Under the pieces are notes generated by a model. It did not search any database, was not told the DNA's origin, and worked only from the letters and a program-made list of their open reading frames with translations. A stretch of DNA of 64,000 nucleotides, taken from positions 53,942-117,941 of the forward strand of contig JAFEAY010000010.1 in assembly GCA_018266175.1 (NCBI GenBank), given 5' to 3'. Positions within the stretch are counted from its first letter, which is position 1. The number at the start of each line of letters is the position of its first letter. Below, in pieces: positions 1 to 64,000 of the stretch. A program made the position numbers and the translations under genes. Source of the stretch: Candidatus Babelota bacterium (lineage in GTDB: Bacteria; Babelota; Babeliae; Babelales; RVW-14).

Positions 1-89
1 AACGTGTATCAATTCAGGGAAACATTACATCTGAACAACGAAAAATTTTATTCCAAGAGCTCAATGCAAAACTTTTTGGAAACATATCG

Positions 90-3000
90 ATGCAAGACCA
101 ATTAGAAAATTTCCAACTACCCGTTAATAAATTGGCACGGCAATTAAAAGACTGGATCTATCTGGTCAAAACAGGAACACCGCAAGAAGCGCAAGAAGCT
201 CTTGCAAAGCTCTGGCTTGTATTTAACTTTATGCCGCCTCAAGCGGATTATGCTGAACGCATTCATCAGCTGCAAACATATGCTGCTCTGATTATTTCAA
301 ACCTGCTTGAAAACTTAACTATTAACTCAGGAGACGAAAATTATCTCGGAAAACGACTCTTCCCAATCCATTTTCTTGAAACAATCCTCTTTCAGCACCA
401 TAAAGACTCCGAAGGGCTTTATGGCGATTCTGTTATAAAACTGTGGACACAAATGAAAGAAGAGAAAAAGGGTAACGAAGCAGTAACAACAACAGATACA
501 TACGGGAAGCTAGCAGGGATTCTGACTTCTCGTGGATTAACTCAAGATCTCAAGGATACATGGAAAGTTTTTATAGATTCACTTGATAACACCGGTAAAT
601 CGATGCAAGAAATCATGAAAGTAAGCAAACTCCAGCGCCAGATTGCTTGGCTTGAAAAGAGTATGCAAGCTCTTAAACCTGGGAGTAAAAATGATGAACT
701 TCGACAGGAACTTCAAAAAGACTTAGATAAGGTAAAAGCAGAACTTGGAGCTCAAACTATTTCAGATGATGACAACAATAAAGCCAAGTTTTATCAAATG
801 CTCATAACGTTAGGCAAGCTTGATATGCTCGATTTATGGCTGCATACCTCATTTCCTAACGCTTTAAACGATTTAGCTCAATTAATTAAAGAATTTGATG
901 ATTCACAAGCATTTTTAATAGAACTTTTGAAATACAAACAGCTCATTGAAGATGTTAACGTAGCCGGCTTTGAAGATCCCACAACTTTTCTGAAAAATTG
1001 GAACGCCTTTCAAGCTGACCCAGGAAATATTTTAGATTATTTTATTCAAGACAACCTCTTTATGGAAAAGTTTAAGAATGCTCAAGGCCTTGGAAAGCTT
1101 GCAGCACTAGGTGTGATGGAAGAGCTGGTTACAAAATTTGATGCCGCGATCAAAGCGGTTACCGGCAGCACAAAATTTATAGTCACCGAACTTGCCGATG
1201 GTAAATCTTTTAATGCAGTTCGCGCAGATGAAGCATTGTTAAAAAAGCAAATCAGCACACAAAAAGATAAAATTTTTGCTTTTCATCTGATGCTTGAAAA
1301 ATATCTTAAACTGCTGCAAAAATGGTATCAACTTTCACTAGATAGCTCTATTCAGTGGATATTTGCAGGACAAAACCTCAATCAGAGTATAACATCACAA
1401 CTCGAAAAAGCAGACAAGCTGTTAAAAGAAACGCTCATAAAAAAAACGAATGACGCTGAACAGCTACAAGCAAAAGTTCATGCTGAAGGTTCTGCTATTG
1501 GTTCTACACAAGCAGGGCAAGCCGCAGACAGACTTGCCGCAAATACACATGAAGAACTTTTTACCTTCACCCATCAAAGCCTTCTGATTGTAATCACAAA
1601 ATTTATGAACCAATATGGTTTTAAAGATGAACAGCTACCACAAACAGTTCAAACACTTGATAAACATATTGCTGGTAAGAAAAAGAACTGGGGAATAATT
1701 GAAGGTGGATTGCAATATGGAAGTTATAGACCAAGCCTTGTTGGAACTCTCTTTAAAAATAATATACTCACACGAAAGTATAATTTCCCACAAGGGCTCC
1801 ATAGTGCCGCAGTAAAACTTATCTATAACACTAAAACAGAGCAATGCTCACTCACCTTCAGTATGTTTGGGGCAGACCACTATGCTCGATGGGAAAGATG
1901 TACAGATTATGTAGAATATGAAGGATTAAATCAAAACATAGGCGAAAAACCTCGTACTACTTTTATGACAAAAGGATTTGATGCTACATGGTCTCTTGAT
2001 AGCAAAAATCCAGAATCAACAATAATCAAACTACAAGCTATCATTCAAACTTTGTGCGCTATTGCTGGTGCTAATGATCAAAGCAGCGCCAGTCATTACT
2101 TTGATGATAGTCAGATGAATAAAGTGATAGAGCTTTGCGCAACCAAATACCCACGTATTCACTGCTTCTTTAATTTAGCCCTTGACAACTTAACTCAAGA
2201 TAATATTAGTAATAATACAATTAATCATCTCATGAAAATTGCAAGTAAACTTCTTGAACCAGGTGGGGAATACGCTCTTAATTCAGAAATTTATTTGTAC
2301 CGCTTGCCCTTAGCTCCTGATATGTATGGTGAAAATAAAGAAGTATTTTATGGTATTACCCCGAATAATTTCTATGAACTTGCAGGAACAGGAACACGTG
2401 ATATTAAAAGATATAAACATGCTAATATTCGAGCAATTCTTATAAAGCTTATTGAGCTAAAAGACGCATTAAACGCTGATCAAAAACTAGCATTTCTCAA
2501 CCTGATTGAAGCTCATCAAGAATATATCGTTGATCAGTGGGATACTATAAATATTCCGGAAACGCGAACTTACAATTATCAAAAACATCAATATGATACG
2601 ACACCCGAAGTTAGTTTCAAAGCATTTATTGATGCACTTCCTGCCGACCTACAAGCTCGCAAAACTGAAATACTCAGGCAATTGGTTACACAGAGCGATT
2701 ACGGCAATAACTCAGCTGTTTATAATGCCTATTACAGAAACGCTCCCTATGGTGATCCAAAAGTTCAACCACTTTCAGGCGCAGACCTAAAGCAATTTTT
2801 TGTACAACGAGGCAGTAACATTTTACGCACCCCTGCATGCACAGCTCTGTACCAAAAAGTCGAGAACACCATGAATCCAAAAGAAAAAGAAACTTTTGCT
2901 CGCCTGGTTGGAGATAGTCTTAGCCACAAAGATTATTTGATACGCGAAAATGCAAACACTTTATTTGCAACATTACAGCAAGACAATAGCCTTCAAAATA

Positions 3001-3845
3001 CACTTGCTCCATATCTTGAAAAAATTAATACCGTTAAGCTCAAGCAACTCGATACGCTTATTGCAAAAATAGCAACTGATGAAACTGATGATTCTTTTGA
3101 GAGAGCACTCAAGTTAATCGAAACAATAACCGGTATACTTGGTTATCGTAGCCTGCTCTCGTCTATTTTAGATCGTAGTGAAAACAAAAATATAAAAACG
3201 AATTTTGCTCAGTTCAAAAATAATCTCTCAAGCCCAGAGTGGCGAAATAAGTTAGATGACGTCGTTAAAGCTTACTTTCGTAAGAAGCTTGAAGATGGGT
3301 ACTTTATACCTAAACCTGCTTATAGTCGTTATAGTTCAAATACAACAAACCCTCTTATTTTGTACATAATCGAAACCATTTACCAAAAATTCCCTGATGA
3401 TCAGAATCTTATCAACTTGGCTGATAAGCAGCTTCTTGATTCAATCAAACATGATGTTCTTGATACTATTATTAAAACCAAGCAAGACGAAAAAGATCTA
3501 TTTGTACAACTCTGTGTCACTGCGCTTAGGAGAAAGAAGGCTTTGGAATTGGAAGGCTTTGCTAAGAATACTATGGCATCATATTCTATTACGCCCATTG
3601 AAAAACTATTTGCAACACTCATCTTCCTTGATGCAGAAGTTAGATCAGCAGAGTTTTTAAGAAGTTTAATTAATGAGGCAAAAGGAGTACTTTCAAACCT
3701 TTATTCTAACTATAGAGATAATGATCTGGCAAAAAAAGTACTTCAAAAGATCATATCAATCTGGGATCGTCTGAGTTTTATACAGACACCACCTGGATAT
3801 ACAAAAAAAATGCTCGAAGATCTCATTAACCCCCATGCATACTGA
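90..3845 (+). CDS. Very large (>=1251 aa) alpha-helical hypothetical protein, effector-like. The reading frame is open from nt 3 to 90, so the gene probably starts upstream of the window.
   Basis: Long uninterrupted ORF. It shares a ~70-aa module (HYARWERCTDYVEYEG...GFDATW...) with the 7686..9872 protein. No stop codon in frame between window start and the first Met. Confidence 0.6.
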   Translation: MQDQLENFQLPVNKLARQLKDWIYLVKTGTPQEAQEALAKLWLVFNFMPPQADYAERIHQLQTYAALIISNLLENLTINSGDENYLGKRLFPIHFLETILFQHHKDSEGLYGDSVIKLWTQMKEEKKGNEAVTTTDTYGKLAGILTSRGLTQDLKDTWKVFIDSLDNTGKSMQEIMKVSKLQRQIAWLEKSMQALKPGSKNDELRQELQKDLDKVKAELGAQTISDDDNNKAKFYQMLITLGKLDMLDLWLHTSFPNALNDLAQLIKEFDDSQAFLIELLKYKQLIEDVNVAGFEDPTTFLKNWNAFQADPGNILDYFIQDNLFMEKFKNAQGLGKLAALGVMEELVTKFDAAIKAVTGSTKFIVTELADGKSFNAVRADEALLKKQISTQKDKIFAFHLMLEKYLKLLQKWYQLSLDSSIQWIFAGQNLNQSITSQLEKADKLLKETLIKKTNDAEQLQAKVHAEGSAIGSTQAGQAADRLAANTHEELFTFTHQSLLIVITKFMNQYGFKDEQLPQTVQTLDKHIAGKKKNWGIIEGGLQYGSYRPSLVGTLFKNNILTRKYNFPQGLHSAAVKLIYNTKTEQCSLTFSMFGADHYARWERCTDYVEYEGLNQNIGEKPRTTFMTKGFDATWSLDSKNPESTIIKLQAIIQTLCAIAGANDQSSASHYFDDSQMNKVIELCATKYPRIHCFFNLALDNLTQDNISNNTINHLMKIASKLLEPGGEYALNSEIYLYRLPLAPDMYGENKEVFYGITPNNFYELAGTGTRDIKRYKHANIRAILIKLIELKDALNADQKLAFLNLIEAHQEYIVDQWDTINIPETRTYNYQKHQYDTTPEVSFKAFIDALPADLQARKTEILRQLVTQSDYGNNSAVYNAYYRNAPYGDPKVQPLSGADLKQFFVQRGSNILRTPACTALYQKVENTMNPKEKETFARLVGDSLSHKDYLIRENANTLFATLQQDNSLQNTLAPYLEKINTVKLKQLDTLIAKIATDETDDSFERALKLIETITGILGYRSLLSSILDRSENKNIKTNFAQFKNNLSSPEWRNKLDDVVKAYFRKKLEDGYFIPKPAYSRYSSNTTNPLILYIIETIYQKFPDDQNLINLADKQLLDSIKHDVLDTIIKTKQDEKDLFVQLCVTALRRKKALELEGFAKNTMASYSITPIEKLFATLIFLDAEVRSAEFLRSLINEAKGVLSNLYSNYRDNDLAKKVLQKIISIWDRLSFIQTPPGYTKKMLEDLINPHAY

Positions 3846-3969
3846 TATGGCAGTGGCTATTGGTAGCTGGTTGAGCTCTGGTTCTTATGGAAGCAGTTTT
3901 GGTAGCGGTAGTAGTGGGTATAATTGGTGATTATTGATTTTAATTATTGTTGATACAAGAATGAATAAA

Positions 3970-3997
3970 GGCCCCCAGGAATTACAACCCGGGGGCC
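3970..3997. repeat. GC-rich 28-bp palindromic hairpin element (ggcccccagg-aattacaa-cccgggggcc) followed by ttgaaatta; copy 1
   Basis: 10-bp GC stem (one mismatch) with 8-nt loop in an AT-rich context. A near-identical copy lies at 5509..5536. Sits between convergent genes, so it may also act as a bidirectional terminator. Confidence 0.7.
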
Positions 3998-4041
3998 TTG
4001 AAATTAGAATTATTTACTCTGTTGATGAGAAAATCGCTTTC

Positions 4042-5364
4042 CTAAATCATCGATGCCGGCAGAAAAAGTATTTTATTCTTTTCATCAAATGAAAGAGGCC
4101 CCATGTAACAAAAAACACCCAGCGATGCCTGAGGTGTAGCGGCCATAAAGCTTTTCAGATTATTGAATTTTTTCGTTTCAATCTGAGAAGAATAAGTAAT
4201 TTCGAATGGAATAATTCGCCTTCCAAGCGCAACAACAAAATCAACCTCAGCTCCCCCAGCAGTTCGCCAAAAATGAATTTGATGATTTTCTGATTGAGTA
4301 TCAAGCCACGTTTGTAACTCGTTAAGAAACCAGGTTTCAAGTCGATGACCTATCAATGCGGTACTTTTCAAAACGGTAATCTCATGAATACCAGTCAAGT
4401 AACTGACCAATCCGTTGTTAATCAAATAGCCCTTTGGTGATTTCACTAACCGCTTGATAGAACTTCTGATGTAAGGAAATAATTCAGTGTATTGCAGTGT
4501 GGCAAGTAAGTAGTCTCGATATTTTGAAAGGGTAGCTCTTGAGCAATGCAAGGCATCCATAATTTTTTTATCATCTCGAACAGATCCAGTAATTTCGGCA
4601 CAAATTTTCATCAGATTTTGATACATATTTAAATCGCCGATTGAATCAATAGCGCGAATGTCTTTTTCTAAATAAGTCTGCAAATAATCACCTAAATATT
4701 TTAAGCGCAACGATTCCGTTGCTGCCGCTATGACTTCTGGAAGGCCACCCCATACCAGATGGTTGTGTAATGATTCCTGCAAAATATTTTGAAAAGGACT
4801 CATCTGTACCATAAAATCTTTCAACGCTTGCACATCTTTTTCAGAAAAAATAAGGTCAAAGACATGGTGCGGTGGTAATGAAATTCCCTCATGCAAAAAA
4901 TGTGTCGTTTCTCTGAGGTTAAACTCACGCAAATTTAAAAGCTCAACTCTACCCGCTAAAGATTCTGCAGTTAATTTATGTAAATTAAGATGCGCTGATC
5001 CAGTAAGAAGAAATTTTATAGAGTCTCTCCCTTTATGGGTATCGTATATAATCTTTATTTGATCAAATAAAGCAGGGCATTTTTGTGCTTCATCAATAAA
5101 AACCCAGAGCTTTTTTTGCCCTCCAATTTTTTGAAGTGCAGCCTGCTCAATCATCAACTCAAGCTCTTCGGCTATAACTCTGTTTCTTTGGCTGAGCACG
5201 TCCATGTTCAAGTGAACCCACTTCTTCTCAGGATTAAGGTTCATGTAATATTCAAGCAGTGTTGTTTTTCCAACACGACGGGGGCCCAAAAGGGCACTGA
5301 TGAACGGCCGCTCAAACGACTCAAAAAGGAAGGCTTCATTAGCTCTTACAATGTATTTCTTCAT
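4042..5364 (-). CDS. AAA+ ATPase of the DUF4143/COG1373 type
   Basis: Walker A LLGPRRVGKTTLLEYY near the N-terminus, and DEAQ Walker B. Overall similarity to the 52595..53755 paralog. Start moved to the internal Met (MKKYIVRANEAF). Confidence 0.75.
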   Translation of the reverse strand: MKKYIVRANEAFLFESFERPFISALLGPRRVGKTTLLEYYMNLNPEKKWVHLNMDVLSQRNRVIAEELELMIEQAALQKIGGQKKLWVFIDEAQKCPALFDQIKIIYDTHKGRDSIKFLLTGSAHLNLHKLTAESLAGRVELLNLREFNLRETTHFLHEGISLPPHHVFDLIFSEKDVQALKDFMVQMSPFQNILQESLHNHLVWGGLPEVIAAATESLRLKYLGDYLQTYLEKDIRAIDSIGDLNMYQNLMKICAEITGSVRDDKKIMDALHCSRATLSKYRDYLLATLQYTELFPYIRSSIKRLVKSPKGYLINNGLVSYLTGIHEITVLKSTALIGHRLETWFLNELQTWLDTQSENHQIHFWRTAGGAEVDFVVALGRRIIPFEITYSSQIETKKFNNLKSFMAATPQASLGVFCYMGPLSFDEKNKILFLPASMI

Positions 5365-5508
5365 TTTTAAACTCAAAATAACGCTTTTGCATGACAAAAT
5401 TAACACCTTAATGTTAAAATTGCGACGCAAAAGTGTCAAGGCATTGTGAAAAAATCCTTCGGCGGGAGAAATTGCCTGGATAGACTTTTTTGGTCTATCA
5501 ATGAAATT

Positions 5509-5536
5509 GGCCCCCGGGTTGTAATTCCCGGGGGCC
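5509..5536. repeat. GC-rich palindromic hairpin element (ggcccccggg-ttgtaatt-cccgggggcc) flanked by TGAAATT direct repeats; copy 2
   Basis: Perfect 10-bp stem. The loop is the reverse complement of copy 1. Flanks: aaTGAAATT|hairpin|tTGAAATTa. Confidence 0.7.
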
Positions 5537-5555
5537 TTGAAATTAAAAACGTTTA

Positions 5556-7637
5556 TTATTTTTGTTTATCGAGTTCTTCTTTTAGATGATCCATGAGCGT
5601 CTTTTTAAAACCCATTTTAAGGCTATTTTTATGCTGATCATAAAATTCTTGGGCTTCTTCTTTAGCATTGTTATCAGCACGTGCAATAACTCTAAAATAA
5701 TTTTTTAAAATATTAGTATTCGAAGGATTACTAGAATCTGCGGCATAAGTTTTATGAGAAGCAGGATCAATTATAGTAAGCCGGTTTTCTCCTACCGGCA
5801 AGATAATTTGATGATCTTTAATTAATAGAAGACATCTCATAAGCTCTGCTACAACTTTAAGCTCATTAGTTTGCTGTATTCTTATGAACATATTCTGCAA
5901 TGTAGGTCCACTTGCAAGAATATTTCTGACAATCTTATCAGTATAACCTAGAAGCTCATTGAGCGATTTGTTAGAACGTAATTCGTTCGCATTAATATAC
6001 TGTAAAAGCCATCCAAGGTAATCAATAAATTTAAATGCTCTTACTCTTGCATCAGAATGCTTAGAAGCAGCATCAATAATGTCTTGATTACTATCTATCG
6101 CTGCAATCAACTTTATAACTTCAAGTAAGCCATTCAACTCAATCGATTGTTTTTCAACTACTTTAACTTCATCCTTAATTTCACTAATAGATTCATTAAA
6201 TAATCGATCCTCTTCTTCCTCACGTCGACGTTCATCTTCCTTACGAAGATTTTCTTCTTCTTCTTCTTTACGTTGACGACGTTCTTCTTCTTCTCGCTGA
6301 AAACGCTCTTGTGCTTCTTTTCGATCTTTTTCTTCAAGAGCAGCTAATCTTTTTTTCTCTTCTTCTAGGCGAATACGCTCTTTTTCTTCTAGCTGAAAAC
6401 GCTGTTCTTCTCGTTCACGTTGTTCATTCTCACGTCGCTTACGATCTTCTTCGTCACGCTGACGACGCACTTCTTTTTCATGACGCTTCTTAATACGAAT
6501 TACTTCTTGTTCGAGCCCTATTATCTCATCCATTAAAAATCGTGCATATAATGTTGCAAGAACTTCTGCTCGAACTTGTTGCCCTGTTAAACTATAACCC
6601 CTACCTAGATTTGCTTCAGTGAAAAAAACTTGATAGCTTACCCCATCTATAATTAATTCTTTTGCAGATTGCTTATCAGAAGGAATTGGCACAGCAGCTT
6701 CTCCTGGAAACCGTATTTTTTTACTGTTGGTATAATCTCTGCAAGCAAGCAAAATATTAGTTAAAGCATTTTGAGATGTGATTAAAGGCATTCTAAATTG
6801 CGTATGGCTCAATCCATTGAGAAGGTAATAAAGTGCCCCATCAAGCGAAGGCTGATATTGATTTTTAACTCCATGTCCTTGTCCGATATACCAGAGAATA
6901 GCTGTTGCAGCCCACCATAAAAAGTTTGGCTCGTAAAATCCATTTTCAAGAAGCGAAAATGCAAGGCGTGAGCCAGGACTTCTCCATCCAATTTTTGGAA
7001 GAATAGCTTTTAAAATTTCAGCATCTTGTTTTTGCCCATTTTCTATACAAGACTTTAAAACATCTGTATAAGACCTTATCGTATCCACTCCCACATCACT
7101 TGTGTCGTCAGAAATCCAACTAACAGCATGATGATAAGAATGTTGGTCTGCCAAAGATCTTTGCACTTTAAGAATTTTTGCATGGCTATACTTCTCAAGC
7201 AGGCTATTCACAAGCTTCTCACAAGCACTTTTAATCACCTGAATTGCTTGTTCAATATTTTGAGCATCAATATTTCTTAATGCATCTCGGTTATGACCAT
7301 CAATAAGAGAACTTCTAAATACTTTAACCTCGTTGACTAGATCAGCATCTTGCTGGGAAATATCATGCTCAAGAGTATTAAGTATTTCATTTACTTTTTG
7401 ACTAAAATTTCGATAATCAATTTTGGGTTCAATTTTTATCTCTTCAATCTCAACAGCATCACCGCGTAGATGCTGTGAAATAGCCTCAAGCCCATTCTTC
7501 AAGGCTTCAAGCTTAGCCCTCAACTGAACAAGGTTTTGATGCAATCCTTGAATGCGGTCGCTCAACTCATCAGCCGCCAGTGAGCATACCAAGCTCATGG
7601 TTATTGCCATTAAAAATATTTTACCATACTGCTTCAT
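5556..7637 (-). CDS. Secreted protein with an N-terminal conserved leucine-heptad module and a central E/R/K-rich charged single alpha-helix region
   Basis: Signal peptide MKQYGKIFLMAITMSLVCSLAA. Motif LHQNLVQLRAKLEALKNGL is shared with the 7686..9872 protein. ~110 aa of RRQRDEEDRKRRENEQREREEQ... residues. AGAGGAG ribosome-binding site upstream. Confidence 0.6.
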   Translation of the reverse strand: MKQYGKIFLMAITMSLVCSLAADELSDRIQGLHQNLVQLRAKLEALKNGLEAISQHLRGDAVEIEEIKIEPKIDYRNFSQKVNEILNTLEHDISQQDADLVNEVKVFRSSLIDGHNRDALRNIDAQNIEQAIQVIKSACEKLVNSLLEKYSHAKILKVQRSLADQHSYHHAVSWISDDTSDVGVDTIRSYTDVLKSCIENGQKQDAEILKAILPKIGWRSPGSRLAFSLLENGFYEPNFLWWAATAILWYIGQGHGVKNQYQPSLDGALYYLLNGLSHTQFRMPLITSQNALTNILLACRDYTNSKKIRFPGEAAVPIPSDKQSAKELIIDGVSYQVFFTEANLGRGYSLTGQQVRAEVLATLYARFLMDEIIGLEQEVIRIKKRHEKEVRRQRDEEDRKRRENEQREREEQRFQLEEKERIRLEEEKKRLAALEEKDRKEAQERFQREEEERRQRKEEEEENLRKEDERRREEEEDRLFNESISEIKDEVKVVEKQSIELNGLLEVIKLIAAIDSNQDIIDAASKHSDARVRAFKFIDYLGWLLQYINANELRSNKSLNELLGYTDKIVRNILASGPTLQNMFIRIQQTNELKVVAELMRCLLLIKDHQIILPVGENRLTIIDPASHKTYAADSSNPSNTNILKNYFRVIARADNNAKEEAQEFYDQHKNSLKMGFKKTLMDHLKEELDKQK

Positions 7638-7685
7638 ACCAACTCCTCTATAAATCAGTTATTTTTATACGCCCCAATTACTCAC

Positions 7686-9872
7686 TTAATTACTCGGTTT
7701 ATATTTCTCAACAAACTTCTCTTGATTGGAATCAATCGATGGATGTCGGATTGTTCTGAGATAATCAATCGCTTGTCGTGGCGACATCCCGTGCCGTGCA
7801 ATCAACCACACCGCAAGCATTGTTCCAGTACGACTTTGGCCAAACTGACAATGAACAACCGCCCTTTTTTTTGTCTTATGCGCTTGGTCAACCGCTTGCA
7901 AAAATTCTTGAATTTGAGCAGGTTCTGGTGTATCGCCACTTGGAATATAAAGAAATTTATCAACAACACTTGTTTGACCTTGTTTGCCCAATGTACCAGG
8001 CCACCAAGCTTCGTTATTTAAATCTTTATTTAACGAAACTATCAAGCCAATCCCCAACCATTCAAGCATTTTTATATCACGAGTACTGGCTGGCTGCTGC
8101 ATGCCGGCAAGAAGCTGAGGTGCAACCCAGGAAAAATTTTGTGTTGCAAGCCTGAATGCAAGTACCGCATCAAGCGCATGAAAATCATGACCCTGCTCTC
8201 GTAAATAATTAAGCGCTTCAAGGCATTGATCTATAAAATGAGTATATTTAAGATCTTTTTGATAAAGATGATTAAATTCTCGCTCTTTTTGTTGGTTCGT
8301 AAATGGACAAACGTCATAAATAAATTGAGTTAACGTTGCTGGCAGCTGTACCGGCTTAAGGGCTTGATATGCTTTTTTAAACAGATCAAGCGTTGGTTGC
8401 CGAGTAATTAAATCATGCGCTTGGTTTGCAAAAAATTGCTCCGCAAGAGCTTGAGCGTCTGGAACTGTACCTAAGCTGAGTGGCACATACAAAGCAGACA
8501 AACTGGTTGCATTTGCTTTGGTCAGGGCATCACCACGCGTCAGGCTATAGCCACCAACACTATCAATTATTTTTTTAACTTGATCTTTTAAATCGATAAT
8601 ACTTCCTGCTGCCTGTAGGATCACCTTAAGCTCGGTGCTTGCACCAAGACCAAATCTCCCCCAGCTTCCACGACGGGCAAAAAAGTCAGCATGCTGCTCA
8701 ATCAGGTTCAGCAAACCCACCCACGTTACTTGGCTGAACGTTTCATACCGCTTGTCTTTGACTATTTTTTGTACAATATTTTGAATCAGCCCTCCGCGAA
8801 AACTGCTCACCGCGCAAACTTTTTTTACCGGATCTTGAGTAACATCTTGATCGTACACATCGAGTTCATGCTCAGTTAACGTTTTGTAATCAGGGATAAC
8901 GACTTCGTCAGGGGTTTTGGCAAAGTCTATTGGTGATGGCGTATGACAGGCTTTAAAATAAAAAAGATCGGCTTGTGCTGCGTACTCTGGTTTTTGGAAA
9001 AATCGCTTGATGATTTCAAAAACTTTTTGCCAATCATTATTCCCGTCATCACTGGCCTTAATCACATCAAGGGCTTTTGTTAAAAAAAAGTTCGGGCGTT
9101 GACCATTCAGTGAACTATCCAAAATATAGCCTTTTAAACGCTCCACCAAGTTTGTATCTTTTATGATTTTTTTGAGTGCATCAAAAGCTTCACCGCTTTT
9201 TTTCATCACTGGACCCGCAACTATTTTTTCTTTGCCAGCAGAATCCGTAACTTTTTGTGTAAGACCTCCCGTTGCTTGAGCAAGTAATAAAGTAATTTTG
9301 GCCAGAACATCAAGCTGGGAGCTGTACCACTGATTCTCTTGAAATGGCCAAGCAAAGGTAACACCGTTATGGTCGATGCTCATAACCGCGCCACTTACAT
9401 CCATCAGTGCTGCAATCATCTGCGCATAGTCGGCAACTTTTTCCCAACGAGCATATTCGTTAGGGCCTGAATAGTGAATGGTAATGACGCCTTGCTTGGC
9501 AGCTCGATTGTGCTTAAATTCAAGCGTTGCTTGAGTTCCAGGCGTTAACTGATAGGTAATAGTTTGAGAAAATTCACCGGTTGTATCATCAAAAACATCG
9601 GAAGCTAGAGTAACCGTAACACCATCAACTTTAAGGTTAATAAACTTTTTAATGTTACTTGCAACAAAATAAGGAGCTTTGCCTTGATTCAAATTTTCGT
9701 AAATAGAGATTAGACCATTTTGAAGCGCTTGCAGCTTGTGCTTGAGGCTTGTCAAAGAGGCATGCAGATCTGCAAGCTTTGTAGGAAGGTCATCGGCAGC
9801 AGTCAGCGTGGGGCTGCATGCAAGGGTTATAAGAAAGAGTGTGGTGAGAACAGACTCATAGAGCTTGGCCAT
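7686..9872 (-). CDS. Secreted effector-like protein with a C-terminal dual-specificity (Cys-based) protein phosphatase domain
   Basis: Signal peptide followed by the shared module LHASLTSLKHKLQALQNGL. C-terminal motif VHCQFGQSRTG (CX5R P-loop) with an upstream Asp. NEYARWEKVADY module shared with the 90..3845 protein. Start set at MAKLYES, which has an AGGAGA ribosome-binding site. Confidence 0.65.
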   Translation of the reverse strand: MAKLYESVLTTLFLITLACSPTLTAADDLPTKLADLHASLTSLKHKLQALQNGLISIYENLNQGKAPYFVASNIKKFINLKVDGVTVTLASDVFDDTTGEFSQTITYQLTPGTQATLEFKHNRAAKQGVITIHYSGPNEYARWEKVADYAQMIAALMDVSGAVMSIDHNGVTFAWPFQENQWYSSQLDVLAKITLLLAQATGGLTQKVTDSAGKEKIVAGPVMKKSGEAFDALKKIIKDTNLVERLKGYILDSSLNGQRPNFFLTKALDVIKASDDGNNDWQKVFEIIKRFFQKPEYAAQADLFYFKACHTPSPIDFAKTPDEVVIPDYKTLTEHELDVYDQDVTQDPVKKVCAVSSFRGGLIQNIVQKIVKDKRYETFSQVTWVGLLNLIEQHADFFARRGSWGRFGLGASTELKVILQAAGSIIDLKDQVKKIIDSVGGYSLTRGDALTKANATSLSALYVPLSLGTVPDAQALAEQFFANQAHDLITRQPTLDLFKKAYQALKPVQLPATLTQFIYDVCPFTNQQKEREFNHLYQKDLKYTHFIDQCLEALNYLREQGHDFHALDAVLAFRLATQNFSWVAPQLLAGMQQPASTRDIKMLEWLGIGLIVSLNKDLNNEAWWPGTLGKQGQTSVVDKFLYIPSGDTPEPAQIQEFLQAVDQAHKTKKRAVVHCQFGQSRTGTMLAVWLIARHGMSPRQAIDYLRTIRHPSIDSNQEKFVEKYKPSN

Positions 9873-9975
9873 GATTTTAGCGTCTCCTGTTTTTATTGTT
9901 ACTAACATTTTATAAAAACATAGATCCAGGTAGCCACGCAAGATTCTAGCTGTATTCGTTTTCTTGAGCGGTTAA

Positions 9976-10143
9976 CACAAGAAAGATGATAAAGAAACAA
10001 TGGAACAATGCGCTAACCGCGCACTCGAGCAGATTAAAAATAAAAACTATGCAGTCGAGCTACAAGGCCAGGGCATTAAGAAGGTTGAGTTGTGGGGAAT
10101 TGCCTGTCACCACAAAGCAATACTCCTTATTTCTGAATCATAA
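9976..10143 (+). pseudogene. C-terminal remnant of a DUF1703 / PD-(D/E)XK AAA-ATPase-like family gene
   Basis: Short open frame translating to ...MEQCANRALEQIKNKNYAVELQGQGIKKVELWGIACHHKAILLISES*, which matches the typical C-terminus of that family. There is no upstream body. Confidence 0.35.
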
Positions 10144-10244
10144 ATAACGCGAACTCAAGCATTATAATGTATTGGATAGATTGATTAAGACACACGGTTG
10201 TGGCTGGTGACCTGATCAGACTCTCCAGCCACAAAATTATTGTA

Positions 10245-11072
10245 TCATTTACCTTTTTTTGGCTTGCTCCATTTTGCAAAGCCACGAGATTTTGCAATCG
10301 CATAAAAATCTTCTTCTGGCTGGTTTTCTTCTTCGTCATCTTCTTGGCTCTCGTATCCACCTTCTTGCTCATCATCCTCTGATTCATAGGCATCGTACTG
10401 ATCATCAGACCAAGAGAGACCCTGGGCATAATGATCAGCAAGCTGATCATCAATTTCTTGGATAAGCTCATCAAAGCGCGATTGGTCTTTTTCAAACTCA
10501 AGCTCTTGCTCCTCTAATTGCTCGAGCAATCTTCGTTCTTTTCTTCGTTGCTTATAAGCTCTTTTTCTTTGTGCTCTATCTTTTTTTGTTGCAAAAAACT
10601 CCCGCTCATCTTCCCATTCTTCTTCTAAATAATCTTGGTAGTCCTCTTGCATATGAAGACGAACATTTTGTTTATTTCCTGCTTGAGATAAAGAACTCCT
10701 TGCGCACTCATGCTGTTTACAAGACTGTAAGACCGATGAAATAACAAAATACCTCAAGCGTTTGACACGTTTTTTACTATTTTTACTCAATGCATCAAAT
10801 AAATTTTGCCTTGCACTCTCAATGATTTGATTGCAAGAGCTACAGTTTATGCATGGCAATAAGCTCTTAATCAAATGTTGAATAGTATCTTGTGTATGGT
10901 TTGGAGCAATAGTTTTAAGACGACCTCTTAGTATTTCTGCATACGCTTGACCGTTTAACCCACAAGACTTATAAGCGTTTTCCAATCTTTTTGGGCTTGC
11001 AAAAAGCAGCCCATCAAATGAGTACACTGCAAGTAACACTACGTTGAAAACCATGGAGTACAACAACTTCAT
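10245..11072 (-). CDS. Secreted hypothetical protein with basic KR-rich stretches and a strongly acidic D/E tail
   Basis: Signal-like N-terminus. KKRVKRLRY and KKDRAQRKRAYKQRRKERR basic blocks, then ESEDDEQEGGYESQEDDEEEN. Confidence 0.5.
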   Translation of the reverse strand: MKLLYSMVFNVVLLAVYSFDGLLFASPKRLENAYKSCGLNGQAYAEILRGRLKTIAPNHTQDTIQHLIKSLLPCINCSSCNQIIESARQNLFDALSKNSKKRVKRLRYFVISSVLQSCKQHECARSSLSQAGNKQNVRLHMQEDYQDYLEEEWEDEREFFATKKDRAQRKRAYKQRRKERRLLEQLEEQELEFEKDQSRFDELIQEIDDQLADHYAQGLSWSDDQYDAYESEDDEQEGGYESQEDDEEENQPEEDFYAIAKSRGFAKWSKPKKGK

Positions 11073-11098
11073 TATTTTTCCTTTTTAAAAATAAAGCG

Positions 11099-13654
11099 CT
11101 AGCTCATAACAATTTTATTATTTTGTTGATCAATTATAAACATTTTTTTATCAGGATTTTTTAACATCTCAACGGCCAATGGGCTTACCACGAGCTGCTG
11201 AACTGCTCGCTTGAGCGGGCGAGCACCAAACTCGGGTACATACCCCTGCTCAGCCAAGTAGGCGAGCGCAGCCTCTGAAAACGTCAGCTGAATGCCTTGA
11301 TCTTTGACCCGACTTTGTACCACATCAAGTTGAATGCGTACAATCGTTTTGATGTCGTTCAACGATAATGATTTAAAGAAAACGGTCTCATCAATACGAT
11401 TCAAAAATTCAGGCCTAAAGGTTGTCAGGAGCAATTTCTCAATTTCAGTACGCACTTTGGGCGTGATCTCTCCTGCCTGCAAAATAAGTGAACTACCGAT
11501 GTTTGAAGTCATAATAACAATGCAATTTTTGAATGAAACAGTACGACCTTGCGAATCGGTTAAATGACCTTCATCAAGAATTTGTAAGAACATGTTGAAA
11601 ACATCGGGATGCGCTTTTTCAATTTCATCAAACAGTAAAACACTGTAAGGATGCTTGCGCACCTGTTCGGTCAACTGACCACCTTCTTCGTACCCAACAT
11701 ATCCTGGAGGTGCTCCGACAAGGCGTGCAACGGCATGTTTTTCCATGTACTCAGACATGTCGATGCGGATCATTTTATGCTCGTCATCAAACAGATAATC
11801 GGCAAGCGTTTTTGCCACTTCGGTTTTTCCGACACCAGTTGGCCCTAAGAAAAGAAACGAACCGATCGGTTTGTTTTGGTCACCAATCCCGGCACGATGC
11901 ACACGAATGGTATTGGCAATTTTGGTAATTGCTTCGTCTTGCCCAACCACACGCGTATGCAGCTCGGTCTCCATATTCAAAAGCTTATGTCCTTCATCAG
12001 CTTTGAGCTTTTCAACCGGAACTTTGATCCAGCGCGAAAGTACTGCGGCAATATCATCTTCATCAACCTCTTCTTTGATCAGATGCGTTGTGAGCGATTT
12101 TAGTTTTTCCAGCTCATCGTTCAATTTCTTTTCAAGCTCAACAAGCTTGCCGTATTTGAGCATTGAAGCTTTGCTCAAGTCACCTTCACGCTCGGCTCGG
12201 GCAAAGTCGATATTTGCTTGTTCGATTTGTTCTTTAATTTTTTGAATTGATTCAAGCGGCTTACGCTCAGACTTCCATTGGTCAAGCAGTGCACGCTCTT
12301 CTTCTTTAAAATTACTCAACTCTTTTTCAAGATCGTGTAATCGTTTTTTTGAAAGATCATCTTTTTCTTTGCCCAGCGCAATTTTTTCGATCTCAAGCTG
12401 ACGCAGCTTACGCTCAAGTTTATCGAGTGTTTCAGGCTTTGAATCGATGGCCATTTTTACTTGCGAAGCCGCTTCGTCAATTAAATCAATTGCTTTGTCG
12501 GGTAAAAAACGATCGGGGATCAGGCGGGCAGAAAGCTTGACCGCTTTGACTAAAGCTTGATCTTTGATGCGAATGCCATGATGCAACTCGTAGCGCTCTT
12601 TCAGGCCGCGCAAAATTGAAATTGCATCGTCAAGCGTTGGCTCTTCAACCAGAACTTTTTGGAAGCGACGCTCAAGTGCTGCATCTTTTTCAATATATTT
12701 TTTGTATTCCATGACGGTTGTTGCACCAACGCAATGCAAGATTCCACGTGCAAGTGCCGGCTTGAGCAAGTTGGAGGCATCCATGCCTCCTCCGGTTGCA
12801 CCAGCACCTACAAGCATATGAAGCTCATCAATAAATAAAATTATTGCCTCATGCTCTTTTTCGATGGCATTTAAAATTGCCTTGAGCCGCTCTTCAAACT
12901 CGCCTCGGTATTTTGTTCCTGCAATGAGTGAGCCCATGTCCAGCGATAAGATGCGGCGGTTGCGCAAACTTTCTGGCACATCGTTGTCAACAATGCGCTG
13001 GGCAATGCCCTCAACAATTGCTGTTTTTCCGACACCGGGGTCACCCACCAGCACAGGATTATTTTTGGTACGGCGTGATAAAATTTGAAGCACATGACGG
13101 ATTTCATCATTACGGCCAATGACAGGGTCAAGCTTGCCCTGCTTGGCACGGGCGGTGAGATCTTGGCAATATTTTTCTAGAACTTGGTAGTTATTTTCAG
13201 CGTTTTGGTCTTTCACGGTTTCCCCCTTTCGTAACGATTGAACCCACGGTAAAACATTGTGATAATTTAAATTTTGGGAAAAGAAAGTGGTAATGCTTGA
13301 TGGAAGCGTTTTTGTTTTTGATAAGCCCAGCAGCAAAAGGTCAATACTGATGTACTGGTCACCGAGCTCTTTTGCAAGCGCTTGGCACTCACTAAAAAAT
13401 GTACTGAAGTTGTGGTCGATGCCGACTTGAGCACCGGTTACCTTGGGCAACCGATTGAGCTCGTTGAGCGTCAGCGCATCAAGCGATTTTATATCGACTT
13501 TTAAAGACTTAAAGCATGATTGAAATAATTGGTCGTCTGTTGCAACGGCAAGCAGATGAAGCGGCTGCAAGACAGCATGGCTATGCTCTTGCGCACAGGA
13601 AACCGCTTTTTGAAAAAGTTCCGCACTTGCATTGGTTAATTGTTCTTGGTTCAT
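11099..13654 (-). CDS. clpB: ClpB disaggregase chaperone (class I AAA+, two nucleotide-binding domains plus middle coiled-coil)
   Basis: [18 protein letters not shown] and [19 protein letters not shown] Walker A motifs. Long M-domain coiled coil. 851 aa. Confidence 0.95.
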
Positions 13655-13747
13655 AAATATCTCCTGAACATCACAGCAATAAACTGATGTTCAACTATTA
13701 TGCCGCAAAATTAACTCAATTCAAGTGCGTGAAAATGTATGGAGAAA

Positions 13748-14089
13748 TTATGGCTGCTTGCCCAACTCAGTCTTGAGATGCGTTAGCTGTCCTGCAAGTG
13801 ATCCAAGCTTTGACTTCAGTTCAGTGAGCTTTGTTTCTAAATCAGCGATTGTTGTTTGTAATACGCTTGGTTGAGTTACTTTTGCTGCTTCAGCTGCAGA
13901 TTTGTTAGTATTCTTAGTGCCTTTATTTCTCTTTTTCTTATTCCTATTCTTTCTTTCTTTTTTTTGCTGATGTTTTGATTTTTTCTCAGCAGCATAAACA
14001 CTTTCCTGTGCAACAAAACAGCTTGCTCCCGCAATCGCTACAAGAAGAGCAACTCTAAGCCCCAAGCATTTGATCATTCTTTGCATCAT
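13748..14089 (-). CDS. Small secreted lysine-rich protein with a C-terminal leucine-heptad coiled coil
   Basis: Signal peptide. KKSKHQQKKERKNRNKKKRNKGTKNTNK basic block. C-terminal ...IADLETKLTELKSKLGSLAGQLTHLKTEL. Confidence 0.45.
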   Translation of the reverse strand: MMQRMIKCLGLRVALLVAIAGASCFVAQESVYAAEKKSKHQQKKERKNRNKKKRNKGTKNTNKSAAEAAKVTQPSVLQTTIADLETKLTELKSKLGSLAGQLTHLKTELGKQP

Positions 14090-14227
14090 CACAAATCCCT
14101 CACCCGTTACATAATTTATTATAAACATCGAAACACAATTCATGGTATTCAAGAGAGCCCTAGGCTTTCAATAAATCAAAAAAATTGTCGTTATAAAACC
14201 AACTCTGAGTAAGCTGCGAAGTTTGAA

Positions 14228-15316
14228 TTAACTCAAAACGCTGAGCTTTGGTAGAGGAATGTAGCTCAAGTTGCGCGAGCGCGCCCAGGCTTTAAGAAAG
14301 TCCCAAATTTTGTAGGACTTGAGTGTGTTCATGGTACGAGGAAATGCAGGATCGATGCAAATCACCGACCGCGTTGCTCTGTTCCATCCAACAACAACCA
14401 TGAAATGGCCATTACGATAGGGCGTTGCACCACCACGCAAACTCCGTACACTGACTGCAACGGGAACTTTACGCTGAAGATATTGATACAAATCGTTAAA
14501 ACTGTTCAGGCGCTCGACACGGAAAAAAACATTCCCCTTGCTTGCATGATACGCATGCGCAACGTTGAGCAGCCAGTTACCATAAATATCCAGATATCCC
14601 TTGTCCAAAACTTTATCGGCAAAGTCAATGACATAATCGTGAAGATTGGTATTTACTTGAGCGCCGGGCTCTTTTTTCATGAAGTAATTAACAATTAAGC
14701 TGGTTGCGGTAGGGGAACAAAGATCTGCAAAACGTGGGTGCTTGAGCACCATTTGCGATTGCTTAGGAACACCGCTGACCAAAACAGTTGGATTATTCAC
14801 AGAAGGCCGTGCAAGATTAAACAACTTCATGTTCGATGCACAGGCAAAAAGCGCCTTGAGACTGTGATGGTCTGCACCACCTTCAAACGTTACTTTAACA
14901 CGAAAGCCACGCGCAAGAACATTGCGCTGCATTTCAACAAGTACATGCTTGGTATGAACAAATCGATCTAACTTATTAACAAATGTTTGTTGATGATCGG
15001 GCGACCACTGAGCAAGACGATGCCAACGCGACCAATCGCTATGCTTAACACTCACCCATATGGTCATTTTACCACGCTTGGGCCGATAGGCATTCCATGA
15101 CAGAATAAGCTCATTAAATGGTCCGGTATCAGTGCGCTCCCAAATTTTAACATCGGCGCCTTGGCCAGCTGTTTGAGGAAGAGGGTCATTAAAAAATTTT
15201 GAAAATGTTTTTGAAAAGTTGCATGAAAGGGGTGGTTGTACAACCGCATGTGCAGATGAAAGAGTAACGATGCATAGCACCATGTTCCAGCAGATAAGAC
15301 GTAACCAATAAGGCAT
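14228..15316 (-). CDS. Secreted papain-fold cysteine peptidase, C39-like domain
   Basis: Signal peptide. Nucleophile context DLCSPTATSLIVNYF, His in GHFMVVVGWN and a downstream Asp, as in C39-like peptidases. Confidence 0.6.
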   Translation of the reverse strand: MPYWLRLICWNMVLCIVTLSSAHAVVQPPLSCNFSKTFSKFFNDPLPQTAGQGADVKIWERTDTGPFNELILSWNAYRPKRGKMTIWVSVKHSDWSRWHRLAQWSPDHQQTFVNKLDRFVHTKHVLVEMQRNVLARGFRVKVTFEGGADHHSLKALFACASNMKLFNLARPSVNNPTVLVSGVPKQSQMVLKHPRFADLCSPTATSLIVNYFMKKEPGAQVNTNLHDYVIDFADKVLDKGYLDIYGNWLLNVAHAYHASKGNVFFRVERLNSFNDLYQYLQRKVPVAVSVRSLRGGATPYRNGHFMVVVGWNRATRSVICIDPAFPRTMNTLKSYKIWDFLKAWARSRNLSYIPLPKLSVLS

Positions 15317-15377
15317 AGTATTCCAGACTGTTTTCACTGCCCTGCTCCCCAACTTCCCCCTTTATGATACGGTTCCT

Positions 15378-16793
15378 TCACTTACCAACACAAAAAGAGC
15401 TAAAGACATGATCAAGCATCGCCTCGGTTACATTGCGACCGGTGAGTTCTGCTGTTTTTTCAAGAATCTCTTTGAGTTGATACGCTACCAATTCGTAGTG
15501 TACTCCATCAGCAAAGCCATTAACAATAAAATCCAATCTTGCTTCGATTTGAGCAAGGAGCTGACATTGTCGATGGTTTAGAAGATAGGGGGACGAGCAT
15601 TGTGCAAAGATATATTGAATTTTCTCTTCTATCATCACTTCAAGCGCTTCGATTCCTAAGCGCTCCTTAGCCGAAGTATATACCGTTTTATGACTTTGAG
15701 AATCCAGAATTTGTTTTAAAGCAAAATTAACAGGCTGAGCATCAACTTTGTTCACAACAATAATTACCTTGTCAGCATATTCCTGAAGTACCTCATGATA
15801 CTGAGCATCAAGATGCTGGTCGGCTGCATCAATCACGAGCAAGACAACGTCTGCCGAACGTGCTTCGTGCCAAGAACGCTCAATACCCTGCTTCTCGATG
15901 ACATCGCTGGTTGATCGTAGTCCGGCAGTATCAATGAACAATACAAAGTTTCCTTGGCGATAAATTGTTGTTTCAATGCTATCGCGCGTTGTCCCTGCAA
16001 TATCAGAAACAATTGCTCGGTCCTTGCGTATCAACGCATTAAAAAGTGTTGATTTACCAACGTTAACACTTCCAACAAGGGCTACACGTATCCCCTGCTT
16101 TATTTGCTGCTGCTGATTAAAATTTTCTTGCGCACTGCGCACATCACTACGCAACTGAATAAGTTTTTCTATAATAAGCTGATCGAAATCAAAGTCTCGC
16201 TGCTCTTCGTCAAGAAACTCAAAGCTGGCTTCAACAAGTCCAAGTACTGCAACAAATTCAGTTTGAATGCCTTGTAAAAATGAAGACAAACTGCCCTGAA
16301 GTTGCGCCATCGACTTGCGTAACGCAAGCTCAGTTTGAGCATGAATGACATCGTTAATAGCCTCAGCCTGAACAAGATCAAGCTTACCATTGAGAAATGC
16401 TCGCTTGGTAAATTCACCTCGTTGCGCATGGCGAGCGCCTGCTTTGATAGCAACATCAATAATTTGTTGAATAATAAATTGGTTATTGTGGCAACTTATT
16501 TCAACGGTATGTTGCCCAGTGAATGTTCTTGGTGCGTGCATCACAAAAAACAAGACTTCATCAATGGGACATGCAGTATCCTGAGGATCAACAACATGCC
16601 CATGATGAATAGTATGACTTGAAACATTATTCAATGATTGACCAGATGAAAGCTGAGCTATTTGAGCAGCAACAGCGAGTGCATGATCACCAGAGAGTCT
16701 GAGTAGGGCAATTGCACCATTTCCTTGCGGACTGCATTGCGCTACAATGACATCGTGTTCATCACTCTGAAGTGTCGGATGAACGCTTATCAT
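15378..16793 (-). CDS. mnmE: tRNA modification GTPase MnmE (TrmE)
   Basis: G-domain GSVNVGKSTLFNAL and DTAG motifs. Terminal CVGK motif. jag lies upstream. Confidence 0.9.
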   Translation of the reverse strand: MISVHPTLQSDEHDVIVAQCSPQGNGAIALLRLSGDHALAVAAQIAQLSSGQSLNNVSSHTIHHGHVVDPQDTACPIDEVLFFVMHAPRTFTGQHTVEISCHNNQFIIQQIIDVAIKAGARHAQRGEFTKRAFLNGKLDLVQAEAINDVIHAQTELALRKSMAQLQGSLSSFLQGIQTEFVAVLGLVEASFEFLDEEQRDFDFDQLIIEKLIQLRSDVRSAQENFNQQQQIKQGIRVALVGSVNVGKSTLFNALIRKDRAIVSDIAGTTRDSIETTIYRQGNFVLFIDTAGLRSTSDVIEKQGIERSWHEARSADVVLLVIDAADQHLDAQYHEVLQEYADKVIIVVNKVDAQPVNFALKQILDSQSHKTVYTSAKERLGIEALEVMIEEKIQYIFAQCSSPYLLNHRQCQLLAQIEARLDFIVNGFADGVHYELVAYQLKEILEKTAELTGRNVTEAMLDHVFSSFCVGK

Positions 16794-17508
16794 GTGCCCC
16801 AAGACCTTTGAACGAAATAACAATGTGATAGTTGTGAAATTTCTTTTTGTGCGTCTTTTTTAAGAACTGCATAAGCAAGTAAGCAAGACTCATGCTGATA
16901 GCACGCTCATCTTCAAGCTTAAATACACGCTCTTGAAAGCCGATGTAAAGAATTTTCTTATCAATTTTTGTTGCAAAATTAGTTGAAACTTCCATCAACG
17001 TGCAAAGCTCATTCAACCAGGGTGTGATCTGATCAACAAGTTCTTGTGTCCAAAAATCGCCCTGCACTGTTCCTCGATCATGACGAGCATTGATAGCATC
17101 AACGTGCGCGCGTTCTTGACGCTGAGCAAGCTGATTTGCACCTCTTTCGCCATCTCTTTGAACAACTCGTGCTGGCTGTTGTGCCGAACGCTGATTTTTA
17201 GCTTGCGACCTAGAATCTTTGGAGGCGGTAGCATTTGAATCAGGATACTGACGATTTTGCCTGCGATCGTCTGAACGTTCGTTTCGTTTTTGTTGAGCAA
17301 CCTTACGCTGCTCACGCTCTTGCCGCTCATTCAGCTTTTTGGGATCATAGGAAATTGATACAATAGCTGGGCGTTTGGTAAAACCAAAAAAGTTTTTTGC
17401 TCCCAGTTCTAAAATATTAATTGTAAACTCTTCAGGTTTACCCGACTCTACCCACGCTTTTTCGATTGCTTTTGCGACGGATGATGCTTCATGCAGCATT
17501 GATTTCAT
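16762..17508 (-). CDS. jag: Jag/KhpB RNA-binding protein (Jag_N plus KH/R3H)
   Basis: Jag_N-like N-terminus (AIEKAW...FGFTKRPAIVSISYD). Conserved jag-mnmE arrangement. Low-complexity R/Q-rich linker. Confidence 0.6.
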   Translation of the reverse strand: MKSMLHEASSVAKAIEKAWVESGKPEEFTINILELGAKNFFGFTKRPAIVSISYDPKKLNERQEREQRKVAQQKRNERSDDRRQNRQYPDSNATASKDSRSQAKNQRSAQQPARVVQRDGERGANQLAQRQERAHVDAINARHDRGTVQGDFWTQELVDQITPWLNELCTLMEVSTNFATKIDKKILYIGFQERVFKLEDERAISMSLAYLLMQFLKKTHKKKFHNYHIVISFKGLGAHDKRSSDTSE

Positions 17509-17815
17509 GTAAGAAAACCTTTCAATGGAAAGCCGAGAATACATGACAAATATTGAGAAATAATAGCTCTAAAACTCCGAAATTTTAAGGAAACGCCGTG
17601 TCACCCACCCCATACACCACGCTCGATATGGAAAATTGCCGAATTCACTGAAGCTTATGCTTTCAGCAAAAATCTAACAGAAAATTACTTCCTGTGCAAT
17701 CGGATTGTAATTTTAACCTTTAAAAGTCTGTAATTTTAAGGATGGGACGCTTCCCTCTTCGCTGATAAGCGCTATGACAAACAGCCTACATTTTTGGGTC
17801 GACCGTTTTGCTAGC

Positions 17816-17951
17816 TATAGCTTTCCAAGCCTGAAGGCATGGATAAACGAAGTTTGCCCGCCTACGTTAACTGCCATCGCTAAAAAGCTGTGACATTTGA
17901 ATTAACTTCGGCGTGGCATCCCGCCATAGCCTGAAAGGCGACGGCGGATGG
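17816..17951. repeat. Intergenic segment adjacent to the 3' end of tRNA-Gly carrying two sequence blocks that recur next to tRNA-Gln (29035..29112)
   Basis: 17922..17951 is the reverse complement of 29035..29064 (about 90% identity). 17816..17852 matches 29076..29112 in direct orientation (32 of 37 positions). Confidence 0.6.
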
Positions 17952-18023
17952 AGCGGGAAACGGGATTCGAACCCGCGACCCTTGCCTTGGCAAGGCAATG
18001 CTCTACCACTGAGCTATTCCCGC
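17949..18023 (-). tRNA. tRNA-Gly (anticodon GCC), CCA encoded
   Basis: Cloverleaf GCGGGAA...TTGCC-TTGCCAA-GGCAA...GGTTCGAATCC...TTCCCGC-T-CCA on the minus strand. Confidence 0.9.
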
Positions 18024-18045
18024 ATTAATTGAAAAGAACGACTAA

Positions 18046-18074
18046 AATGTAAACGTATTTGAGACAAATGTCAA
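18046..18074 (-). promoter_or_regulatory. Sigma70-like promoter for tRNA-Gly: TTGACA, 17-nt spacer, TACATT
   Basis: Minus-strand reading. The -10 element ends 22 nt upstream of the mature tRNA 5' end. Confidence 0.5.
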
Positions 18075-18130
18075 CATGTATCGCTTTGAATATTTTTACA
18101 AACACAACCCTTGGCTTCCAGCTTTGCAAG

Positions 18131-19972
18131 CTACATCTGAACCATGGTCACAACGCCATGCAGCTTATCGGGTGGCAATTTGTAAAATTGAACAAATGAT
18201 GGAACAAGCTTTTTAATGCTCGCAAAAACCTTCCAGAAGATATTGCGTGTCACAATTTCTTCCAAGCCATAAAAAATTACTTTGGCTTCTATGCCGGCAT
18301 TGTGCAAGATTTTATCAATATCAAGCACTTCCATATATCCCATATGAATCTCGAAAATGCGCAGTCCATCTGCAAGGTTGCCTTTAAAAAAGCCAATAAC
18401 ACCAAATGGATCATCCCGTGTAACCACAGAGATCATGATGTTATCTTCATAAATAATATTATTTTTAAAGATCGTCTGAGTAATGTAGGGCTGGACATTA
18501 TCGATGTCACGCACAAAGAAAAGCGCCGTGCCTTTTATTTTATTTGTCAGATTGTACACAGGAACATACTGCTCAAGAAAATCATTGAGGGACATTGGAT
18601 GAATTGCCTTAATCAAACGCTTTTGACCAAAAGTATAAATAATGAGCGTACTGAGCGGAATAAGCGCTATGGCTATAGACCAGCAAGCACCAGACTGCAG
18701 CTTACAACTTCCTGAAACCAAGAAGAGAAACGCAACCAACATAACACCAATTGCAATCGCCATTTTTGCATAGCAACGCCTGAGATAAAAAATCCAAGTC
18801 ATCATAACCGCGGTAAGCGTCATAGTTCCTGTTACTGCAAAGCCATAAGCGCTGGCTAAACTATGCGACTCTTGAAAATGAAAAATAATCATCAGCACAC
18901 TGATAAGCAAAAACCAGTTTACAAATCCAACATAAATCTGCGAACGCAGCTTGCTGGAGGTGTATTCAACGTGAAACATAGGAAGCATGTTGGTCATAAT
19001 GCCTTGATAGACAATAGAAAAAATGCCGCTAATCATAGCTTGCGAACCAATAACTGACGCCAATAAGCTTAAAATCAGGAATGGTATGTACAACAAACCC
19101 CACTGATGCAAGATCATTTCATATAAAACATACTTTGTTGCAGGATATAAAATTAAAAATGCACCCTGCCCTAAGTAGGTCAAAACAAGCACGCAGAAGA
19201 CAAAATACCATCCATGTAGAATTGGCTTTCGTCCCAAATGACCCATGTCTGCATAAAGCGCTTCGCCACCTGTTGCGCATAAAATAACTTCTGAGAGAAC
19301 AAAAAATCCGGTAAATCCATTGCGATATATAAAATTAAGAGCAAACCAAGGGTTAATTGCTTTCAAAACGAAAGGCGCCTGAAAAATACCTATGAACCCT
19401 GATATCGCAAGCACTACAAACCAAACGACCATAATTGGGCCAAAGGCTGTTGCAACACGCTCAACACCACGTTTTTGAAGCGTGAACAACATGATAGCAA
19501 TCAGGCTTGCAAAGCCTATCAAAATATAATGATTTATTGGGGGCAAACCCGGGATCAGCAGAATTCCTTCAACGGCACTCAAAATGCTCATTGCTGGAGT
19601 CAGCATACCGTCTCCCATTAAAAGAGAAATTCCTATAAATGATAAGAAGGTAGCAACCATCACCTGTCTTTGTGATTTAAGCAAAGGAACTAAAATTTCT
19701 TTTAAAACAATCGTTCCACCCTCGCCCTTTTTACCCAGACTCATGGCAAGCCATGCGTATTCAACGCCAACCAAAACCACCAATGTCCAAATTATCAGCG
19801 AAAGAACTCCGATAACATTTTCTACCGAAGGCATAATTAAAAGGAATGCGACCGAAAGTGTGTAAATGGGACTCGTTCCAATATCCCCAAACACCACTCC
19901 CAATGATTTAACCATCTCTTTAAATGGTTTAAATTGCTCAATATGCGTAAATGATAAAAGCCAATGATACAT
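18131..19972 (-). CDS. kup: KUP/HAK/KT family potassium uptake transporter
   Basis: GVVFGDIGTSPIYTL signature. ~12 TM helices plus cytosolic C-terminal domain. 613 aa. Confidence 0.9.
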   Translation of the reverse strand: MYHWLLSFTHIEQFKPFKEMVKSLGVVFGDIGTSPIYTLSVAFLLIMPSVENVIGVLSLIIWTLVVLVGVEYAWLAMSLGKKGEGGTIVLKEILVPLLKSQRQVMVATFLSFIGISLLMGDGMLTPAMSILSAVEGILLIPGLPPINHYILIGFASLIAIMLFTLQKRGVERVATAFGPIMVVWFVVLAISGFIGIFQAPFVLKAINPWFALNFIYRNGFTGFFVLSEVILCATGGEALYADMGHLGRKPILHGWYFVFCVLVLTYLGQGAFLILYPATKYVLYEMILHQWGLLYIPFLILSLLASVIGSQAMISGIFSIVYQGIMTNMLPMFHVEYTSSKLRSQIYVGFVNWFLLISVLMIIFHFQESHSLASAYGFAVTGTMTLTAVMMTWIFYLRRCYAKMAIAIGVMLVAFLFLVSGSCKLQSGACWSIAIALIPLSTLIIYTFGQKRLIKAIHPMSLNDFLEQYVPVYNLTNKIKGTALFFVRDIDNVQPYITQTIFKNNIIYEDNIMISVVTRDDPFGVIGFFKGNLADGLRIFEIHMGYMEVLDIDKILHNAGIEAKVIFYGLEEIVTRNIFWKVFASIKKLVPSFVQFYKLPPDKLHGVVTMVQM

Positions 19973-20109
19973 AAAAAATCCTACAACAAATCCAATAAGA
20001 TCTCTGCATCAGTTGTTTACAATCCCCAGATGTAAGGAGTAGGATAGCACAACCTTCCATGAGTTGTCATATAATTCACACCACTTGAATTATATTAACA
20101 ATTTTTGGG

Positions 20110-20138
20110 TTGACATTATGTCGATGAACAGGTACGAT
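20110..20138 (+). promoter_or_regulatory. Sigma70-like promoter for tRNA-Phe: TTGACA, 17-nt spacer, TACGAT
   Basis: The -10 element ends about 30 nt upstream of the tRNA 5' end. Same architecture as the tRNA-Gly promoter. Confidence 0.5.
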
Positions 20139-20168
20139 ACTGCACATAGATCATCTCTTTGAATTTGT

Positions 20169-20244
20169 GCCGAGGTAGCTCAGGTGGTAGAGCAGAAGAC
20201 TGAAAATCTTTGTGTCGCCGGTTCAACTCCGGCTCTCGGCACCA
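20169..20244 (+). tRNA. tRNA-Phe (anticodon GAA), CCA encoded
   Basis: GCCGAGG acceptor. Anticodon loop CTGAAAA. T-arm GCCGGTTCAACTCCGGC. ACCA end. Confidence 0.9.
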
Positions 20245-20395
20245 TAATTCTTCACTTTTTTTACTTTATTTTTTCTCAATATTATCGATATCACGCTGGC
20301 TTTTTAATTTGTCCTATCGCTTATTTTATGCTAGAGTCTAACAATTGATACAAGTTTCACGATGCACTCTATCAATAAAAATTATAGGTATCTGT

Positions 20396-21727
20396 ATGTT
20401 TGATTTTTTGTCTAAAAAGTTTTCCGGCGTTCTTGGCTGGCTCAAAGATCGTGGTCGCCTTTCTGAAGAGAATATTCAGCAGGCTTTAGATCAAGTTCGC
20501 GAAGCACTCCTTGAAGCTGACGTGCCACTTGAAATTACTACCGCCTTTCTTGAACAGATCAAAAACGATGTGCTTGGACAAAAAATTCAATCTTCCTTGA
20601 ATCCCGGTCAACATCTTATTAAAATTGTTCATGAAAAATTGCTCGATTTTTTGGGCGGGAAAAATGTCCTTGCTCAAGTAAATCTACCAATTCCATCGGT
20701 CGTTTTAGTTATGGGGCTACAAGGGTCTGGTAAAACAACAACGATTGCAAAACTTGCTCATTGGATACTCCAACAAGCTAAAATTCGTGGCAAAACACGC
20801 CGTATTTTAGTTGCCTCTGTCGACTTTTATCGACCAGCAGCGGTTGAGCAGCTCAGCATTCTTGCAAAACAAGTTGGTGTTGATTTTTATCGGGCTCAGA
20901 GCACAGACCCTGTTGCAGCAGCAGTTGAAATTGCACAGCATTTTAAAGCTCAGCACTATGAACACTTGCTTTTGGATACTGCAGGCAGACTTCATATCGA
21001 TGACCAAATGATGCAAGAGCTTGTACAAATTAATACGAAAATAGCTCCTAAATATAAATTTTTAGTCTTAGACTCAATGACGGGACAAGAATCCCTCCGT
21101 GTGGCTCAGGCCTTTGAGCAGGCGGTTGGGTTTAATTCTGCTATTTTAACTAAAATGGACAGTGATACCCGTGGCGGCGCGGCATTCGCCTTTAAATTTG
21201 CTCTTAAAAAGCCTATCTCTTTTGTTGGAGCAGGCGAAAAACCTGAAGACCTTGAAAGCTTTATTCCTGAACGTATGACCTCACGCATCCTTGGGATGGG
21301 TGATATTATGACACTTATTGAAAAAGCTCATGAAAATATCAGTCAGGATGAGCAAGAAGAAATAACCAAGAAAATGATTGATGGGAACTTTAGCCTGCAA
21401 GACTTTGCAAGCCAACTCACCCTCATTGATAAATTAGGGTCTTTACAAAAGATTGTTCGGTACCTGCCAGGTATGAACACCCTATCATCTGAAGATTTAG
21501 AGCGAGGTCAGCATGACATTAAAAGATTTAATGCTATTATTAGTTCTATGACCTCAAAAGAACGTATGTTTCCTCACCTGCTTGATGGGTCCAGGAAGAA
21601 GCGTGTAGCTTCCGGGTCTGGTACAACTGTGCAAGATATAAATCAGTTGTTACAAAGATTTGAACAAAGTAAGCAATTTGTTAAAATGTTTAAGAAACCT
21701 GGTAAATTTAAACGGTTTTTTAAGTAA
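20396..21727 (+). CDS. ffh: Signal recognition particle protein Ffh (SRP54)
   Basis: MFDFLSKKFSGVLGWL... N-domain. GLQGSGKTTT, DTAGR and TKMDSDTRGGAA G-domain motifs. Met-rich M-domain. Start moved from the upstream TTG to the ATG. Confidence 0.95.
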   Translation: MFDFLSKKFSGVLGWLKDRGRLSEENIQQALDQVREALLEADVPLEITTAFLEQIKNDVLGQKIQSSLNPGQHLIKIVHEKLLDFLGGKNVLAQVNLPIPSVVLVMGLQGSGKTTTIAKLAHWILQQAKIRGKTRRILVASVDFYRPAAVEQLSILAKQVGVDFYRAQSTDPVAAAVEIAQHFKAQHYEHLLLDTAGRLHIDDQMMQELVQINTKIAPKYKFLVLDSMTGQESLRVAQAFEQAVGFNSAILTKMDSDTRGGAAFAFKFALKKPISFVGAGEKPEDLESFIPERMTSRILGMGDIMTLIEKAHENISQDEQEEITKKMIDGNFSLQDFASQLTLIDKLGSLQKIVRYLPGMNTLSSEDLERGQHDIKRFNAIISSMTSKERMFPHLLDGSRKKRVASGSGTTVQDINQLLQRFEQSKQFVKMFKKPGKFKRFFK

Positions 21728-21816
21728 ACGTAGTTTTAAGACGAACAGACTTACTCTGAAAATCGAATTAATCGCGATTGACGCAGTTTTTTGTAGTTTT
21801 TGAAAGGATATTCTCA

Positions 21817-22050
21817 ATGGCAGTTAAGATTCGTCTAAGTCGTATTGGTAAAACAAACCGCCCCTACTGGCGTATTGTTGCAGTTGATGCACGTCGCAAA
21901 CGGGATGGTGCGTTCCTTGAAAATCTAGGAACCTATGACCCTATTAAGCATGAGCTTGTACAATTTCACACTGACAAGCTCGAAGCATGGGTTGCCCAGG
22001 GTGCTGTTTGCACACCAGCAGTTCTTAAGCTTATTAAACGCAGCACATAA
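21817..22050 (+). CDS. rpsP: 30S ribosomal protein S16
   Basis: MAVKIRLSRIGKTNRPYWRIVAVDARRKRDGAFLENLGTYDP. Confidence 0.9.
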   Translation: MAVKIRLSRIGKTNRPYWRIVAVDARRKRDGAFLENLGTYDPIKHELVQFHTDKLEAWVAQGAVCTPAVLKLIKRST

Positions 22051-22137
22051 GCTGTAAGAGATACTTTATTTCTCATTTTTCGATTCAACGTTTATGCACA
22101 AAAATTGACGAGATGATTATTGCTTGGGAGAGTAAGC

Positions 22138-22371
22138 ATGCTAAAAGAATTAGTTGAACATATTGTAAAGAAGCTTGTTGATAAGCCGGAAAACGTAGCT
22201 GTTTCAGAAATTAGTGGCGAACAGGCAACTATTATTGAACTGCGCGTTGCCCCAGAAGATCTTGGAAAAGTAATTGGAAAAGAAGGCAGAACAGCTCGAT
22301 CAATTCGTACACTTGTTCATGCAGCTGCGTCTAAAGAACACAAACGCGTTGTACTTGAAATTTTAGAATAG
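22138..22371 (+). CDS. KH-domain RNA-binding protein (YlqC/UPF0109 family)
   Basis: [18 protein letters not shown] motif. Located between rpsP and trmD as in many bacteria. Confidence 0.75.
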
Positions 22372-22398
22372 TCTTTCTCAGTAAAATGAGTGGTCTGG

Positions 22399-22425
22399 AG
22401 GCTGGCTTTACCGCCAGCCTTTTTG
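22399..22425 (+). terminator. Rho-independent terminator/attenuator between the KH gene and trmD
   Basis: aggctggc-tttacc-gccagcct followed by ttttt. Lies upstream of the true trmD ATG. Confidence 0.55.
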
Positions 22426-22449
22426 CACTTTAACCCAAATAGCTTTGCC

Positions 22450-23850
22450 ATGAAAATTTCGATTATTTCTGTCTTTCCCGAATTTCACCAATCAATCAAT
22501 GCACTCAGTATTATTGGTAAGGCCGTACAACAAGGGCTTGTTTCATTTGATTTCATTAGATTTTCAGATCTATGCGAGCCAAAAGAACGGATTGATGAGC
22601 CAACTTGTGGGCCTGGAGCTGGAATGATCTTGAAGCCTGTGGTTGTTCAAAAAGCAATTGAACTTGCTGAGCAACGATGGGGACAAGGCTTTAAAGTTTT
22701 CTTCTCACCTCATGGCACTGTTTTGACACAGCCAATTTTGCGACAATATGCTGCGCAGTTTTTTGCACAATCTAATCAGCCCGCTCTCTCTGGGTATCCC
22801 GTCGAAGCTTTAGCGAAGACGGATGTATCGAAGGGTATGAGCGTAAATCACCTTATCTTGGTCTGTGGCCGCTACGAGGGAATCGATGAACGTGTTGAGC
22901 GACACTACGCCGATGCGCTCATCTCAATTGGTGATTATGTTTTGATGGGTGGCGACTTGCCTGCTCAAGTATTTCTTGAAGGACTTTTAAGGCTGTTACC
23001 TGGTGTTATTGGCAACCAAGAATCGGTTGAACAAGAATCGTTTGAAAGCGCATTTCTTGATCACCCACACTACGGATTACCGGCGGAATGGAATGGCATG
23101 AAAATTCCTGATGTCCTACGATCAGGGAATCATGCAGCAATCGACGCGTGGCGAAAAGATGCTGCGGCCAAGCGAACGGTACACAATCGCTTTGATTGGT
23201 TTGTGCGTGCCCAACCAAACCCTCCAAGCATTGCGCTTGCCAAAAAATTCATTCCTGTGCACTATGTTGCAGTAATGCATACCCAGGTAATCATTAAAGG
23301 TGGAACTGTTGGACAAACTTCAATTCCTTCAATTGATATCCATGACATCGCACGCGCTTGTGCATCGTACGGCATTAAAAACTTCTTCATCGTCAGTCCA
23401 TTACTTGATCAACAAAAAATTGTTGCCACATTTATGGAATTTTGGCTTTCTGCTGACGGTGCAAAATACAATGAAAACAGGCATCAGGCTATTTCAAGTA
23501 TAAGACCCGTTTTGTCGTACCAGGAAATGATTGATCTGATTGTCCGAGAAGAAGGGCAAGAACCACTGATTGTGTGCACATCGGCTCGAAATGTTGAACA
23601 CAAACAACACATCGATTATTTCAGCCAGAAAATTGTCTGGTCACAAGAAAAACCTGTTCTTTTCTTGTTTGGAACAGGACAAGGACTCAGTGATGAACTT
23701 GTTCAAAAAAGTGATTTTGTACTTGCTCCAATTGAAGGGCTAACCGATTACAACCACTTATCGGTACGATCCGCAGTATCCATAATCCTTGACCGGTGGC
23801 TTGGACTTTCGCCCCGTCTTGGTTCAAGCAAGAAAGCCCCTGTAAGTTAA
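22450..23850 (+). CDS. trmD: tRNA (guanine37-N1)-methyltransferase TrmD fused in frame to a C-terminal SpoU/TrmH-like SPOUT methyltransferase domain
   Basis: N-terminal ~270 aa: CGRYEGIDERV, GDYVLMGGDLPAQVFLEGLLRLLPGVIG, SGNHAAIDAWR (TrmD). C-terminal ~210 aa: IHDIARACASYGIKNFFIV, LFLFGTGQGLSDEL, APIEGLTDYNHLSVRSAVSIILDRW (SpoU-class motifs). Confidence 0.8.
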   Translation: MKISIISVFPEFHQSINALSIIGKAVQQGLVSFDFIRFSDLCEPKERIDEPTCGPGAGMILKPVVVQKAIELAEQRWGQGFKVFFSPHGTVLTQPILRQYAAQFFAQSNQPALSGYPVEALAKTDVSKGMSVNHLILVCGRYEGIDERVERHYADALISIGDYVLMGGDLPAQVFLEGLLRLLPGVIGNQESVEQESFESAFLDHPHYGLPAEWNGMKIPDVLRSGNHAAIDAWRKDAAAKRTVHNRFDWFVRAQPNPPSIALAKKFIPVHYVAVMHTQVIIKGGTVGQTSIPSIDIHDIARACASYGIKNFFIVSPLLDQQKIVATFMEFWLSADGAKYNENRHQAISSIRPVLSYQEMIDLIVREEGQEPLIVCTSARNVEHKQHIDYFSQKIVWSQEKPVLFLFGTGQGLSDELVQKSDFVLAPIEGLTDYNHLSVRSAVSIILDRWLGLSPRLGSSKKAPVS

Positions 23851-23949
23851 CGGAATTTGGTGTTGATCAAAGAGAAAAAAGCTTATATACTTGGATAAAC
23901 ACGATTTTTCAGAAAATCATATGACCTTTGGTAAAATTTTGAGGACGCA

Positions 23950-24342
23950 ATGAAAGCAAATTGTTTAACACGCGAAACTATTTTGGATCTTGGAACTGAA
24001 CGAAAACTTCCTAGTTTTCGTGTTGGCGATACCGTTGAAGTATCTCAGTTAGTCTCTGAAGGAGACAAAGAACGTATTCAGCTTTTTGAAGGCGATGTTA
24101 TTTGTATGCACAAAAACGGCATCTCATCAACATTCACTGTTCGCCGCATGGGCGCAAACGGCATCGGAGTTGAACGTATTTTCCCTTTCTATTCTATAAA
24201 AATCAGTGCGCTTCGCGTTGTAAAACGTGGTGATGTTCGTCGAGCAAAACTCAGCTATCTTCGTGATCGCCTTGGTAAAGCAGCTCGTATCGATGAAAAA
24301 ATTCTCACCAAAGAGCAAAAAGCTGCTCTTGATAGAGAGTAA
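23950..24342 (+). CDS. rplS: 50S ribosomal protein L19
   Basis: FRVGDTVEV...ERIQLFEGDVI...TVRRMGANGIGVERIFPFYSIKI...VRRAKLSYLRDRLGKAARI. Confidence 0.9.
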   Translation: MKANCLTRETILDLGTERKLPSFRVGDTVEVSQLVSEGDKERIQLFEGDVICMHKNGISSTFTVRRMGANGIGVERIFPFYSIKISALRVVKRGDVRRAKLSYLRDRLGKAARIDEKILTKEQKAALDRE

Positions 24343-24352
24343 TTCACTCGCT

Positions 24353-24934
24353 ATGTTTCGACGTATCGAAAAAATTATTTGTACCATAGTTACTTTAGTA
24401 GCTATGGTACTTTTAGTTTCGTGTGGAAAGAAAAGATCTTATCACCAAGGAGATCTTGATATCGCCAGCACAAGCAAGGCTTCTTCAGACCCTCAAAATG
24501 TCCCGGTGCTCAATCATCCTCGTTCTTTTGATGATTTAGATAGTGACACCCCAGAGTTTGATTCGATCAAGCGCTTTTCTTATGAAGCATTCACTAAAAA
24601 AATAGTCCCACTCACAGCAACGCTTGATTTCCCAATCCCTGTAAATTTCACACTCCAGGCCTCTCCTGTTAAAAAATCTGAAACAAAAGGGGCTTGCTTA
24701 ATTTACGAGGGGGATCTTTCACAAAAAAAAATTGTTTCTTTTTATCTTCACGAAATGCGCAAGGCCGGTTGGTCTGTTAAAAATTTATCGACTAGTCGAG
24801 AAGGCCTTTTGGTTTGCTCCCGCAAAGCTACACAGGTTGTTGTTTCATTGCGCAAAGCTCGAACAATCAGCAGTAACAATCATGTCGAGCCCAAGAAAAC
24901 GCAGCTGTTATTATTTTTCACCAAAGAATCTTGA
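24353..24934 (+). CDS. Putative lipoprotein, function unknown
   Basis: MFRRIEKIICTIVTLVAMVLLVSCGK lipobox. Start set at the ATG just after the rplS stop, rejecting the overlapping upstream start. Confidence 0.5.
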   Translation: MFRRIEKIICTIVTLVAMVLLVSCGKKRSYHQGDLDIASTSKASSDPQNVPVLNHPRSFDDLDSDTPEFDSIKRFSYEAFTKKIVPLTATLDFPIPVNFTLQASPVKKSETKGACLIYEGDLSQKKIVSFYLHEMRKAGWSVKNLSTSREGLLVCSRKATQVVVSLRKARTISSNNHVEPKKTQLLLFFTKES

Positions 24935-25200
24935 TTGGAGTATTTGTGATCTGGTTTATTACACGTACCATTCTTTTTTTTATACTTGTCTTAATCTCAT
25001 GCCCAATAATTTTTTTCTCACTCGTTTACGGACTGGGCAGATTTTTTAATCTCACAATTGATCCATCATCGCTTGCTGCTGGCTACTTACGTCGCAGGTA
25101 ATTGACTAAACGCTCACAGACTTAACACATAGTCATACTAAACGCTAAATGACTTAACACTTGGTAAAGATTATAAGCCAAAATTTTGACTGCAAATCCG

Positions 25201-25262
25201 ATTTTCAACCAAATCATGGTTGTTTTACAAACCAGTTTTAACCATAACTTGGTTGAAAATCA
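25201..25262. other. Long imperfect hairpin in a ~440-bp intergenic region
   Basis: gattttcaaccaa (25201..25213) pairs with ttggttgaaaatc (25250..25262). Inner atggtt/aaccat pairing. Confidence 0.5.
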
Positions 25263-25516
25263 AACATACTCAGTTTTCTCTACCCAACCCCAAAGATTGT
25301 CTTTAATGCACTTTTACGCTATTCTAGCAATGTAAAGTTATATTTTAGTCCCATTAACCGAACCCGGGGACCCTATGAAAGCTTCATTTATCTCTTAAGT
25401 TACTGACACCATGGATAAAGCCCATGGACGCTCCAGTACTTTCCTCATTACTTCACTCAAACGCCCGTACCGTTGGGCACATTATTTTTTTAACTTTTTG
25501 AAAAAAAGGTACACAC

Positions 25517-26113
25517 ATGTTTTATGCTTATCGCATAATGCTTTTGTCATGCTTTTGTATCGGCATGATAACAATTAATACCTGTATCAATAAAAAGACT
25601 GAACTCAATCTTGAAAGAATAAAAACCGTGAATAATCATGAATCACGTCAAAAATCTGAAGCCCCAAACAGCCTCTTGATCGCACACGATAAATTAGGTG
25701 ATCAAGTTATTTTAGAATGGAAGCAAACAAACCTGCTCGCACCTGATTTTGCACAAGCCATGAGCAGCGTATGGGAGCCTATTTCGCGCCAAGCGTACAC
25801 ACCGGTTGAAATGCAATTTCTAAAAGCGTTTCCCAATGTGGTAACAAGTGAGCCTTACTTTAAACCATTTGAAGCGCTCTTTAAAGATGGCATAGAAAAA
25901 GTCGATTGGAACGCTGCTGAGCTCATCATGGAAACGATCTTGAAATCGCATTTCATTTTTGATACTTCACTTTTGAGCGAAGAGATGAAAAAAAAGTTTG
26001 CACAAGACAGCTGCTTTATAGACAAATCTCGTACTGTAAATCGAGAAATGTTGATTTGCAGTACCATCTGGGCTCGTCGCTCTACTGCAGCAAGAAGCCG
26101 CAACAATAAGTAA
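25517..26113 (+). CDS. Hypothetical protein with a hydrophobic N-terminus
   Basis: ORF only. No recognisable motif. Confidence 0.4.
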   Translation: MFYAYRIMLLSCFCIGMITINTCINKKTELNLERIKTVNNHESRQKSEAPNSLLIAHDKLGDQVILEWKQTNLLAPDFAQAMSSVWEPISRQAYTPVEMQFLKAFPNVVTSEPYFKPFEALFKDGIEKVDWNAAELIMETILKSHFIFDTSLLSEEMKKKFAQDSCFIDKSRTVNREMLICSTIWARRSTAARSRNNK

Positions 26114-26192
26114 ACGCTCTTGATTTCACCCCTATCTTTAGTAATATCTGTTCAAGAGTAGATTTTAGAAAAAAGAGGGAGAAGAAAATTCT

Positions 26193-26849
26193 ATGAAACT
26201 ATTTCAATTTATTACATTTACAGCACTCTGCATCACCACCTTATCACTGCATGCACAATATCCTGAATTCAATATTGGGGAGGGCATTAATGAATGCGTA
26301 CTTTCCCCTGATGGCAAATTTTTGGTAAATACAAATCAAGATGACCGAGCTACGAAGCTTTGGAATGCTCACACTGGTCAACTTTTGAACACATTTAAAA
26401 CCCGGGGACAATTATTTTTTTCATCTGATAGCACGACGCTCTGCGCGCTGAAGAGGAATAAAATTCAACGCTACCACATTTCAGAATCTGAAATTATTCC
26501 TCAAGAGCCCATCGCTCTTACTGACCATGGTTTTTTGACTTATCCAAAAGGATCTTTCGTCTGTAAAAACATCGATTCTGAACCTATTTTTACATGTCTG
26601 AAAACATCTGATAATGCATGTCGTTTTAGCTGGGGCCTTTTTCTTTCAACACTTTTACCAGATGGCTCAACAAAAACAGTGGAATTTAAGCGAGAGAACA
26701 TCCGTTTTTACATCCATTCCACACAGGCCAATACAATGACACCTGATGGAAAAAAAATAGCGATTGCGTGTGAAAAATGCTCATATGGCGTCCCATACAT
26801 TCATGTTGTTGATGTAGAAACTCAACAACTACTCATAATTATAAATTGA
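26193..26849 (+). CDS. Secreted WD40/beta-propeller-like protein, N-terminal part; probably continues into 26846..27157 after a +1 frame change
   Basis: Signal peptide. SPDGKFLVNTNQDDRATKLWNAHTGQLLNTF is a WD-like repeat. Confidence 0.45.
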   Translation: MKLFQFITFTALCITTLSLHAQYPEFNIGEGINECVLSPDGKFLVNTNQDDRATKLWNAHTGQLLNTFKTRGQLFFSSDSTTLCALKRNKIQRYHISESEIIPQEPIALTDHGFLTYPKGSFVCKNIDSEPIFTCLKTSDNACRFSWGLFLSTLLPDGSTKTVEFKRENIRFYIHSTQANTMTPDGKKIAIACEKCSYGVPYIHVVDVETQQLLIIIN

Positions 26850-27157
26850 GCGAAGATATAAGCTTAATTAATTTTTCCCCAGATCAAACCAAGCTCGTGA
26901 TAGCAGCAGAATACAATTCACCAGGTTGTCATGAATACTGGTTTATCGTAATCGATTTGATCACCAATCAATCATCTTGGTTCAAGCAGGAAAAAAGAAT
27001 TAAATACGCAGCATTTGCTGACAATTCAACCATACTTTTTATTCTTCAAGACGGAGCCGTTTCATTTCAAGAATTAACTGCTGAAAACTTGGAAAATAAT
27101 CGTGTAACAAATATAAGAAAATTCAACGTGATAGAAAAAGCAGACGATTGTGATTAA
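26846..27157 (+). CDS. WD40/beta-propeller-like protein, C-terminal part; possibly the frameshifted continuation of 26193..26849
   Basis: INFSPDQTKLVIAAEY repeat-like. Overlaps the previous ORF by 4 nt in another frame, with TTG as the only start. Confidence 0.35.
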   Translation: MSEDISLINFSPDQTKLVIAAEYNSPGCHEYWFIVIDLITNQSSWFKQEKRIKYAAFADNSTILFILQDGAVSFQELTAENLENNRVTNIRKFNVIEKADDCD

Positions 27158-27204
27158 ATCAACTGCTAAGACTATCCATAAGACTGGCAGAAACTATCTT
27201 TAAT

Positions 27205-27669
27205 TTACCTAATCCTTTTATAAACAAAAAATTCAAATTCTGGATAATCGGTGTGCTCAGCGACTTCCCAATCGGACCAATTGACCGCTGGAAAAAATAC
27301 ATCGCCTTCATAATTGTGCTTGATGTAACTCAAGTATAAATAATCGGCGATAGGTAAGAATTGCGCATAGGTGTACGCACCGCCGATAATAAAAATATCT
27401 TTGGTATCCGCTTGTGCAATCCGCAATGCATCATCAACTGAGTGGCACACATCCACATTTTCAATTTTCAGACCAGGTTGACCCAAAACAATATTGTGCC
27501 GGTTAGGCAGAGGCCTGCCAATTGATTCGAAGGTACGGCTTCCCATGATGATTGGGTGCCCTTGCGTTAATTTTCTAAAATTTTTTAGTTCATCGGGAAT
27601 ATTCCAGGGCAACGCATTCCCCTTACCAATCACTCCCTGCTTGGTCATTGCCGCAATAATCTTAATCAT
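27205..27669 (-). CDS. folA: Dihydrofolate reductase
   Basis: MIKIIAAMTKQGVIGKGNALPWNIPDELKNF...IMGSRTFESIG. Confidence 0.9.
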   Translation of the reverse strand: MIKIIAAMTKQGVIGKGNALPWNIPDELKNFRKLTQGHPIIMGSRTFESIGRPLPNRHNIVLGQPGLKIENVDVCHSVDDALRIAQADTKDIFIIGGAYTYAQFLPIADYLYLSYIKHNYEGDVFFPAVNWSDWEVAEHTDYPEFEFFVYKRIR

Positions 27670-28538
27670 ACCGCAATCTCAAATTTAATAGTTGGATGAC
27701 TTACGTAGTTTATGACTTGTGAATTTTGATACGACCAATCAAAAATAGAAGAAAATGGTTCAGTAATAATTTGAGGAAGCGGATAAAGTAATGGATTGCG
27801 TTCAAGCTGCAGGCGTGCACCATCGATATGATTGACATAAATATGCACATCAGCCAAAAAGCCAATCAATTTACCTTCTTTCAAGCCCACTTCTTTTGCA
27901 AGCAGGTGAAGGAGCAAGGCGTAGCTTGCAATATTAAATGGCAAGCCAAGCATGACATCAACGGAGCGCTGGTTCCATAATAAATTGAGATAACCATTGC
28001 TAACCGTTACCTGAAAAGCATAATGGCATGGAGGCAACGCCATCTCAGATAAGTCCATTGGATTCCACGCTGAAACAATCATTCGACGATCAAGCGGATT
28101 AGTTTTGAGCGTCTGCACAAGTGCTTTCAGCTGATCACAACCTTGATTGGTGTAATCGGCATCAAAAGAACTATACTGGGCCCCAAAGTGCCGCCACTGA
28201 AAACCATAGATTGCGCCCAAATCTTGCTCTTCAAGCATCTGTTTTTTAGCCTGTTCGCTGTGGCCATAAGGTGCTTTTTTGGGATACGCCCACTCATCCC
28301 AAATATGATTATTCTGCTCTTGTAACCATCTTTTGTTCGTAATCCCTTTAATAAAAAATTCAAGCTCAGAAGCAACAAGCCTGAAGGGGACTTTTTTGGT
28401 CGTCAAAAGCGGAAAACCATCGGCCATGTCATGTTCAAACATCCGCCCAACCACGGCAATCGCATCGGTTGCCGTTCTGTTTTTTTTGAGTACGCCATGC
28501 TCAAGAATGTGGCGTACAATATCCAAATATGCTTTCAT
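27666..28538 (-). CDS. thyA: Thymidylate synthase (ThyA type)
   Basis: MKAYLDIVRHILEHG...RTATDAIAVVGRMFEHD...FPLLTTKKV. 4-nt overlap with folA. Confidence 0.95.
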   Translation of the reverse strand: MKAYLDIVRHILEHGVLKKNRTATDAIAVVGRMFEHDMADGFPLLTTKKVPFRLVASELEFFIKGITNKRWLQEQNNHIWDEWAYPKKAPYGHSEQAKKQMLEEQDLGAIYGFQWRHFGAQYSSFDADYTNQGCDQLKALVQTLKTNPLDRRMIVSAWNPMDLSEMALPPCHYAFQVTVSNGYLNLLWNQRSVDVMLGLPFNIASYALLLHLLAKEVGLKEGKLIGFLADVHIYVNHIDGARLQLERNPLLYPLPQIITEPFSSIFDWSYQNSQVINYVSHPTIKFEIAV

Positions 28539-28652
28539 GGGTTAATTTCTTTCAAGCAACAAATAAAGATAATTTTTCCCAAATAATATCAAGATTGGCT
28601 CAACAGTACCATAAAAAATAAACATCCCAAAAGTATGGGGTACCAATCCTCA

Positions 28653-28856
28653 TTAATGATGCTTTTTATTTTTAAAATATCGCTTCACCCAGAGCCAACT
28701 CTTCTTCCCCCAACGTACAGCAGGTTTGCACCCCAATAACCCAAGACCTATAACAATCAAAGCAACTCCGGGAATGATGGGAAAAAAGAGCCCGAATATC
28801 CCTGTAATTAGACAAATTAAACCCAAAAGTTTGTATAAAAAACTTTCTAAAATCAT
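28653..28856 (-). CDS. Small two-TM membrane protein (PGPGW-like); start uncertain
   Basis: LGLICLITGIFGLFFPIIPGVALIVIGLGLLG. The first 75 codons of the longer ORF overlap tRNA-Gln and its promoter, so the start was moved to an internal Met. Confidence 0.4.
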   Translation of the reverse strand: MILESFLYKLLGLICLITGIFGLFFPIIPGVALIVIGLGLLGCKPAVRWGKKSWLWVKRYFKNKKHH

Positions 28857-28909
28857 TCCGAAAGAATGAAAAAATGCCACAATAAACCCTCCTGTACGTT
28901 CTTTTGATC

Positions 28910-28937
28910 TTGCAAAAAATATGGTTTTTGCTATAAA
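28910..28937 (+). promoter_or_regulatory. Candidate promoter for tRNA-Gln: TTGCAA, 16-nt spacer, TATAAA
   Basis: Located 26 nt upstream of the tRNA 5' end. Confidence 0.4.
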
Positions 28938-28963
28938 TAACGGTATCAAATTAATGCATGTAA

Positions 28964-29037
28964 TGGGAAGTCGTCTAGCGGCAGGACCCTGGATTCTGGA
29001 TCCAGTTACATAGGTTCGAATCCTATCTTCCCAGCCA
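28964..29037 (+). tRNA. tRNA-Gln (anticodon CUG), U1-A72 pair, G73 discriminator, CCA encoded
   Basis: TGGGAAG acceptor paired with CTTCCCA. Anticodon arm CTGGA-TTCTGGA-TCCAG. T-arm TAGGTTCGAATCCTA. Confidence 0.8.
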
Positions 29038-29112
29038 TCCGCCGTCGCCCTTTGGGCTATGGCGCGATGTCTCGTCATAGCTTGCCAAGCCGGAAGGCGT
29101 GGATAAGCGTAG
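29035..29112. repeat. Element immediately 3' of tRNA-Gln, homologous to the element 3' of tRNA-Gly; contains a 10-bp hairpin
   Basis: Hairpin GGCTATGGCG-CGATGTCT-CGTCATAGCT. See 17816..17951. Confidence 0.6.
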
Positions 29113-29134
29113 ACGGACAGCTTTCGCTTCCAAT

Positions 29135-29587
29135 TTATTTTTTTCTTTTTATACGCTGAATCATTTCTTCAAATACTTGTAAAAAACGAGATCGATCTTT
29201 TGGGGAAAAAGTAGCGTTATAACTCGGACCTTCACCCGTTTCACGCAAATGAGCACGTAACTCGCGTATCGCTTTTGCTACACCAATATTATCATCATTA
29301 AAAACTCTGCCTGTTGAACTTATTGCACTTGCTCCATTTTTCAGGCAGCGCTCAGCAAGCAATATGTCTATGGTGATTACAATATCCCCCGCTCCAGCAT
29401 GTTCCACAATCCAATCATCTGCAGCATCGGCGTCAGAGCCAACCACTATTTTATGAACGTTTATATCAACCGGCATATTCAAGCGACTGTTGCTTACCAA
29501 GTAGACCTGTATGTTGTGGCGCGTGGCCACTCGAAAAATTTCTTCTTTTACCGGACACGCATCGGCATCTACGTATATGTCTAACAT
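29135..29587 (-). CDS. yaiI: YaiI/YqgE-type UPF0178 (DUF188) protein
   Basis: MLDIYVDADACPVKEEI...GDIVITIDILLAERCLKNGA. Confidence 0.8.
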   Translation of the reverse strand: MLDIYVDADACPVKEEIFRVATRHNIQVYLVSNSRLNMPVDINVHKIVVGSDADAADDWIVEHAGAGDIVITIDILLAERCLKNGASAISSTGRVFNDDNIGVAKAIRELRAHLRETGEGPSYNATFSPKDRSRFLQVFEEMIQRIKRKK

Positions 29588-29634
29588 TCCCAACCTGATT
29601 AATTTCTTTTGTTGCGTTAAAAATTCTATTTCAT
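29582..29634. repeat. 53-bp perfect direct repeat, copy 1 (yaiI 5' region)
   Basis: taacattcccaacctgattaatttcttttgttgcgttaaaaattctatttcat; identical to 30378..30430. Confidence 0.9.
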
Positions 29635-29656
29635 ATTTTAAATCAAGTCTTGCTTA

Positions 29657-30055
29657 TCAAGAAGGAATACGAACGAGCTTCATCAAAATATTTAAAACCT
29701 TTCCCGCTGCAGTTATCGCATCAAGAGCCTCGCTTTGATCGATAGAAAATTGATCATCAGGATAACGAGTACGCATCTCGTAAGGACTTAGATAATCGAT
29801 ATATTTTTCAAGTACCATTAAATGCTGATCATACTTTTTGCACTCTTCTAAGAGTCCTTCTAAGTCATGAGTTTTTGGAATTTTTTGATGTTGATACACC
29901 AAAAACGCTTTTAATGCTTTCTCTGCACACTGATGAGCATGATAAGCTACTATACCCAATATTTCATTATCATTCTCTTCATCACCGGCAACTAGCTTCT
30001 GCGCTGCCCTTAAATCACCTCGTGCTTTTATAATCCAATCTCTATGCCCTGGCAT
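29657..30055 (-). CDS. hepT: HEPN-domain protein (toxin component of an MNT-HEPN module)
   Basis: IVAYHAHQCAEKALKAFLV HEPN signature. Overlaps the upstream NTase gene by 14 nt. Confidence 0.8.
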   Translation of the reverse strand: MPGHRDWIIKARGDLRAAQKLVAGDEENDNEILGIVAYHAHQCAEKALKAFLVYQHQKIPKTHDLEGLLEECKKYDQHLMVLEKYIDYLSPYEMRTRYPDDQFSIDQSEALDAITAAGKVLNILMKLVRIPS

Positions 30056-30383
30056 ATAAGCACTTTCCTTCTTTGTTTACATAATAGGGAAGCGTTGCAA
30101 TCTCATTAATGCGTTCTGCAAATTCATCTTTGGTATATACTGCTAAGTCTTTGTATATCCCCAAACCTCGTAACGCTGCATAACCAGCTCTTACTCTTGC
30201 ATGACTTCTCTCTTCGGAGCTCTCAACGACTACAAGAAGATCAAGGTCACTATCTTCGCGTTGATCTCCACGGGCATAAGAACCAAAAAGATATATCTCT
30301 AGCGGATCATAGGTACGTACTAAACGCCTTACTACTTCTTCAATAATTTCCGGTGTAATCATACTATCCTCACAGCGTAACAT
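30042..30383 (-). CDS. mntA: Minimal nucleotidyltransferase (MNT), antitoxin/AMPylase partner of the HEPN protein
   Basis: LFGSYARGDQREDSDLDLLVVV nucleotidyltransferase motif (GS-x9-13-DxD). Confidence 0.8.
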   Translation of the reverse strand: MLRCEDSMITPEIIEEVVRRLVRTYDPLEIYLFGSYARGDQREDSDLDLLVVVESSEERSHARVRAGYAALRGLGIYKDLAVYTKDEFAERINEIATLPYYVNKEGKCLYARA

Positions 30384-30430
30384 TCCCAACCTGATTAATT
30401 TCTTTTGTTGCGTTAAAAATTCTATTTCAT
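30378..30430. repeat. 53-bp perfect direct repeat, copy 2 (mntA 5' region)
   Basis: Identical to 29582..29634, including the first codons (TTG-GGA-ATG-TTA). Confidence 0.9.
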
Positions 30431-30498
30431 GCGCATCAATACTGTATAATGAAAGTGTATCGTTTTACATAAATTTTTGAATAAAATTAGATTTTCTT

Positions 30499-31035
30499 AT
30501 GTGCTCACAAAACAACACGCTCTTAAGCAACATTCATCCCGACCTACTTGCAGCCCAAGCACTTGTATATGAACCAAGCGGGCTGACTTGTACATTAATA
30601 GACCAAGAAATAGAAAGTAAAGAGTATGGCGCGTGTAATCTGAAAATAAATAACTCCAGCGTTAAATTTCGCGTAGGCAAAATTACACCAACAAAGATTG
30701 GTCAATTTGTTACGTTATGGAAGCGAATTGGTAATGGACCAATTCAACCTTACGACATAGCAGACCCTGTTGATTTATTTGTTGTTAGTGTTCGCAATAC
30801 TGACCACTTCGGTCAATTTGTTTTTCCAAAAATCGTGTTGTACCAAAAAGGCGTTATATCAAAAGATTGCATAGGCGGAAAGCGAGCAATGCGAGTCTAT
30901 CCACCGTGGGATAAAGTTGATAATCAACAGGCAGAAAAAACTCAGCATTGGCAACTTTTCTACTTTTTTGAAATTCATCCAGGCGAGGTTGATACTGCTC
31001 GTATCCAGAAATTATACCCTATAAAATCGTTATAA
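30499..31035 (+). CDS. MepB-like family protein (DUF1093), function unknown
   Basis: GQFVTLWKR, GKRAMRVYPPWD and TQHWQLFYFF resemble MepB-family conserved blocks. This is from memory and was not searched. Confidence 0.45.
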   Translation: MCSQNNTLLSNIHPDLLAAQALVYEPSGLTCTLIDQEIESKEYGACNLKINNSSVKFRVGKITPTKIGQFVTLWKRIGNGPIQPYDIADPVDLFVVSVRNTDHFGQFVFPKIVLYQKGVISKDCIGGKRAMRVYPPWDKVDNQQAEKTQHWQLFYFFEIHPGEVDTARIQKLYPIKSL

Positions 31036-31069
31036 AATCTGCAATTCTTAAACAAACTCACGTCAACAC

Positions 31070-31867
31070 TTATTGGGTAGTTGTAACATCAATTCCAATA
31101 CCTTGTGCATACTCAATTTGTTCTGTTATTAATTCAAGCAAACTTCGATTATCGACCGGGGTCGCATTTACAGAATGATCATGAGCATTCAACTGAATGG
31201 TTGGCAATTCAAACCCAATATTTATTGCATGCTCAATTTGCTGCTCTAGTTCGTTTTGCAATCTGGTATTAAGCAAATATTCTCCGCGAAGAATCGTCCA
31301 TGGTTGACCGCTCTTAGATTGCCCTTGAACAGATAAACTTTCTTGATTTAAACTTGATGAAACTTGTGTTGATTCTGCAGAATTTTGCTGAGTATTATTA
31401 AGATTTTCATGGTGTGATAATGCTGCACCACCAGATTTTTTTACATTGCCCTGAGTTTCTTGAGAAGGAAAAAAGCCATTCCATTTGAGCATATTACCAA
31501 GCTGGTATACCAAATAAAACAAACCTATCGCCACACCCGCTGCAAGGGCAATTTGCCCTACAAAAAGATAATTACTCCACCGGGCTTCAGCATTTTTTTG
31601 CCTATAAAATTCTTCTGATTCTTTACTGCCCATCATAATATTTATGATATCGCTCCGTGAATATCGTTCATTCAAAAGGTCATAAATTTTAACACCAAGC
31701 TCATGAACTTTCTCAGGATCTTCATGACTGCAATTCAGGCTTGCGATAATTTCAGCAACTACATGTGTATATTCATCAACGCTCTGTGCAGACAGGGTTG
31801 AATTATCAGCCGTAACAATAAAATACGTCAAAGAAAGAAGGAGATATTTTTTAAGATATACTTTCAT
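31070..31867 (-). CDS. Secreted/membrane hypothetical protein
   Basis: Signal peptide MKVYLKKYLLLSLTYFIVTA. One TM helix (IALAAGVAIGLFYLVYQL). Start chosen to avoid overlap with the upstream gene. Confidence 0.45.
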   Translation of the reverse strand: MKVYLKKYLLLSLTYFIVTADNSTLSAQSVDEYTHVVAEIIASLNCSHEDPEKVHELGVKIYDLLNERYSRSDIINIMMGSKESEEFYRQKNAEARWSNYLFVGQIALAAGVAIGLFYLVYQLGNMLKWNGFFPSQETQGNVKKSGGAALSHHENLNNTQQNSAESTQVSSSLNQESLSVQGQSKSGQPWTILRGEYLLNTRLQNELEQQIEHAINIGFELPTIQLNAHDHSVNATPVDNRSLLELITEQIEYAQGIGIDVTTTQ

Positions 31868-31878
31868 TTTATTACCCT

Positions 31879-33501
31879 TCATGCAGCTATGCGAGCCAAA
31901 TCTCTGGCCCACTGAACTCGTACTTTTTCCCACAGCTCTGCCTGCTGTAAACTTTTCATTGCTTGATCAAGTGCAGTTTGCGCAATTTCACCCGTAAGCT
32001 GCTTAGGCTCCTGTCGGCGAGCTTGCACAACCATTTCTTGCGCAATAAATTTAATCGCTCGTGGGCAAACACCTTCAAGAAGGTCCGCATAGATTGAAAG
32101 ATTTTCTAAGACATCTTGATGCAGGTCAACAACTGCTTCACTATTTTCTTGTGCAAATTTTTCAAGGTATGATGCAAGAATTTTTTCTCGCTCCGCCTTT
32201 TCTGGCAACGTAAACTCAATATTCATACCAATGCGATCTATAATTGCATCATCAAGTTTAAAGGGATGATTGGTTGCAAAAATAAACATTAAGTTTTTTT
32301 GTGATTTTTCCGGAACGAGTGCCAGAAATGTATTAATAAAATCTTGAATGCCTTGGGATGTTGTAGGAAGCTTTCGATTTGCAAACAATGATTCAGCTTC
32401 ATCAATAAAGACGATCAACCCTTTTTCTGAATTTTTTGCCCAATCTAAAAGCTTGCGGAATTCACTATTTGCAAGATTTAGATCGGTAATTTTTGCAAAT
32501 TCTGAACCAGAGGTTAATGCATAGTCAATATCTAAATAATAGGCCAGCTCCTTGGCAAATGCAGTTTTTCCCGTTCCTGAAGCACCAAAAAAAAGAACAT
32601 TGGGGAGATTTTCGTTATACATTTTTGCAAATTGTACGCGCAGTACAAGATCAAAAAGTTGCTTATGCAATTCTGGAGTAAAAATTAAATCCTTAAGACA
32701 ACTCACGCGCGGGGGCTTACTCCATCCAAACCAACCCTTTTTTGAGGTTTCACTGATGACCTTTGGTTGTGTAAAATAATTCATTACCAGAGGAATACCA
32801 TACTGAGCAGCATAGACACCTAAAGCAATTGCTGTTACGGCAATAACAATTTTTATTATACGCTTTGGACTATCTATCATCTTTTGAATTGTATTCCATT
32901 TTATTTTTTCAACATCTGTAGCAGCTTGAGCCTTAATCTTTTCTTCTTGCTCAAAAATACCCAACCGCTGTTTTTCATGAATCTCTGCTCTTTGAAGTTG
33001 AATTCTGGTTTCACGATCAAACTCATTATGAATCCGTGCATCGTTTGCCCGTACAGCTTCATTTCGTATAACCTCTTGAGCTAAAGCATCTTTTAGACGA
33101 TTAAATTCAGTTTCCAAAGTTGCCGTCGCAGTCTGTGCATACTGTCTCATTTGTGCATGCAACTCTCGAGATTCCTCAATTTGAGTTGCTACTTGATTTG
33201 CTTGCGCCAATGCCTGAGTTGATACCTGAAACGCTTCAATTGATTTATCATTTGAGTGATGAGCAAGTGCAATAGACTGATTTAATCTTACAATGCCATT
33301 ATTAACAACCTCACGAAGGTAATTTGCTCGTTGCGTTACAGCTTCCACTTGCTGGAGAGCTTCGCCTACAGTTGTTGCTTGTCCTCGAACTTGAGACCTC
33401 TGAGGCTGCATTGATATAAGAGGTAATACATTAAAAAGATTGATGATCAAAAATAGATAAAATTGGTTTTTTTTCATCATGAACATCACTCCCCCCCACA
33501 A
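31879..33501 (-). CDS. ATAD3-like membrane-anchored AAA+ ATPase (coiled coil, TM helix, AAA domain)
   Basis: Blocks NVLFFGASGTGKTAFAKELAYYLDIDYALTSGSEFA, GLIVFIDEAESLF and NLMFIFATNHPFKLDDAIIDRIGMNIEFTLPEKAEREKIL align well with eukaryotic ATAD3 ([20 protein letters not shown]..., GLLLFVDEADAF, NQPEQFDWAINDRI...FDLPGQEERERL). N-terminal coiled coil plus TM as in ATAD3. Confidence 0.8.
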   Translation of the reverse strand: MWGGVMFMMKKNQFYLFLIINLFNVLPLISMQPQRSQVRGQATTVGEALQQVEAVTQRANYLREVVNNGIVRLNQSIALAHHSNDKSIEAFQVSTQALAQANQVATQIEESRELHAQMRQYAQTATATLETEFNRLKDALAQEVIRNEAVRANDARIHNEFDRETRIQLQRAEIHEKQRLGIFEQEEKIKAQAATDVEKIKWNTIQKMIDSPKRIIKIVIAVTAIALGVYAAQYGIPLVMNYFTQPKVISETSKKGWFGWSKPPRVSCLKDLIFTPELHKQLFDLVLRVQFAKMYNENLPNVLFFGASGTGKTAFAKELAYYLDIDYALTSGSEFAKITDLNLANSEFRKLLDWAKNSEKGLIVFIDEAESLFANRKLPTTSQGIQDFINTFLALVPEKSQKNLMFIFATNHPFKLDDAIIDRIGMNIEFTLPEKAEREKILASYLEKFAQENSEAVVDLHQDVLENLSIYADLLEGVCPRAIKFIAQEMVVQARRQEPKQLTGEIAQTALDQAMKSLQQAELWEKVRVQWARDLARIAA

Positions 33502-33700
33502 CTATAAAAACAAAATAGAAATTCATTATGATTATTATATTTAAAAAAATAAACTTATTGCAATTAATTAGATATCGTATTCAATAAAACTTTATATAAA
33601 AAAAGGCAACCTCTAGTTTTTTTCAGATTTATTCATTACTTTTGTTCCTAGAGATAGAAAAACAGCCAAAATATAACTATGTTAAAGGAGCTCTAGAGCC

Positions 33701-33904
33701 ATGGCTTATACCGTTAAATCCAAAAAAAGTGGAAAAATGTACTCTTTACATTCAAAAGAAGTAAAGCTTGCTGGCGATCGTAAACAAAGAATTTATTACT
33801 TTGCAGGCGAAGCTGGACCAGATGCACTTGATACATTGCCTGCTGGATATGAAGTTATAGAAAATGCGCGCACAGGCTTGCCTATGTTGCGTAAAAAGAA
33901 ATAA
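33701..33904 (+). CDS. Small hypothetical protein (67 aa)
   Basis: AAAGGAG ribosome-binding site 11 nt upstream of the ATG. No recognisable family. Confidence 0.4.
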   Translation: MAYTVKSKKSGKMYSLHSKEVKLAGDRKQRIYYFAGEAGPDALDTLPAGYEVIENARTGLPMLRKKK

Positions 33905-34103
33905 CAGTTCCACATTGCGATAAGCAAAATTAAATAAGGGCTCGGTACATTGTTACCGGGCCTTTATTATTTTATAGAAACATACTCACTCAACAGGTTT
34001 TTTTCCACGCTATTTCATAAACTCACCCCTCTATTTTCTTGAACTCACCTCAGTACAACCTCTCCTTATTGCTCAAAATTCCCAATTTTGTCGATATTGA
34101 TTA

Positions 34104-34119
34104 TTTTTGTCGACAAAAA
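34104..34119. promoter_or_regulatory. Candidate GntR-family operator: perfect 16-bp palindrome TTTTTGTCGACAAAAA with two flanking TTGTCG half-sites spaced about 20 bp apart
   Basis: Lies 56 to 71 bp upstream of the GntR gene start. Fits the GT-Nx-AC core of GntR/FadR operators. Confidence 0.5.
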
Positions 34120-34174
34120 TATAATTTGTCGCTAATATGGGTTTAGAATAAGAATTTTAAAGAAAGGGCTTTCT

Positions 34175-34879
34175 ATGAACACTGCATGTATAAAAAAGAC
34201 ACTTATAACGACAGAAAAAGACAATACGCTGGCTTTACAGTGCTATGAGCAGCTCCAAGAAGATATCATCAATGGTACCTTTGCTCCGGGGCAAAAGCTC
34301 AAGATAGAACTCCTCAAGCAGCGACTTGATGTTGGCCAAAGCCCCATTCGAGAAGCATTGTCTCGCTTGGTTGCTTCAGGCCTAGTCGAGACACAAGACA
34401 ATAAAGGTTTTCGGGTTGCTCAAGTTTCTGAAGCAAATATTCGTGATATCTATCGCACCTTCTTCCAGATTGAGCTTTTAGCACTTAACCAAGCAATGGA
34501 ACTGGGCGATGATGCATGGGAGGCATCAGTTGCCGCGGCGCTGCATCACCTGGCACTGGTTGAAACCAGGCAAGAACCGGTATCGTACCAAGTCTGGGCT
34601 CAGCGGAATTATGCCTTTCACGTCGCGCTGATATCGGGTTGCAATTCTCCTCTTTTGCTTCAGATTCGAGCCAATGTCTATCACCGTTTTGATCGGTACT
34701 GCCGCATCGCATTTAACCTTTCTAATACACAACTGCATCTCAATCACGATGAGCATAAAAAACTTGCTGATGCTGTCCTTGAAAGAAATACAAAAAAAGT
34801 ACATGAGCTCTTGGAGTACCACATTTTTGGAGCATTAGAAGATGTTATTGCAACCCTTCAAAAAAATAACTTGTTATAA
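34175..34879 (+). CDS. GntR-family transcriptional regulator (FadR/FCD subfamily)
   Basis: N-terminal wHTH ...LDVGQSPIREALSRLVASGLVETQDNKGFRV. All-alpha C-terminal FCD-like domain. Confidence 0.85.
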   Translation: MNTACIKKTLITTEKDNTLALQCYEQLQEDIINGTFAPGQKLKIELLKQRLDVGQSPIREALSRLVASGLVETQDNKGFRVAQVSEANIRDIYRTFFQIELLALNQAMELGDDAWEASVAAALHHLALVETRQEPVSYQVWAQRNYAFHVALISGCNSPLLLQIRANVYHRFDRYCRIAFNLSNTQLHLNHDEHKKLADAVLERNTKKVHELLEYHIFGALEDVIATLQKNNLL

Positions 34880-34903
34880 AAATAATTCTTACAAAGGATA
34901 ATC

Positions 34904-36676
34904 ATGAAAACAAAGAGACCATTAAAACAGTTAATGCATTATATGCTGCGCCATAAGGGCTCATTGCTGTTAGCTGTCTTGAGTTCAATACTCAATAAAT
35001 TATGTGACATTGTTCCGGAAATTTTAATCGGTATCGCTATTGATGTCATCGTCAACCAACAACACTCAACGGTTGCACGTCTTACAAATATACAAGATCC
35101 ATACATGCAATTATATCTCGTTGCAGGGCTCACCGCACTGCTTTGGATTGGCGAATCAATATTTGAATATTGCTACCTCATTCTCTGGAAAAACCTTGCA
35201 CATACTATTCAACACACCTTGCGTTTAAGCACCTATGCACACATGCAACAGTTGGATACCGCTTATTTTGAAAACAAAACCACAGGGGGTTTACTTTCCA
35301 TCATCAATGATGACATCAATCAGTTGGAACTTTTTCTCAGTGAAGGCCCCAATGCCATCATTCAACTTGTTGTTAACATCATTATCATGGGTGGAATCTT
35401 TACGTACATCTCGCCCATGCTTGCGGTGCTGACGCTACTCCCGGTGCCGTTTGTCATCATGATCGCTTATTATTTTCAAAACCGTTTGGCAACCCTGTAT
35501 GGGGCGGTACGCGAGCGCGTTGAAGCACTAGGAAGCCATATAGCAAGCAGACTCATCGGCATTACCACCATCAAGAGTTATACTTGCGAACAATACGAAA
35601 TTGATTGCTTAGCTCAAGAAAGTTTAGCGTATAAACAAGAAAGCCAACGTGCAAGCCATGTTAACGCTGCTTACATCCCAATAGTTCGTATGGGTATTTT
35701 GTGTGGATTTATTATGAGCATGATCGCAGGCGGAATTTTGGCACTCAATGGAACACTGCCTATCAGCTTTTATGCGGTATTGGTTTTTTTAACGCAGCGT
35801 TTTTTATGGCCATTCACCACATTGACCACCATAACCGATATGTACGAACGTGCTATGGCATCGGCACGTCGTGTTTTTACTATTTTGGCTCAGCACTCCA
35901 AGATTATTGATGGCAAGCAAAGCTTGGAGCTGGGTAAAGTTAAGGGCGCTTTGACGTTTAACAATGTCTCTTTTGCCTACAACAATGGAGTAAGTATTTT
36001 TAAAAATCTATCGTTCACTATTGCGGCCAACAGTACTGTTGCATTTGTCGGCTCTACGGGCTCAGGCAAAAGCACCATCATTAAATTGATTTTACGATTC
36101 TACGACAGCATGCAAGGCTCAATTTCTCTTGATGACACCGACATCAAGACCTTACAAACATCCGCACTTCGCCAAGCTATTGCGCTGGTAAGCCAGGAGG
36201 TCTATTTAGTTAATGGCACAATTGCTGACAACATTGCATATGGAAGCACCAATGCATCACGCCAAGAGATTATACATGCAGCGCAACTAGCTCAAGCGGA
36301 TAACTTTATTACACAGTTACCACACGGGTATGATGCTTTGGTTGGTGAAAATGGAAAAAATCTTTCTGGAGGGCAACGACAAAGAATTTCTATTGCTCGA
36401 GCTATCCTTAAAAATCCACCTATTTTTATTTTCGATGAAGCAACATCAGCACTTGATAACGAAACAGAAGCGATCGTTCAACGCTCTATGACAACACTTG
36501 CACAAAATCACACAATGGTTATTATTGCTCACCGATTATCAACCGTACGTCATGCTGATACCATTTTTGTTATGGAAAAAGGGGCAATTGTTGAATCTGG
36601 AAACCATGATGAACTCATCATAAAAAACGGTGTCTATGCTGGATTGTGGAAAATTCAAACAGGAGAGCTTTCTTAA
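34904..36676 (+). CDS. ABC exporter, fused permease and ATP-binding protein (MsbA-like)
   Basis: Six TM helices. GSTGSGKST Walker A, LSGGQRQRISIARA signature and IFDEATSALD Walker B. Confidence 0.9.
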   Translation: MKTKRPLKQLMHYMLRHKGSLLLAVLSSILNKLCDIVPEILIGIAIDVIVNQQHSTVARLTNIQDPYMQLYLVAGLTALLWIGESIFEYCYLILWKNLAHTIQHTLRLSTYAHMQQLDTAYFENKTTGGLLSIINDDINQLELFLSEGPNAIIQLVVNIIIMGGIFTYISPMLAVLTLLPVPFVIMIAYYFQNRLATLYGAVRERVEALGSHIASRLIGITTIKSYTCEQYEIDCLAQESLAYKQESQRASHVNAAYIPIVRMGILCGFIMSMIAGGILALNGTLPISFYAVLVFLTQRFLWPFTTLTTITDMYERAMASARRVFTILAQHSKIIDGKQSLELGKVKGALTFNNVSFAYNNGVSIFKNLSFTIAANSTVAFVGSTGSGKSTIIKLILRFYDSMQGSISLDDTDIKTLQTSALRQAIALVSQEVYLVNGTIADNIAYGSTNASRQEIIHAAQLAQADNFITQLPHGYDALVGENGKNLSGGQRQRISIARAILKNPPIFIFDEATSALDNETEAIVQRSMTTLAQNHTMVIIAHRLSTVRHADTIFVMEKGAIVESGNHDELIIKNGVYAGLWKIQTGELS

Positions 36677-36706
36677 AAGCTCCAAAAACGACGAAAGACT
36701 AAAATT

Positions 36707-37696
36707 ATGAACGCAATACTACAACGGTACTTACTTCTCGCATTATTCATCACGAGCGTTGCCCCGCAGAAAACATTCGCCATGCAACGCCAACCGACAC
36801 ATCAAGTAACAGCTCCGTTTGTATCGATTTTTTACCCACATAACAATCCAAAAAGATATACCGTTTCGCAAAAATTTTATATCGATAGCAAGATTGATAA
36901 CGATGAGTACTATCAAATGCATCAATACTTGTACGGCAATACAGTAAAACTCGTAGGCAACGAAGCGTGCGGAAGTGATGGCTCATTTGGTTATGTTTCG
37001 TCAACAGACGACAGCCAATTTGCTAAGATTATGGTCAAATCAGAATTTTCAACTCCTGTTATTGTTTGTGCCGCAACAGCGCAAATTTTTTATGATGACC
37101 TCTCGCCTGCGCTTATCATACCAATGGGCTCTTTGCTTTACGTCCAAAATAGTAGCGATCCTGATTATTTTAAGTTTCTTGATCCAAGCGGATCAACCAT
37201 GCTCATCTCCAGAAAAAATGTTAACGCTGTTGAAGATCTTGAGCAGCTCGATGAACACTACTTGCGTGCAAAAATTATTGCACAGGCAAAAAAGCTGATT
37301 GGATATCCCTACCAATGGGGCGGACTGTGCGCATGTGAAGGAAGTGGATTTGATTGTGCGGGTTTTGTACAAACCGTATATCGATCATGTGGTAAAAAAA
37401 TCGAACGATGTGTTAATCGTCAATTCTCGAGAAGCAAACAAGTAGAACCATCAGCATTACGTGCTGGTGATCTTATTTTTTTCTATCAAAGTAGACAAAG
37501 CTTTAACAAGGCAGACCATGTTTGCCTGTATGAGGGTGATGAGATGATCATTGAAGCATCACCATTTACAGGAGCTGTAACCAAGGTTAAATCTGAAGAT
37601 TTGCTCGGTAAAAAAATTATTGATTTTCAAAACAATGAGCCAATTTCATTTGCCGGTGTAACATATTTAATTTCGTTCCGCTCATTACTGAATTAA
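36707..37696 (+). CDS. Secreted NlpC/P60-family cell-wall peptidase
   Basis: Signal peptide. YQWGGLCACEGSGFDCAGFV catalytic Cys block and downstream His. Confidence 0.85.
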   Translation: MNAILQRYLLLALFITSVAPQKTFAMQRQPTHQVTAPFVSIFYPHNNPKRYTVSQKFYIDSKIDNDEYYQMHQYLYGNTVKLVGNEACGSDGSFGYVSSTDDSQFAKIMVKSEFSTPVIVCAATAQIFYDDLSPALIIPMGSLLYVQNSSDPDYFKFLDPSGSTMLISRKNVNAVEDLEQLDEHYLRAKIIAQAKKLIGYPYQWGGLCACEGSGFDCAGFVQTVYRSCGKKIERCVNRQFSRSKQVEPSALRAGDLIFFYQSRQSFNKADHVCLYEGDEMIIEASPFTGAVTKVKSEDLLGKKIIDFQNNEPISFAGVTYLISFRSLLN

Positions 37697-37799
37697 ACTA
37701 AAACTGTGGGTACTAACAATCAGCAGTACCCACCTTTCAACAAGAATAAATATTCATCTCAGTACTATAAAATATCAACCTTTTACAAACGTTAGGTTC

Positions 37800-38687
37800 T
37801 TACGTAACTTTTAATTTTTTAAAAACATTGTCCCATCCATTTTTTCCCCTGGTATGCTGAGCAACTGCTTGATGAACATCTTTGATAAAGAAATGTTTTA
37901 CGTTTTTAATATTCCAAGCTCTTTTAAATTCTGGAGTATCATTCATAACAACCAAGGTATACTTGATCTTAGGAAACTTTTTTTGAATAAGATTATTAAG
38001 CTTAATCGCCTCTTGTTTTTTAATTTTTGTTCGAAAAAAATAAATATGTTTCCCAAGCTTCAAAGCGCGATAAAAACGATCAATACGACGATAGTACTTA
38101 TCTCTCACTTGCTCATAATCATAGAGCGGCGTACTATCATTTTTAAAATCGTGAATGAAATTAATTCTATAACCTTTATCAAAAACTCCGTGATTCACTA
38201 AGGGCAAAGCACGCGGTGTAACAACAAGATTTTCTAATTTTAAAAAATCTTTAAAATCGCTTTTTAATGCCTTATAAATCGAAGAGAATTCTGAAATAGC
38301 CCAATCAAATGGAAAAAATGCCTCAGTAATTTTATTTTTCTCAAAATTAATAGCAGGCCCACAATTCATACCCAAGCTTATAAAAATACTATTTTTTTTG
38401 AACTCGGCTTTATTCTCTTTTTCTGCGTTAAGCCAAAGAGGAGCTCGCATCGCATCATGATCACGAAGCTTTTCTAATTCATGGTAGAGTTGGCCAACTT
38501 CAATATCTTCGCGCTCAGACATAAAAACTGCAGAATCATCAAGTATATTTTTTGTATCCTGATTTGAATAAACAGGCACCATAAAGCTACACCATAAAAG
38601 GGTAGTACTCAGGAGCAAGCTTACATTTTTCTTGGGCAAGTATAATGACATCTCAAAGTCCTTTCTCTCGGTCTTACAAATACTCAT
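37800..38687 (-). CDS. Secreted protein, paralog A of a GxNC / HDF-motif family (possibly the DUF1796 putative papain-like peptidase family)
   Basis: IFISLGMNCGPAINFEKNKITEAFFPFDW, FIHDF and YDYEQVRDKYYRRIDRFYRAL are shared, with about 50% identity, with 47509..48420. Confidence 0.6.
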   Translation of the reverse strand: MSICKTERKDFEMSLYLPKKNVSLLLSTTLLWCSFMVPVYSNQDTKNILDDSAVFMSEREDIEVGQLYHELEKLRDHDAMRAPLWLNAEKENKAEFKKNSIFISLGMNCGPAINFEKNKITEAFFPFDWAISEFSSIYKALKSDFKDFLKLENLVVTPRALPLVNHGVFDKGYRINFIHDFKNDSTPLYDYEQVRDKYYRRIDRFYRALKLGKHIYFFRTKIKKQEAIKLNNLIQKKFPKIKYTLVVMNDTPEFKRAWNIKNVKHFFIKDVHQAVAQHTRGKNGWDNVFKKLKVT

Positions 38688-38824
38688 TACTTCTTATACG
38701 CATACCATTATCAAGCCACCATTTTCAAGAATGCCTTTATTTTTCAAAAACGATTTTTATAGAATAAACAAAACTATTTTTAATTTTTTTTAAAAACAAT
38801 CGACACCGTAAAAAAAGAAAACGT

Positions 38825-39781
38825 ATGAACAAAAAAATACATTCATTCTGCTTGATAATCTTTATTTTCATTACTGCATCCCTTAGAGCCAGCGGTTATC
38901 GCGTTTCAGTTGAAATCTCATTAAATCAAGAAGAAATAGTGAACCCGCTTAAAGACAAACAAAGTGCTATAAAAAAATTTTTCCGTACCATAGCCAACCC
39001 AATAACAGCTTTAGACCAAGTATACAAACAAAAGCTCAAGAGCATTCTTGAGATGCTTGCTTCAAATGGATTAGGAAAAAAGGGTTGGGGAACATTGAAT
39101 CAAACGAATAAACCCTTTCACATTACATTGGCCTATATTGATGACCTTCTTGATCAAAAAGACCTCACAGAGTTTAAGCAAGTTTTAGAAGGAGCGGCTC
39201 AACAAATCGCTGTTCAATTTCCAAATGGATTAGGTGATTTTTGTATCCAGGGAGTCCCAGAGTTTATTGGCGACAAGGGCTGGATTGCATATCAAAATAT
39301 CAGTGACCCTTATGGGAAACTCAAAAAAGTTGCTCGCATAATATCTGATAAACTCAAAGCCAAAACTCATCATCGTATCAATAAAGATCACCCACTATTT
39401 CTAGCACATGTTTCAATAGGGCTCGTTGGAGATATGCTGTACCCACCAAAAGCACCTCAAAAGACAAACCCTTTTTATCTTCAATTACTTCAAAACCATG
39501 CGGCTAAACCGCATAACTCACTTTTATCAGGCATACAAAATGCAATGGTCACCAAAGGACTCATTGATAGTAAAATTAAATTTAATATCAAAAGCTTTAC
39601 GTTAAAAATAGCCGATCTTCGCAATCCTGATAGAATAGAGCACTCTGAAATCATCTATGAATTGCCATCAGGTCTTGCCGCACAGCTTATTATTCTGAAA
39701 AGCAAACTTGAACTTTTGAAATCAAAGCTTATATCGCTCAAAGAGCAGCTCAAAAAACTCACGAAACAACTTATACAATAA
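38825..39781 (+). CDS. Secreted 2H-phosphoesterase-fold protein (LigT-like) with a C-terminal leucine-heptad coiled coil
   Basis: Two H-x-T/S-x motifs (FHITLAY and AHVSIG). Signal peptide. C-terminal LKSKLELLKSKLISLKEQLKKL. Confidence 0.6.
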   Translation: MNKKIHSFCLIIFIFITASLRASGYRVSVEISLNQEEIVNPLKDKQSAIKKFFRTIANPITALDQVYKQKLKSILEMLASNGLGKKGWGTLNQTNKPFHITLAYIDDLLDQKDLTEFKQVLEGAAQQIAVQFPNGLGDFCIQGVPEFIGDKGWIAYQNISDPYGKLKKVARIISDKLKAKTHHRINKDHPLFLAHVSIGLVGDMLYPPKAPQKTNPFYLQLLQNHAAKPHNSLLSGIQNAMVTKGLIDSKIKFNIKSFTLKIADLRNPDRIEHSEIIYELPSGLAAQLIILKSKLELLKSKLISLKEQLKKLTKQLIQ

Positions 39782-39874
39782 GCTCAGGCTTTTTTGCTCT
39801 GGCAAAAATATGCTAGAATCAAACTCTCCTCAAATAACCCTCAATTAATAATTTTTAAAATGTAAAAATAAAAA

Positions 39875-40642
39875 ATGAATAAACCATGTCTCACAACCTA
39901 TCAAAAACTCTGTACCGAGTTTTATGACTTGATCGAGCATCCATACTCCCAGCAAGCTCTACGCCTGTACATGAACTATGCAGCTCAAGCTCAAGGACCA
40001 ATTTTAGAGCCAATGTGTGGAACCGGTCGCTTTCTCATTCCCATGCTCCAAGCAGGTTTTGATGCTTATGGCTTTGATGCCTCAGAGCACATGCTTGATG
40101 GGTTAAAGCAAAAGTTTGCGGCTCTGAGCAATAAGCCTGCTCCGGTGTGGCAAGCGTTTGTGGAAAATTTTAGCAGCGATACACGGTATCAATTAATCTT
40201 TGTCCCCTATGGGTCGTGGGGGTTAATAACCAATCTTGAAAACTGTAAAAACGGTCTTGAAATTATGTATCATCACCTGGAACCCGGTGGAAAGTTTGTT
40301 CTTGAAATAGAAACGGTTGCATCACTACCTCAACCTTGTGGCATCGAGCGACGCGGTGTGCAAACAAGGGCTGATGGCTCAAAAATTGTTCTTACCACTA
40401 TGACTTCGTATAATCCAGAATCACAAGTTTTCAGCTCTCAATGTCGATACGACTCTATTATTGACAATCAGATTACCAATACTGAGCACGAAGAGTTTAA
40501 ACAGTATCTTTATAACTTTGATGAAATGGATCAATTATTGACAAATGCTGGCTTTATTCATATCAAAAAATATCAAGACCATGCATTGAATGGTGCAATA
40601 GACCGGAGTACACACATACTCATCTATGAATGTACCAAATAG
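39875..40642 (+). CDS. Class I SAM-dependent methyltransferase
   Basis: EPMCGTGRFLIPMLQAGFDAYGFDASEHM motif I. Confidence 0.7.
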   Translation: MNKPCLTTYQKLCTEFYDLIEHPYSQQALRLYMNYAAQAQGPILEPMCGTGRFLIPMLQAGFDAYGFDASEHMLDGLKQKFAALSNKPAPVWQAFVENFSSDTRYQLIFVPYGSWGLITNLENCKNGLEIMYHHLEPGGKFVLEIETVASLPQPCGIERRGVQTRADGSKIVLTTMTSYNPESQVFSSQCRYDSIIDNQITNTEHEEFKQYLYNFDEMDQLLTNAGFIHIKKYQDHALNGAIDRSTHILIYECTK

Positions 40643-40705
40643 AAGTGTACTTATTTCTATTCTTATTTATATTGAACCAATAACGATAACCGATGGGGAG
40701 TCTTC

Positions 40706-41302
40706 ATGATTAATTTCTTTTCTTTCATTAAAGAAACACCAGACCTTGTTTTTTGGGCAACGGCACTCTTTGGTACGACACTTTTTTTCTTACGATTATG
40801 CGCAACCATTATAGGCGGCACAACCGATGATATGACTGAAATTGATCATACATTTGGAGATGATGGAGAAATGCATCATAGTTCAACAGGATCCTTTAAA
40901 CTCTTTACCGTACATTCAATTTCCGGCTTCTTCATGATGTTTGGTTGGGTTGGACTTGCATGCATTAAACAGTTGGGGTACAGTCACCCGGTTTCCATAG
41001 TTACAGCATTGATAGCTGGAACTATTACCATGGTACTTACTGGTCTTATCTTTAAAGGTGCCATGCTCCTGGTAAGCTCCGGCACCCACTTTGATATCAA
41101 AAAAACGGTCGGCCTTGTTGGTACGGTATATCAACGGATCCCCCACAATGGGCAGGGGAAAATTCAACTCGTTGTCGACGGTGTAACACGAGAAGTACTT
41201 GCTCAATCGCTTGATCAATGCGCAATTGATTCATTCAGATTAGTTAAAGTTATAAAATTTCTTGATCACGAAATTGTGGTCGTTCAAGAAATTAATTCAT
41301 AA
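40706..41302 (+). CDS. nfeD: NfeD-family membrane protein (partner of an SPFH protein)
   Basis: N-terminal TM helices. C-terminal OB-like GKIQLVVDGVTREVLA...EIVVV. Directly upstream of a flotillin gene. Confidence 0.7.
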   Translation: MINFFSFIKETPDLVFWATALFGTTLFFLRLCATIIGGTTDDMTEIDHTFGDDGEMHHSSTGSFKLFTVHSISGFFMMFGWVGLACIKQLGYSHPVSIVTALIAGTITMVLTGLIFKGAMLLVSSGTHFDIKKTVGLVGTVYQRIPHNGQGKIQLVVDGVTREVLAQSLDQCAIDSFRLVKVIKFLDHEIVVVQEINS

Positions 41303-41320
41303 AAAAGAAAGAATCATACG

Positions 41321-42673
41321 ATGTTCGATTACATTTTAATTGCTTGTGCGCTCTTTGCACTCTTCATTTTTTTCACGTTCTTCTTCCTTGCAAGCTGTTA
41401 TAAACGCTGTTCATCGAACAAAATTTTAGCAGTTTACGGAAAGATAGCCGGTGAGCGATCGGTTAAATGTTACCACGGTGGTGGTGCGTTTATTTGGCCA
41501 CTCATTCAAGATTATTCATTCCTTGATTTGACACCAATGACATTGCACATTCCACTCAAGTCTGCGTTGTCTCAACAGAACATCCGTATCAACGTACCAA
41601 GTACCTTTACGGTTGCTATTGATACAACACCAGAAGCGATGAATAATGCTGCTGTTCGCTTGCTTTCGCTTTCACGCAAAGATATCGAACTCATGGCATC
41701 TGAAATCATCATCGGTCAATTACGCTTGACCGTTGCCTCATTGATGATTGAAGAAATTAACCAAGATCGCGAACGCTTCTTGCTTGAAATCAGAAATCAT
41801 ATCGAATCTGAGCTCAAGAAAATTGGACTCATGCTCTTGAACGTTAACATAACCGATATCACCGATGAGTCTGGTTACATCGAAAGCATTGGTCGCAAGT
41901 CGGTTGCAACAGCGCTTAATCAAGCAAAAATTGATGTCGCAAATCAAGAAAAAACTGGTGAAATTGGTCGAGCAGAAGCTGAGCAAGAACGAAGAACGCA
42001 AGTTGCCAACTATAATGCACAAGCTGTTGAAGGTGAAAACGAAGCAAAAGCAAAAATTGCAAGTGTTAATGCAGCATTGCTTGAACAAGAAGCTGAAGCG
42101 GCACAACGAGGTCAAATTGCGCAACAAAATGCGTATGCTCAAATTAACAAAGCAAAAAGCTTAGCTGAACTACAACGCCTTGAAGCTGAAGAAATTGTAC
42201 CCAAAGAAATCCAGCGTCGCATCATTGAAATTGCAGCTGCTGCAGATGCAGCTAAGCAACGCTTAGAAGCAGAAGGTAAAGCTGCTGCAATATTACAAGT
42301 CAAAGAAGCAGAAGCAGAAGGTATCCGTAAAGTTCTTACCGCTCAAGCTGACGGTTACAAATTATTGGTACAAGCATGCGGGAATAACAGTCAAGATGCT
42401 GCAACTATGCTCATGATTGAAAAGCTCCAAGAGATTGCAAAAATCCAGGCTGAAGCAATCAAAAATCTTAAGATTGATAAGATTACCGTTTGGGATAGCG
42501 GCTCTTCTGAAAAAGGAAGTTCAACCGCTCACTTTGTAAGCAGCATGGTAAAGTCATTACCGCCGCTGCATGAAATTGCTGCGATGTCAGGCATTAATTT
42601 GCCAGCTTATTTGGGCGATTTAAACAACCCAAATAATTCATCTAATACATTGAACAAAACAAATATCCAATAA
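41321..42673 (+). CDS. SPFH/band-7 flotillin-like protein (YqiK/FloT type)
   Basis: N-terminal TM. SPFH domain. Long EA-rich coiled coil (EAEAEGIRK). Confidence 0.85.
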   Translation: MFDYILIACALFALFIFFTFFFLASCYKRCSSNKILAVYGKIAGERSVKCYHGGGAFIWPLIQDYSFLDLTPMTLHIPLKSALSQQNIRINVPSTFTVAIDTTPEAMNNAAVRLLSLSRKDIELMASEIIIGQLRLTVASLMIEEINQDRERFLLEIRNHIESELKKIGLMLLNVNITDITDESGYIESIGRKSVATALNQAKIDVANQEKTGEIGRAEAEQERRTQVANYNAQAVEGENEAKAKIASVNAALLEQEAEAAQRGQIAQQNAYAQINKAKSLAELQRLEAEEIVPKEIQRRIIEIAAAADAAKQRLEAEGKAAAILQVKEAEAEGIRKVLTAQADGYKLLVQACGNNSQDAATMLMIEKLQEIAKIQAEAIKNLKIDKITVWDSGSSEKGSSTAHFVSSMVKSLPPLHEIAAMSGINLPAYLGDLNNPNNSSNTLNKTNIQ

Positions 42674-42690
42674 TAATTTGATACTCTAAA

Positions 42691-42731
42691 AATAAGCCCT
42701 GACTATTCAAGAGTTGGGGCTTATTTTTTTT
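42691..42731 (+). terminator. Rho-independent terminator after the flotillin gene
   Basis: aataagccc...gggcttatt followed by a run of eight T. Confidence 0.7.
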
Positions 42732-42911
42732 GCTTAAGAATTCGAGTTTGCCACTCAATAAATCTCAGCTCCCATTATCCAAAACCTTCACATATTGACA
42801 ATTCGAATATCACAACTATACTCCTTGTCCCCTCAACAACATCATATAAACAACATTATTCATTGTTAATAAAATTTAATTCAATAATAAGAAAATAAAA
42901 AGGAAGGCTTT

Positions 42912-45524
42912 ATGCTTTTATCTAACCAAGGCTTGGTCACCAAAAGCTTTGTTCTTATAAGCCTCTATCTTGTACTCGTAGTAAGTGATGCTTACTCAAT
43001 GGACGCGAATAATAATAACTTTTTTACGCCTCCAGTTTCGCCCCTCAAACGTAAGGCAGATGATACTACTCAAAGCCCTTCCAAGCATCTGAAAAAAAAT
43101 CTTGATTCTTCATGCTTTGCTTCACCTGAAAGAGAATTCCCTAGTTCGCCAACGCGCTTAACACCCTCAATGAAAGATATAAAACTTTACTCTCCTGTTG
43201 GATTAAAGACTCCAAAAAAATATGTAAATACAAAGCCAACATCTGAAATTTTGAAACTTTTCATTACCAATTTTCTTCATTATGATGAGCAATCTTCATT
43301 AACTCCGCTCATTAAATTTCTTTTTTTATTGGATCAAAATAGTGGGGAGCTCCAACGAAGCTGCGCCGTACTTGACCAACAACGAGATCCTCATGCTCTA
43401 TTTCCTCAATTTTTGTGGTCAGAAATGAATGAAGATTTTTTTGACACGCTGCTAAAAAAATATCATCAAATGATTAAAGTACTTGAATTTCAACAATCAC
43501 TGAGGGCTTGCAAAACCGACAAAGAACGATCAAATAAAGAAAAAACTCTTAAAGCTCAAATAGCCCACATAGAAAAGCAACTACAAAGTTATTTTGACGA
43601 TCAAGATCTGATTAAACAAAAAGAAACCCTTCAAGAAATGTTGAAGGTAATTCCTCGAAAAGTTCCTGAAATCAAGATCCTTAACCTGGTTAAAAAGCAT
43701 CTATTCGAAAAAATAGATACGATCTTAGATGAAAAATATCGCTTAGAAAATTGTGGCAACGCTTGCATCGAAAAGCCCCTAAAAGTAAAACGTTGTAACA
43801 CATGCTCTCAATTTAATATATCAGCTGTTCAAAAAAAATGGCTCGAAACTCTTTTAAAACATTTGATTACTATTTACGAAGAACAGGATAGGACGCTTTG
43901 TAATCGCTATCAAAAAATTGCACGTTACCTTTTAGGATTCTATTTGTATCCATGGAAGCCTCAATGTAAATTGCGCTATGCTCAAATATTAAGTTTTTCT
44001 TCAGATGATGAAGATATTGACGATCAAGATATTATTCCTGCACCATTTGACCTAATTCCTGCAGCATTAAAGTTGTTAAGTCATAATGCCGCTCATTCAG
44101 ACTTCATAAACCTTCTGCCTGAAAGAGGTATACTATTAAAGTTCAGTAACGCCGAACTCATTGAAGATTGCATTCAGCAATCACCTCTTTATTACTTGCT
44201 TTGTTTTAATATGCAGGAACAAAAAATAATTGAACGCATCGAAAATATTTGCACAGGTCGTTATGAACCAATAGATTCATCCAAAAATAGTATGATGCTC
44301 AGTGAATTAGTAAATATCATGATAGAAGACTATAAGAACAGCCTAGAAGAATTTACTCAATCTCCTCCAAGCGCTTCTTTATTGAGCAAAGTAAAATATG
44401 CAAAATATGTATTAACCAAAACATTTGAGTTAATTACCAATCATCTCACTCAGCCTTGCCAAGATACTCATAAACCCCACATAATGCTGCCTGACTGTAG
44501 CAATTTATGTTCGTATAGCTTCAAAGATTTGATACGTACAGCACTCATGATAAAAAATGTCCTCCAGCTTCAGAATAGTTTTCTTGATAATCTCATCATG
44601 GTAAAAAATCACCACATTGAGCAAGTGACCTATGAACTTCATGAAACCAAAAAAGTCTATCAACTTGGTGGTGGACATTTAGATTGTGCACTCCCCTATA
44701 ACCTTACGACAAATCACGGCGAACACACTGTTTGTGAAGTTTCCAGACTCGCATCTAATCCCACAACGGGAGTTAGTTTTTGTGACTGGTCAATTTATGA
44801 TGATCAAAAAAAATACGCTTCGCATAAAAGCTCAACAGTCTTCCCCTCCTGTTTTAATCAAGAATTTTGGTCTCAATATGTTTTGAAACTCCTTTCACAA
44901 AATGCAGATGACCGTGATTTTTGCTTGTATGATTCTGGAAATCGTATGCACGAAAAAGATGGCGTATGCAAGCGTATGATTATTTTCCAACACAAGCACA
45001 CACTCGGATGCAAGAGTCATAACTGCTTGTGTGACCAAAATTCTTTAATGTATATTGCTGCTATCATTCGAGAAGAGGTCATCGACAAGTCAGAAGATTA
45101 TGGCGATCAAGCTAATATCTTGCGTTCGCTGATATCGCTCTATCCGTTATCCGCTTACTGCTTAGATTATGATGGCAATCAGGATTGCTTTTTTTTAAAT
45201 GGTGAAAAGATTGACGATGATGATCAGTTAAATAATGCAATACCAAATTACTTAGGGAAAACAAGTAATCACACGCAACTAAAACTTGATCAGGATGGTA
45301 AACCGATACATACAATTAATTTTCTTTCATGTTCCGCGATATATGAAGTCTTATTGACTGCTCGGGAAAAAGTAGCGGCAACCAACCCACTTGCAAATAG
45401 CGGCGATATCAATACGTCAATAATCGAAATTACCAATCCTGCTACGCACGACACATACGTTTTAGTTAAAGTTGCTCAGGGTATTGTTGTTAAAATGCTC
45501 AAAACCGATCTCTTAAAAATATAA
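42912..45524 (+). CDS. Large secreted Cys-rich hypothetical protein, effector-like, with N-terminal S/T-P plus basic motifs
   Basis: Signal peptide. TPPVSPLKRK, SPEREFPSSPTRLTPSMK and SPVGLKTPKK motifs. Many Cys residues (CGNACIEKPLKVKRCNTC). Confidence 0.55.
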   Translation: MLLSNQGLVTKSFVLISLYLVLVVSDAYSMDANNNNFFTPPVSPLKRKADDTTQSPSKHLKKNLDSSCFASPEREFPSSPTRLTPSMKDIKLYSPVGLKTPKKYVNTKPTSEILKLFITNFLHYDEQSSLTPLIKFLFLLDQNSGELQRSCAVLDQQRDPHALFPQFLWSEMNEDFFDTLLKKYHQMIKVLEFQQSLRACKTDKERSNKEKTLKAQIAHIEKQLQSYFDDQDLIKQKETLQEMLKVIPRKVPEIKILNLVKKHLFEKIDTILDEKYRLENCGNACIEKPLKVKRCNTCSQFNISAVQKKWLETLLKHLITIYEEQDRTLCNRYQKIARYLLGFYLYPWKPQCKLRYAQILSFSSDDEDIDDQDIIPAPFDLIPAALKLLSHNAAHSDFINLLPERGILLKFSNAELIEDCIQQSPLYYLLCFNMQEQKIIERIENICTGRYEPIDSSKNSMMLSELVNIMIEDYKNSLEEFTQSPPSASLLSKVKYAKYVLTKTFELITNHLTQPCQDTHKPHIMLPDCSNLCSYSFKDLIRTALMIKNVLQLQNSFLDNLIMVKNHHIEQVTYELHETKKVYQLGGGHLDCALPYNLTTNHGEHTVCEVSRLASNPTTGVSFCDWSIYDDQKKYASHKSSTVFPSCFNQEFWSQYVLKLLSQNADDRDFCLYDSGNRMHEKDGVCKRMIIFQHKHTLGCKSHNCLCDQNSLMYIAAIIREEVIDKSEDYGDQANILRSLISLYPLSAYCLDYDGNQDCFFLNGEKIDDDDQLNNAIPNYLGKTSNHTQLKLDQDGKPIHTINFLSCSAIYEVLLTAREKVAATNPLANSGDINTSIIEITNPATHDTYVLVKVAQGIVVKMLKTDLLKI

Positions 45525-45549
45525 ATCATTTATTATTACTTTTTGCTTG

Positions 45550-45582
45550 AAGAGCCCTTGAGTTATTCAAGGGCTCTTTTCA
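45550..45582 (+). terminator. Rho-independent terminator (12-bp perfect stem) between the convergent 870-aa gene and bcp
   Basis: aagagcccttga-gttat-tcaagggctctt followed by tt. Confidence 0.6.
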
Positions 45583-45593
45583 TACAATAAACT

Positions 45594-46115
45594 TTATTGA
45601 GATTCTTTTTCCTGAACAATTTTCAGCACTTCTTGTGCATGGCTTGCAACATCAACATTTGGTAAGATTGAAGAAATTTTGCCTTGAGGGTCAATTACAA
45701 AAGTCATGCGATACGGAACCGGAATAAACCACCAATTTTTTGCACCATATTTTTTTGCGGTTACTTTGTCTTTGTCGCTCAAAAGAATAAACGGCAAGTG
45801 GTATTTTTCTTTAAATTTTTTATGCGAATCAGGTGAATCATAATTAATGCCCAAGACAACAATATCCTGCTTTTCAAACTCTCCGAAATTATCTCTCAAC
45901 TGGCAGGCCTGCTTTCTGCAACCGGGAGTGTCATCTTTTGGATAAAAATATAAAACAACGTATTTACCCTTAAATTCAGTCAACGTACGGATTTTGTGAT
46001 CTTGGTCTGGTAGCATAAACTCTGGTGCTTGATTTCCTATTGATAAGGCGTTAACCCCAAATATCCCTATGCTCATTACTATTCCTAACAAACTGTTTTT
46101 TATAGTTTTCATCAA
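45594..46115 (-). CDS. bcp: Periplasmic/secreted peroxiredoxin, Bcp/PrxQ type
   Basis: Signal peptide. YFYPKDDTPGCRKQACQLRD peroxidatic Cys motif. Confidence 0.85.
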   Translation of the reverse strand: MMKTIKNSLLGIVMSIGIFGVNALSIGNQAPEFMLPDQDHKIRTLTEFKGKYVVLYFYPKDDTPGCRKQACQLRDNFGEFEKQDIVVLGINYDSPDSHKKFKEKYHLPFILLSDKDKVTAKKYGAKNWWFIPVPYRMTFVIDPQGKISSILPNVDVASHAQEVLKIVQEKESQ

Positions 46116-46316
46116 TACACCTTTTCACAAGACTGAGTAACCCGACATTGTCTTTTTTACGAAATCAACGAACTTTCCATCTGAAATCTTGTAATAGTTA
46201 CTGATTCCGGTTGTAAGTATAACAACCAAAAGTAAATTATCTTGGGTAAAATACATCTCTTTAAAATAAGACTTATCAACCGATATTACATCGAAACATG
46301 GATATGGAACTTCACT

Positions 46317-46709
46317 CTATAAATCATCTATTAATCCAATATATTTGAAGCTCTCCTTTTCAAATAAAATTGCAGCAGTATTTCCATTTGAAGAAACTTG
46401 AATATCCAAAATAGTACTTTGAAATAAACAATCTCGCAGAGACAATCTGTAACGCGCAATCCAAGAATCATATGATCTTTGATAATTTATTTTCTTTACT
46501 TCAACCTTATCGTTTTGCAAAAAAACAACTGCAAGTTTGTTTTTTTGATAGGCAACAAGGACTTTATTTGAATTTGGAATTTGAACTTGAAGCAAGATCT
46601 CGGGCAGGCCAAATGCTCTATTTGCTTGCTGAAGATTAAAATCCATTGCCTGGCAAAAAGCAACGCTTGTCCCTATGAGGATAGTAAAATAGCGTAAAAT
46701 TTTCTTCAT
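46317..46709 (-). CDS. Secreted hypothetical protein
   Basis: Signal peptide only. Confidence 0.4.
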   Translation of the reverse strand: MKKILRYFTILIGTSVAFCQAMDFNLQQANRAFGLPEILLQVQIPNSNKVLVAYQKNKLAVVFLQNDKVEVKKINYQRSYDSWIARYRLSLRDCLFQSTILDIQVSSNGNTAAILFEKESFKYIGLIDDL

Positions 46710-46803
46710 TTTTTATATTCCTTAATATTAGAGGTATAATCTATTCATACGTTTTATACCCTACCTAAACAAACATAACAAATAGCACGAAACAAACAAA
46801 ATT

Positions 46804-47421
46804 ATGCGCGTTAGAACACTCCTCAACCCTCTCAGCTGCCCTCAACGATTTTCAAAACAAAAATGGGCCGAAATATTTCCCCATTTCACCGGCACTCTTG
46901 ATGTCGAAGTTGGATTTGGAACCGGTAGTTTTTTAGATCAGTATGGTAAAGCAAACCCCACTCATGCGTTAGTAGGATTTGAGATACGAAAAAAATTGGT
47001 TGATGCTGCTCAAGAGCTCATCACCACAAGTAAATTAGACAATGTCTTTTTGGTCTGGGGCAATGCAAGCTTTGGACTTCACGATATGTTTGATGACAAC
47101 AGCATTGATCGAATTTTTGTCTTTCATCCAGACCCATGGCCAAAGAGGACACATCACAAACGACGCGTTATTAACCAAGATTTTCTAACGTTAGTTCAAA
47201 AAAAGCTCAAGCATAATGGTTGTCTTTATATCGCAACCGACGTACCAGAGCTTTGGGATGTCATGCTTAAAACAGTAAGTACTTCCGAAAAGTTTAAACC
47301 TGTTCAGGATGACTACTTCTGGGCAACGTTCTATAAAACTCGATGGAAAGAAATGAGCGAAGAGCACAATCGCACACTCTATTTTGGAACATTTCAAGCT
47401 CGAATGCAACCGCAACGATAA
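46804..47421 (+). CDS. trmB: tRNA (guanine46-N7)-methyltransferase
   Basis: LDVEVGFGTGSFL and FHPDPWPKRTHHKRR motifs. Confidence 0.85.
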   Translation: MRVRTLLNPLSCPQRFSKQKWAEIFPHFTGTLDVEVGFGTGSFLDQYGKANPTHALVGFEIRKKLVDAAQELITTSKLDNVFLVWGNASFGLHDMFDDNSIDRIFVFHPDPWPKRTHHKRRVINQDFLTLVQKKLKHNGCLYIATDVPELWDVMLKTVSTSEKFKPVQDDYFWATFYKTRWKEMSEEHNRTLYFGTFQARMQPQR

Positions 47422-47508
47422 TAGCTTCGAATATAATCACTTTCTTGAGATTGCATCATCTTGTTATCTATGCTTATGATTTCACTAGGCATCATACAAG
47501 AGGTATTA

Positions 47509-48420
47509 ATGAAGCTATTACAACTTTATAAAAAAGTTATCCACTGTTTACTTGGGGCTCTTTTTCTTGTAAACCCTATTTTTCCGGCTCAAGAAGAACA
47601 GAACAAAGACCTTTTCAACAACAAATTCAGCAACCATGTTACTGTTTTAAATAATGAGTACCATGCACTTGAAATATTACGGGAAGAAGAAAGTTCTCCA
47701 GTTCTTGAATGGCACAATACAGAACGGGAAAATCAGCTTGGTCTGACTAAACCAATAATTTTTATTAGCCTTGGAGCAAACTGCGCTCCTGCTCGACATT
47801 TTGAAAGAAACCATCTCACTGAAGCCTTTTTCCCTTTTGATTGGTGCATTTCAGAAGTTGAATCAGTGTACAAAGCGTTGGAAGAAGATTTTCATGGCTA
47901 TCTCAAACAAGAAAACTTAAAAATTTTTGAACTTGCGCCAAATGTAACACATCGCACCTTTCGCGATACATACTACAAAATAATTTATCCGCATGATTTT
48001 AGTCGAGATAAAGAACCATTGCATGATTATGAACAAATCAGAAACAAATATTATCGTCGTATTGATCGATTCTATCGAGCACTTTCTCTTGGTAAAAAGG
48101 TTTATTTTTTCAGAACCGGGATAACAAAAGAAGAAGCAAAAAAGCTTAATGCCCTTATAAGAAACAAATTCCCAAACCTGAATTACACTTTAATTGTTAT
48201 CAGTGACACTGAGGATTTTAAAAAACAATGGAAAATCAAGCGGCTAAGAAATTTTTTCATACAGGGCTTTCAAGACGCCACAATTTTGAATCGTAAACTT
48301 TTGCAAGACTGGGATGCCGTTTTTCAAAATCTCAAGATCATTCCAAAACCACAACAAAAAAAGCGTGGACTAACCCATTTACAACAAAGGAGAAGGATTT
48401 CTCGCTTGAATCAGTGCTAA
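47509..48420 (+). CDS. Secreted protein, paralog B of the GxNC / HDF-motif family
   Basis: IIFISLGANCAPARHFERNHLTEAFFPFDW, IIYPHDF and HDYEQIRNKYYRRIDRFYRAL. Signal peptide from the internal ATG. Confidence 0.6.
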   Translation: MKLLQLYKKVIHCLLGALFLVNPIFPAQEEQNKDLFNNKFSNHVTVLNNEYHALEILREEESSPVLEWHNTERENQLGLTKPIIFISLGANCAPARHFERNHLTEAFFPFDWCISEVESVYKALEEDFHGYLKQENLKIFELAPNVTHRTFRDTYYKIIYPHDFSRDKEPLHDYEQIRNKYYRRIDRFYRALSLGKKVYFFRTGITKEEAKKLNALIRNKFPNLNYTLIVISDTEDFKKQWKIKRLRNFFIQGFQDATILNRKLLQDWDAVFQNLKIIPKPQQKKRGLTHLQQRRRISRLNQC

Positions 48421-48488
48421 TTCTGCTTATCATTTTTCAAATTTTTCTTTGCTATCAGCTATAAACCGTGGAACAACTAAACTCATTT

Positions 48489-50279
48489 TCAACTCAAAAT
48501 GCAATCAAGACGCTCTTCACAACCAATCAAACAATCAACCGCCTCTTGAAATGAAATATTTTTCAATAGCATGACACTTGCAATTTTAACAGTTGATGGT
48601 AAGTATATCGATTGTGTTGTTTCAATATACTTTCTTTGAGCTTGAACCTTTTCTACCATTATGTTCACTTCATCATAAGAAGGCACAACCTTTGCAGGAG
48701 CTTGCAACGCATACACCTCTCGAATAATGCGCACGGTTCTATCAAAAAGTTTTTTATTTGATGCGCACACATCAATCATCAAATTTCCGCATACTTTACC
48801 CATCTTGATCATCGCAGCATTGGAAATGAGATTAAGTATTTGCTTAGTTGCCATCGACTGCACGCATGGCGATAATATACCTCCAAGGAAAATGCTCGTA
48901 TTGACCATCTTTTCTAATGAAGCTGGTTTGAGTCCAGACGATACCTGAATCAACGCAGTTTGACCACCTCGTTGCTGCAACTCTAGCACTGCATTTTCAA
49001 TGATCTTTTTATCATCAGCATCGTTCACAACAACTATGACAATATTTCCAACTCCTACTGGTCGCGCTAAAAAGCTTTCTTGTGCACCTTGGTTCACACC
49101 GCCTAAAATTACGTCAGCCACATCTTTAAGCTCTTCATCAGTCAACACGCGATTAGAAACCCGTTGCCACGCATCAGCATTGCTCTCAGCACCCAGAATA
49201 AATGCTCTGAATTCAGGGCGCTTGCCAACTTCATTGCTCCCACGCGTAGGGTTAATTGAAAATGTTGGACTGAGCTCAACACTGTCAGTAATAATTTCAC
49301 GTAAAAAGTTCATGCCAAGATAGGTAATGTACCCACAATTGGTCTCATCTTTAATTTTTCTGAAATTGGCATGCGGGGATGAAAGCACCAGAACAACACC
49401 TTCAATAATTTTTGCAATCTCTGGAATAATGGTGCGTATTTCCAGACAGGCTTTTTCAAAATCAATAATCAGTTGATCCGCAATTTTTTGAGCTGTGTCT
49501 TCTTTACCTGCAAGCTGATCTACAACAGCAAGCAACGTCATACTTAGAGCAACGTTGGTTGCTGTTGCAGCTTGCAGACGCGTTGAGCCTTTAATTGCTT
49601 GAGGCTGAGTGGCAATTTTGACGGGAATAATTCCTTGTGCAAAAAGCGCTTCAGCTTTGGGCAATGTTTCCGGAACATTAAGAATGTGATAACAAAGGGC
49701 ACCGCACTGTAAGGCGGCCAGCGCTGCGCCATGATTAAATGCGGCTGATCCACTTGCTGAAAGCAAAAAGACTGTATCGTTTGCGTTAAGATTGCGCGAA
49801 GTAAGTGCCAACGCACCCTCTTGCTCAGAATCTTCAAAACCTTCTTTTGCACGAATAAAAGCACGCAACCCACCAGCAATAATGCCAATAACTCGATTTT
49901 GATATTCACCAAATTTTGGGTTTCTTGATCTTTTGCATAACTCATTCCACTGCGCCGTCAGATTAAGCGCAATACGTCCACTGGAGCCAGATCCTAAAAA
50001 AAAGATTCGTCCATTATTTTGTATAGTTTTTATAATTTGAGTAACAATATTTTGATACTGCTCTGCTTGAAAAGTACGTAAGCTAGAGATAACCGAGTAA
50101 TCAATGTCATTCAATAGACGTAACCCATCTTCGGTATTGCTCATTAAAACAGAACTCAAATTTTTTGTCTTAGGATGCGCCTGCTCGGTAACAAGATCGG
50201 CATAATCAAGCGGCCGTACCATCACAGTGCTGTTCACAAGCATGAATAACATCACTACAAAAAAATTATTCTTCATCAT
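48489..50279 (-). CDS. GCKR-like double-SIS-domain protein (MurQ-like etherase fold, tandem) with an N-terminal signal-like sequence
   Basis: GRIFFLGSGSSGRIAL and SASGSAAFNHGAALAAL SIS motifs. MurQ-like C-terminus GKVCGNLMIDVCASNKKLFDRTVRI. At 596 aa it is about twice MurQ length. Confidence 0.7.
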   Translation of the reverse strand: MMKNNFFVVMLFMLVNSTVMVRPLDYADLVTEQAHPKTKNLSSVLMSNTEDGLRLLNDIDYSVISSLRTFQAEQYQNIVTQIIKTIQNNGRIFFLGSGSSGRIALNLTAQWNELCKRSRNPKFGEYQNRVIGIIAGGLRAFIRAKEGFEDSEQEGALALTSRNLNANDTVFLLSASGSAAFNHGAALAALQCGALCYHILNVPETLPKAEALFAQGIIPVKIATQPQAIKGSTRLQAATATNVALSMTLLAVVDQLAGKEDTAQKIADQLIIDFEKACLEIRTIIPEIAKIIEGVVLVLSSPHANFRKIKDETNCGYITYLGMNFLREIITDSVELSPTFSINPTRGSNEVGKRPEFRAFILGAESNADAWQRVSNRVLTDEELKDVADVILGGVNQGAQESFLARPVGVGNIVIVVVNDADDKKIIENAVLELQQRGGQTALIQVSSGLKPASLEKMVNTSIFLGGILSPCVQSMATKQILNLISNAAMIKMGKVCGNLMIDVCASNKKLFDRTVRIIREVYALQAPAKVVPSYDEVNIMVEKVQAQRKYIETTQSIYLPSTVKIASVMLLKNISFQEAVDCLIGCEERLDCILS

Positions 50280-50385
50280 ACAATATTCCCTTAATAGCTT
50301 TAAAAATAACGTTTATCCTAAAAGATAAGATAAAAAAATATATCTTGCTATAACTATAAGACGTTAATTTTCAAAGGAAAAAGTA

Positions 50386-51810
50386 ATGAAATATTTAAAA
50401 AATTTTTTTTTATTAGTGGTATTTATGATGAAAAACATTGCATGCACTGAGCATAAAAAAGTGGTTGTTATCGGCGCTGGTATAGCAGGCTTAACAACGG
50501 CATACCGTCTTGCTCAAAATGGTATTGACGTTCACCTTTACGAAGCAAAGCCCCGTGTTGGAGGTCGAATACTCACCGCACTTGTTGATGGCCATATCGC
50601 TGAGCTTGGTGGACAAAATATTTTTGACGGTGCACCCGCTACAAATATGATCAACTTAATCAACGAGCTCGGGCTCACACTCAACTATGACAAGATCCAC
50701 TTTGCCCCCCATTACGTTGATAATAACAAACTGACCGCATTGTCTGAACTTTTGAGTAAGCATAACTTGAACCTAGAAAAGCTTGAAGTACAATTAAATG
50801 AACTGGCACTCTCGTCAAGCTCACTGCGCGTAGTACTTGATCAACTTTTGAACCCAGAAGACCCGGTCAACAAGTGTGTAAGTACCATGATTGCTGGATA
50901 CGAAGGCACTCCTCTTGAAAATCTATCACCACGGTATACTGAAACACTTATGCACATGCTCCTGGGCGGTGTCTGCACAGCTCACTCTTTTGAAGAAATC
51001 GACAATAACCGTTACTTCGATCATCTGACCATCACGGGAGGCAATAGCCTCTTGCCACAGGCGCTTGCGCAACAGCTTGATGATCGAGTTCATCTAAACA
51101 TGCCTTTAAAATGGGTTTCGCAAAGTGCTTCTGGCCAATACCAACTTACATTTCAAGACGGACAAGTAGTTCACGCAGATGTGCTCGTACTTGCAAACCC
51201 TTGCTCAACATACGGTGATATTAATTTTGAATCGAATGTTATACCCGAAAGTAAGCTGACTGCAATTCGCCACGTGCAGTACGGTACTAATGCAAAGATT
51301 CTTGTGCCACTCACCGGAAACTACCAAACTAAAGTTCAAACAATTGGTGATGACATTGGAACACATTTTAATGCCGATGAAACAGTGCTCACCATTTACT
51401 GTACAAAAGATTTAGGTTTTTATACGGCACAAAACATAGCGGAGTTGTACACGTCAAAGCTACCCCATTTAAAACTTATTTATGATGAAGAGAATTTACC
51501 AACATCTACACCTACCATTGCACGCGATGAGCCTTTTGCTCAGTATAAAACTCCTGTTGGGCACAGTTGGCCAAATGATCCTTATATCAAAGGTTCGTAT
51601 CACAACATTGCACCAGGACAAGAAGAAGTACTCACCGCACTTCAGGAGCTCGATCGCGAAATGGTCAAAACACTTTTTGCACCCATTGATGGCAAACTCT
51701 TTTTTGCCGGCGAGCATGCATCAATTCTTATGGATGTTCCCGGAACACTTGAAGCTGCTTGTGAGTCAGGAGAGCGCACAGCTCGAATGATTCAAAGGTT
51801 GATTTCTTAG
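50386..51810 (+). CDS. Flavin-containing amine oxidase family oxidoreductase, secreted
   Basis: KVVVIGAGIAGLTTAYRLAQNGIDVHLYEAKPRVGGR dinucleotide-binding motif. Signal-like N-terminus. Confidence 0.8.
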   Translation: MKYLKNFFLLVVFMMKNIACTEHKKVVVIGAGIAGLTTAYRLAQNGIDVHLYEAKPRVGGRILTALVDGHIAELGGQNIFDGAPATNMINLINELGLTLNYDKIHFAPHYVDNNKLTALSELLSKHNLNLEKLEVQLNELALSSSSLRVVLDQLLNPEDPVNKCVSTMIAGYEGTPLENLSPRYTETLMHMLLGGVCTAHSFEEIDNNRYFDHLTITGGNSLLPQALAQQLDDRVHLNMPLKWVSQSASGQYQLTFQDGQVVHADVLVLANPCSTYGDINFESNVIPESKLTAIRHVQYGTNAKILVPLTGNYQTKVQTIGDDIGTHFNADETVLTIYCTKDLGFYTAQNIAELYTSKLPHLKLIYDEENLPTSTPTIARDEPFAQYKTPVGHSWPNDPYIKGSYHNIAPGQEEVLTALQELDREMVKTLFAPIDGKLFFAGEHASILMDVPGTLEAACESGERTARMIQRLIS

Positions 51811-51880
51811 ATCTACATACGGTAATTTTGTTACAAGAAAAGTTTATTTATCAGATAGCCATAACGAGGGAGAAAAAGTC

Positions 51881-52537
51881 ATGAAGTACATACCGTATTT
51901 ATTTCTTTGCGTAATAACTATTTTTAGCAGTGTGTTTGGAGACATAGTTGTACACGATGGAACACTTGAAGACTGGGAGGCTTGCTGCCAGATTGCACAA
52001 ACAATGCATATACCACTGATCAATGAACTCAAAGATACGCTCCCATGGCTAGTAGTAAAAGCGTTCGGTTTATCAAATCCCGAAAAACATATGACAAAGC
52101 GACTCAATCTGGCAAAAGAAGAAATATTTTCCAAAAAAACCACTAAGCTCTTTGTTCTCCATGAGACTAATCAAGACGATAACAATCCAAAAATTCTAGG
52201 CTTCTTTTCATTCACTATAAACAGTCAGGATAGCAACATTGCTCATACCAGCAGATATGGTTATATCGAGCAAGAGATAAGCCCTGAAGCCTTTAGCACA
52301 GCCTGCAAAGAGTATTTTGTTAGTGATGAAAAGTACAACAATATAAAGCATCTCCTTACTGTTGATCTCTATCCTTCAGCACAAGGGGAAATAATGAACA
52401 AATACAGAGCTCAAACCGAATCATTCGGTTTTAAGAAATGCCAACACGCACGAGGACTTGATCACTTGCCGTTTTTAATGAAAATACCAGCGGAATATCT
52501 TTTTGGGGCTCAGGTATACATTCTTGATTTAGAATAA
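51881..52537 (+). CDS. Secreted hypothetical protein
   Basis: Good ribosome-binding site (GGGAGAAAAAG). Signal peptide. Confidence 0.45.
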   Translation: MKYIPYLFLCVITIFSSVFGDIVVHDGTLEDWEACCQIAQTMHIPLINELKDTLPWLVVKAFGLSNPEKHMTKRLNLAKEEIFSKKTTKLFVLHETNQDDNNPKILGFFSFTINSQDSNIAHTSRYGYIEQEISPEAFSTACKEYFVSDEKYNNIKHLLTVDLYPSAQGEIMNKYRAQTESFGFKKCQHARGLDHLPFLMKIPAEYLFGAQVYILDLE

Positions 52538-52594
52538 CTGAAGCAACAAATTCAGTAGTTCACATGTCGCATTTTAAGAAGATTATCCTGTTTT

Positions 52595-53755
52595 TCATGA
52601 AGATAATGGAGCATTGGGACAAATTATTTTAAGAAAATCTTCGCATGGCAGACAAAGCACATTATTCTTCAGCAACCGCTCCTTGCCTCGATAAAGCAAA
52701 ATAACTTTTGCCTCGGGATAATCTTCTTGAAATTCGACAAGAGATTTAAGATCTTCAGAGCGTATCTTTTCAGCATTTTTAACTTCTATTGCCCAAAAAC
52801 CAAGTGCCCCAAAAACAACAAAATCGACTTCAAGACCCGATCTTGTACGCCAAAAGCTTATCTCATGTTTTTCAGATGTATAATCTTTCCATGCCATGAG
52901 ATGCTGCAGAACAAGCCCCTCCAGACCAGCACCATTAACTTCTGATTCGCTATCTTTTATAGACCTTGGTCGCAATGCACGATAAACACCCACATCAAAA
53001 AGATAAAATTTAGGATGTGCACTTAACTCTCGCTTAGCTCTCTGGGTAAAAACATTAATCTGATAACAAATGAGAAGGTCTTCTAAAATAGAAATCCAGT
53101 CACTTACGGTGGTTCGTTTTACATGACATTCACGAGCAATGTTTGTGATATTCAAAATAGATCCATGTGAAAGACTCATAATATGAAGAAATCGAGTAAA
53201 CGATTCGTAATGACGAATCAACCCCTCCATCTTGACCTCTTCTTCTAGATAAAGACTGATATAAGCTTGAAGCGTTTCAAGTGCATCTTCATGAGCAAAA
53301 CGAAGAGGAAGAAGTCCATAAGATAAAGCTTGCTCAAGATTAAAATGCTGCTTAAGCTCAGATGCCATAAATGGATGTAGTACCTTTCTTAATGCACGAC
53401 CTCCAAGCAAATCTACGCCCTGCCGCTTGAGCTTTCGCGCGCTAGAACCGGTAAGAATGAATCTCCATTTGCGCTTCTTTTCAATGAGCATATGAACAAT
53501 AGAAAGGAGCTCTGGAATCTTTTGAATTTCATCGATAATGATAGTAGCACCATCTGGCTGTGCACTTACAAGTTCAGTAAGATGATCTGGATTTGCTGAA
53601 AGTCGATAGCGAACATCGGCAAGGCGTAAATCGATTAAAAGAGCATCAGGATTGTTTTTCACGGTCATGGTCGATTTTCCAGTACCCCGAGGTCCGAAGA
53701 GAAAATAGCTCTGTTCTGGTTCCTTAAAAGCTCTTTTTATATACTTAAAATCCAT
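52595..53755 (-). CDS. AAA+ ATPase of the DUF4143/COG1373 type, paralog 2
   Basis: FLFGPRGTGKSTM Walker A and IIDEIQK Walker B. Similar to 4042..5364. Confidence 0.75.
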   Translation of the reverse strand: MDFKYIKRAFKEPEQSYFLFGPRGTGKSTMTVKNNPDALLIDLRLADVRYRLSANPDHLTELVSAQPDGATIIIDEIQKIPELLSIVHMLIEKKRKWRFILTGSSARKLKRQGVDLLGGRALRKVLHPFMASELKQHFNLEQALSYGLLPLRFAHEDALETLQAYISLYLEEEVKMEGLIRHYESFTRFLHIMSLSHGSILNITNIARECHVKRTTVSDWISILEDLLICYQINVFTQRAKRELSAHPKFYLFDVGVYRALRPRSIKDSESEVNGAGLEGLVLQHLMAWKDYTSEKHEISFWRTRSGLEVDFVVFGALGFWAIEVKNAEKIRSEDLKSLVEFQEDYPEAKVILLYRGKERLLKNNVLCLPCEDFLKIICPNAPLSS

Positions 53756-53796
53756 GTTAACCCTTAAACTTATGCCAAACTAACCTCGCTTTAAAC

Positions 53797-53857
53797 GCAA
53801 AATGACGGCGCTACCGTCAATTTGCGTCTCATTATGACGGTAGCGCCGTCATTTTGC
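53797..53857. repeat. 23-bp perfect inverted repeat (gcaaaatgacggcgctaccgtca / tgacggtagcgccgtcattttgc) with a 15-nt loop, upstream of the DUF4143 gene
   Basis: GC-rich hairpin. No flanking T-run on either strand. Confidence 0.8.
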
Positions 53858-53920
53858 AAGAAAATTACCCTGAACATACCTAAAACCATGTAAAATCTCA
53901 TAAATCAGGAGAGCGCACAG

Positions 53921-55777
53921 CTATGAAGCTACTTGGCAAAAACCTGCGGGTTGCTTATTAAGATTGTTATGAATATAGAGATCAATCACTTCTTCTAGAA
54001 CCACGAGTGGAGCTGCACCCAGTGTTAAAATAACATCATGAAATTCACGAATATCAAAATCATTGCCCAGCGCAGAGCGAGCACGCTGACGAAGTTCAAG
54101 AATTTTAAGTTGCCCAATTTTATAAGCGCATGCTTGACCTGGCCATACAAAATAGCGCTCTACTTCAGTAACAATTGAATCTTGATGGTAACCAGTTGCT
54201 TCTTTCATGTAGGCAATTGCTTGTTCCCTGGTCCAGCGCTTCTTATGAATGCCAGTATCAACAACAAGCCGCGCTGCGCGCAACAGCTCATCTTGAAGAT
54301 GACCAAGCTTTGCTGCAACTGAAGAATAAAAATTCTCTTCGTATGCAAGTTTTTCTACATACAAAGCCCACCCTTCAATAAAAGCAGTATACGTTCCTAA
54401 CTTACGCTGTAACGGAATATCCATTTCCATTTGAAGCGAGAGCTGAAAATGGTGCCCAGGCTCTGCTTCATGCACCGTAAGCGTTTCCATTTCATACCGA
54501 GGAAGCTCTTTCATCGAGCGAAGGTTAACAAAAAAAGTTCCTGGGCGAACACCGTCAATACTTGGCCTTGCGTAATATGCTCCGGCCATTCCATCTTCTT
54601 CATGCAGAGGGACCGCTTTGATGTGCACCAATTTTTTAGGCTTACAATTAAATAAATGAGAAAGTTGTCTTCGACACCTGGCTAAAATTGTTTCAAATTC
54701 AGCCAAGCAAGCAGCTCGACCTGCAGCAGTTTCAGGATAATAAAAGTCAGGATTCCGGCTATAAATTTGCATGAGCTTTCCAACACTACTCCTTGAATCT
54801 ACAACTCCTTCTTGGGTGAGTAAAACTCTCATTTCTTTATGTATTTTATACACTTCTTGCAACCCAAGTTCATGAATTTCATCAGCTGACAATGGTACTG
54901 TTGTATGCTTTTCAAGCATATATTCATAGTATCGATCACCATCAGGAAGAGCCCACACTCCGTGATGAGAATGCGATGCACGTAAAATTTTAGTACAGCA
55001 TTCCTTTAAACGTTCATACGCTTGGTAAACAGAGGTTTCAATGACAATTTGAGCGCGCTCAAGATAGAAACTTTTCTGCTTTGAATTGATAGTTTCAATC
55101 AGCTTTGCAAAATGCGAATAAAAGATGTTCTCCGTTATCAAACGAGGAGTCATTTTTTTAATTATGTTGATCACTTTTTCCATTGCAAAAGCAGGAAGCA
55201 TAATCCCTTTACTCTTTTGATAATCAAGAAGTTCTATGGTTTGCTCAAGGTATTCTGGAATTATCTTGAGACGTGCAAGATACGACTCAACGTCGCGCGA
55301 ACTCTTAAGCGAATGAATACTGGTAAAAAGAGAGGTTATATTTGAGAGGATTCCAAAAATCTGCGTAACTCGATATTCATGAAACAAAAAACTTTCTCCT
55401 GCAACAGCTCTCCTTAATTCCCAATGAAATATTTTATAAGAAATCCGATCTTGCAAAGAAATCATCTTGCTTTCATTTTTTTCTAAGGTCTTGAGTAATT
55501 CTTTTTTACGCTCAAAACCTTGAAGTATATTTTTACAAGAGACATCATTAAGCAACGTATTTTGCTGATAGTTTGCAAACTGATCGAAAAAACCACGGTG
55601 CGGCAGCCATTGGTAACTATCAAGAGTATCTGCTGCAAAGAGTTGATTAAACCAAGAATTTTGAGTCCCATGGTCTTGTGAAAATCCTGAGAAAAAAAGA
55701 GTTGATAAGCACGTAAAAATTATACATTTACCATAAATTGGTTGTAACATTCCCTCAGCCTCTCTATGCGCTCTCAA
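53921..55777 (-). CDS. DUF885-family protein (HExxPGHH motif), probably secreted
   Basis: HEAEPGHHFQLSLQ motif. ~600 aa typical of DUF885. Confidence 0.65.
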   Translation of the reverse strand: MRAHREAEGMLQPIYGKCIIFTCLSTLFFSGFSQDHGTQNSWFNQLFAADTLDSYQWLPHRGFFDQFANYQQNTLLNDVSCKNILQGFERKKELLKTLEKNESKMISLQDRISYKIFHWELRRAVAGESFLFHEYRVTQIFGILSNITSLFTSIHSLKSSRDVESYLARLKIIPEYLEQTIELLDYQKSKGIMLPAFAMEKVINIIKKMTPRLITENIFYSHFAKLIETINSKQKSFYLERAQIVIETSVYQAYERLKECCTKILRASHSHHGVWALPDGDRYYEYMLEKHTTVPLSADEIHELGLQEVYKIHKEMRVLLTQEGVVDSRSSVGKLMQIYSRNPDFYYPETAAGRAACLAEFETILARCRRQLSHLFNCKPKKLVHIKAVPLHEEDGMAGAYYARPSIDGVRPGTFFVNLRSMKELPRYEMETLTVHEAEPGHHFQLSLQMEMDIPLQRKLGTYTAFIEGWALYVEKLAYEENFYSSVAAKLGHLQDELLRAARLVVDTGIHKKRWTREQAIAYMKEATGYHQDSIVTEVERYFVWPGQACAYKIGQLKILELRQRARSALGNDFDIREFHDVILTLGAAPLVVLEEVIDLYIHNNLNKQPAGFCQVAS

Positions 55778-55811
55778 CTTCTTTTTAAAAAATCCTAAAA
55801 AGGATAACTAC

Positions 55812-56513
55812 TTACCGAATTAAGCGAACAAAGAACTGCACAATCGCAATAACTAAATCATAAAAGGCCCCAAAGATACCTTCAACTGCATCCAAAATTC
55901 CACGCTGAACGCTTTGCTTTTTTGCTTGCTTGGAAAATTCAACTTGCTGCTCAAGAGCTTTCTGATTCAACTCTTTAGTTGATTCTTTTTTAACTTTTGA
56001 TGTCTTGGGTGGTTTGACACCTGATTCAATAACTAACTTGGTGAGCTTACTGAAAAGCCACGCACGTTCAATTTGTGTTGCTTCTTCAACACCGCAAATT
56101 ACAATATTTTTAGGAATAAGCAGATTATCAACAGTTGCTCCATTATTAGTCGTAATACTTGCCAGTGTGAATTCTTGGTCACTAAAACGCTTGCTTTGAA
56201 AAATAGGTTTGATGATGCGAATTTCTTTTACTTTAGAAAGCTTAAGCTGCATAATTGAATCATCTTTTTCTGAGCGTATTCCACCAATAGATGTTCTACC
56301 AGAAAATGAGATATCTTTAATCGTAAGAGCAGTGTTATCGTCATAAATTTTCACAACATAACTTCCCTGCCCCTCTTCCAGTGGAACAAACTTAGGTTCT
56401 AAGACCCCACTGGTCCGCACAGCCCCCTCACCAAAAGCCTGCAGCCCTAACCCTTGAGATAAACAAAAAATAGATACCAGCATCAGATGTGATGCATATC
56501 GTGCAGTTATCAT
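55812..56513 (-). CDS. Secreted hypothetical protein
   Basis: Signal peptide. Confidence 0.4.
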   Translation of the reverse strand: MITARYASHLMLVSIFCLSQGLGLQAFGEGAVRTSGVLEPKFVPLEEGQGSYVVKIYDDNTALTIKDISFSGRTSIGGIRSEKDDSIMQLKLSKVKEIRIIKPIFQSKRFSDQEFTLASITTNNGATVDNLLIPKNIVICGVEEATQIERAWLFSKLTKLVIESGVKPPKTSKVKKESTKELNQKALEQQVEFSKQAKKQSVQRGILDAVEGIFGAFYDLVIAIVQFFVRLIR

Positions 56514-56778
56514 CCTATTTCTCCTATTTTCTTTTCAAAAGCACTTGATACGTTATAGCTTGTACTATAGCCATAGAGACAGAAGAATTACAAGCATTTA
56601 TACCTCTACTTGCGCTCATGGCTTAAGCACAAGCCATGCATCTTCTTGTGAGCAAAATATTTCACATTGAATATACACATTCGCTTTTAGTTGACATTTG
56701 GGTATAATCCCAAATACTAAACGATACTTAGATGAAAATTTTTTATAAAAAAGCGACCCGTCACATATGAGGTGTTTA

Positions 56779-57618
56779 ATGAATCAGCATTTTTCTTTTA
56801 TACTGGCACAAACACTGAGCCTATTTTTTGTGTGTGAGCTTGGAGCGCAAATCACAGGTATTCCTTCTTCAAATAACGCTGTAATATCTGATGCATTAAA
56901 ACCTGTTGTTATCCAAGAACAAACAAATACAACAGCAATACTCCCTCTCTCCCCACTTGTTTTTGCACAAGAAGTTAACTTGAGAGACAAACTCACTCCA
57001 TTATTGTCTTGCTTAGGACATAATGAACTACAAAAGCTTTCTCCAGAAATACTCGATTATTTAAATCGGATAGCAAGCATTGAGGTTATTGTTGCAAGCT
57101 ATCTTTTAGTACTCACACTCAAAAGCATCATTCATTGCCAAATAAGTCAGCCAGTACCAACACGCTCACCATACAGCTCACTTGATACCTATGAAACAAA
57201 TGCTACCACTGCTCAAGATTTGACCATGAACGACGTAGAACAAAAAATATCAATCGCTGAAATTATCGATCTCCTTGAGCATGTTCAACAAGACTTAGCT
57301 CGTATTGAAGAACTTGATCGCCATGATAAAAAAGAGATTATGAATATTTTACTTGATCGCCAACAGCAGCTTCAACGTAAACTTAAACAACTCGGAATTC
57401 TCCACTATTCATCACAATCATCGCTTTGGAATTCTTCTTTGCCTTGGGCAGTTGCAGGTCTTTTCTTGGGCCTAACCATACTCACCGTTGCTCTTGCAAG
57501 CATCGATTCAGACACTGCTCAGACGACAGTACAATTTCCATCTGTTGATCTATTAGCTAAGAATTTAGGGTATAGACAACAGCCAGCACCTGTGCCAGTA
57601 CCAGATCCTGCAGTCTAG
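56779..57618 (+). CDS. Hypothetical secreted/membrane protein (C-terminal TM)
   Basis: GAGGTG ribosome-binding site. Signal peptide and C-terminal hydrophobic helix. Confidence 0.4.
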   Translation: MNQHFSFILAQTLSLFFVCELGAQITGIPSSNNAVISDALKPVVIQEQTNTTAILPLSPLVFAQEVNLRDKLTPLLSCLGHNELQKLSPEILDYLNRIASIEVIVASYLLVLTLKSIIHCQISQPVPTRSPYSSLDTYETNATTAQDLTMNDVEQKISIAEIIDLLEHVQQDLARIEELDRHDKKEIMNILLDRQQQLQRKLKQLGILHYSSQSSLWNSSLPWAVAGLFLGLTILTVALASIDSDTAQTTVQFPSVDLLAKNLGYRQQPAPVPVPDPAV

Positions 57619-57628
57619 ACTAAAACGG

Positions 57629-58105
57629 TTACTTGTGCTCGATCATTTTAGTCGTAAAAGCATAAACAAGATCAAGTTTGCACCATGCAGGAATGAGCTC
57701 AGTAAGTGGTTCTGGTAAAAGATTTATGGAACTAAGACTTTCAAGCGGAGCCCAAGCAAATGCAACATGCTCTTCTTTTTGAGCAGGTATTACACCGGCT
57801 TTAAGTTCGGGTGATGTTGCAAGAAATAAGAAATTATACTCATGGGTATGACACACTCGAGCTCCCAGATTGGGTTGAAATGAATATTCTAAGCAACCCA
57901 CAAATCTTTGTAGTGTAAAAGCAATCCCCATCTCTTCATCAAGCTCACGTAGTACAGTCTGCTGCGCGCTTTCTCCATGTTCAATATGCCCACCAGGCAG
58001 ATAGTAGTGCCCTTGCTTCCAGCTTGGGTGATGAGCCAGCAAAATATGTCCTTGGTCAATAATAACAGCACGGGCAAGCGTGTGAATGTTTGTATTTTCG
58101 CTCAT
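57629..58105 (-). CDS. Nudix hydrolase
   Basis: Nudix box GGHIEHGESAQQTVLRELDEEMGI. Confidence 0.85.
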   Translation of the reverse strand: MSENTNIHTLARAVIIDQGHILLAHHPSWKQGHYYLPGGHIEHGESAQQTVLRELDEEMGIAFTLQRFVGCLEYSFQPNLGARVCHTHEYNFLFLATSPELKAGVIPAQKEEHVAFAWAPLESLSSINLLPEPLTELIPAWCKLDLVYAFTTKMIEHK

Positions 58106-58122
58106 GAAATTCTTTTTTTATT

Positions 58123-58722
58123 TTATGGTGTTTCTATCTTTTTCAAAAGCACGTAAGCTTCTTTAACTTTTTTCTCACGCTCAATCTTCCAACTCACGGT
58201 AATCTCAGGTCGTGAAGCATTCGGGTTTGCAGCTACAAAGCGCTGAATAAAACTCAAGTAGGCCCATTCTTGCTTGGGGCATATTGTATTCGCTTTTCGT
58301 GCTTCTTCCCAAAAATCTGCAAATTCTTGATACGTTGGTGGTTTACCCTCAAGCCATCGCGCCCTGATCCAATCGTGCCCAACCGCAGTAAAGTGGAAGT
58401 GCTCGCCAATGAACTTTTTAAAAAAGAGACGTGTCGCCAAGTCGTTTTTATGACTGCCGTATAAAATCAAGCTTTCTGGTTTGAGCAACACAACTTGATG
58501 CTTTTTTGCTCGAGAAATGTCGGGGATTACAGGCTCCGCTAAAATTTTTCCAGTTTCTATAAAATGCATAATTCGGGCAATAATGGCAGCTTTCATACCC
58601 GCATGAGGAAGCTTGAGAGCTAAACAGACATGTTTAAGCTCAGCCATGCTCATGTAATGCTGCGCATCATTAAGAGCTTGTTGATCATGCTTGCTTAAAA
58701 GTGGAAACTTTTTCATTATCAA
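58123..58722 (-). CDS. SAP-domain-containing hypothetical protein
   Basis: N-terminal MSMAELKHVCLALKLPHAGMKAAIIARIMHF fits the SAP bihelical motif. The rest is uncharacterised. Confidence 0.5.
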   Translation of the reverse strand: MIMKKFPLLSKHDQQALNDAQHYMSMAELKHVCLALKLPHAGMKAAIIARIMHFIETGKILAEPVIPDISRAKKHQVVLLKPESLILYGSHKNDLATRLFFKKFIGEHFHFTAVGHDWIRARWLEGKPPTYQEFADFWEEARKANTICPKQEWAYLSFIQRFVAANPNASRPEITVSWKIEREKKVKEAYVLLKKIETP

Positions 58723-59117
58723 ATACTCAGTGTATTTTCAACTTTTTGAAGAGCTTGTTCTAAGATAGGATAATACAGTTTAATGTGTGCATAAATTTCA
58801 TCTGCAAGGTTTTCATCATAAGTATGCGACGTCAAGTTTCGGTCTCTTAACATTTTAAGCCACATCTTGTCATCGTCGATGAGCCCACCAGCATACGCTT
58901 CCTGCAAAACATCTTTAGGATATCTTACCTCAACACCTTTTGCTTCTAAAATGCGTTTTAACAGTTTCCAGAAAAGCTCAATCGTAAATTCAAATCGTTG
59001 AATCGATGCATCAATATTTCCTCGATCTTCATCCATGGGCTTACGGACCATGACACCAAGTGCTTGTAGGGCTTTTTTTGCCTGTTGCAAAGATTGTTCT
59101 ATGCGACTGTCTCTCAT
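58719..59117 (-). CDS. Nucleotidyltransferase substrate-binding protein, HI0074 family (HEPN fold)
   Basis: FEFTIELFWKLLKRILEAKGV...RDRNLTSHTYDE. 4-nt overlap with the upstream NTase gene. Confidence 0.8.
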   Translation of the reverse strand: MRDSRIEQSLQQAKKALQALGVMVRKPMDEDRGNIDASIQRFEFTIELFWKLLKRILEAKGVEVRYPKDVLQEAYAGGLIDDDKMWLKMLRDRNLTSHTYDENLADEIYAHIKLYYPILEQALQKVENTLSI

Positions 59118-59440
59118 TTTTTTTCCTTTTGATAAAGAATCACCCCATCAGAAACTATAGACTTTTTCAATGGATTATTATCGGCAAGTCGATCAAACCT
59201 CACGCAATCAATTTTAAGCAAAGTATCCGCCTTATCAACAAGATCAAGTACTAAATACCAATCATCATCGCTTGCTTGAGGACAGACAACTGCAAGGTCT
59301 ATATCAGATCTATTCTTATGATCTCCACGAGCTCGAGAGCCATAAAGATAAATTATTTCGATAAACGGAAGCTTAGTTAAATCTTTAAAAAATTGTAACG
59401 ATCTAATTTCTTCTTGATAAGAGGTCATACTATTCCTCAA
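59114..59440 (-). CDS. Minimal nucleotidyltransferase, HI0073-like
   Basis: LYGSRARGDHKNRSDIDLAVV nucleotidyltransferase motif. Confidence 0.8.
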   Translation of the reverse strand: MRNSMTSYQEEIRSLQFFKDLTKLPFIEIIYLYGSRARGDHKNRSDIDLAVVCPQASDDDWYLVLDLVDKADTLLKIDCVRFDRLADNNPLKKSIVSDGVILYQKEKK

Positions 59441-59852
59441 TAATCTCAGGATATTTCTGAGGTTGCGCTAAACAATATTCAACACCAAAACTTCCCTCTG
59501 GATGTTCCGCTTTTTCAACAAAGATACGATTTGAAAAACCACCCCGCTCATTGTATCTTTTCGCCTGAGCATGGGCTATCTGTTCAGACGTAATGCCATG
59601 CAAAATACAAAGAGCTTCAACAACATCAAGGACATCGGCAAGCTCTGCAATAAGCTCCTCACCAGATTGTGCTTCAACCACTTCTTGGGCTTCTTCTACT
59701 AACTTAAGCTGAAGCTGTTGGCTGTACTGGGCATCGTCAAGTCGTCTCCAATGCATAACAGAGCCATGTTTCTCCATCTTTTCAACCGCTTTATCGCGCC
59801 ATAACTTATTTTGATAAAATGTTCGCATTTTCATGAGATAATCCTTATTCAT
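59430..59852 (-). CDS. MazG-like all-alpha nucleoside triphosphate pyrophosphohydrolase
   Basis: LVEEAQEVVEA...EELIAELADVLDVVEAL (EExxE...ExxxD metal-binding pattern). Confidence 0.7.
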   Translation of the reverse strand: MNKDYLMKMRTFYQNKLWRDKAVEKMEKHGSVMHWRRLDDAQYSQQLQLKLVEEAQEVVEAQSGEELIAELADVLDVVEALCILHGITSEQIAHAQAKRYNERGGFSNRIFVEKAEHPEGSFGVEYCLAQPQKYPEIIEE

Positions 59853-60141
59853 CTCTTTATCAATTTCCTGTTCTTACGCAGAGCATACAGCAACTAAAAA
59901 TTTGGAAAAGGGGAAGCCTGTAATAAGCAATTTTGCTCTTAATTGAGTCATAGATTTTTAGATGATGCGCTTGAACGATTGCAATTTAGACCAATGATAT
60001 GCTCTTTTCAGCACAGGAATTTCGCTTATAAAAGGGATCACAAAATCACCATCTTGCGCTTCTACTATTGTTTTTTAACTTTATCAAACTAGACTTGCTA
60101 TCAAAACGCAAATAATAGTATTTTCATTGCAGGAATCGTTT

Positions 60142-60444
60142 ATGCAAATCAAATGCCGTAACAAAAAATGTGGTCGACTCATGGGTGTGAGAGAATTTTT
60201 AGTGTATGTTTCTTGCCACCTTGGGAAATTCGTTTTGCCAAGCCTTGTACCGTTAATAGTTGCCAAGCTTAAAGAATACTGGGAAACACCAACAAAGGGT
60301 TGGATCGACGAGTCTATGACTGCATATGCAAATTTTATGTCTCTGACTTGCCCTGGCTGCAAAAAAATGAAATGGGATCCTTATCCTTGTGATTCTAAAG
60401 ACGAAATACAAAAAAACTACCTCAAAGATGATAGCAAAAAATAA
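60142..60444 (+). CDS. Small Cys-containing hypothetical protein (CxxC...CPGC)
   Basis: AGGAA ribosome-binding site. Preferred over the overlapping antisense ORF 60084..60362. Confidence 0.35.
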   Translation: MQIKCRNKKCGRLMGVREFLVYVSCHLGKFVLPSLVPLIVAKLKEYWETPTKGWIDESMTAYANFMSLTCPGCKKMKWDPYPCDSKDEIQKNYLKDDSKK

Positions 60445-60480
60445 TCCTGTAGAGTAGTAAGTTTAAGGCGAAGGTAGAAT

Positions 60481-60945
60481 ATGAAGTTCTTAAAAGTCAT
60501 TACAACCTTTTTGTTTATTACGTATTCACATGTCCATTGCTTGGATAATACTATACCTAATAAGGCAGCAACGCCAACCAGTGAGGAAACTGCCCAACTT
60601 GATCGATTCAGTATCTTTACAACGTATTTGGACAAACTTAAAAGTGCTGCAATAGAATTTGATAATAAACAAGGTAAGGCATGTCCGAAACTTCAATGCA
60701 TGCAATGCAAAAAAGAAAAAATCACATGGGCATACGTTCATGGACATCTTATTGGATCGAGCATGAAATCTATTGCGAATGAAGTAGAATTCAACAAAAT
60801 GAAAAACGTCATGGACGAATTTATAACAGTACTGGCACAATCAGATCTGCAAAAGATTTCAAATTGTATGCTTCAGATTGCACAAGATCTTAAAATTCCA
60901 TGCATTAATTGTAATGCATCATCCTGGAAAATAACTTCTCAATAA
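60481..60945 (+). CDS. Secreted Cys-containing hypothetical protein
   Basis: Signal peptide. CxxC pairs (CMQC, CINC). Confidence 0.4.
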   Translation: MKFLKVITTFLFITYSHVHCLDNTIPNKAATPTSEETAQLDRFSIFTTYLDKLKSAAIEFDNKQGKACPKLQCMQCKKEKITWAYVHGHLIGSSMKSIANEVEFNKMKNVMDEFITVLAQSDLQKISNCMLQIAQDLKIPCINCNASSWKITSQ

Positions 60946-61097
60946 TTAAAAAACAACCTTTGAGTAGCGCAATCACTATACCCTAAATCATCCACACGGG
61001 AAAAAAAAGAATCCTTTTTTTTCTTCAAAATCAAGCAGCCCCATATAGCAAAAAAAACATACTGAAAGTTGCAAGTGAAAACCTGATATTGCTTGAA

Positions 61098-61433
61098 TCA
61101 ATGAAGTTTCATTCCATTTGGTACTTTTGAGTCAACGGTTACCAAGCAAATAGCACCCTGCTCATCTGAAAAACCAACCAAAAGAAATTGTGAAAGAAAT
61201 CCTGCAATGTTTTTTTCTCCCAAGTTAACACAACCAACAATTGACTTACCAACCAATGATTCGGGAGTGTAATGTACCGTCACTTGAGCTGACGTTTGAA
61301 GCACGCCAATGTCAGGACCAAAATCTGCCCATACTTTGTAAGCAGGCTTTTTTGCGCGTAAGAACTCTTCAACTTTGATTACGGTACCCGAGCGTAAATC
61401 AACTTTCTCGAAATCTTCATACGAAATTGGCAT
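61098..61433 (-). CDS. csaA: tRNA-binding-domain protein (CsaA/YgjH-like)
   Basis: ISYEDFEKVDLRSGTVIKVEEF...VGCVNLGEKNIAGFLSQ. GGAAGGGA ribosome-binding site before the internal Met. Confidence 0.75.
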   Translation of the reverse strand: MPISYEDFEKVDLRSGTVIKVEEFLRAKKPAYKVWADFGPDIGVLQTSAQVTVHYTPESLVGKSIVGCVNLGEKNIAGFLSQFLLVGFSDEQGAICLVTVDSKVPNGMKLH

Positions 61434-61592
61434 ATTTGTCCCTTCCATGAACGGTTTTACTTTTTTGATTGATCACGCACGCAGTAAGGTATCAAAGATC
61501 TTTGGGGATCACAATCCAATTTTTGAGTTCTTATTATTTTCGAAAATAAAGCTCCATGCACACATAATCCAGTCAGCAATTCTGATAAAACT

Positions 61593-62291
61593 TCAGCAAA
61601 GCAAATATAACTGCCTCTGATTTTCGGGAAATTTTTCAATCGCATAGCGCAGCATCGTTCGGGGCATATGGCGCGCATGCTTATCAAGGAATGCGATAAG
61701 TTTACTTTGATTCTTTTTCCCCGCTTCACGCAGCATCCAACCAACTGCTTTGTGAATGAGGTCATGCGTATCTTGTAATAAGATTACAGCGAGTTTAAAC
61801 GTATCTTCTAGATCGTTATGACGAATGAAATACCATGTTGAAACTATTGCAATACGGCGCGCCCACATGAGCTCTGATTGTGCAAGCGAAAAGAGTATTG
61901 CCCTATCACGCTTGAGTAAATGTGCTCCAATAATCAAATGCGCTGAAGCGTCGACAAGGTTCCAGTTATTTACCCGCTTCAAATTGCTCACGTAAAATTG
62001 ATACAGCTCATCTTTTAAATTGTCTTTTGCTTTTTGATACTGCCCGACCAAAATAAATAAGGCGAGAAGCCGTTCTTCATTGATTGGTGAGTCAAACAAA
62101 ACTTGTATTTCAGATAAAGATAAGTTGTTATAACTTTTGGCAATTATCCGTAATGTTGGAACCTTCACGCCAATAAATTGATCATGCTCCGCATAGTGCC
62201 CAACACCTGTTTTAAAAAAAGCTGAATGCCGTTCCTTGGGAATGCTAATCGATTGTTGCAGAAGATTTTTTATAGCGATTATATTGGTCAT
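61593..62291 (-). CDS. alkD: DNA alkylation repair protein (AlkD/AlkC-like HEAT-repeat glycosylase)
   Basis: All-helical, ~230 aa. 4-nt overlap with ogt. Typical N-terminal block ...FFKTGVGHYAEHDQFIGVKVPTLR. Confidence 0.7.
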   Translation of the reverse strand: MTNIIAIKNLLQQSISIPKERHSAFFKTGVGHYAEHDQFIGVKVPTLRIIAKSYNNLSLSEIQVLFDSPINEERLLALFILVGQYQKAKDNLKDELYQFYVSNLKRVNNWNLVDASAHLIIGAHLLKRDRAILFSLAQSELMWARRIAIVSTWYFIRHNDLEDTFKLAVILLQDTHDLIHKAVGWMLREAGKKNQSKLIAFLDKHARHMPRTMLRYAIEKFPENQRQLYLLC

Positions 62292-62920
62292 TTATTTTTT
62301 CTTTCATGCTCAAGAAGCCATGTTTTACGACCAATACCACCACCATATCCACCTAATTTTCCATCACTATTAATAATGCGGTGGCATGGAATCACGATAG
62401 CAATTTGATTAGCTCCATTGGCATTGGCGACAGCTCGACTTGCTGATGGCTTACCAATCTGAATTGCTTGCGCTAAATAACTTCTCGTCTCTCCATATGG
62501 AATGAGCGTTAACATCTCCCAAGCAAGTTTTTGAAATGGACTTCCCAAAAGAAATATTGGTGTTTCAAAAATTTTTAGCGTACCGTCAAAGTATAACTTA
62601 AGCTCTCTTTGGATAGAAGTAATTGGATCTGTAGTTCCAGCGATAATAGCAGACTTCGTTGTGATACACAGCCTTTCTACCTCTCGCTCGAGACCTCGAC
62701 ATTCAAGAAATTCCAAGAGGTATAGAAACCGTTCATCGGCAATTGCAAGCATTGGACCAAGCGGCGTGTCTAACGAAGATGCCTTAAGAATATTAGTATG
62801 CTTGCCAAAATGCGTGGGTACTGCTCTAATAATTTTAGAAAATGCATCACTCAATCCGCTTCTTGATTCATACCCAGCGTTCACCCGATAAAATTCATGC
62901 TTTTTTTCTTCTGATAACAT
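62288..62920 (-). CDS. ogt: Methylated-DNA-protein-cysteine methyltransferase
   Basis: Active site IPCHRIINSDGKLGGYGGG. Confidence 0.85.
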   Translation of the reverse strand: MLSEEKKHEFYRVNAGYESRSGLSDAFSKIIRAVPTHFGKHTNILKASSLDTPLGPMLAIADERFLYLLEFLECRGLEREVERLCITTKSAIIAGTTDPITSIQRELKLYFDGTLKIFETPIFLLGSPFQKLAWEMLTLIPYGETRSYLAQAIQIGKPSASRAVANANGANQIAIVIPCHRIINSDGKLGGYGGGIGRKTWLLEHERKNK

Positions 62921-63029
62921 TTTGGCCCCGCGCGACAGCGATTTGTAATTTTAATATTATGATGTTCATCATTATAACGCATTTATTAGAACATGCGGCT
63001 GAAAATCAGGCACTGATTTTAATTAACGC

Positions 63030-64000
63030 GAACTCGATAATTAAAAGCCATTGATTTGTGCTACAGGACAAGCATAAATTGATGGCTTTCTAGAATCAAA
63101 CTTATAAGCGCATAACGTCGCAAGTAAATGTCCAAGAAAATTATCTTTTGATCGATGCCGAGAGTGTTCTAAATGATAGGATTCTTTGAGCTTTGAAAAT
63201 ACAGATTCTATCACTGCTCGCTTTCGTAAAAGCATTTTTTCTTCAAAATCCATAAGCTTATTTTTCATATTTTTTCTAATTTTTGTAATCAATTTGATCC
63301 CCTTGTTCCAGAGATTTTTGAAATTTTTTGTCGAAAGATATCCTCGATCACCAACGAGTTTACCTGTTAATCCTGTTGTTAATTTGTCTATAACTTTTTC
63401 GTTGGCGTCGTGGATATTGCCGGGTGTTAAGTAAAAACTAACAATTTCCCCGTACATGTTGATAATCAGGTGAAGCTTCATTCCGAAAAACCACCCCGTA
63501 GATGTTTTTCCCTTTTGCGAAAATCCATCAAATACTTTGTGGCTTGATGCTCTATAAATGTTGCATACTTCGTATGAAGTTGAGTCGATAAAATTTACTG
63601 GCGTTGGCTTTCCTAAGCATCTTGAACAAAGAAATCCCAATATTTCCTGCAGCATTTTTCCGATTAACTCAAGGATCTATTATAGCTCACCACGCAATCA
63701 AAAGCTGATTTTAACCACCCTAAGACATCCATTTCATAGTAATCTTTGAATGTTGAGCGCTTAGAAAAATTATAAAAAATAAGAATTGTTATCGCATCAG
63801 CTTTTGTCATTTTTTGTTTTCTGCCGAGGTTTTTTTGCTCTTCACGGGCCAATATTCGACTTCTAAAATCAGCTTTTTTTAAAAAATCATAAACTTCACA
63901 AAAAATTTTTGTTAACATCATTACGCTTCCCTTTCTTGTTTGAGGTTGTGATTATCCTCTAGGGAAGCATATTTTTTTTGTTTTTCAAATTATCGAGTTC
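63030..64000 (-). mobile_element. IS982-family insertion sequence, truncated by the window end; terminal inverted repeat GAACTCGATAATT at 63030..63042 and 63988..64000
   Basis: 13-bp inverted repeats at both ends. The internal transposase carries DSTxxxC...GWFFGMKLHLIIN...TPGNIHD...GDRGY...EHSRHRS. Confidence 0.75.
63041..63921 (-). pseudogene. IS982-family DDE transposase split by a frameshift into two ORFs (63664..63921 and 63041..63655)
   Basis: The N-terminal 85-aa ORF and the C-terminal 204-aa ORF are in different frames, separated by a stop codon. Confidence 0.7.

Follow-up and report, generated by a model that had tools for sequence, protein, structure and literature searches.

A conserved 33-residue leucine zipper behind variable predicted signal peptides of otherwise different proteins in a narrow Dependentiae clade

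Results

The stretch of DNA analysed here (the window, 64 kb in all) derives from an uncultured intracellular parasite of the phylum Dependentiae. Two neighbouring open reading frames lie on its minus strand, as a preliminary description of the sequence had placed them: one, at 5556..7637, encodes a predicted exported helical protein of 693 aa (‘693-type’), and the other, at 7686..9872, a predicted exported protein whose length had been given as 729 aa but, counted from the ATG at 9872, comes to 728 aa. That start agrees with the starts of orthologues (MAKLY/MVKFY) and with NCBI protein P0004 (‘dual specificity protein phosphatase family protein [Candidatus Dependentiae bacterium]’), to which the 728-aa protein is 100% identical. 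For the 693-aa gene, an AGGAG lying 5 nt upstream of position 7637 supports the start there, as does purifying selection over codons 1–20 (pN/pS 0.08–0.21). No terminator-like site was found in the 48-nt gap between the two genes, and directly 3′ of the 693-aa gene lies a strong GC-rich hairpin of 10 G–C pairs (5509..5536, minus strand), which probably marks the end of a two-gene 728–693 transcription unit.

The 728-aa protein runs from signal peptide and zipper through a beta/alpha middle region to a C-terminal dual-specificity phosphatase (DSP/PTP) domain at residues 578–718 (7719..8141, minus strand). This domain matches Pfam PF22784 (PTP-SAK, 9.2e-21) and PF00782 (DSPc, 3.3e-13), both above gathering thresholds, has DUSP23 as its nearest PDB relative (profile match 4.6e-25), and carries the catalytic motif HCx5R/HCxxGxxR as HCQFGQSR (VVHCQFGQSRTG), bearing out its earlier designation as a phosphatase. 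The 693-aa protein, for which searches of Pfam, NCBIfam and PDB gave no match, comprises a signal peptide, an N-terminal zipper, a helical domain, a long E/R/K helix and a helical C-terminal part. It had been described as a charged single-helix protein; the AF2 model does contain one long E/R/K-rich helix (residues 350–460), but this is preceded by a helical N-domain (residues 70–345, pLDDT about 75–92) and followed by the further helical part.

Both proteins begin with signal-peptide-like sequences: residues 1–22 of the 693-aa protein (MKQYGKIFLMAITMSLVCSLAA; 7572..7637, minus strand), recognised by hydrophobic h-region score, and residues 1–26 of the 728-aa protein (MAKLYESVLTTLFLITLACSPTLTAA; 9795..9872, minus strand), recognised by sequence and h-region score. 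Applying the −3/−1 rule by eye, the former is likely to be cleaved between SLA and A or between LAA and D, and the latter would be cleaved after TAA. Across the family these signal peptides vary, and conservation lies in the helix behind them. This helix is a 33-residue zipper, spanning L25–L57 in the 693-aa protein (LSDRIQGLHQNLVQLRAKLEALKNGLEAISQHL; 7467..7565, minus strand) and L29–L61 in the 728-aa protein (LPTKLADLHASLTSLKHKLQALQNGLISIYENL; 9690..9788, minus strand), each with ten a/d core positions. It begins 2–4 residues behind the predicted signal-peptidase site and would therefore stand at the very N-terminus once the exported protein has matured.

The zipper consensus is L-x3-[IL]-x2-LH-x2-L-x2-L-[KR]-x-KL-x2-L-x2-GL-x2-I-x3-L. 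Every member has ten consecutive a/d positions occupied by L or I/V in perfect 4-3-4-3 spacing, with a narrow hydrophobic stripe; neither length nor end points differ between members, and a helix breaker (RGD, NQG or GIE) closes the zipper. The positions beside the core hold an invariant His (e), Lys/Arg (g, e, g) and an invariant Gly (g). AF2 predicts an uninterrupted helix over the zipper in both proteins (residues 24–57 and 29–61, respectively) at modest confidence, with pLDDT about 50–74 in the 693-aa model and below 50 in the 728-aa model. The segment has the hydrophobic a and d positions, the run of at least four heptads and the continuous predicted helix expected of a leucine-zipper or coiled-coil association domain, which would assemble into a bundle of two to four strands.

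The claim that a module behind the signal peptide is common to both proteins, with the rest unrelated, held at the level of BLASTP: a single significant alignment was obtained (residues 2–93 against 3–93, 32% identity, E=4e-8), all others having E>1, and similarity is confined to the first ~60 residues, that is, to the signal-peptide-like stretch and the zipper. When phmmer was run over 557 six-frame ORFs with one N-terminus as query, it recovered the other at about 1e-6, whichever of the two was used. At the DNA level, a degenerate pattern derived from the invariant columns had exactly two matches in the window, at 7468–7565 and 9691–9788, where shuffled sequences lead one to expect 0.

Against an HMM made solely from 693-type zippers, the 728-aa zipper scored 27.8 bits, compared with a mean of 6.7 bits when the ten core leucines were held and the 23 other zipper residues were permuted (z=5.25, 0/2000 permutations); with six other members included, z ranged from 5.3 to 7.5, again with 0/2000. 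The match is therefore one of homology rather than of generic coiled coils, since it is position-specific with the leucine core fixed. Among 12 aligned sequences of 35–88% identity, columns L12, L19, H20, L23, L26, L30, L33, G36, L37 and L44 are invariant and K29 is conserved in 11/12; in the 693-aa protein the family-wide conserved non-core residues are H33, K42 and G49.

The module is also the most constrained part of both proteins. Its pN/pS is 0.12–0.13 in the 693-type and 0.14–0.26 in the phosphatase, against 0.33–0.51 for the rest (0.33–0.41 in codons 63–150 of the 728-aa gene), and when the 693/613 family is aligned over its full length, 10 of the 11–13 invariant columns fall inside it. 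Module pS is 0.33–0.55, so that conservation acts on the protein level, and the same values rule out recent gene conversion as its cause.

A search of 1.84 billion representative proteins (clusters at 50% identity) yielded about ten true module clusters, every one of them on related metagenomic contigs. The module is thus not limited to these two paralogues, as the preliminary description had allowed that it might be; it is restricted to a narrow Dependentiae clade, within which it occurs in several architectures. Its bearers are a helical family of 600–955 aa (693/613/955/711 aa), DSP phosphatases of ~700 aa and one 594-aa protein, and in P0016 it is internal, about 460 residues past the signal peptide and behind ubiquitin-like domains. 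Two module-bearing genes lie in the 64-kb window, and the related clusters L004 and L163 hold three to five, counting a weak, diverged form at the N-terminus (ADELTDKLAALKDKGLIPLKAKLGQLK...) of the giant dikinase-phosphatase proteins of L004, L163 and L164 (1,880–2,119 aa). The window opens with the 3′ part of a very large gene that its start cuts (1..3845, plus strand), the positional counterpart of the relatives’ 1,592–2,119-aa dikinase(PPDK_N)-phosphatase proteins. One further locus carrying the module is unlinked. No Pfam or NCBIfam family covers the zipper; it is a genuine module that had no name before, and a small circle of relatives carries it on several different proteins. Of the earlier proposal of a shared module on otherwise modular effector-like proteins, the homology, the conserved position and the different bodies stand; to call it a widespread tag would be an overstatement, with two or three genes per sampled genome region in one narrow clade, and up to five if the diverged giant-protein form is counted.

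Adjacency of the phosphatase and helical-protein genes recurs in L001, L002, L005, L006, L004 and L163, and the genes themselves are mosaic. Compared with the L001 gene, the window gene is 92% identical over residues 1–60 and unalignable beyond, with a sharp DNA breakpoint directly after codon ~60, the end of the module; L005, more distant than L001, retains the gene body (68% identity). We propose that duplication and recombination have spread the module among adjacent genes of a single effector-like cluster, the breakpoints falling where the module ends.

Leucine-heptad segments had also been noted at the C-termini of the secreted proteins at 13748–14089 and 38825–39781. These exist and are of the same design: an all-leucine 33-residue zipper closes a 113-aa exported lysine-rich protein (LQTTIADLETKLTELKSKLGSLAGQLTHLKTEL, then GKQP and stop; 13763..13861, minus strand), which has an orthologue in L001, and another closes a 318-aa exported protein (LAAQLIILKSKLELLKSKLISLKEQLKKLTKQL, then IQ and stop; 39674..39772, plus strand). 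Both have 10 core positions and the length of the N-terminal module. Kinship with that module did not hold up, however, similarity being no greater than heptad and composition provide (z=0.5–1.4, with p about 0.1 at z=1.4).

Discussion

We consider it somewhat probable (roughly 0.55) that this homologous 33-residue segment serves in specific association, or docking, by way of a coiled coil. Among the roles put forward earlier (targeting, oligomerisation, secretion recognition), helix–helix association is favoured by the a/d leucine heptad of fixed length, the narrow hydrophobic stripe and the invariant e/g residues. After Sec export, the zipper would pack against other helices of its kind or against a single conserved partner helix, thereby oligomerising, pairing or docking the cargo domains it carries, namely an uncharacterised helical protein, DSP phosphatases and the giant dikinase-phosphatase; the all-leucine core would favour three- or four-stranded bundles. 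Simple parallel homodimers would lack favourable salt bridges, since the e/g positions are mostly basic, and a search for an acidic partner helix in 182 kb of clade DNA found none. The invariant glycine is unusual for a stable coiled coil and speaks against association. Co-occurrence of module and cargo could also, the family being small, reflect the shared ancestry of one cluster with no functional logic.

The zipper might instead be a secretion or host-delivery leader, read after Sec export at the outer or host membrane (for example by a type II system), or a host-targeting signal, and in function it would then be comparable to the RxLR and PEXEL motifs behind the signal peptides of oomycete and Plasmodium effectors. 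In Dependentiae, proteins combining a signal peptide with eukaryote-like domains are believed to end up in the host (PMC4378268, PMC6561590), and the core genome of the phylum includes a type II secretion system (PMC4776705). The cargoes look host-directed (DSP phosphatases, ubiquitin-like domains), the zipper is the best-conserved part of otherwise fast-evolving or swapped bodies and lies directly behind the signal peptide in all members but one, and the invariant non-core H, K and G suggest recognition by one conserved partner. With its module about 460 residues from the signal peptide, the exceptional member, P0016, disfavours a strictly N-terminal export signal. Nor can the zipper be a general export tag, given two to five module genes per sampled region against the about 44% of proteins that have signal peptides in a cultured relative (PMC6561590). 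Moreover, a regular heptad of 33 residues is no short linear motif. We know of no type II secretion signal of such a kind, and on balance a leader seems doubtful.

A broader and more speculative reading, which we think unlikely, would take fixed-length ten-leucine zippers in general as a docking code for exported effectors of the clade, directing their co-assembly or binding to one receptor helix and needed for delivery of the complex into the protist host. The tags would then stand at the mature N-terminus of the phosphatases, the helical family and the giant dikinase-phosphatase, and at the extreme C-terminus of a J-domain protein, a 2H-phosphoesterase-like protein and the small lysine-rich protein. 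Such a code would be a bacterial counterpart of RxLR/PEXEL leaders, and the invariant His might act as a pH switch in the food vacuole.

A reading in which the hydrophobic N-terminus stays uncleaved as a signal anchor, with the zipper as a membrane-proximal stalk that oligomerises periplasmic proteins tethered to the inner membrane, is improbable. Hydrophobic segments of 12–16 residues with a zipper a few residues away, and a Cys near the end of the h-region in many members, would suit such an arrangement, but a transmembrane helix would normally be longer than these h-regions, the small −3/−1 residues (SLA before A, TAA before D, LTA before V) fit signal peptidase I, P0006 and P0007 lack the Cys, there is no canonical lipobox, and the module of P0016 is far from the N-terminus.

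The adjacency of the two genes, the clustering of most family members as neighbours and their confinement to a narrow clade might indicate a tandem-duplication remnant, of genes or of 5′ ends, in which the similarity is historical and the segment has no special function. This is already disfavoured, and we hold it very improbable: the segment is under the strongest constraint in both proteins (pN/pS 0.12–0.26) despite saturating synonymous divergence, persists at 35–50% identity with invariant non-core residues where the bodies are no longer alignable, and is present at the unlinked locus too. Convergence of generic coiled coils through leucine heptads and K/Q/E-rich composition does give spurious matches (the profile search also caught the unrelated repeat proteins P0010–P0012 and P0018, and the DNA pattern had 51 and 101 chance matches in large collections) and can account for the resemblance between the C-terminal zippers and the N-terminal module, but for the N-terminal module itself it is refuted by the core-fixed permutations and has next to no likelihood in view of the conserved H, K and G at e/g and the identical length and end points.

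Among known structures, the top PDB sequence matches to the module, none of them significant, were 1cos (E=0.047; designed all-Leu coiled coils such as CoilSer) and 3swy (E=0.81; the CNG-channel trimerisation zipper), and P0013 has a weak Pfam CLZ match (E=0.35). CoilSer, GCN4-pLL and the CNG-channel CLZ resemble the module in having Leu at a and d over 4–5 heptads of one continuous helix that is polar or charged elsewhere. They differ in showing no significant sequence relationship to it, in lacking its invariant His and Gly at e/g, and in that the module stands at the predicted mature N-terminus of exported bacterial proteins. Braun lipoprotein Lpp, an envelope protein of diderms, likewise has a signal peptide followed by a heptad helix (a trimeric coiled coil), whereas the module proteins bear large enzymatic cargo and have no C-terminal Lys for murein attachment. 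Membership of the Lpp family was rejected: the Cys is not conserved (P0006/P0007 have IIPHGPLTAVDD), the −1/−3 residues are unlike a lipobox, and there is no Pfam LPP match. A bZIP was rejected on the grounds that the zipper, 2–4 residues past the predicted cleavage site, leaves no space for a basic region and has no Pfam bZIP match; SNARE-like motifs of the IncA or LegC type (about 60 residues, 16 layers, a polar Q/R 0-layer) were rejected likewise, the module having 10 layers, all Leu/Ile, and no Pfam SNARE match.

The RxLR-dEER (oomycete) and PEXEL (Plasmodium) systems offer a parallel in organisation: there, too, an intracellular parasite of eukaryotes places a conserved element after the signal peptide, and the effector bodies that follow vary or can be swapped. 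In the present family diverse bodies likewise follow a conserved element that sits shortly after the predicted signal peptide, P0016 being the exception in having its element far from the signal peptide. The element is, however, a 33-residue heptad helix and not a motif of 4–5 residues, it occurs in a handful of genes in the regions sampled, against hundreds per genome there, and its carrier is a bacterium.

Paralogous families of surface or secreted proteins that recombine among linked genes, such as the Borrelia lipoproteins, possess a conserved N-terminal leader consisting mainly of promoter, signal peptide and lipobox. The present family resembles them in its shared 5′ end, divergent bodies, clustered paralogues and mosaic breakpoints at the end of the shared region, although here it is the signal peptide that varies and the helix following it that is conserved.

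A homologous leucine zipper follows both predicted signal peptides

The 693-aa and 728-aa proteins had been described as sharing an N-terminal segment and nothing else, and both halves of that statement held: BLASTP gave one significant alignment (residues 2–93 against 3–93, 32% identity, E=4e-8) and no further one along the remainder of the two proteins. With either N-terminus as phmmer query, the other was recovered at ~1e-6 among all six-frame ORFs of the window. Both N-termini are signal-peptide-like (basic n-region, 12–16 hydrophobic residues, small residues at −3/−1), with predicted cleavage between SLA and A in the 693-aa protein and between TAA and D in the 728-aa protein. The zipper begins 2–4 residues past the predicted site and comprises 33 residues in which ten a/d positions in a row are Leu/Ile (LSDRIQGLHQNLVQLRAKLEALKNGLEAISQHL in the 693-aa protein, LPTKLADLHASLTSLKHKLQALQNGLISIYENL in the 728-aa protein). 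AF2 predicts each of these segments, exactly residues 24–57 and 29–61, respectively, as one helix, at the low to moderate confidence that an isolated helix would be expected to give. Pfam-A and NCBIfam contain no model for this module.

Because heptad repeats give spurious similarity, permutations were generated in which the ten core residues were fixed and the other 23 shuffled, and were scored against an HMM built from 693-type zippers only, that is, those of the helical family to which the 693-aa protein belongs. The 728-aa zipper scored 27.8 bits, compared with a permutation mean of 6.7 (sd 4.0; z=5.25, 0/2000), and the similarity is therefore position-specific; the preliminary description had named a generic coiled coil without positional conservation as a possible alternative, and this is not what was found. 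Judged from sequence, the resemblance between the two zippers is homology. Invariant columns in the 12-sequence module alignment are L12, L19, H20, L23, L26, L30, L33, G36, L37 and L44, with K29 present in 11/12.

The module is rare and carried by diverse proteins

Full-length searches with the window proteins returned few relatives, all in metagenomic assemblies. When 1.84 billion representative proteins were searched with a module profile and no word filter, 14 matched at E<=1e-3; on inspection these comprised 10 true members and four unrelated tandem-repeat proteins, so that the motif is not confined to the two window paralogues, as had been considered. A degenerate DNA pattern of the invariant columns, matching the window and related loci exactly at the expected sites, recovered no true member from one genome for each of 185,579 prokaryotic species (genome_contigs; 51 chance hits) or from 241 million metagenome records (metagenome_contigs; 101 chance hits). 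All 152 hits were attributable to chance: they lay in wrong frames or in tandem repeats of 7 residues, HMM support was lacking and none came from Dependentiae. This shows the rarity of the module. In the library searched, no paper connected Dependentiae with leucine zippers. On the strength of the few relatives, the chance-only pattern hits and the lack of a literature link, we regard the module as real, previously undescribed and restricted to a narrow clade.

The module is carried by a helical family of 600–955 aa (the window 693-aa protein, P0002, P0003, P0013, P0015, P0017 and a 613-aa protein of locus L004), by phosphatases of ~700 aa (P0004–P0007 and a 698-aa protein of locus L163 with LY in place of LH) and by a 594-aa protein, also of L163. 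P0014 (711 aa) is a marginal member of the helical family, with a body match to P0017 (E=4.8e-4) and otherwise only hits to the module. P0016 (L160 1946–3868) has as many as four ubiquitin-like domains between signal peptide and module, of which two match the Pfam ubiquitin family clearly (2e-30); the module is followed by the start of a 693-like body. The P0016 locus is unlinked to the cluster and was found in the same samples as L005/L006. P0016 is a eukaryote-like ubiquitin fusion in a bacterium, and a RING-finger protein is encoded nearby in L161.

A diverged module, with a one-residue insertion and a proline (ADELTDKLAALKDKGLIPLKAKLGQLK...), lies at the N-terminus of giant proteins of 1,880–2,119 aa (L004 13079–18721; L163 1768–7854; L164 1566–7925); it matches the 693-aa N-terminus by BLASTP (E=9.5e-5) and the HMM weakly. 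These secreted giants pair a PPDK_N-type domain (ATP-grasp dikinase) with a DSP phosphatase at the C-terminus, a combination that by analogy brings to mind the way glucan-water-dikinase and laforin/SEX4 act in glucan phosphorylation. Their C-terminal half is homologous to the 728-aa body. Small stand-alone DSP genes adjoin the giant genes. Of the window's own copy, a very large gene on the strand opposite the 728/693 pair, only the 3′ part (1–3845, +) is present, as the window begins inside it. L004 and L163 each have a run of three to five adjacent module-bearing genes.

As had been proposed, the 728-aa protein is a phosphatase: its C-terminal 140 residues are DSP-type with an intact HCx5R motif, their closest solved relative is DUSP23, and the protein is identical to the NCBI entry ‘dual specificity protein phosphatase family protein [Candidatus Dependentiae bacterium]’, which assigns the window to the Dependentiae (TM6). 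For the 693-aa protein, Pfam, NCBIfam and PDB gave no relative. Its earlier designation as a charged single-helix protein is borne out in part by the AF2 model, which contains a very long E/R/K-rich helix (350–460) but also a helical domain (70–345) and a helical tail; fold searches with this model (mean pLDDT 66) returned nothing specific. The 728-aa model was poor (pLDDT 47) and was left out of the fold search.

The module is under selection in a mosaic locus

When the helical family is aligned over its full length, 11–13 columns are invariant, 10 of them within the 33-residue module. By Nei–Gojobori-type counts, module pN/pS between the window 693-type gene and those of L001 and L005 was 0.12–0.13 (pS 0.53–0.55), and that of the rest of the protein, window against L005, 0.35–0.51 (pS 0.38–0.54); for the phosphatases the module gave 0.14–0.26 (pS 0.33–0.48) and the next 88 codons 0.33–0.41 (pS 0.40–0.43). 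Because of the module's pN/pS and pS values, we read its conservation as acting on the protein, and as old rather than the product of recent conversion. An RNA-level cause was ruled out by the many synonymous changes. Recent gene conversion between the two window genes was also rejected, their modules being 46% identical to one another and 75–89% identical to their orthologues.

Bodies differ behind this segment. In L001 the phosphatase is 82% identical to that of the window, and the gene in the 693 position encodes residues 1–60 at 92% identity with nothing alignable beyond, the DNA breakpoint falling immediately after the RGD that closes the module. The more distant L005 (phosphatase 73%) retains the entire 693-type body at 68% identity. 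P0006 (L005 3896–6085) and P0007 (L004 8923–11028) share at least 90% identity to residue ~400 and 19–48% thereafter, where they carry different phosphatase domains; that of P0007 is 46% identical to the neighbouring giant's, compared with ~35% to its orthologues, suggesting exchange between neighbouring genes. These alignments argue for a mosaic locus in which bodies are swapped behind a fixed leader.

The 728-aa gene (7686–9872, −; 728 aa counted from ATG, with a longer TTG-initiated ORF extending to 9941) and the 693-aa gene (5556–7637, −) have the same orientation and probably constitute one transcription unit, because the 48-nt gap between them is without a terminator-like site and a perfect 10-bp G-C hairpin (5509–5536, −; GGCCCCCGGG…CCCGGGGGCC) lies directly 3′ of the 693-aa gene. 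The region around this hairpin is 37% G+C and the T-tract is weak; its function as a terminator is uncertain. The spacer (7638–7685, containing AGGAG) and the first ~13 693-type codons (7590–7637) are 98–100% identical among three genomes (alignment A4, columns 101–150) whose phosphatases show 18–27% protein difference, and 693-type codons 1–20 have a pS of 0.27–0.29, about half that of the module (0.53–0.55). A function in translation initiation or coupling is possible for this stretch.

On the same strand, the genes preceding this pair encode a 275-aa protein with a signal peptide, ClpB and a protein of 113 aa; a DUF4143 ATPase gene lies downstream. The 275-aa protein (10245–11072, −) is kept upstream of the phosphatase in all relatives (272–339 aa), and the very acidic C-terminal half includes a short acidic amphipathic stretch, SRFDELIQEIDDQLADHY; the protein is at most a speculative candidate partner for the basic-flanked zippers. 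An AAA-ATPase_like/PDDEXK_9 gene (L001 5904–7628; L005 2031–3710; L163 1–755) adjoins the phosphatase cluster, in L001 and L005 between the 275-aa-type gene and the phosphatase, and is absent from the window cluster; the cluster has DUF4143 ATPase genes at its flanks in the window, in L001 and in L164. Both kinds of gene may be mobile elements marking a variable region. Elsewhere in the window, two HEPN/nucleotidyltransferase pairs (29657–30389, −, HEPN with NTP_transf_2; 58719–59440, −, NTase_sub_bind/HepT-like with Polbeta) are probable toxin–antitoxin modules.

C-terminal zippers share the design of the module

A window scan for Leu-rich heptad runs identified exactly four proteins, the 693-aa and 728-aa proteins and those at 13748–14089 (−) and 38825–39781 (+). 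The latter two have signal-peptide-like N-termini and zippers that stop 4 and 2 residues, respectively, short of the stop codon. The first, an exported protein of 113 aa, consists of signal peptide, a very lysine-rich stretch (KKSKHQQKKERKNRNKKKRNKGTKNTNK) and C-terminal zipper, and is conserved beside ClpB in L001 (1776–2111). The second, a signal-peptide protein of 318 aa, has two HxT/S-type motifs (HITLAY and AHVSIG) and a weak Pfam match to the 2′-5′ RNA ligase/2H phosphoesterase superfamily (E=0.17), and terminates in a 33-residue all-leucine zipper. A 780-aa signal-peptide DnaJ (J)-domain protein (L163 12037–14379, −) ends exactly in a ten-leucine zipper (…LFEKLNSLQHCLIQLKGKLKDLGSKLNTLKGQL*), in the same cluster as four module-bearing genes. 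All such zippers in 149 kb of clade DNA have exactly ten core positions.

Likeness of these C-termini to the N-terminal module, as first described, stands for design, length and an LKxKL centre but does not extend to demonstrable homology. Against the N-terminal HMM they scored no better than their own permutations (z=0.5–1.4), and they are without its H and G signature; for these reasons the earlier account is right as description only. Among themselves they show modest position-specific similarity (leave-one-out z=1.7–3.6).

A proposed role in helix–helix association

The module is a single predicted helix with a narrow a/d leucine stripe and sharply defined ends (Asp/Glu cap before, Gly/Asn/Pro after), features that point to helix–helix association over membrane binding and over a linear sorting motif. 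According to coiled-coil rules (Harbury et al. 1993), leucine in both the a and the d positions favours three- or four-stranded bundles. The closest PDB sequences, non-significant as matches, belong to trimers designed with all-Leu cores and to a zipper that trimerises a channel. On either side of the core, at positions through which partner helices touch, the module has an invariant His (e), Lys/Arg (g/e) and Gly (g), which suggests a specific interface beyond a greasy stripe. From helix, all-Leu core and invariant e/g residues we propose a specific association or docking module, a reading to which we give slightly better than even odds (about 55%). It would oligomerise attached cargo, pair the phosphatase with the probably co-transcribed helical protein, or dock the 728-aa and 693-aa proteins on one conserved partner. 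Glycine, unusual in stable coiled coils, is a weak point of this proposal. Most e/g positions carry basic residues and no acidic helix that would complement them is in sight, and inspection of these positions by eye found no electrostatic complementarity between 693-type and phosphatase-type zippers, or between N- and C-terminal classes.

We consider a post-signal-peptide delivery leader analogous to RxLR/PEXEL unlikely: that the module is internal in P0016 and that the family is small speak against it. That the signal peptides stay uncleaved as anchors, the helix forming a membrane-proximal stalk, is distinctly improbable. A functionless duplication remnant is contradicted by selection (module pN/pS 0.12–0.26) and is given very little weight, and convergence on a generic coiled coil is refuted by the permutation tests and scarcely credible.

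Dependentiae, a widespread phylum of parasites living inside protist cells, are almost uncultured; in cultured members up to 44% of proteins have signal peptides and are presumed to act on the host, in ways that are essentially unknown (PMC6561590, PMC4378268). In this poorly understood phylum, an easily recognised, previously unannotated helix on phosphatases, a dikinase-phosphatase giant, ubiquitin-like domains and an uncharacterised helical family offers a concrete handle: it marks a small set of exported proteins that probably act together, predicts protein–protein interaction via 33-mer peptides, and shows cluster evolution by body swapping behind a fixed leader. Its distribution is narrow and its most probable role ordinary. 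Should the helix turn out to direct delivery or assembly, Dependentiae would have their first described signal of this kind; if only an oligomerisation helix, it is a useful but ordinary domain annotation.

Among known systems, bZIP proteins were set aside as a model since the module has no basic region, lipoproteins such as Lpp since a lipobox Cys is not conserved, and SNAREs since it is too short and has 10 all-Leu layers without a polar layer. The proposed association module would work in the same way as leucine-zipper association domains. Its gene-level arrangement resembles that of some bacterial surface-protein families, whose 5′ ends recombine. By analogy, it is also comparable to the effector leaders of eukaryotic parasites, likewise conserved leaders on swappable effector-like bodies, of which delivery is the defining property.

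Follow-up and report, generated by a model that had tools for sequence, protein, structure and literature searches.

A TrmD–Tm1570 fusion gene in a rimM-less operon of a Dependentiae (Babeliales) bacterium

Known TrmD–Tm1570 Proteins

The fusion of the tRNA methyltransferase TrmD with a Tm1570-type SPOUT domain was reported in 2007 (PMC1829167), and a survey in 2024 counted 66 such proteins. The doubly knotted TrmD–Tm1570 protein of Calditerrivibrio nitroreducens has been crystallised (PDB 8B1N), and SAM is present in both of its domains (bioRxiv 10.1101/2023.03.13.532328). Methyl transfer yielding m1G37 on tRNAs with G36-G37 has been demonstrated for this fusion (PMC11187310). The architecture is thus not new: it has been published and crystallised, and its TrmD activity has been measured. 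No activity has been reported for any Tm1570-family protein, and papers up to 2026 give no function (PMC11187310 among them). The nearest characterised structural relatives of Tm1570 are the TrmJ tRNA enzymes (PMC11187310), and a homologue, 3DCM, is SAM-bound according to its structure title.

The trmD–tm1570 Gene and Its Distribution

The window analysed here, a stretch of 64,000 nucleotides from a Dependentiae (Babeliales) bacterium, contains a gene that, as a whole, is best explained as encoding a bifunctional TrmD–Tm1570 enzyme (probability about 0.85). Its parts are as follows.

22450..23850, + strand: trmD–tm1570 fusion gene, an uninterrupted ORF of 466 aa plus stop with two Pfam domains
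22450..23214, + strand: TrmD (m1G37 tRNA methyltransferase) domain, aa 1-255, assigned by PF01746 and the NCBIfam equivalogs
22747..22848, + strand: variable insertion within the TrmD domain, aa 100-133, of which aa 109-128 are predicted to be disordered
23215..23259, + strand: inter-domain linker, aa 256-270
23260..23805, + strand: Tm1570-type SPOUT domain (PF09936/COG4752), aa 271-452, assigned by profile, fold and conserved residues

The ORF runs from an ATG at 22450 to a TAA ending at 23850, with no internal stop or change of frame. Gene callers place the start at a GTG at 22390 (486 aa), and the ATG at 22450 is the start favoured by homologues, in agreement with the coordinate of a preliminary description of this DNA. 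That description had claimed that the ORF continues for about 210 aa past a complete TrmD and joins two SPOUT domains in a single polypeptide; about 211 aa do lie beyond the TrmD domain, and the one ORF carries both PF01746 and PF09936.

Gene order was compared in 80 species loci, comprising 28 Dependentiae loci in which it could be judged and 52 loci from other phyla. Every sampled Dependentiae relative (28 of 28) has a fused trmD–tm1570 and lacks rimM in the ffh-rpsP-(KH)-trmD-rplS block, and some of these relatives also lack the KH gene there. Outside Dependentiae the order is KH-rimM-trmD-tm1570-rplS, with fusion in only 8 of the 52 loci. The trmD-tm1570-rplS position is conserved in over 10 phyla, and a Tm1570 domain occurs in at least 597 species.

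In the remaining 44 of the 52 non-Dependentiae loci, trmD and tm1570 are separate and often overlap by a few bases, so that a single indel could fuse them; the long ORF might accordingly be an artefact in which a sequencing or assembly frameshift has merged adjacent or overlapping genes. However, the same 486-aa call, 99% identical, occurs intact in five independently assembled metagenomes obtained from different sequencing runs, and no frameshift or stop that would split it into two genes is found. Both domains are present in all 120 of the best database homologues, and in 119 of 121 homologues aa 250 and 270 are separated by a fixed 19 residues. With the five assemblies, the 120 fused homologues and the 28 of 28 fused Dependentiae loci, a frameshift or assembly artefact is ruled out for practical purposes, its residual probability being negligible.

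The fusion would have originated by the joining of neighbouring genes in the conserved block rpsP-KH-rimM-trmD-tm1570-rplS. A tree built from the Tm1570 domain by neighbour joining groups the Dependentiae as a monophyletic clade and places the other fusions at scattered positions. Because the Dependentiae form a separate clade in this tree, their fusion probably represents an event independent of that in the C. nitroreducens lineage.

The best PDB match to the whole protein by sequence is 8b1n_A (E 1.9e-84, aa 3-449), and 8B1N is also the top fold match of the predicted structure (mean pLDDT 87.9). Homology with 8B1N predicts that two chains would pair into a homodimer carrying four SAM sites, each chain having a double trefoil knot (3_1#3_1).

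The TrmD Domain

PF01746 (tRNA_m1G_MT) matches aa 24-247 with an E value of 2.7e-37 (128.8 bits against a Pfam cut-off of 27.3), and both NCBIfam TrmD equivalogs are passed: TIGR00088 with 210.8 against 195, and NF000648, narrowly, with 220.3 against 220. The predicted domain superposes on TrmD crystal structures with TM scores of 0.85-0.90 and an rmsd of about 2.2 Å. The SAM-loop and catalytic motifs FFSPHG, CGRYEGIDERV, SIGDYVLMGGD, E196-S-F and SGNH lie at aa 84-89, 139-149, 159-169, 196-198 and 225-228, respectively, and are invariant or conservatively substituted in an alignment of 121 sequences. The active-site assignments follow the E. coli and H. influenzae enzymes and, in part, PMC11187310. 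From the intact active site and the activity of the C. nitroreducens orthologue, we infer that the N-terminal domain is an ordinary TrmD that would make m1G37 in tRNAs with G36-G37.

The insertion is missing from 8B1N, in which chain residues 100-109 stand opposite query residues 97-133. The spacer between SPxG and CxRYEG, 49 aa long here, ranges from 26 to 83 aa across Dependentiae homologues, and the inserted segment has a mean pairwise identity of 0.13, a dN/dS of 0.39 and pLDDT values below 50. The linker, with the fixed length noted above, is moderately conserved in sequence and contains a predicted helix at 258-265.

The Tm1570-Type C-Terminal Domain

The second domain matches PF09936 (Methyltrn_RNA_4) over aa 272-451, covering profile positions 3-181 of 182 (E 1.9e-58; 197.7 bits against a cut-off of 22.6), so that a profile search places a SPOUT domain here. 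It matches 3dcm (TM_1570) by sequence with E values of about 1e-39 to 2.6e-40, and its predicted structure matches the 3dcm fold in Foldseek with a TM score of 0.91 and an rmsd of 1.6 Å. The preliminary description had called the extension SpoU/TrmH-like on the basis of three motifs. These occur at aa 297-315, 404-417 and 426-450 (nt 23338-23394, 23659-23700 and 23725-23799) and coincide with the most conserved columns of the domain, and the assignment to SPOUT stands; the family, however, is Tm1570/COG4752, a satellite of the SpoU/TrmH-TrmJ cluster. Likewise, of the two Pfam families that had been anticipated, tRNA_m1G_MT (PF01746) is found in the protein, but SpoU_methylase (PF00588) reaches only 18.9 bits against a cut-off of 29.7, and PF09936 takes its place. 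The TrmJ/YjtD subfamily model TIGR00050 of NCBIfam gives 19.6-22.8 bits (E 7e-5) against a cut-off of 167. The protein was therefore not placed in SpoU/TrmH or TrmJ, and the kinship is at the level of the superfamily only.

R302 is invariant, and A379, I428 and N435 are conserved and correspond to the SAM contacts A357, I402 and N409 of the C. nitroreducens protein; these four residues and the motif NHLSVR are kept from Thermotoga to the window protein. Against the related locus L006, dN/dS is 0.054 for the C-terminal domain and 0.085 for TrmD, the latter value lacking aa 134-250, which are masked as N in L006. Mean identity is 0.59 for the C-terminal domain and 0.62-0.69 for TrmD. Purifying selection on the C-terminal domain is as strong as that on TrmD, and such selection in reduced genomes argues for a real and important function.

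The Tm1570 domain would bind a second SAM, as seen in the homologues 3DCM and 8B1N, whose contact residues are conserved here. Its most probable reaction would be methylation of a ribose 2′-OH in tRNA, with rRNA as a possible substrate. Given that no activity has been reported for the family, this second reaction is a conjecture, and 2′-O-methylation, which the preliminary description had raised as a possibility, keeps that standing as a prediction.

It could also be supposed that the domain is catalytically dead in this protein and serves as a dimerisation or RNA-binding module for TrmD, or as a scaffold for folding or stability: no methyltransferase activity was detected for Tm1570 or its domain on the tRNA tested (PMC11187310), and an aid to tRNA binding alone could explain the fusion. 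Such a loss of catalysis is improbable in view of the SAM that 8B1N, in its Tm1570 domain, and 3DCM both bind, the invariance of the SAM-contact positions and of the proposed catalytic Arg and Ser both across phyla and within Dependentiae, and the low dN/dS.

A Pfam scan of the window's other large ORFs (those without precomputed Pfam hits) detected no other SPOUT gene. The same scan found a TrmB-like ORF (PF02390).

The Operon and the Absence of rimM

The fusion gene is part of a block on the + strand with the following neighbours.

20396..21727, + strand: ffh (SRP54), with PF00448, PF02978 and PF02881
21817..22050, + strand: rpsP (ribosomal protein S16), PF00886, E 8e-20
22138..22371, + strand: KhpA-type KH-domain gene, PF13083, E 1.9e-26
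23950..24342, + strand: rplS (ribosomal protein L19), PF01245, E 1.2e-38
24381..24420, + strand: terminator-like hairpin closing the block after rplS, with a 13-bp stem followed by a T-run (-18.8 kcal/mol)

Promoter-like sites lie ahead of rplS at 23863-23891 and 23908-23937, and a promoter of its own is probable for this gene.

The stop codon of the KH gene and the trmD ATG are only 78 nt apart, so no rimM is possible between them. Forty-seven verified RimM ORFs from outside Dependentiae were used to build a profile, which matches 48 non-Dependentiae loci, and Pfam identifies as RimM the ORFs that occupy the KH-trmD gap in other phyla. The best match of this profile across the 64-kb window has an E value of 5.7, and it gives no match in 33 Dependentiae loci (about 8 kb each side of the operon). 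The absence of rimM from the ffh-rpsP-KH-trmD-rplS block, as the preliminary description had claimed, is thus confirmed; its suggestion that the gene be sought elsewhere has been followed through the whole window, where the profile finds none, and, in relatives, through some 16 kb surrounding the operon. Over this range (operon, window and operon surroundings in relatives), rimM is missing. The literature yielded nothing direct on rimM in Dependentiae, and the TM6 comparative-genomics paper mentions neither trmD nor methyltransferases.

The missing RimM bears on the substrate of the second domain. Rather than tRNA, the C-terminal domain might methylate rRNA or act in ribosome biogenesis, and in Dependentiae might partly offset the lack of RimM. 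The gene always lies within a ribosome-related block (rpsP, KH, rimM, rplS), and many rRNA methyltransferases belong to the SPOUT superfamily (PMC1829167). In other phyla, however, tm1570 co-occurs with rimM (48 loci), so that Tm1570 is no general RimM substitute. In addition, it is tied most tightly, through fusion or gene overlap, to TrmD, a tRNA enzyme, and its closest characterised structural relatives are reportedly the TrmJ tRNA enzymes (PMC11187310). An rRNA-directed role is for these reasons considered unlikely, and tRNA is the preferred substrate.

The Hairpin Upstream of trmD

In the place usual for rimM, the preliminary description had noted a terminator-like hairpin, and both its fold and its conservation in close relatives bear this out.

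22397..22429, + strand: GC-rich hairpin and following T-run in the KH-trmD gap, attenuator- or terminator-like, a conserved stem-loop fold

The sequence, at about 22397-22424, is GGAGGCTGGC-TTTACC-GCCAGCCTTT plus TT, and the 10-bp stem (6 GC pairs; -17.5 kcal/mol) is followed by TTTTTG. The core GGCTGGC-N6-GCCAGCC occurs once in the window, with 0 occurrences expected from shuffled sequences. The hairpin is found at the same position in four related loci (L006, L007, L008 and L010), and across the five sequences 98% of cells are paired and two pairs show compensatory changes. Folded in an 88-nt context, the hairpin reaches a z-score of only -1.87; the T-run, at 5 T, is short, with three of these T able to pair into the stem, and a generic terminator scan did not call the hairpin.

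Partial termination is the likeliest role of the hairpin: as an intrinsic terminator of incomplete effect, it would reduce the transcription of trmD relative to that of rpsP and the KH gene. The 20 nt past the hairpin leave no room for a promoter of trmD's own. The same want of promoter space would also suit an element for mRNA stabilisation or processing, or an operator bound by a protein, and so does the stem, GGCTGG(C/T)...GCCAGCC, which is conserved at the nucleotide level where the neighbouring proteins are 57-87% identical and the loops differ, a degree of conservation that exceeds the needs of a generic terminator. Yet a T-run follows the hairpin in all five sequences, and a search of Rfam returned no family for it (tRNA-Phe and chance-level matches only). 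Moreover, more distant Dependentiae with an intergenic gap at this place have unrelated GC hairpins and T-runs there (8 of 13 by a strict scan, and others by eye), which fits position-specific termination better than a sequence-specific operator. A role other than attenuation is thus the less favoured choice, although one that keeps appreciable weight, and partial termination is preferred.

Possible Role and Significance

The fusion itself adds little, because the architecture, a crystal structure and the TrmD activity have already been published. However, the known set is much enlarged: against the 66 proteins of the 2024 survey, the best 120 protein clusters are all fused, and Dependentiae appear to be a whole phylum with the doubly knotted fusion as the sole form of the essential TrmD. 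Speculatively, and with rather low probability, fixation of the fusion may date to the common ancestor of Dependentiae and may have accompanied the loss of rimM (in some lineages, also of the KH gene), with the second SPOUT domain carrying out an indispensable RNA methylation in these intracellular bacteria with minimal genomes, for instance by replacing a missing TrmJ-type anticodon-loop 2′-O-methyltransferase on TrmD's own tRNAs. If this is true, a member of Dependentiae that can be cultured (Babela, Vermiphilus, Chromulinavorax or Noda2021) would be a natural system in which to assign the substrate of Tm1570. The conserved trmD-tm1570-rplS position and the conserved hairpin provide experimental handles.

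Comparison with Known Systems

TrmJ and the SpoU/TrmH proteins (COG0565/COG0566; PF00588) share with the window domain the SPOUT fold and three analogous motifs, including the conserved Arg of motif 1, but the window protein scores far under their cut-offs and is not a member.

Single-domain TrmD (E. coli, H. influenzae; PDB 4YVI) shares its fold (TM 0.86-0.88) and active site with the N-terminal 255 aa of the window protein, and the two genes share their position between rpsP and rplS. Compared with the canonical rpsP-rimM-trmD-rplS arrangement, the window has an extra SPOUT domain, an internal insertion and an upstream hairpin, and no rimM.

TM1570 of Thermotoga maritima (3DCM), a stand-alone PF09936/COG4752 protein, is 39% identical to the window C-terminal domain, and HDIAR, GTGxGL and DxNHLSVR are identical in both. 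Its gene has the same operon place, between trmD and rplS, but is separate and overlaps trmD (PMC11187310), as in the Thermotogota loci compared here.

The closest counterpart is TrmD–Tm1570 of C. nitroreducens (E4THH1; 8B1N; domains 8BYH and 8RI0), which has the same order of PF01746 then PF09936 at about 35% full-length identity and shares with the window protein the Mg and SAM residues of TrmD and the SAM contacts of Tm1570. Two features set the window protein apart: a disordered insertion of 29 aa that lies between its SPxG loop and CGRYEG strand, and a 14-aa C-terminal tail. Calditerrivibrio, unlike the window, keeps rimM upstream (locus L048), and in both genomes the fusion gene lies directly upstream of rplS.

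The Fused trmD–tm1570 Gene and Its Neighbors

The trmD–tm1570 reading frame runs without interruption from ATG 22450 to TAA 23850 on the + strand (466 amino acids), in a block headed by a tRNA gene about 150 nt before ffh:

20169-20244 (+), tRNA-Phe(GAA)
20396-21727, ffh
21817-22050, rpsP
22138-22371, KhpA-type KH gene
22450-23850 (+), trmD–tm1570
23950-24342, rplS

Promoter-like hexamers lie 5′ of rplS at 23863-23891 and 23908-23937. Mechanical ORF calling, like the gene calls in public assemblies (P0001, 486 amino acids), starts trmD at GTG 22390. The extension (22390-22449) is not conserved: in L006, the closest species-level relative, a stop lies only six codons 5′ of the homologous MKISIISVFPE start. 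The real start is therefore ATG 22450, as the preliminary description had it.

An assembly or frameshift artifact is rejected: a 99% identical ORF with identical neighbors is present in contigs of five independent assemblies from different sequencing runs, and both Pfam domains occur in 120 of the 120 best matches in a collection of 5.8 billion proteins.

Domain Composition and Conservation

Pfam places PF01746 (tRNA_m1G_MT) at residues 24–247 (E 2.7e-37) and PF09936 (Methyltrn_RNA_4, “SAM-dependent RNA methyltransferase”) at residues 272–451 (E 1.9e-58, 197.7 bits, whole profile spanned), which bears out the earlier view of one polypeptide with two SPOUT domains. Both NCBIfam equivalog models call TrmD (220.3 vs. 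a cutoff of 220; 210.8 vs. 195). The second domain had been described as SpoU-class. The three motifs quoted for it are present at residues 297–315, 404–417, and 426–450, and fall on the invariant columns HDIxR, GTGxGL, and DxNHLSVR of the Tm1570 family, but the SpoU_methylase profile (PF00588), which was to be sought alongside tRNA_m1G_MT, scores 18.9 bits against the fusion protein, under its gathering score of 29.7, and resemblance of the C-terminal part to the TrmJ family in NCBIfam is faint (19.6–22.8 bits; cutoff, 167). By these profile and motif matches, the second domain is a true SPOUT domain and belongs to the COG4752/Tm1570 family, which is a satellite of the SpoU/TrmH–TrmJ cluster and stands outside the cluster itself.

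Across 121 aligned Dependentiae sequences, these TrmD elements either do not vary or change only conservatively: the SAM loops (FFSPxG, CxRYEGxDxR, SIGDYxxxGGD), an acidic residue at position 196 ahead of SF (E or D), R181, D204, and SG(N)H. In the Tm1570 domain, R302 is kept from Thermotoga through the window protein, as are A379, I428, and N435, which correspond to the SAM contacts A357, I402, and N409 of the Calditerrivibrio nitroreducens fusion. Because its dN/dS and identity are comparable to those of TrmD, the Tm1570 domain is maintained as strictly as the essential TrmD domain. The length of the inter-domain linker is fixed in 119 of 121 sequences.

Table. Divergence of parts of the fusion protein (dN/dS vs. 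L006; mean pairwise identity)
N-terminal TrmD part: 0.085; 0.62
TrmD core: not computable (L006 masked); 0.69
Internal TrmD insertion: 0.39; 0.13
Tm1570 domain: 0.054; 0.59

The insertion is the following feature:

22747-22848 (residues 100–133), hypervariable TrmD insertion between the SPxG SAM loop and the CGRYEG strand, absent from the C. nitroreducens structure 8B1N

It is predicted to be disordered at residues 109–128, and the SPxG-to-CGRYEG spacer, 49 residues long in the window protein, ranges from 26 to 83 across Dependentiae.

Operon Organization and the Absence of rimM

When a Tm1570-domain alignment was scanned against one genome per species, at least 597 species were found to encode the domain; the best 80 loci were kept, and their gene order was mapped with phmmer. 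Named database matches of the window protein are “Candidatus Babeliales” or “Candidatus Dependentiae.” Among the best 80, all 28 judgeable Dependentiae loci have the order ffh–rpsP–(KH)–[TrmD+Tm1570 in one ORF]–rplS, so that the fusion sought in relatives is found in each of these as well as in the 120 best matches. In Dependentiae, the trmD frame lies −52 to +141 nt from the gene before it, too close for rimM to fit between them. Nine of these loci (L016, L018, L020, L021, L024, L025, L027, L030, and L031; mostly around position 7000-7300) lack the KhpA-type KH gene as well, and there rpsP directly adjoins the fused trmD.

The other phyla compared (Thermotogota, Desulfobacterota, Bacillota, Halanaerobiales, Cloacimonadota, Calditrichota, Myxococcota, Chloroflexota, Deferribacterota, and others) have, among the best 80 loci, the order ffh–rpsP–KH–[~170-aa ORF]–trmD–tm1570–rplS, with trmD and tm1570 mostly separate or overlapping and fused in only eight loci. 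The ~170-aa ORF is RimM in 8 of 8 cases tested with Pfam, one of which shows just the PRC domain. A profile HMM made from 47 RimM ORFs of non-Dependentiae loci matches 48 such loci strongly, and in the Dependentiae loci searched none of its matches falls below E 0.6; the noted absence of rimM from the block is thereby upheld, and a search beyond it, within the 64-kb window, gives nothing below E 5.7. L067 (Bdellovibrionota; 6841-8540) is the sole non-Dependentiae locus in which trmD directly follows rpsP; it has neither a KH gene nor rimM, and its tm1570 is separate.

In a neighbor-joining tree of the Tm1570 domain, Dependentiae form one clade in which all are fused, and fusions elsewhere in the tree are interspersed with unfused relatives. 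This pattern suggests that the sampled Dependentiae inherited a single ancestral fusion and that the genes fused independently several times in other lineages. MAG records labeled “uncultured Pseudomonadota bacterium” (L006, L012, L017, L022–L024, L026, L030, and L033) group within the Dependentiae clade and have the same operon layout; these taxonomic labels look wrong.

The Hairpin Upstream of trmD

The terminator-like hairpin reported between the KH gene and trmD is present: GGAGGCTGGC-TTTACC-GCCAGCCTTT at ~22397-22424, followed by further T's, with a folding energy of −17.5 kcal/mol, comparable to that of a 13-bp terminator-like hairpin 3′ of rplS (−18.8 kcal/mol). The GTG 22390 start of P0001 would put it inside the trmD coding region. 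The core occurs once in the window vs. none in shuffles, and in the relatives L006, L007, L008, and L010 at the same position only; L007 carries a C-to-T change that retains a G·U pair. In the five-sequence alignment, 98% of cells are paired, compensatory changes occur at two basal pairs, loop sequences vary, and a T-run follows every stem. Distant Dependentiae with an intergenic gap have unrelated GC hairpins with T-runs in 8 of 13 loci under a strict scan, and bulged stems are visible in the remainder. Rfam has no matching family for the hairpin, and a generic terminator scan of the window did not list it.

The trmD start lies only 20 nt beyond the hairpin, so transcription of trmD must come from read-through. 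On the simplest interpretation, the hairpin would be a partial terminator that reduces expression of trmD compared with rpsP and the KH gene; a role as an mRNA stabilizer or an operator is a tenable alternative.

Other Features of the Window

No further SPOUT-family gene is present among the scanned large ORFs of the window. Other features are:

4042-5439 (−) and 52595-53755 (−), two AAA_14 + DUF4143 ATPase genes
7686-9941 (−), 750-aa ORF with a C-terminal dual-specificity phosphatase domain
17949-18023 (−), tRNA-Gly(GCC)
28964-29037 (+), tRNA-Gln(CUG)
37800-38687 (−) and 47461-48420 (+), two paralogous DUF1796 putative papain-like cysteine peptidase ORFs
46804-47421 (+), TrmB-like tRNA methyltransferase gene (PF02390 Methyltransf_4, E 2e-40)
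58123-58722 (−), SAP-domain ORF
63041-63655 (−), DDE transposase gene (PF13612)

The dual-specificity phosphatase and SAP domains are eukaryote-like and typical of intracellular bacteria. Three large ORFs have no Pfam match at E ≤ 1e-5: 90-3845 (+; 1251 aa), 5556-7637 (−; 693 aa), and 42912-45524 (+; 870 aa).

Comparison With Known TrmD–Tm1570 Proteins

TrmD–COG4752 fusions were reported in Desulfovibrio, Lawsonia, and a deltaproteobacterium, and a conserved Arg and a conserved Ser led the authors to predict 2′-O-ribose methyltransferase activity for COG4752 (Tkaczuk et al., 2007; PMC1829167). Perlinska et al. (2024; PMC11187310) put the number of fusion proteins at 66 and distinguished four trmD/tm1570 gene arrangements: separate genes, adjacent genes, overlapping genes, and a fusion. 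In their study, the C. nitroreducens fusion formed a homodimer and carried a double trefoil knot; its TrmD domain proved active in methylating tRNA-Leu, and activity was sought for the Tm1570 domain and none found (Perlinska et al., 2024). SAM is bound in both domains according to the crystal-structure preprint.

What is specific to Dependentiae is modest, namely the fusion in all sampled relatives, the operon without rimM, the upstream hairpin, and the disordered TrmD insertion. These features fit genome reduction. RimM is absent from most CPR bacteria, its loss is a known reduced-genome trait, and a low incidence of widespread families is common to Dependentiae and CPR bacteria (PMC6744442).

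The top PDB match of the whole protein is 8b1n_A, the C. nitroreducens fusion (E 1.9e-84, residues 3–449), and the C-terminal part alone matches 3dcm, Thermotoga TM_1570 (E 2.6e-40). With an AlphaFold2 model built from 55 sequences (mean pLDDT 87.9, pTM 0.82), Foldseek ranks 8B1N first, and aligns the N-terminal half with TrmD structures at TM 0.85–0.90 and the C-terminal half with 3DCM at TM 0.91 (rmsd 1.6 Å). The window fusion differs from 8B1N in that residues 97–133 stand opposite chain positions 100–109, leaving ~27 extra residues. The initial observation was correct and its interpretation essentially right, but the TrmD–Tm1570 architecture has been described before and its structure solved; the window protein is a new member of it, from Dependentiae.

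Follow-up and report, generated by a model that had tools for sequence, protein, structure and literature searches.

A 53-bp direct repeat of the yaiI leader brackets an inserted MNT–HEPN gene pair in a Babeliales genome

Introduction

Several described processes leave direct repeats around inserted DNA. Transposable elements directly duplicate target sequence beside the insert, and these duplications are far shorter than 53 bp. Integrative elements of another kind carry a replacement for the end of their target gene and are flanked by attL and attR, as in the islands at tRNA 3′ ends. Homology-facilitated illegitimate recombination (HFIR; defined in PMC3240628) is an established process (PMC3240628; PMC5361080), rare where measured (PMC5361080), and modules are displaced at toxin/immunity loci in the T6SS effector-immunity arrays and Rhs orphan arrays of V. 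cholerae (PMC5361080). Pairs of a minimal nucleotidyltransferase (MNT) and a HEPN-domain protein are represented by the HepT/MntA type VII toxin-antitoxin system of Shewanella, SO_3165/3166 (PMC7641770), and the HEPN superfamily has been surveyed (PMC3710099). Neutralization of a HEPN toxin by MNT-catalyzed adenylylation has a precedent only for the DUF86-type HepT (PMC7641770).

Here we describe a clean, fully bracketed case of a bare two-gene conflict module settling beside a host gene. The bacterium, a member of the Babeliales (Dependentiae), is reduced and host-dependent and has no visible mobile-element machinery. The bracketing repeat is genuine, but it is a commonplace scar of recombination and does not define a novel type of mobile element. 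The case is a population-genomic detail and not a new mechanism; it changes nothing in what is known of MNT–HEPN modules or of recombination.

Results

Organization of the locus

The window, by which we mean the whole 64-kb stretch of DNA analyzed, contains the 53-mer TAACATTCCCAACCTGATTAATTTCTTTTGTTGCGTTAAAAATTCTATTTCAT at 29582-29634 and 30378-30430, with 0 mismatches between the copies and a spacing of 796 bp. The repeat ends at 53 bp, as the bases next to both copies differ on each side. It is the sole exact direct repeat of at least 30 nt in the window: no third match is found there even with 3 mismatches allowed, the halves of the 53-mer searched apart give no sites beyond these two, and 100 shuffles return 0 matches, with none expected by chance. 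Both copies end at their 3′ side, on the minus strand, with TTG-GGA-ATG-TTA, in agreement with the first-pass annotation, which had placed an exact 53-mer at the same two positions and read it as TTG-G-M-L. The locus consists of the following features:

29135..29587, minus strand: yaiI (DUF188/UPF0178), 150 aa, intact (Pfam DUF188 2.9e-40)
29582..29634, minus strand: copy 1, the yaiI-proximal repeat copy (exact repeat; identical in L001 and L002)
29635..29656, minus strand: 22-nt spacer from the HEPN stop to copy 1 (within a continuous 801-bp alignment to L104)
29657..30055, minus strand: HEPN-domain gene, 132 aa, PF05168 type (Pfam HEPN 1.4e-24)
30042..30362, minus strand: MNT gene, 106 aa (Pfam NTP_transf_2 1.7e-15, Polbeta 2e-11)
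30363..30377, minus strand: left junction segment CGCTGTGAGGATAGT (homology to other cassette copies begins here)
30378..30430, minus strand: copy 2, the upstream repeat copy (exact repeat; collinear with the empty-site relative L097 up to ATGTTA)
30431..30498, no strand assigned: rest of the native divergent MepB–yaiI intergenic region (sequence, promoter scan; collinear with L097 and L088)
30499..31035, plus strand: MepB-like gene (Pfam MepB-like 3.9e-49)

The yaiI product is full-length, matching profile positions 1-130 of 130 in Pfam DUF188 (137.4 bits) and scoring 170 bits against NCBIfam PRK00124 (cut-off 139), with a dN/dS of 0.10 relative to the sister species. Its true start is the ATG at 29587, as the gene is called at 150 aa, homologues share the N-terminus M-L-x-I-Y-V-D-A-D-A and relatives keep the conserved context AGGTTnnnAATGTTA. 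The 3′ end of the repeat (AGGTT..AATGTTA) corresponds to the conserved native yaiI RBS and start in more distant Babeliales. Copy 2 represents the native yaiI leader, which runs on without a break into the MepB–yaiI intergenic region, and holds a -10-like TAGAAT (30419-30424), the 5′UTR, an AGG RBS and yaiI codons 1-2 (ATG TTA, 30383-30378). Copy 1 provides the functional yaiI gene with its -10-like box, 5′UTR, RBS and first two codons, and corresponds by homology to the one leader that L097, L085, L088 and L104 each have. The leader shows no significant secondary structure, with folding z-scores near 0, and an Rfam search returned only tRNA-Gln and a sub-threshold chance match to a snoRNA; we therefore find no riboswitch or structured leader. 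The MepB-like gene is a conserved divergent neighbor that marks the locus in relatives, adjoining yaiI in L085-87 and L097 and flanking inserts in L088, L092 and L103.

Between the repeat copies lie the MNT and HEPN genes only. Both products exceed the Pfam gathering thresholds and thus form an MNT–HEPN dyad: the MNT scores 57.6 bits against NTP_transf_2 (cut-off 21) and has the GSx10DxD motif GSYARGDQREDSDLD at residues 27-41, and the HEPN protein scores 86.9 bits against PF05168 (cut-off 22). The MNT gene is 5′ of the HEPN gene on the same strand with a 14-nt overlap, an order repeated in L093 and L103/L104. The HEPN protein carries an RTRYPD motif (Rx4D) and a THDL histidine; the canonical Rx4-6H (pattern R.{4,6}H) has no match in its 132 aa, and a PDB sequence search with it gave no match. 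Its dN/dS relative to the L104 orthologue is 0.155. Against the NCBIfam MntA_antitoxin equivalog the MNT reaches 38.5 bits (cut-off 60), with only residues 17-52 matching. The label mntA-hepT given to the pair in the first-pass annotation is therefore unproven: with an Rx4D HEPN of PF05168 type, a HepT/MntA toxin-antitoxin system is a prediction, as are HEPN toxicity and adenylylation by the MNT at this locus. A second MNT in the window, at 59114-59440, is distant; as the only further candidate there, it was rejected as a paralogous donor cassette.

The left junction segment is composed of CGC and TGTGAGGATAGT, the latter being the Shine-Dalgarno region of the cassette itself; homology to the cassette begins at -12 relative to the MNT ATG in L104 and at -10 in L101. 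The 22-nt spacer at the other end appears to travel with the cassette and not to be native intergenic sequence. Compared by eye only, it has no convincing likeness to the native sequence upstream of copy 2, and a duplication originally exceeding 53 bp, with the spacer derived from that native sequence, was rejected on the same comparison. When MAFFT aligns the 3′ end of HEPN with the native sequence the match is spurious, because the unlinked L093 cassette has the same conserved C-terminus.

Empty sites and the sister species

Ancestrally, MepB and yaiI are divergent neighbors about 112-150 bp apart with one yaiI leader. Relatives that lack the gene pair (L097, L085-87) have this single leader directly upstream of yaiI, the arrangement that the first-pass annotation had expected of them. 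BLAST of L097 against the window gives two segments, which overlap by 39 bp within its one leader, and the window minus 796 bp is collinear with the L097 sequence. Since the one leader aligns to both copies, a 743-bp segment (the cassette's own Shine-Dalgarno region, MNT, HEPN and the 22-nt spacer) together with a 53-bp target duplication has been inserted after yaiI codon 2, which bears out the earlier view that native yaiI 5′ sequence was duplicated around an inserted MNT–HEPN pair. The present order is accordingly native intergenic region, leader and ATG TTA, then CGC with the cassette's own Shine-Dalgarno region, MNT, HEPN and 22-nt spacer, then leader and yaiI.

The sister species (L103/L104) carries an orthologous cassette with the same HEPN–spacer–leader–yaiI junction as the window. 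L104 aligns to the window continuously over 801 bp at 84.5% nucleotide identity, starting at MNT position -12, crossing HEPN, spacer and leader and ending within yaiI. On the left side the two differ. The window and L002 share the junction ATGTTA|CGC, and L103/L104 have 316 nt of unrelated sequence, which in L104 stands where 43 native bp are missing; L103/L104 contain no upstream repeat copy, not even a degenerate one, local alignments being no better than shuffles. The first-pass annotation had named a relative with the gene pair but without the repeat as evidence against its reading, and the sister species is such a relative. The duplication is therefore not an obligatory by-product of the arrival of the cassette, and belongs to the lineage-specific left junction. 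Nor does the insertion look recent, as had been proposed: the sister species shares the right junction, and synonymous divergence of the cassette (dS 0.44-0.74) is as large as that of yaiI (0.63), with omega of 0.08-0.16. The empty L097 and the cassette-bearing L103/L098 are strains about 97.5% identical, which means that a single species harbors both alleles.

In place of the window's CGC, L104 and the unlinked copy L101 have A-rich sequence in common before GAGGAT, which suggests that a secondary joint truncated the sequence in the window lineage. The comparison of AAAAA versus CGC spans 5 nt and is a weak argument in an AT-rich genome. As a bare unit the cassette is mobile: a genome with only 76% identity in YaiI carries MNT DNA that matches that of the window at 85% over 329 bp, but at a different locus. 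A scan of viral contigs with the HEPN sequence found no relatives, and hence no sign of a phage vector. The nearest species representatives from a genome scan with YaiI were rejected as empty sites, being only 73-76% identical and without synteny. A metagenome scan with the leader TTAATCAGGTTGKGAATGTTA revealed no more strains; its sole match, L096, is an unrelated non-Dependentiae contig and a chance match.

Origin of the repeat

With moderate confidence, we attribute the 53-bp repeat to recombination that was not site-specific and that duplicated target sequence at the yaiI 5′ end. Two steps are proposed, in an order read from two lineages only. In the earlier step, the cassette and its spacer would have been attached at the leader's left edge, ATGAAATAG, directly before the -10-like box; this junction is taken to be old because the sister species has it too, with a cassette as diverged as yaiI. 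In the later step, within the window lineage, a cassette-bearing allele would have supplied DNA that recombined with an empty allele. The right-hand crossover would have been homologous, in the leader and yaiI or further downstream, and the left end would have been joined illegitimately just after codon 2 of the recipient yaiI, as in HFIR. The leader would now be present twice because the incoming piece brought a leader of its own and was joined, illegitimately, 53 bp downstream of where the old junction lay. Under this model the left edge of the repeat is the position of the old junction, and the left junction is specific to the lineage. The two junctions have the character expected of HFIR, the right one being common to L104 and the left one lineage-specific and without homology. 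Genome and metagenome scans did not turn up the donor allele expected in the window species, whose left junction would be different. Recombination between the direct repeats could precisely remove the cassette. Exact identity of two copies such as these also fits gene conversion of an old duplication.

Every sequence at hand is a metagenome assembly, and an assembly error, either a false duplication or a chimera joined at a short repeat, might be suspected; we regard the chance of this as negligible. A normal sequencing read is longer than 53 bp, and three assemblies from different pipelines (the window, which is probably the contig of the NCBI MAG, JGI 3300056999 and Logan DRR350542) agree on one architecture. 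The JGI contig (L001, 99.8% identical) contains both exact copies, and the independent Logan assembly (L002, run DRR350542, 97.5% identical) has the same 796-bp architecture in a different strain, with an upstream copy that differs at 4/53 positions. This difference shows that the copies are able to diverge, which also suits a duplicative insertion in one step, before the window species and the sister species separated, either by capture at a break with 53-nt staggered ends or by replication template switching, with both junctions formed at once. Gene conversion would then keep the copies identical in the window strain, the empty allele of L097 would stem from recombination between the repeats, and the L103/L104 allele would have had its left part replaced afterwards. 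An event of this age agrees with the right junction being shared and with the cassette being about as diverged as yaiI, and excision between the 53-bp repeats would restore exactly the native site of L097. We nevertheless consider a single step unlikely. The leader is about 16% different between the two species while the window copies are 100% identical, which requires concerted evolution of 53 bp; L104 has no trace of the upstream copy (alignment not significant) and has cassette-type A-rich sequence at the position of CGC in the window; and to our knowledge no bacterial enzyme makes 53-bp staggered cuts.

It would be far more surprising if the edge of the yaiI promoter, between -35 and -10, were a dedicated capture site for promoterless cargo, served by an unrecognized recombination activity with a recombinase encoded elsewhere, the 53-bp repeats acting as attL/attR in an integron-like platform before yaiI. 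Cargos would in that event be inserted repeatedly and expressed from the host promoter, and the repeat would be the only case with both att copies still visible. The idea draws on different cargos having their yaiI-side junctions within about 15 bp, just upstream of the -10-like box: MNT–HEPN in the window and L104, and a 370-aa gene of unknown function in L088, with a remnant in L099. A third cargo counted with these, a polysaccharide deacetylase gene in L092, is placed to the interval between MepB and yaiI. We judge this reading very improbable. Selection can account for the clustering: an insertion would be tolerated in only some 18 bp, from the MepB promoter elements to the yaiI -10 box. 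L104 and L088 have no flanking repeat, the L092 cargo is oppositely oriented, and the cassettes of L093, L094 and L101 occur at unrelated sites with no repeats or shared flank, their homology ending at the coding sequences. More generally, direct repeats are absent around the remaining cassette copies and around the other inserts at this locus, the site does not recur in the 64 kb, no integrase, recombinase or transposase Pfam match occurs among the called genes within +/-6 kb, and the leader is not significantly structured. Thus there is neither the nearby recombinase nor the site traveling with its cargo that characterize a site-specific integrative element or integron cassette, and neither the transposase nor the terminal inverted repeats inside a duplicated target that characterize a transposon or IS insertion; no inverted repeat linking the insert ends was reported.

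Promoters, starts and transcription

The first-pass annotation had assigned identical promoters to yaiI and the MNT gene. The repeat does duplicate the -10-like TAGAAT, 5′UTR, RBS and two codons (ATG-TTA), but the -35 region is outside it. In a consensus scan, only the upstream copy belongs to a promoter-like match, TATACA-18-TAGAAT at 30448..30419, whose -35-like TATACA for yaiI (30448-30443, minus strand) is in the native intergenic region 30431..30498. The plus strand of this region, upstream of MepB, has a perfect TATAAT (30445-30450) and a TTTACA-18-TAGATT match. Promoter-like matches in the region number 4, with a shuffle mean of 5.3, and are thus not in excess. The MNT–HEPN pair would now stand behind the original yaiI promoter, 5′UTR, RBS and start codon, and yaiI would keep its translation-initiation region and -10 box intact while having lost the -35 region. 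A terminator scan found no terminator-like site between HEPN and yaiI, including the 22-nt spacer, and for this reason yaiI is probably the third gene of a co-transcribed MNT–HEPN–yaiI operon.

The related claim of identical 5′ regions stands for the shared repeat, but the native MNT start lies 15 nt beyond it. Nearly all MNT homologues among the matches listed are 106 aa long, and so MNT and yaiI do not simply share a start. The yaiI-derived ATG at 30383, kept in frame with MNT by the left junction segment, is a second start, within the ORF 30042..30389, that would yield the 113-aa form called by JGI. The MNT could therefore be made as the native 106 aa from its own Shine-Dalgarno region or as 113 aa from the yaiI ATG. 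The gene callers disagree (106 aa in NCBI; 113 aa in JGI and Logan) because the start codon is duplicated, a point of practical use in annotation.

Discussion

The locus provides a series of alleles: empty, occupied with the duplication, occupied without it, and filled by other cargos in the same place. In the occupied window allele the module would take over the promoter, 5′UTR and start codon of the host gene, and the duplicated leader would keep the host gene translatable.

Like described MNT–HEPN modules, the cassette has a small MNT upstream of, and overlapping, a small HEPN gene, a GSx10DxD motif in the MNT and purifying selection on both genes, and it behaves as a mobile and patchily distributed unit. 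It differs from HepT/MntA in its HEPN, which is of the PF05168 (“HEPN-T”) type with Rx4D, whereas the characterized systems use the DUF86-type HepT.

The direct target duplication bordering inserted DNA recalls transposition, but here there is no transposase and there are no terminal inverted repeats, and other cassette copies lack flanking duplications. Elements with attL/attR likewise have direct repeats of tens of base pairs and restore an intact copy of the interrupted gene. Unlike them, this locus has no integrase, an insert of only 743 bp and a duplicated 5′ end of a protein gene, and its relatives hold the same cargo at the same site without a second repeat.

The resemblance extends further to the T6SS and Rhs arrays of V. 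cholerae: one junction is conserved and homologous and the other lineage-specific and non-homologous, a conflict-type module sits beside a conserved host gene with a piece of host sequence duplicated, and alleles with and without the module coexist. In contrast to those arrays, the anchor here is the housekeeping-type gene yaiI with its leader instead of a conserved toxin N-terminus, and a single round of a process inferred from three alleles is seen.

Structure of the duplicated leader

The 53-mer occurs exactly twice in the window, at 29582-29634 (copy 1) and 30378-30430 (copy 2), which confirms the first-pass annotation. An exact match search returns these two sites only, and the halves of the sequence, used as separate queries, find the same sites and no others. 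No third match with up to 3 mismatches is present in the 64-kb window or in 100 shuffles, and the 53-mer is the sole exact direct repeat of at least 30 nt in the 64 kb. The neighbouring bases of copies 1 and 2 do not match on either side, which fixes the length of the repeat at exactly 53 bp. Both copies lie on the minus strand, as do the MNT, HEPN and yaiI genes.

Features of the yaiI region
30499-31035, plus strand: MepB-like gene, divergent neighbour (Pfam-level domain assignment solid)
68 nt: intergenic DNA between the MepB-like gene and copy 2
30378-30430, minus strand: repeat copy 2, exact repeat, 5' of MNT
15 nt, minus strand: junction segment from copy 2 to MNT, CGCTGTGAGGATAGT
30362..30042, minus strand: MNT, NTP_transf_2 (assignment solid)
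30055..29657, minus strand: HEPN, PF05168 (assignment solid), 14-nt overlap with MNT
22 nt, minus strand: spacer between HEPN and copy 1
29582-29634, minus strand: repeat copy 1, its final six bases ATGTTA being yaiI codons 1-2
29587..29135, minus strand: yaiI, DUF188/YaiI (assignment solid)
Downstream of yaiI: small ORF, then tRNA-Gln, thyA, folA

At its 3' side the 53-mer carries AGGTTnnnAATGTTA, the RBS and start of yaiI, which are conserved in distant Babeliales. MNT homologues are plentiful in Dependentiae and nearly all have 106 aa among the matches listed; the native MNT start is therefore MITPE..., 15 nt past the repeat, with a GAGGA of its own in front. MNT can also be read in frame from the yaiI-derived ATG of copy 2, which explains why JGI and Logan call a protein of 113 aa and NCBI one of 106 aa.

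Two further features of the window were recorded. A 54-nt repeat with 74% identity (3970-4023 and 5509-5562) could represent a terminator or belong to a small family of repeat elements; each copy opens with a GC-rich palindrome (GGCCCCCnGG...CCCGGGGGCC), conspicuous in a genome of 39% GC. The 141-aa 'PGPGW' ORF called by JGI (28653-29078, minus strand) overlaps tRNA-Gln(CTG) (28964-29037, plus strand), and the start assigned to it probably lies too far upstream, since the weak Pfam match is limited to residues 81-132.

Empty and occupied sites in relatives

Closer relatives of the source organism, an uncultured member of Dependentiae (Babeliales), were located through YaiI homologues and then their contigs. 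In L085-87 (YaiI 89%) and L097 (YaiI 87%), MepB and yaiI are direct divergent neighbours with one leader, as had been predicted for relatives lacking the pair. The alignment of L097 with the window consists of two segments, one stopping at 30378, the final base of copy 2, and the other starting within copy 1; on the one leader of L097 these segments overlap by 39 bp, and the window minus 796 bp is collinear with L097. Native sequence therefore extends without a break from MepB to the ATGTTA that closes copy 2, and copy 1 picks it up again from its first base; an insert of 743 bp has been added, accompanied by a 53-bp duplication of the target.

Identical YaiI and HEPN proteins were found on three contigs. 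Both 53-mer copies are exact in the JGI contig L001 (99.8% identity to the window), and the Logan contig L002 from the unrelated run DRR350542 (97.5% identity) shares the 796-bp spacing and the junctions. The upstream and downstream copies of L002 differ at 4 of 53 positions. Assembly duplication as the source of the repeat is ruled out, because an independent assembly holds two non-identical copies. Divergence between L002 and the window is mosaic, about 7% left of the joint, copy 2 included, versus 2 differences in 2246 bp to its right; this is most simply accounted for if L002 later took in the left block by homologous recombination, up to the point where homology ends. Over 28140-36055, zero-difference stretches alternate with 7-13% divergent blocks, and one block boundary falls exactly on the left joint of the cassette. 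From this mosaic pattern, homologous recombination is frequent in the Babeliales population sampled here.

L103/L104 and, from the same sample, L098 are conspecific with the empty-site L097, both flanks being 97.2-97.5% identical, and carry the orthologous cassette between MepB and yaiI. The window aligns with these sister-species alleles over 801 continuous bp (84.5%), starting 12 nt upstream of the MNT ATG and crossing HEPN, spacer and leader into yaiI; as the alignment is unbroken, the right-hand junction is identical in the two species. On the left, the sister species has 37 nt of native sequence by MepB, then 316 nt in place of 43 bp of native DNA. This segment (L103 5685-6000 / L104 2456-2768; about 316 nt, non-coding) matches neither the window nor any fetched locus, and may carry the cassette's own promoter. 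A second leader copy is absent from the sister species, where local alignments score no higher than shuffled sequence. The first-pass annotation had named relatives that have the pair and lack the repeat as evidence against its reading, and L103/L104 are such relatives.

Between the window and the sister species, dS and dN/dS are 0.44 and 0.076 for MNT, 0.74 and 0.155 for HEPN, and 0.63 and 0.10 for yaiI. These values argue that the cassette is functional and that its linkage to yaiI is about as old as the separation of the two species. The recent insertion of the first-pass annotation is not supported by them (dS 0.44-0.74 for the cassette versus 0.63 for yaiI).

Origin of the duplication

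The comparators resolve the repeat well, as a genuine scar of recombination. The old junction common to both species falls at its left edge (ATGAAATAG), and its right edge (ATGTTA/CGC) is a joint found only in the window lineage. The A-rich sequence before GAGGAT is common to L104 and the unlinked L101; the window has CGC there. The copies in the window are identical, yet the leader differs by about 16% between species. We infer a history of two steps, an old linkage and then an illegitimate left joint. The first would have linked cassette, spacer, leader and yaiI; in the second, a cassette-bearing allele would have recombined with an empty one, through a homologous right crossover and an illegitimate left joint right after codon 2 of the recipient's yaiI. 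The donor fragment would bring its own leader, and the recipient would retain its own upstream of the joint. This geometry requires nothing exotic, and both allele types needed are known in one species (L097, empty, versus L103, with cassette). We infer that the second step was homology-facilitated illegitimate recombination, in the sense of PMC3240628; the same process has been proposed to explain how modules are displaced at T6SS and Rhs loci (PMC5361080).

The main rival to this two-step history places one duplicative insertion in the common ancestor, after which gene conversion would have kept the window copies identical. Empty alleles would then be neatly explained as repeat-mediated excisions, and we consider this course of events unlikely, with about one chance in four of being correct. 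A dedicated capture site in front of yaiI is far less probable. It would account for the 370-aa gene without Pfam match at the same position in L088 (4247-5359), whose yaiI-side junction lies within about 15 bp of that of the cassette, and for the deacetylase gene between MepB and yaiI in L092. However, no repeats accompany the other inserts, the cargo of L092 has the opposite orientation, and the cassette occurs at unrelated places elsewhere. Selection, moreover, suffices to explain the clustering: a -10-like hexamer TAnnnT is kept in every allele (TAGAAT, TAGCGT, TAGAGT, TAAAAT), MepB has a perfect TATAAT on the opposite strand (30445-30450), and their proximity leaves only about 18 bp where insertion spares the signals of both genes. 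The 370-aa gene is a decayed remnant in L099 (1-198), with a stop three codons past the ATG, which indicates that cargo is both gained and lost in front of yaiI.

The mechanistic reading of the first-pass annotation needs three corrections: the insertion is not recent, the promoters are not identical, and the duplication is no inherent part of the cassette.

Expression

The sole promoter-like match on the minus strand, TATACA-18-TAGAAT (30448..30419), has its -10 inside copy 2 and its -35 outside. The count of promoter-like matches in the region does not exceed shuffle expectation, and promoter support is weak. The promoter and terminator scan found no terminator-like site after HEPN, and the leader shows no structure on folding and no Rfam family match. 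MNT, HEPN and yaiI likely form an operon under the original yaiI promoter, in which copy 1 would mainly keep the yaiI RBS and start intact. The proposal of identical promoters is thus only partly right, given the operon arrangement: the -10 is present in both copies, but copy 1 is without an acceptable -35.

The MNT-HEPN cassette and its relatives

Among cassette copies, DNA homology does not reach beyond the SD and the coding sequences of MNT and HEPN. Other copies show 77-84% identity (L093 and L095) or 85% (L101, which lies at a different locus, has lost HEPN and comes from a genome whose YaiI is only 76% identical), and direct repeats surround none of these three. It follows that the cassette travels as a bare unit, without a site of its own. 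No cassette relatives were found in viral contigs, and no integrase or transposase is present among the called genes within 6 kb on each side.

Orphan MNT genes of the same family occur in L101 (2111-2479), L100, L102 and L094 (5001-5334). The HEPN gene of L101 gives way to other sequence just past its start, and the MNT there is extended by 16 aa at its C-terminus; L094 retains no more than 26 nt of HEPN. The putative antitoxin gene thus outlasts the loss of its partner.

A second, unrelated nucleotidyltransferase/HEPN pair lies within an overlapping four-gene string (58123-59852, minus strand), with no flanking repeat of at least 30 nt.

Genes of the second pair and its string
59430-59852, minus strand: MazG-like pyrophosphohydrolase
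59114-59440, minus strand: MNT-like gene
58719-59117, minus strand: NTase_sub_bind/HepT-like gene with canonical RDRNLTSH (Rx4H)
58123-58722, minus strand: SAP-domain protein

In the cassette, gene order, overlap and the GSx10DxD motif are consistent with MNT-HEPN modules. Against this, the score of MNT does not reach the MntA equivalog cut-off, no sequence relative of HEPN has a solved structure, and HEPN is without an Rx4-6H motif, having RTRYPD instead; this corresponds to the 'D replaces H' variant given for PF05168 in PMC3710099. Membership of the HepT/MntA family is not established. The pair probably works like the adenylylation-controlled HepT/MntA systems (PMC7641770).
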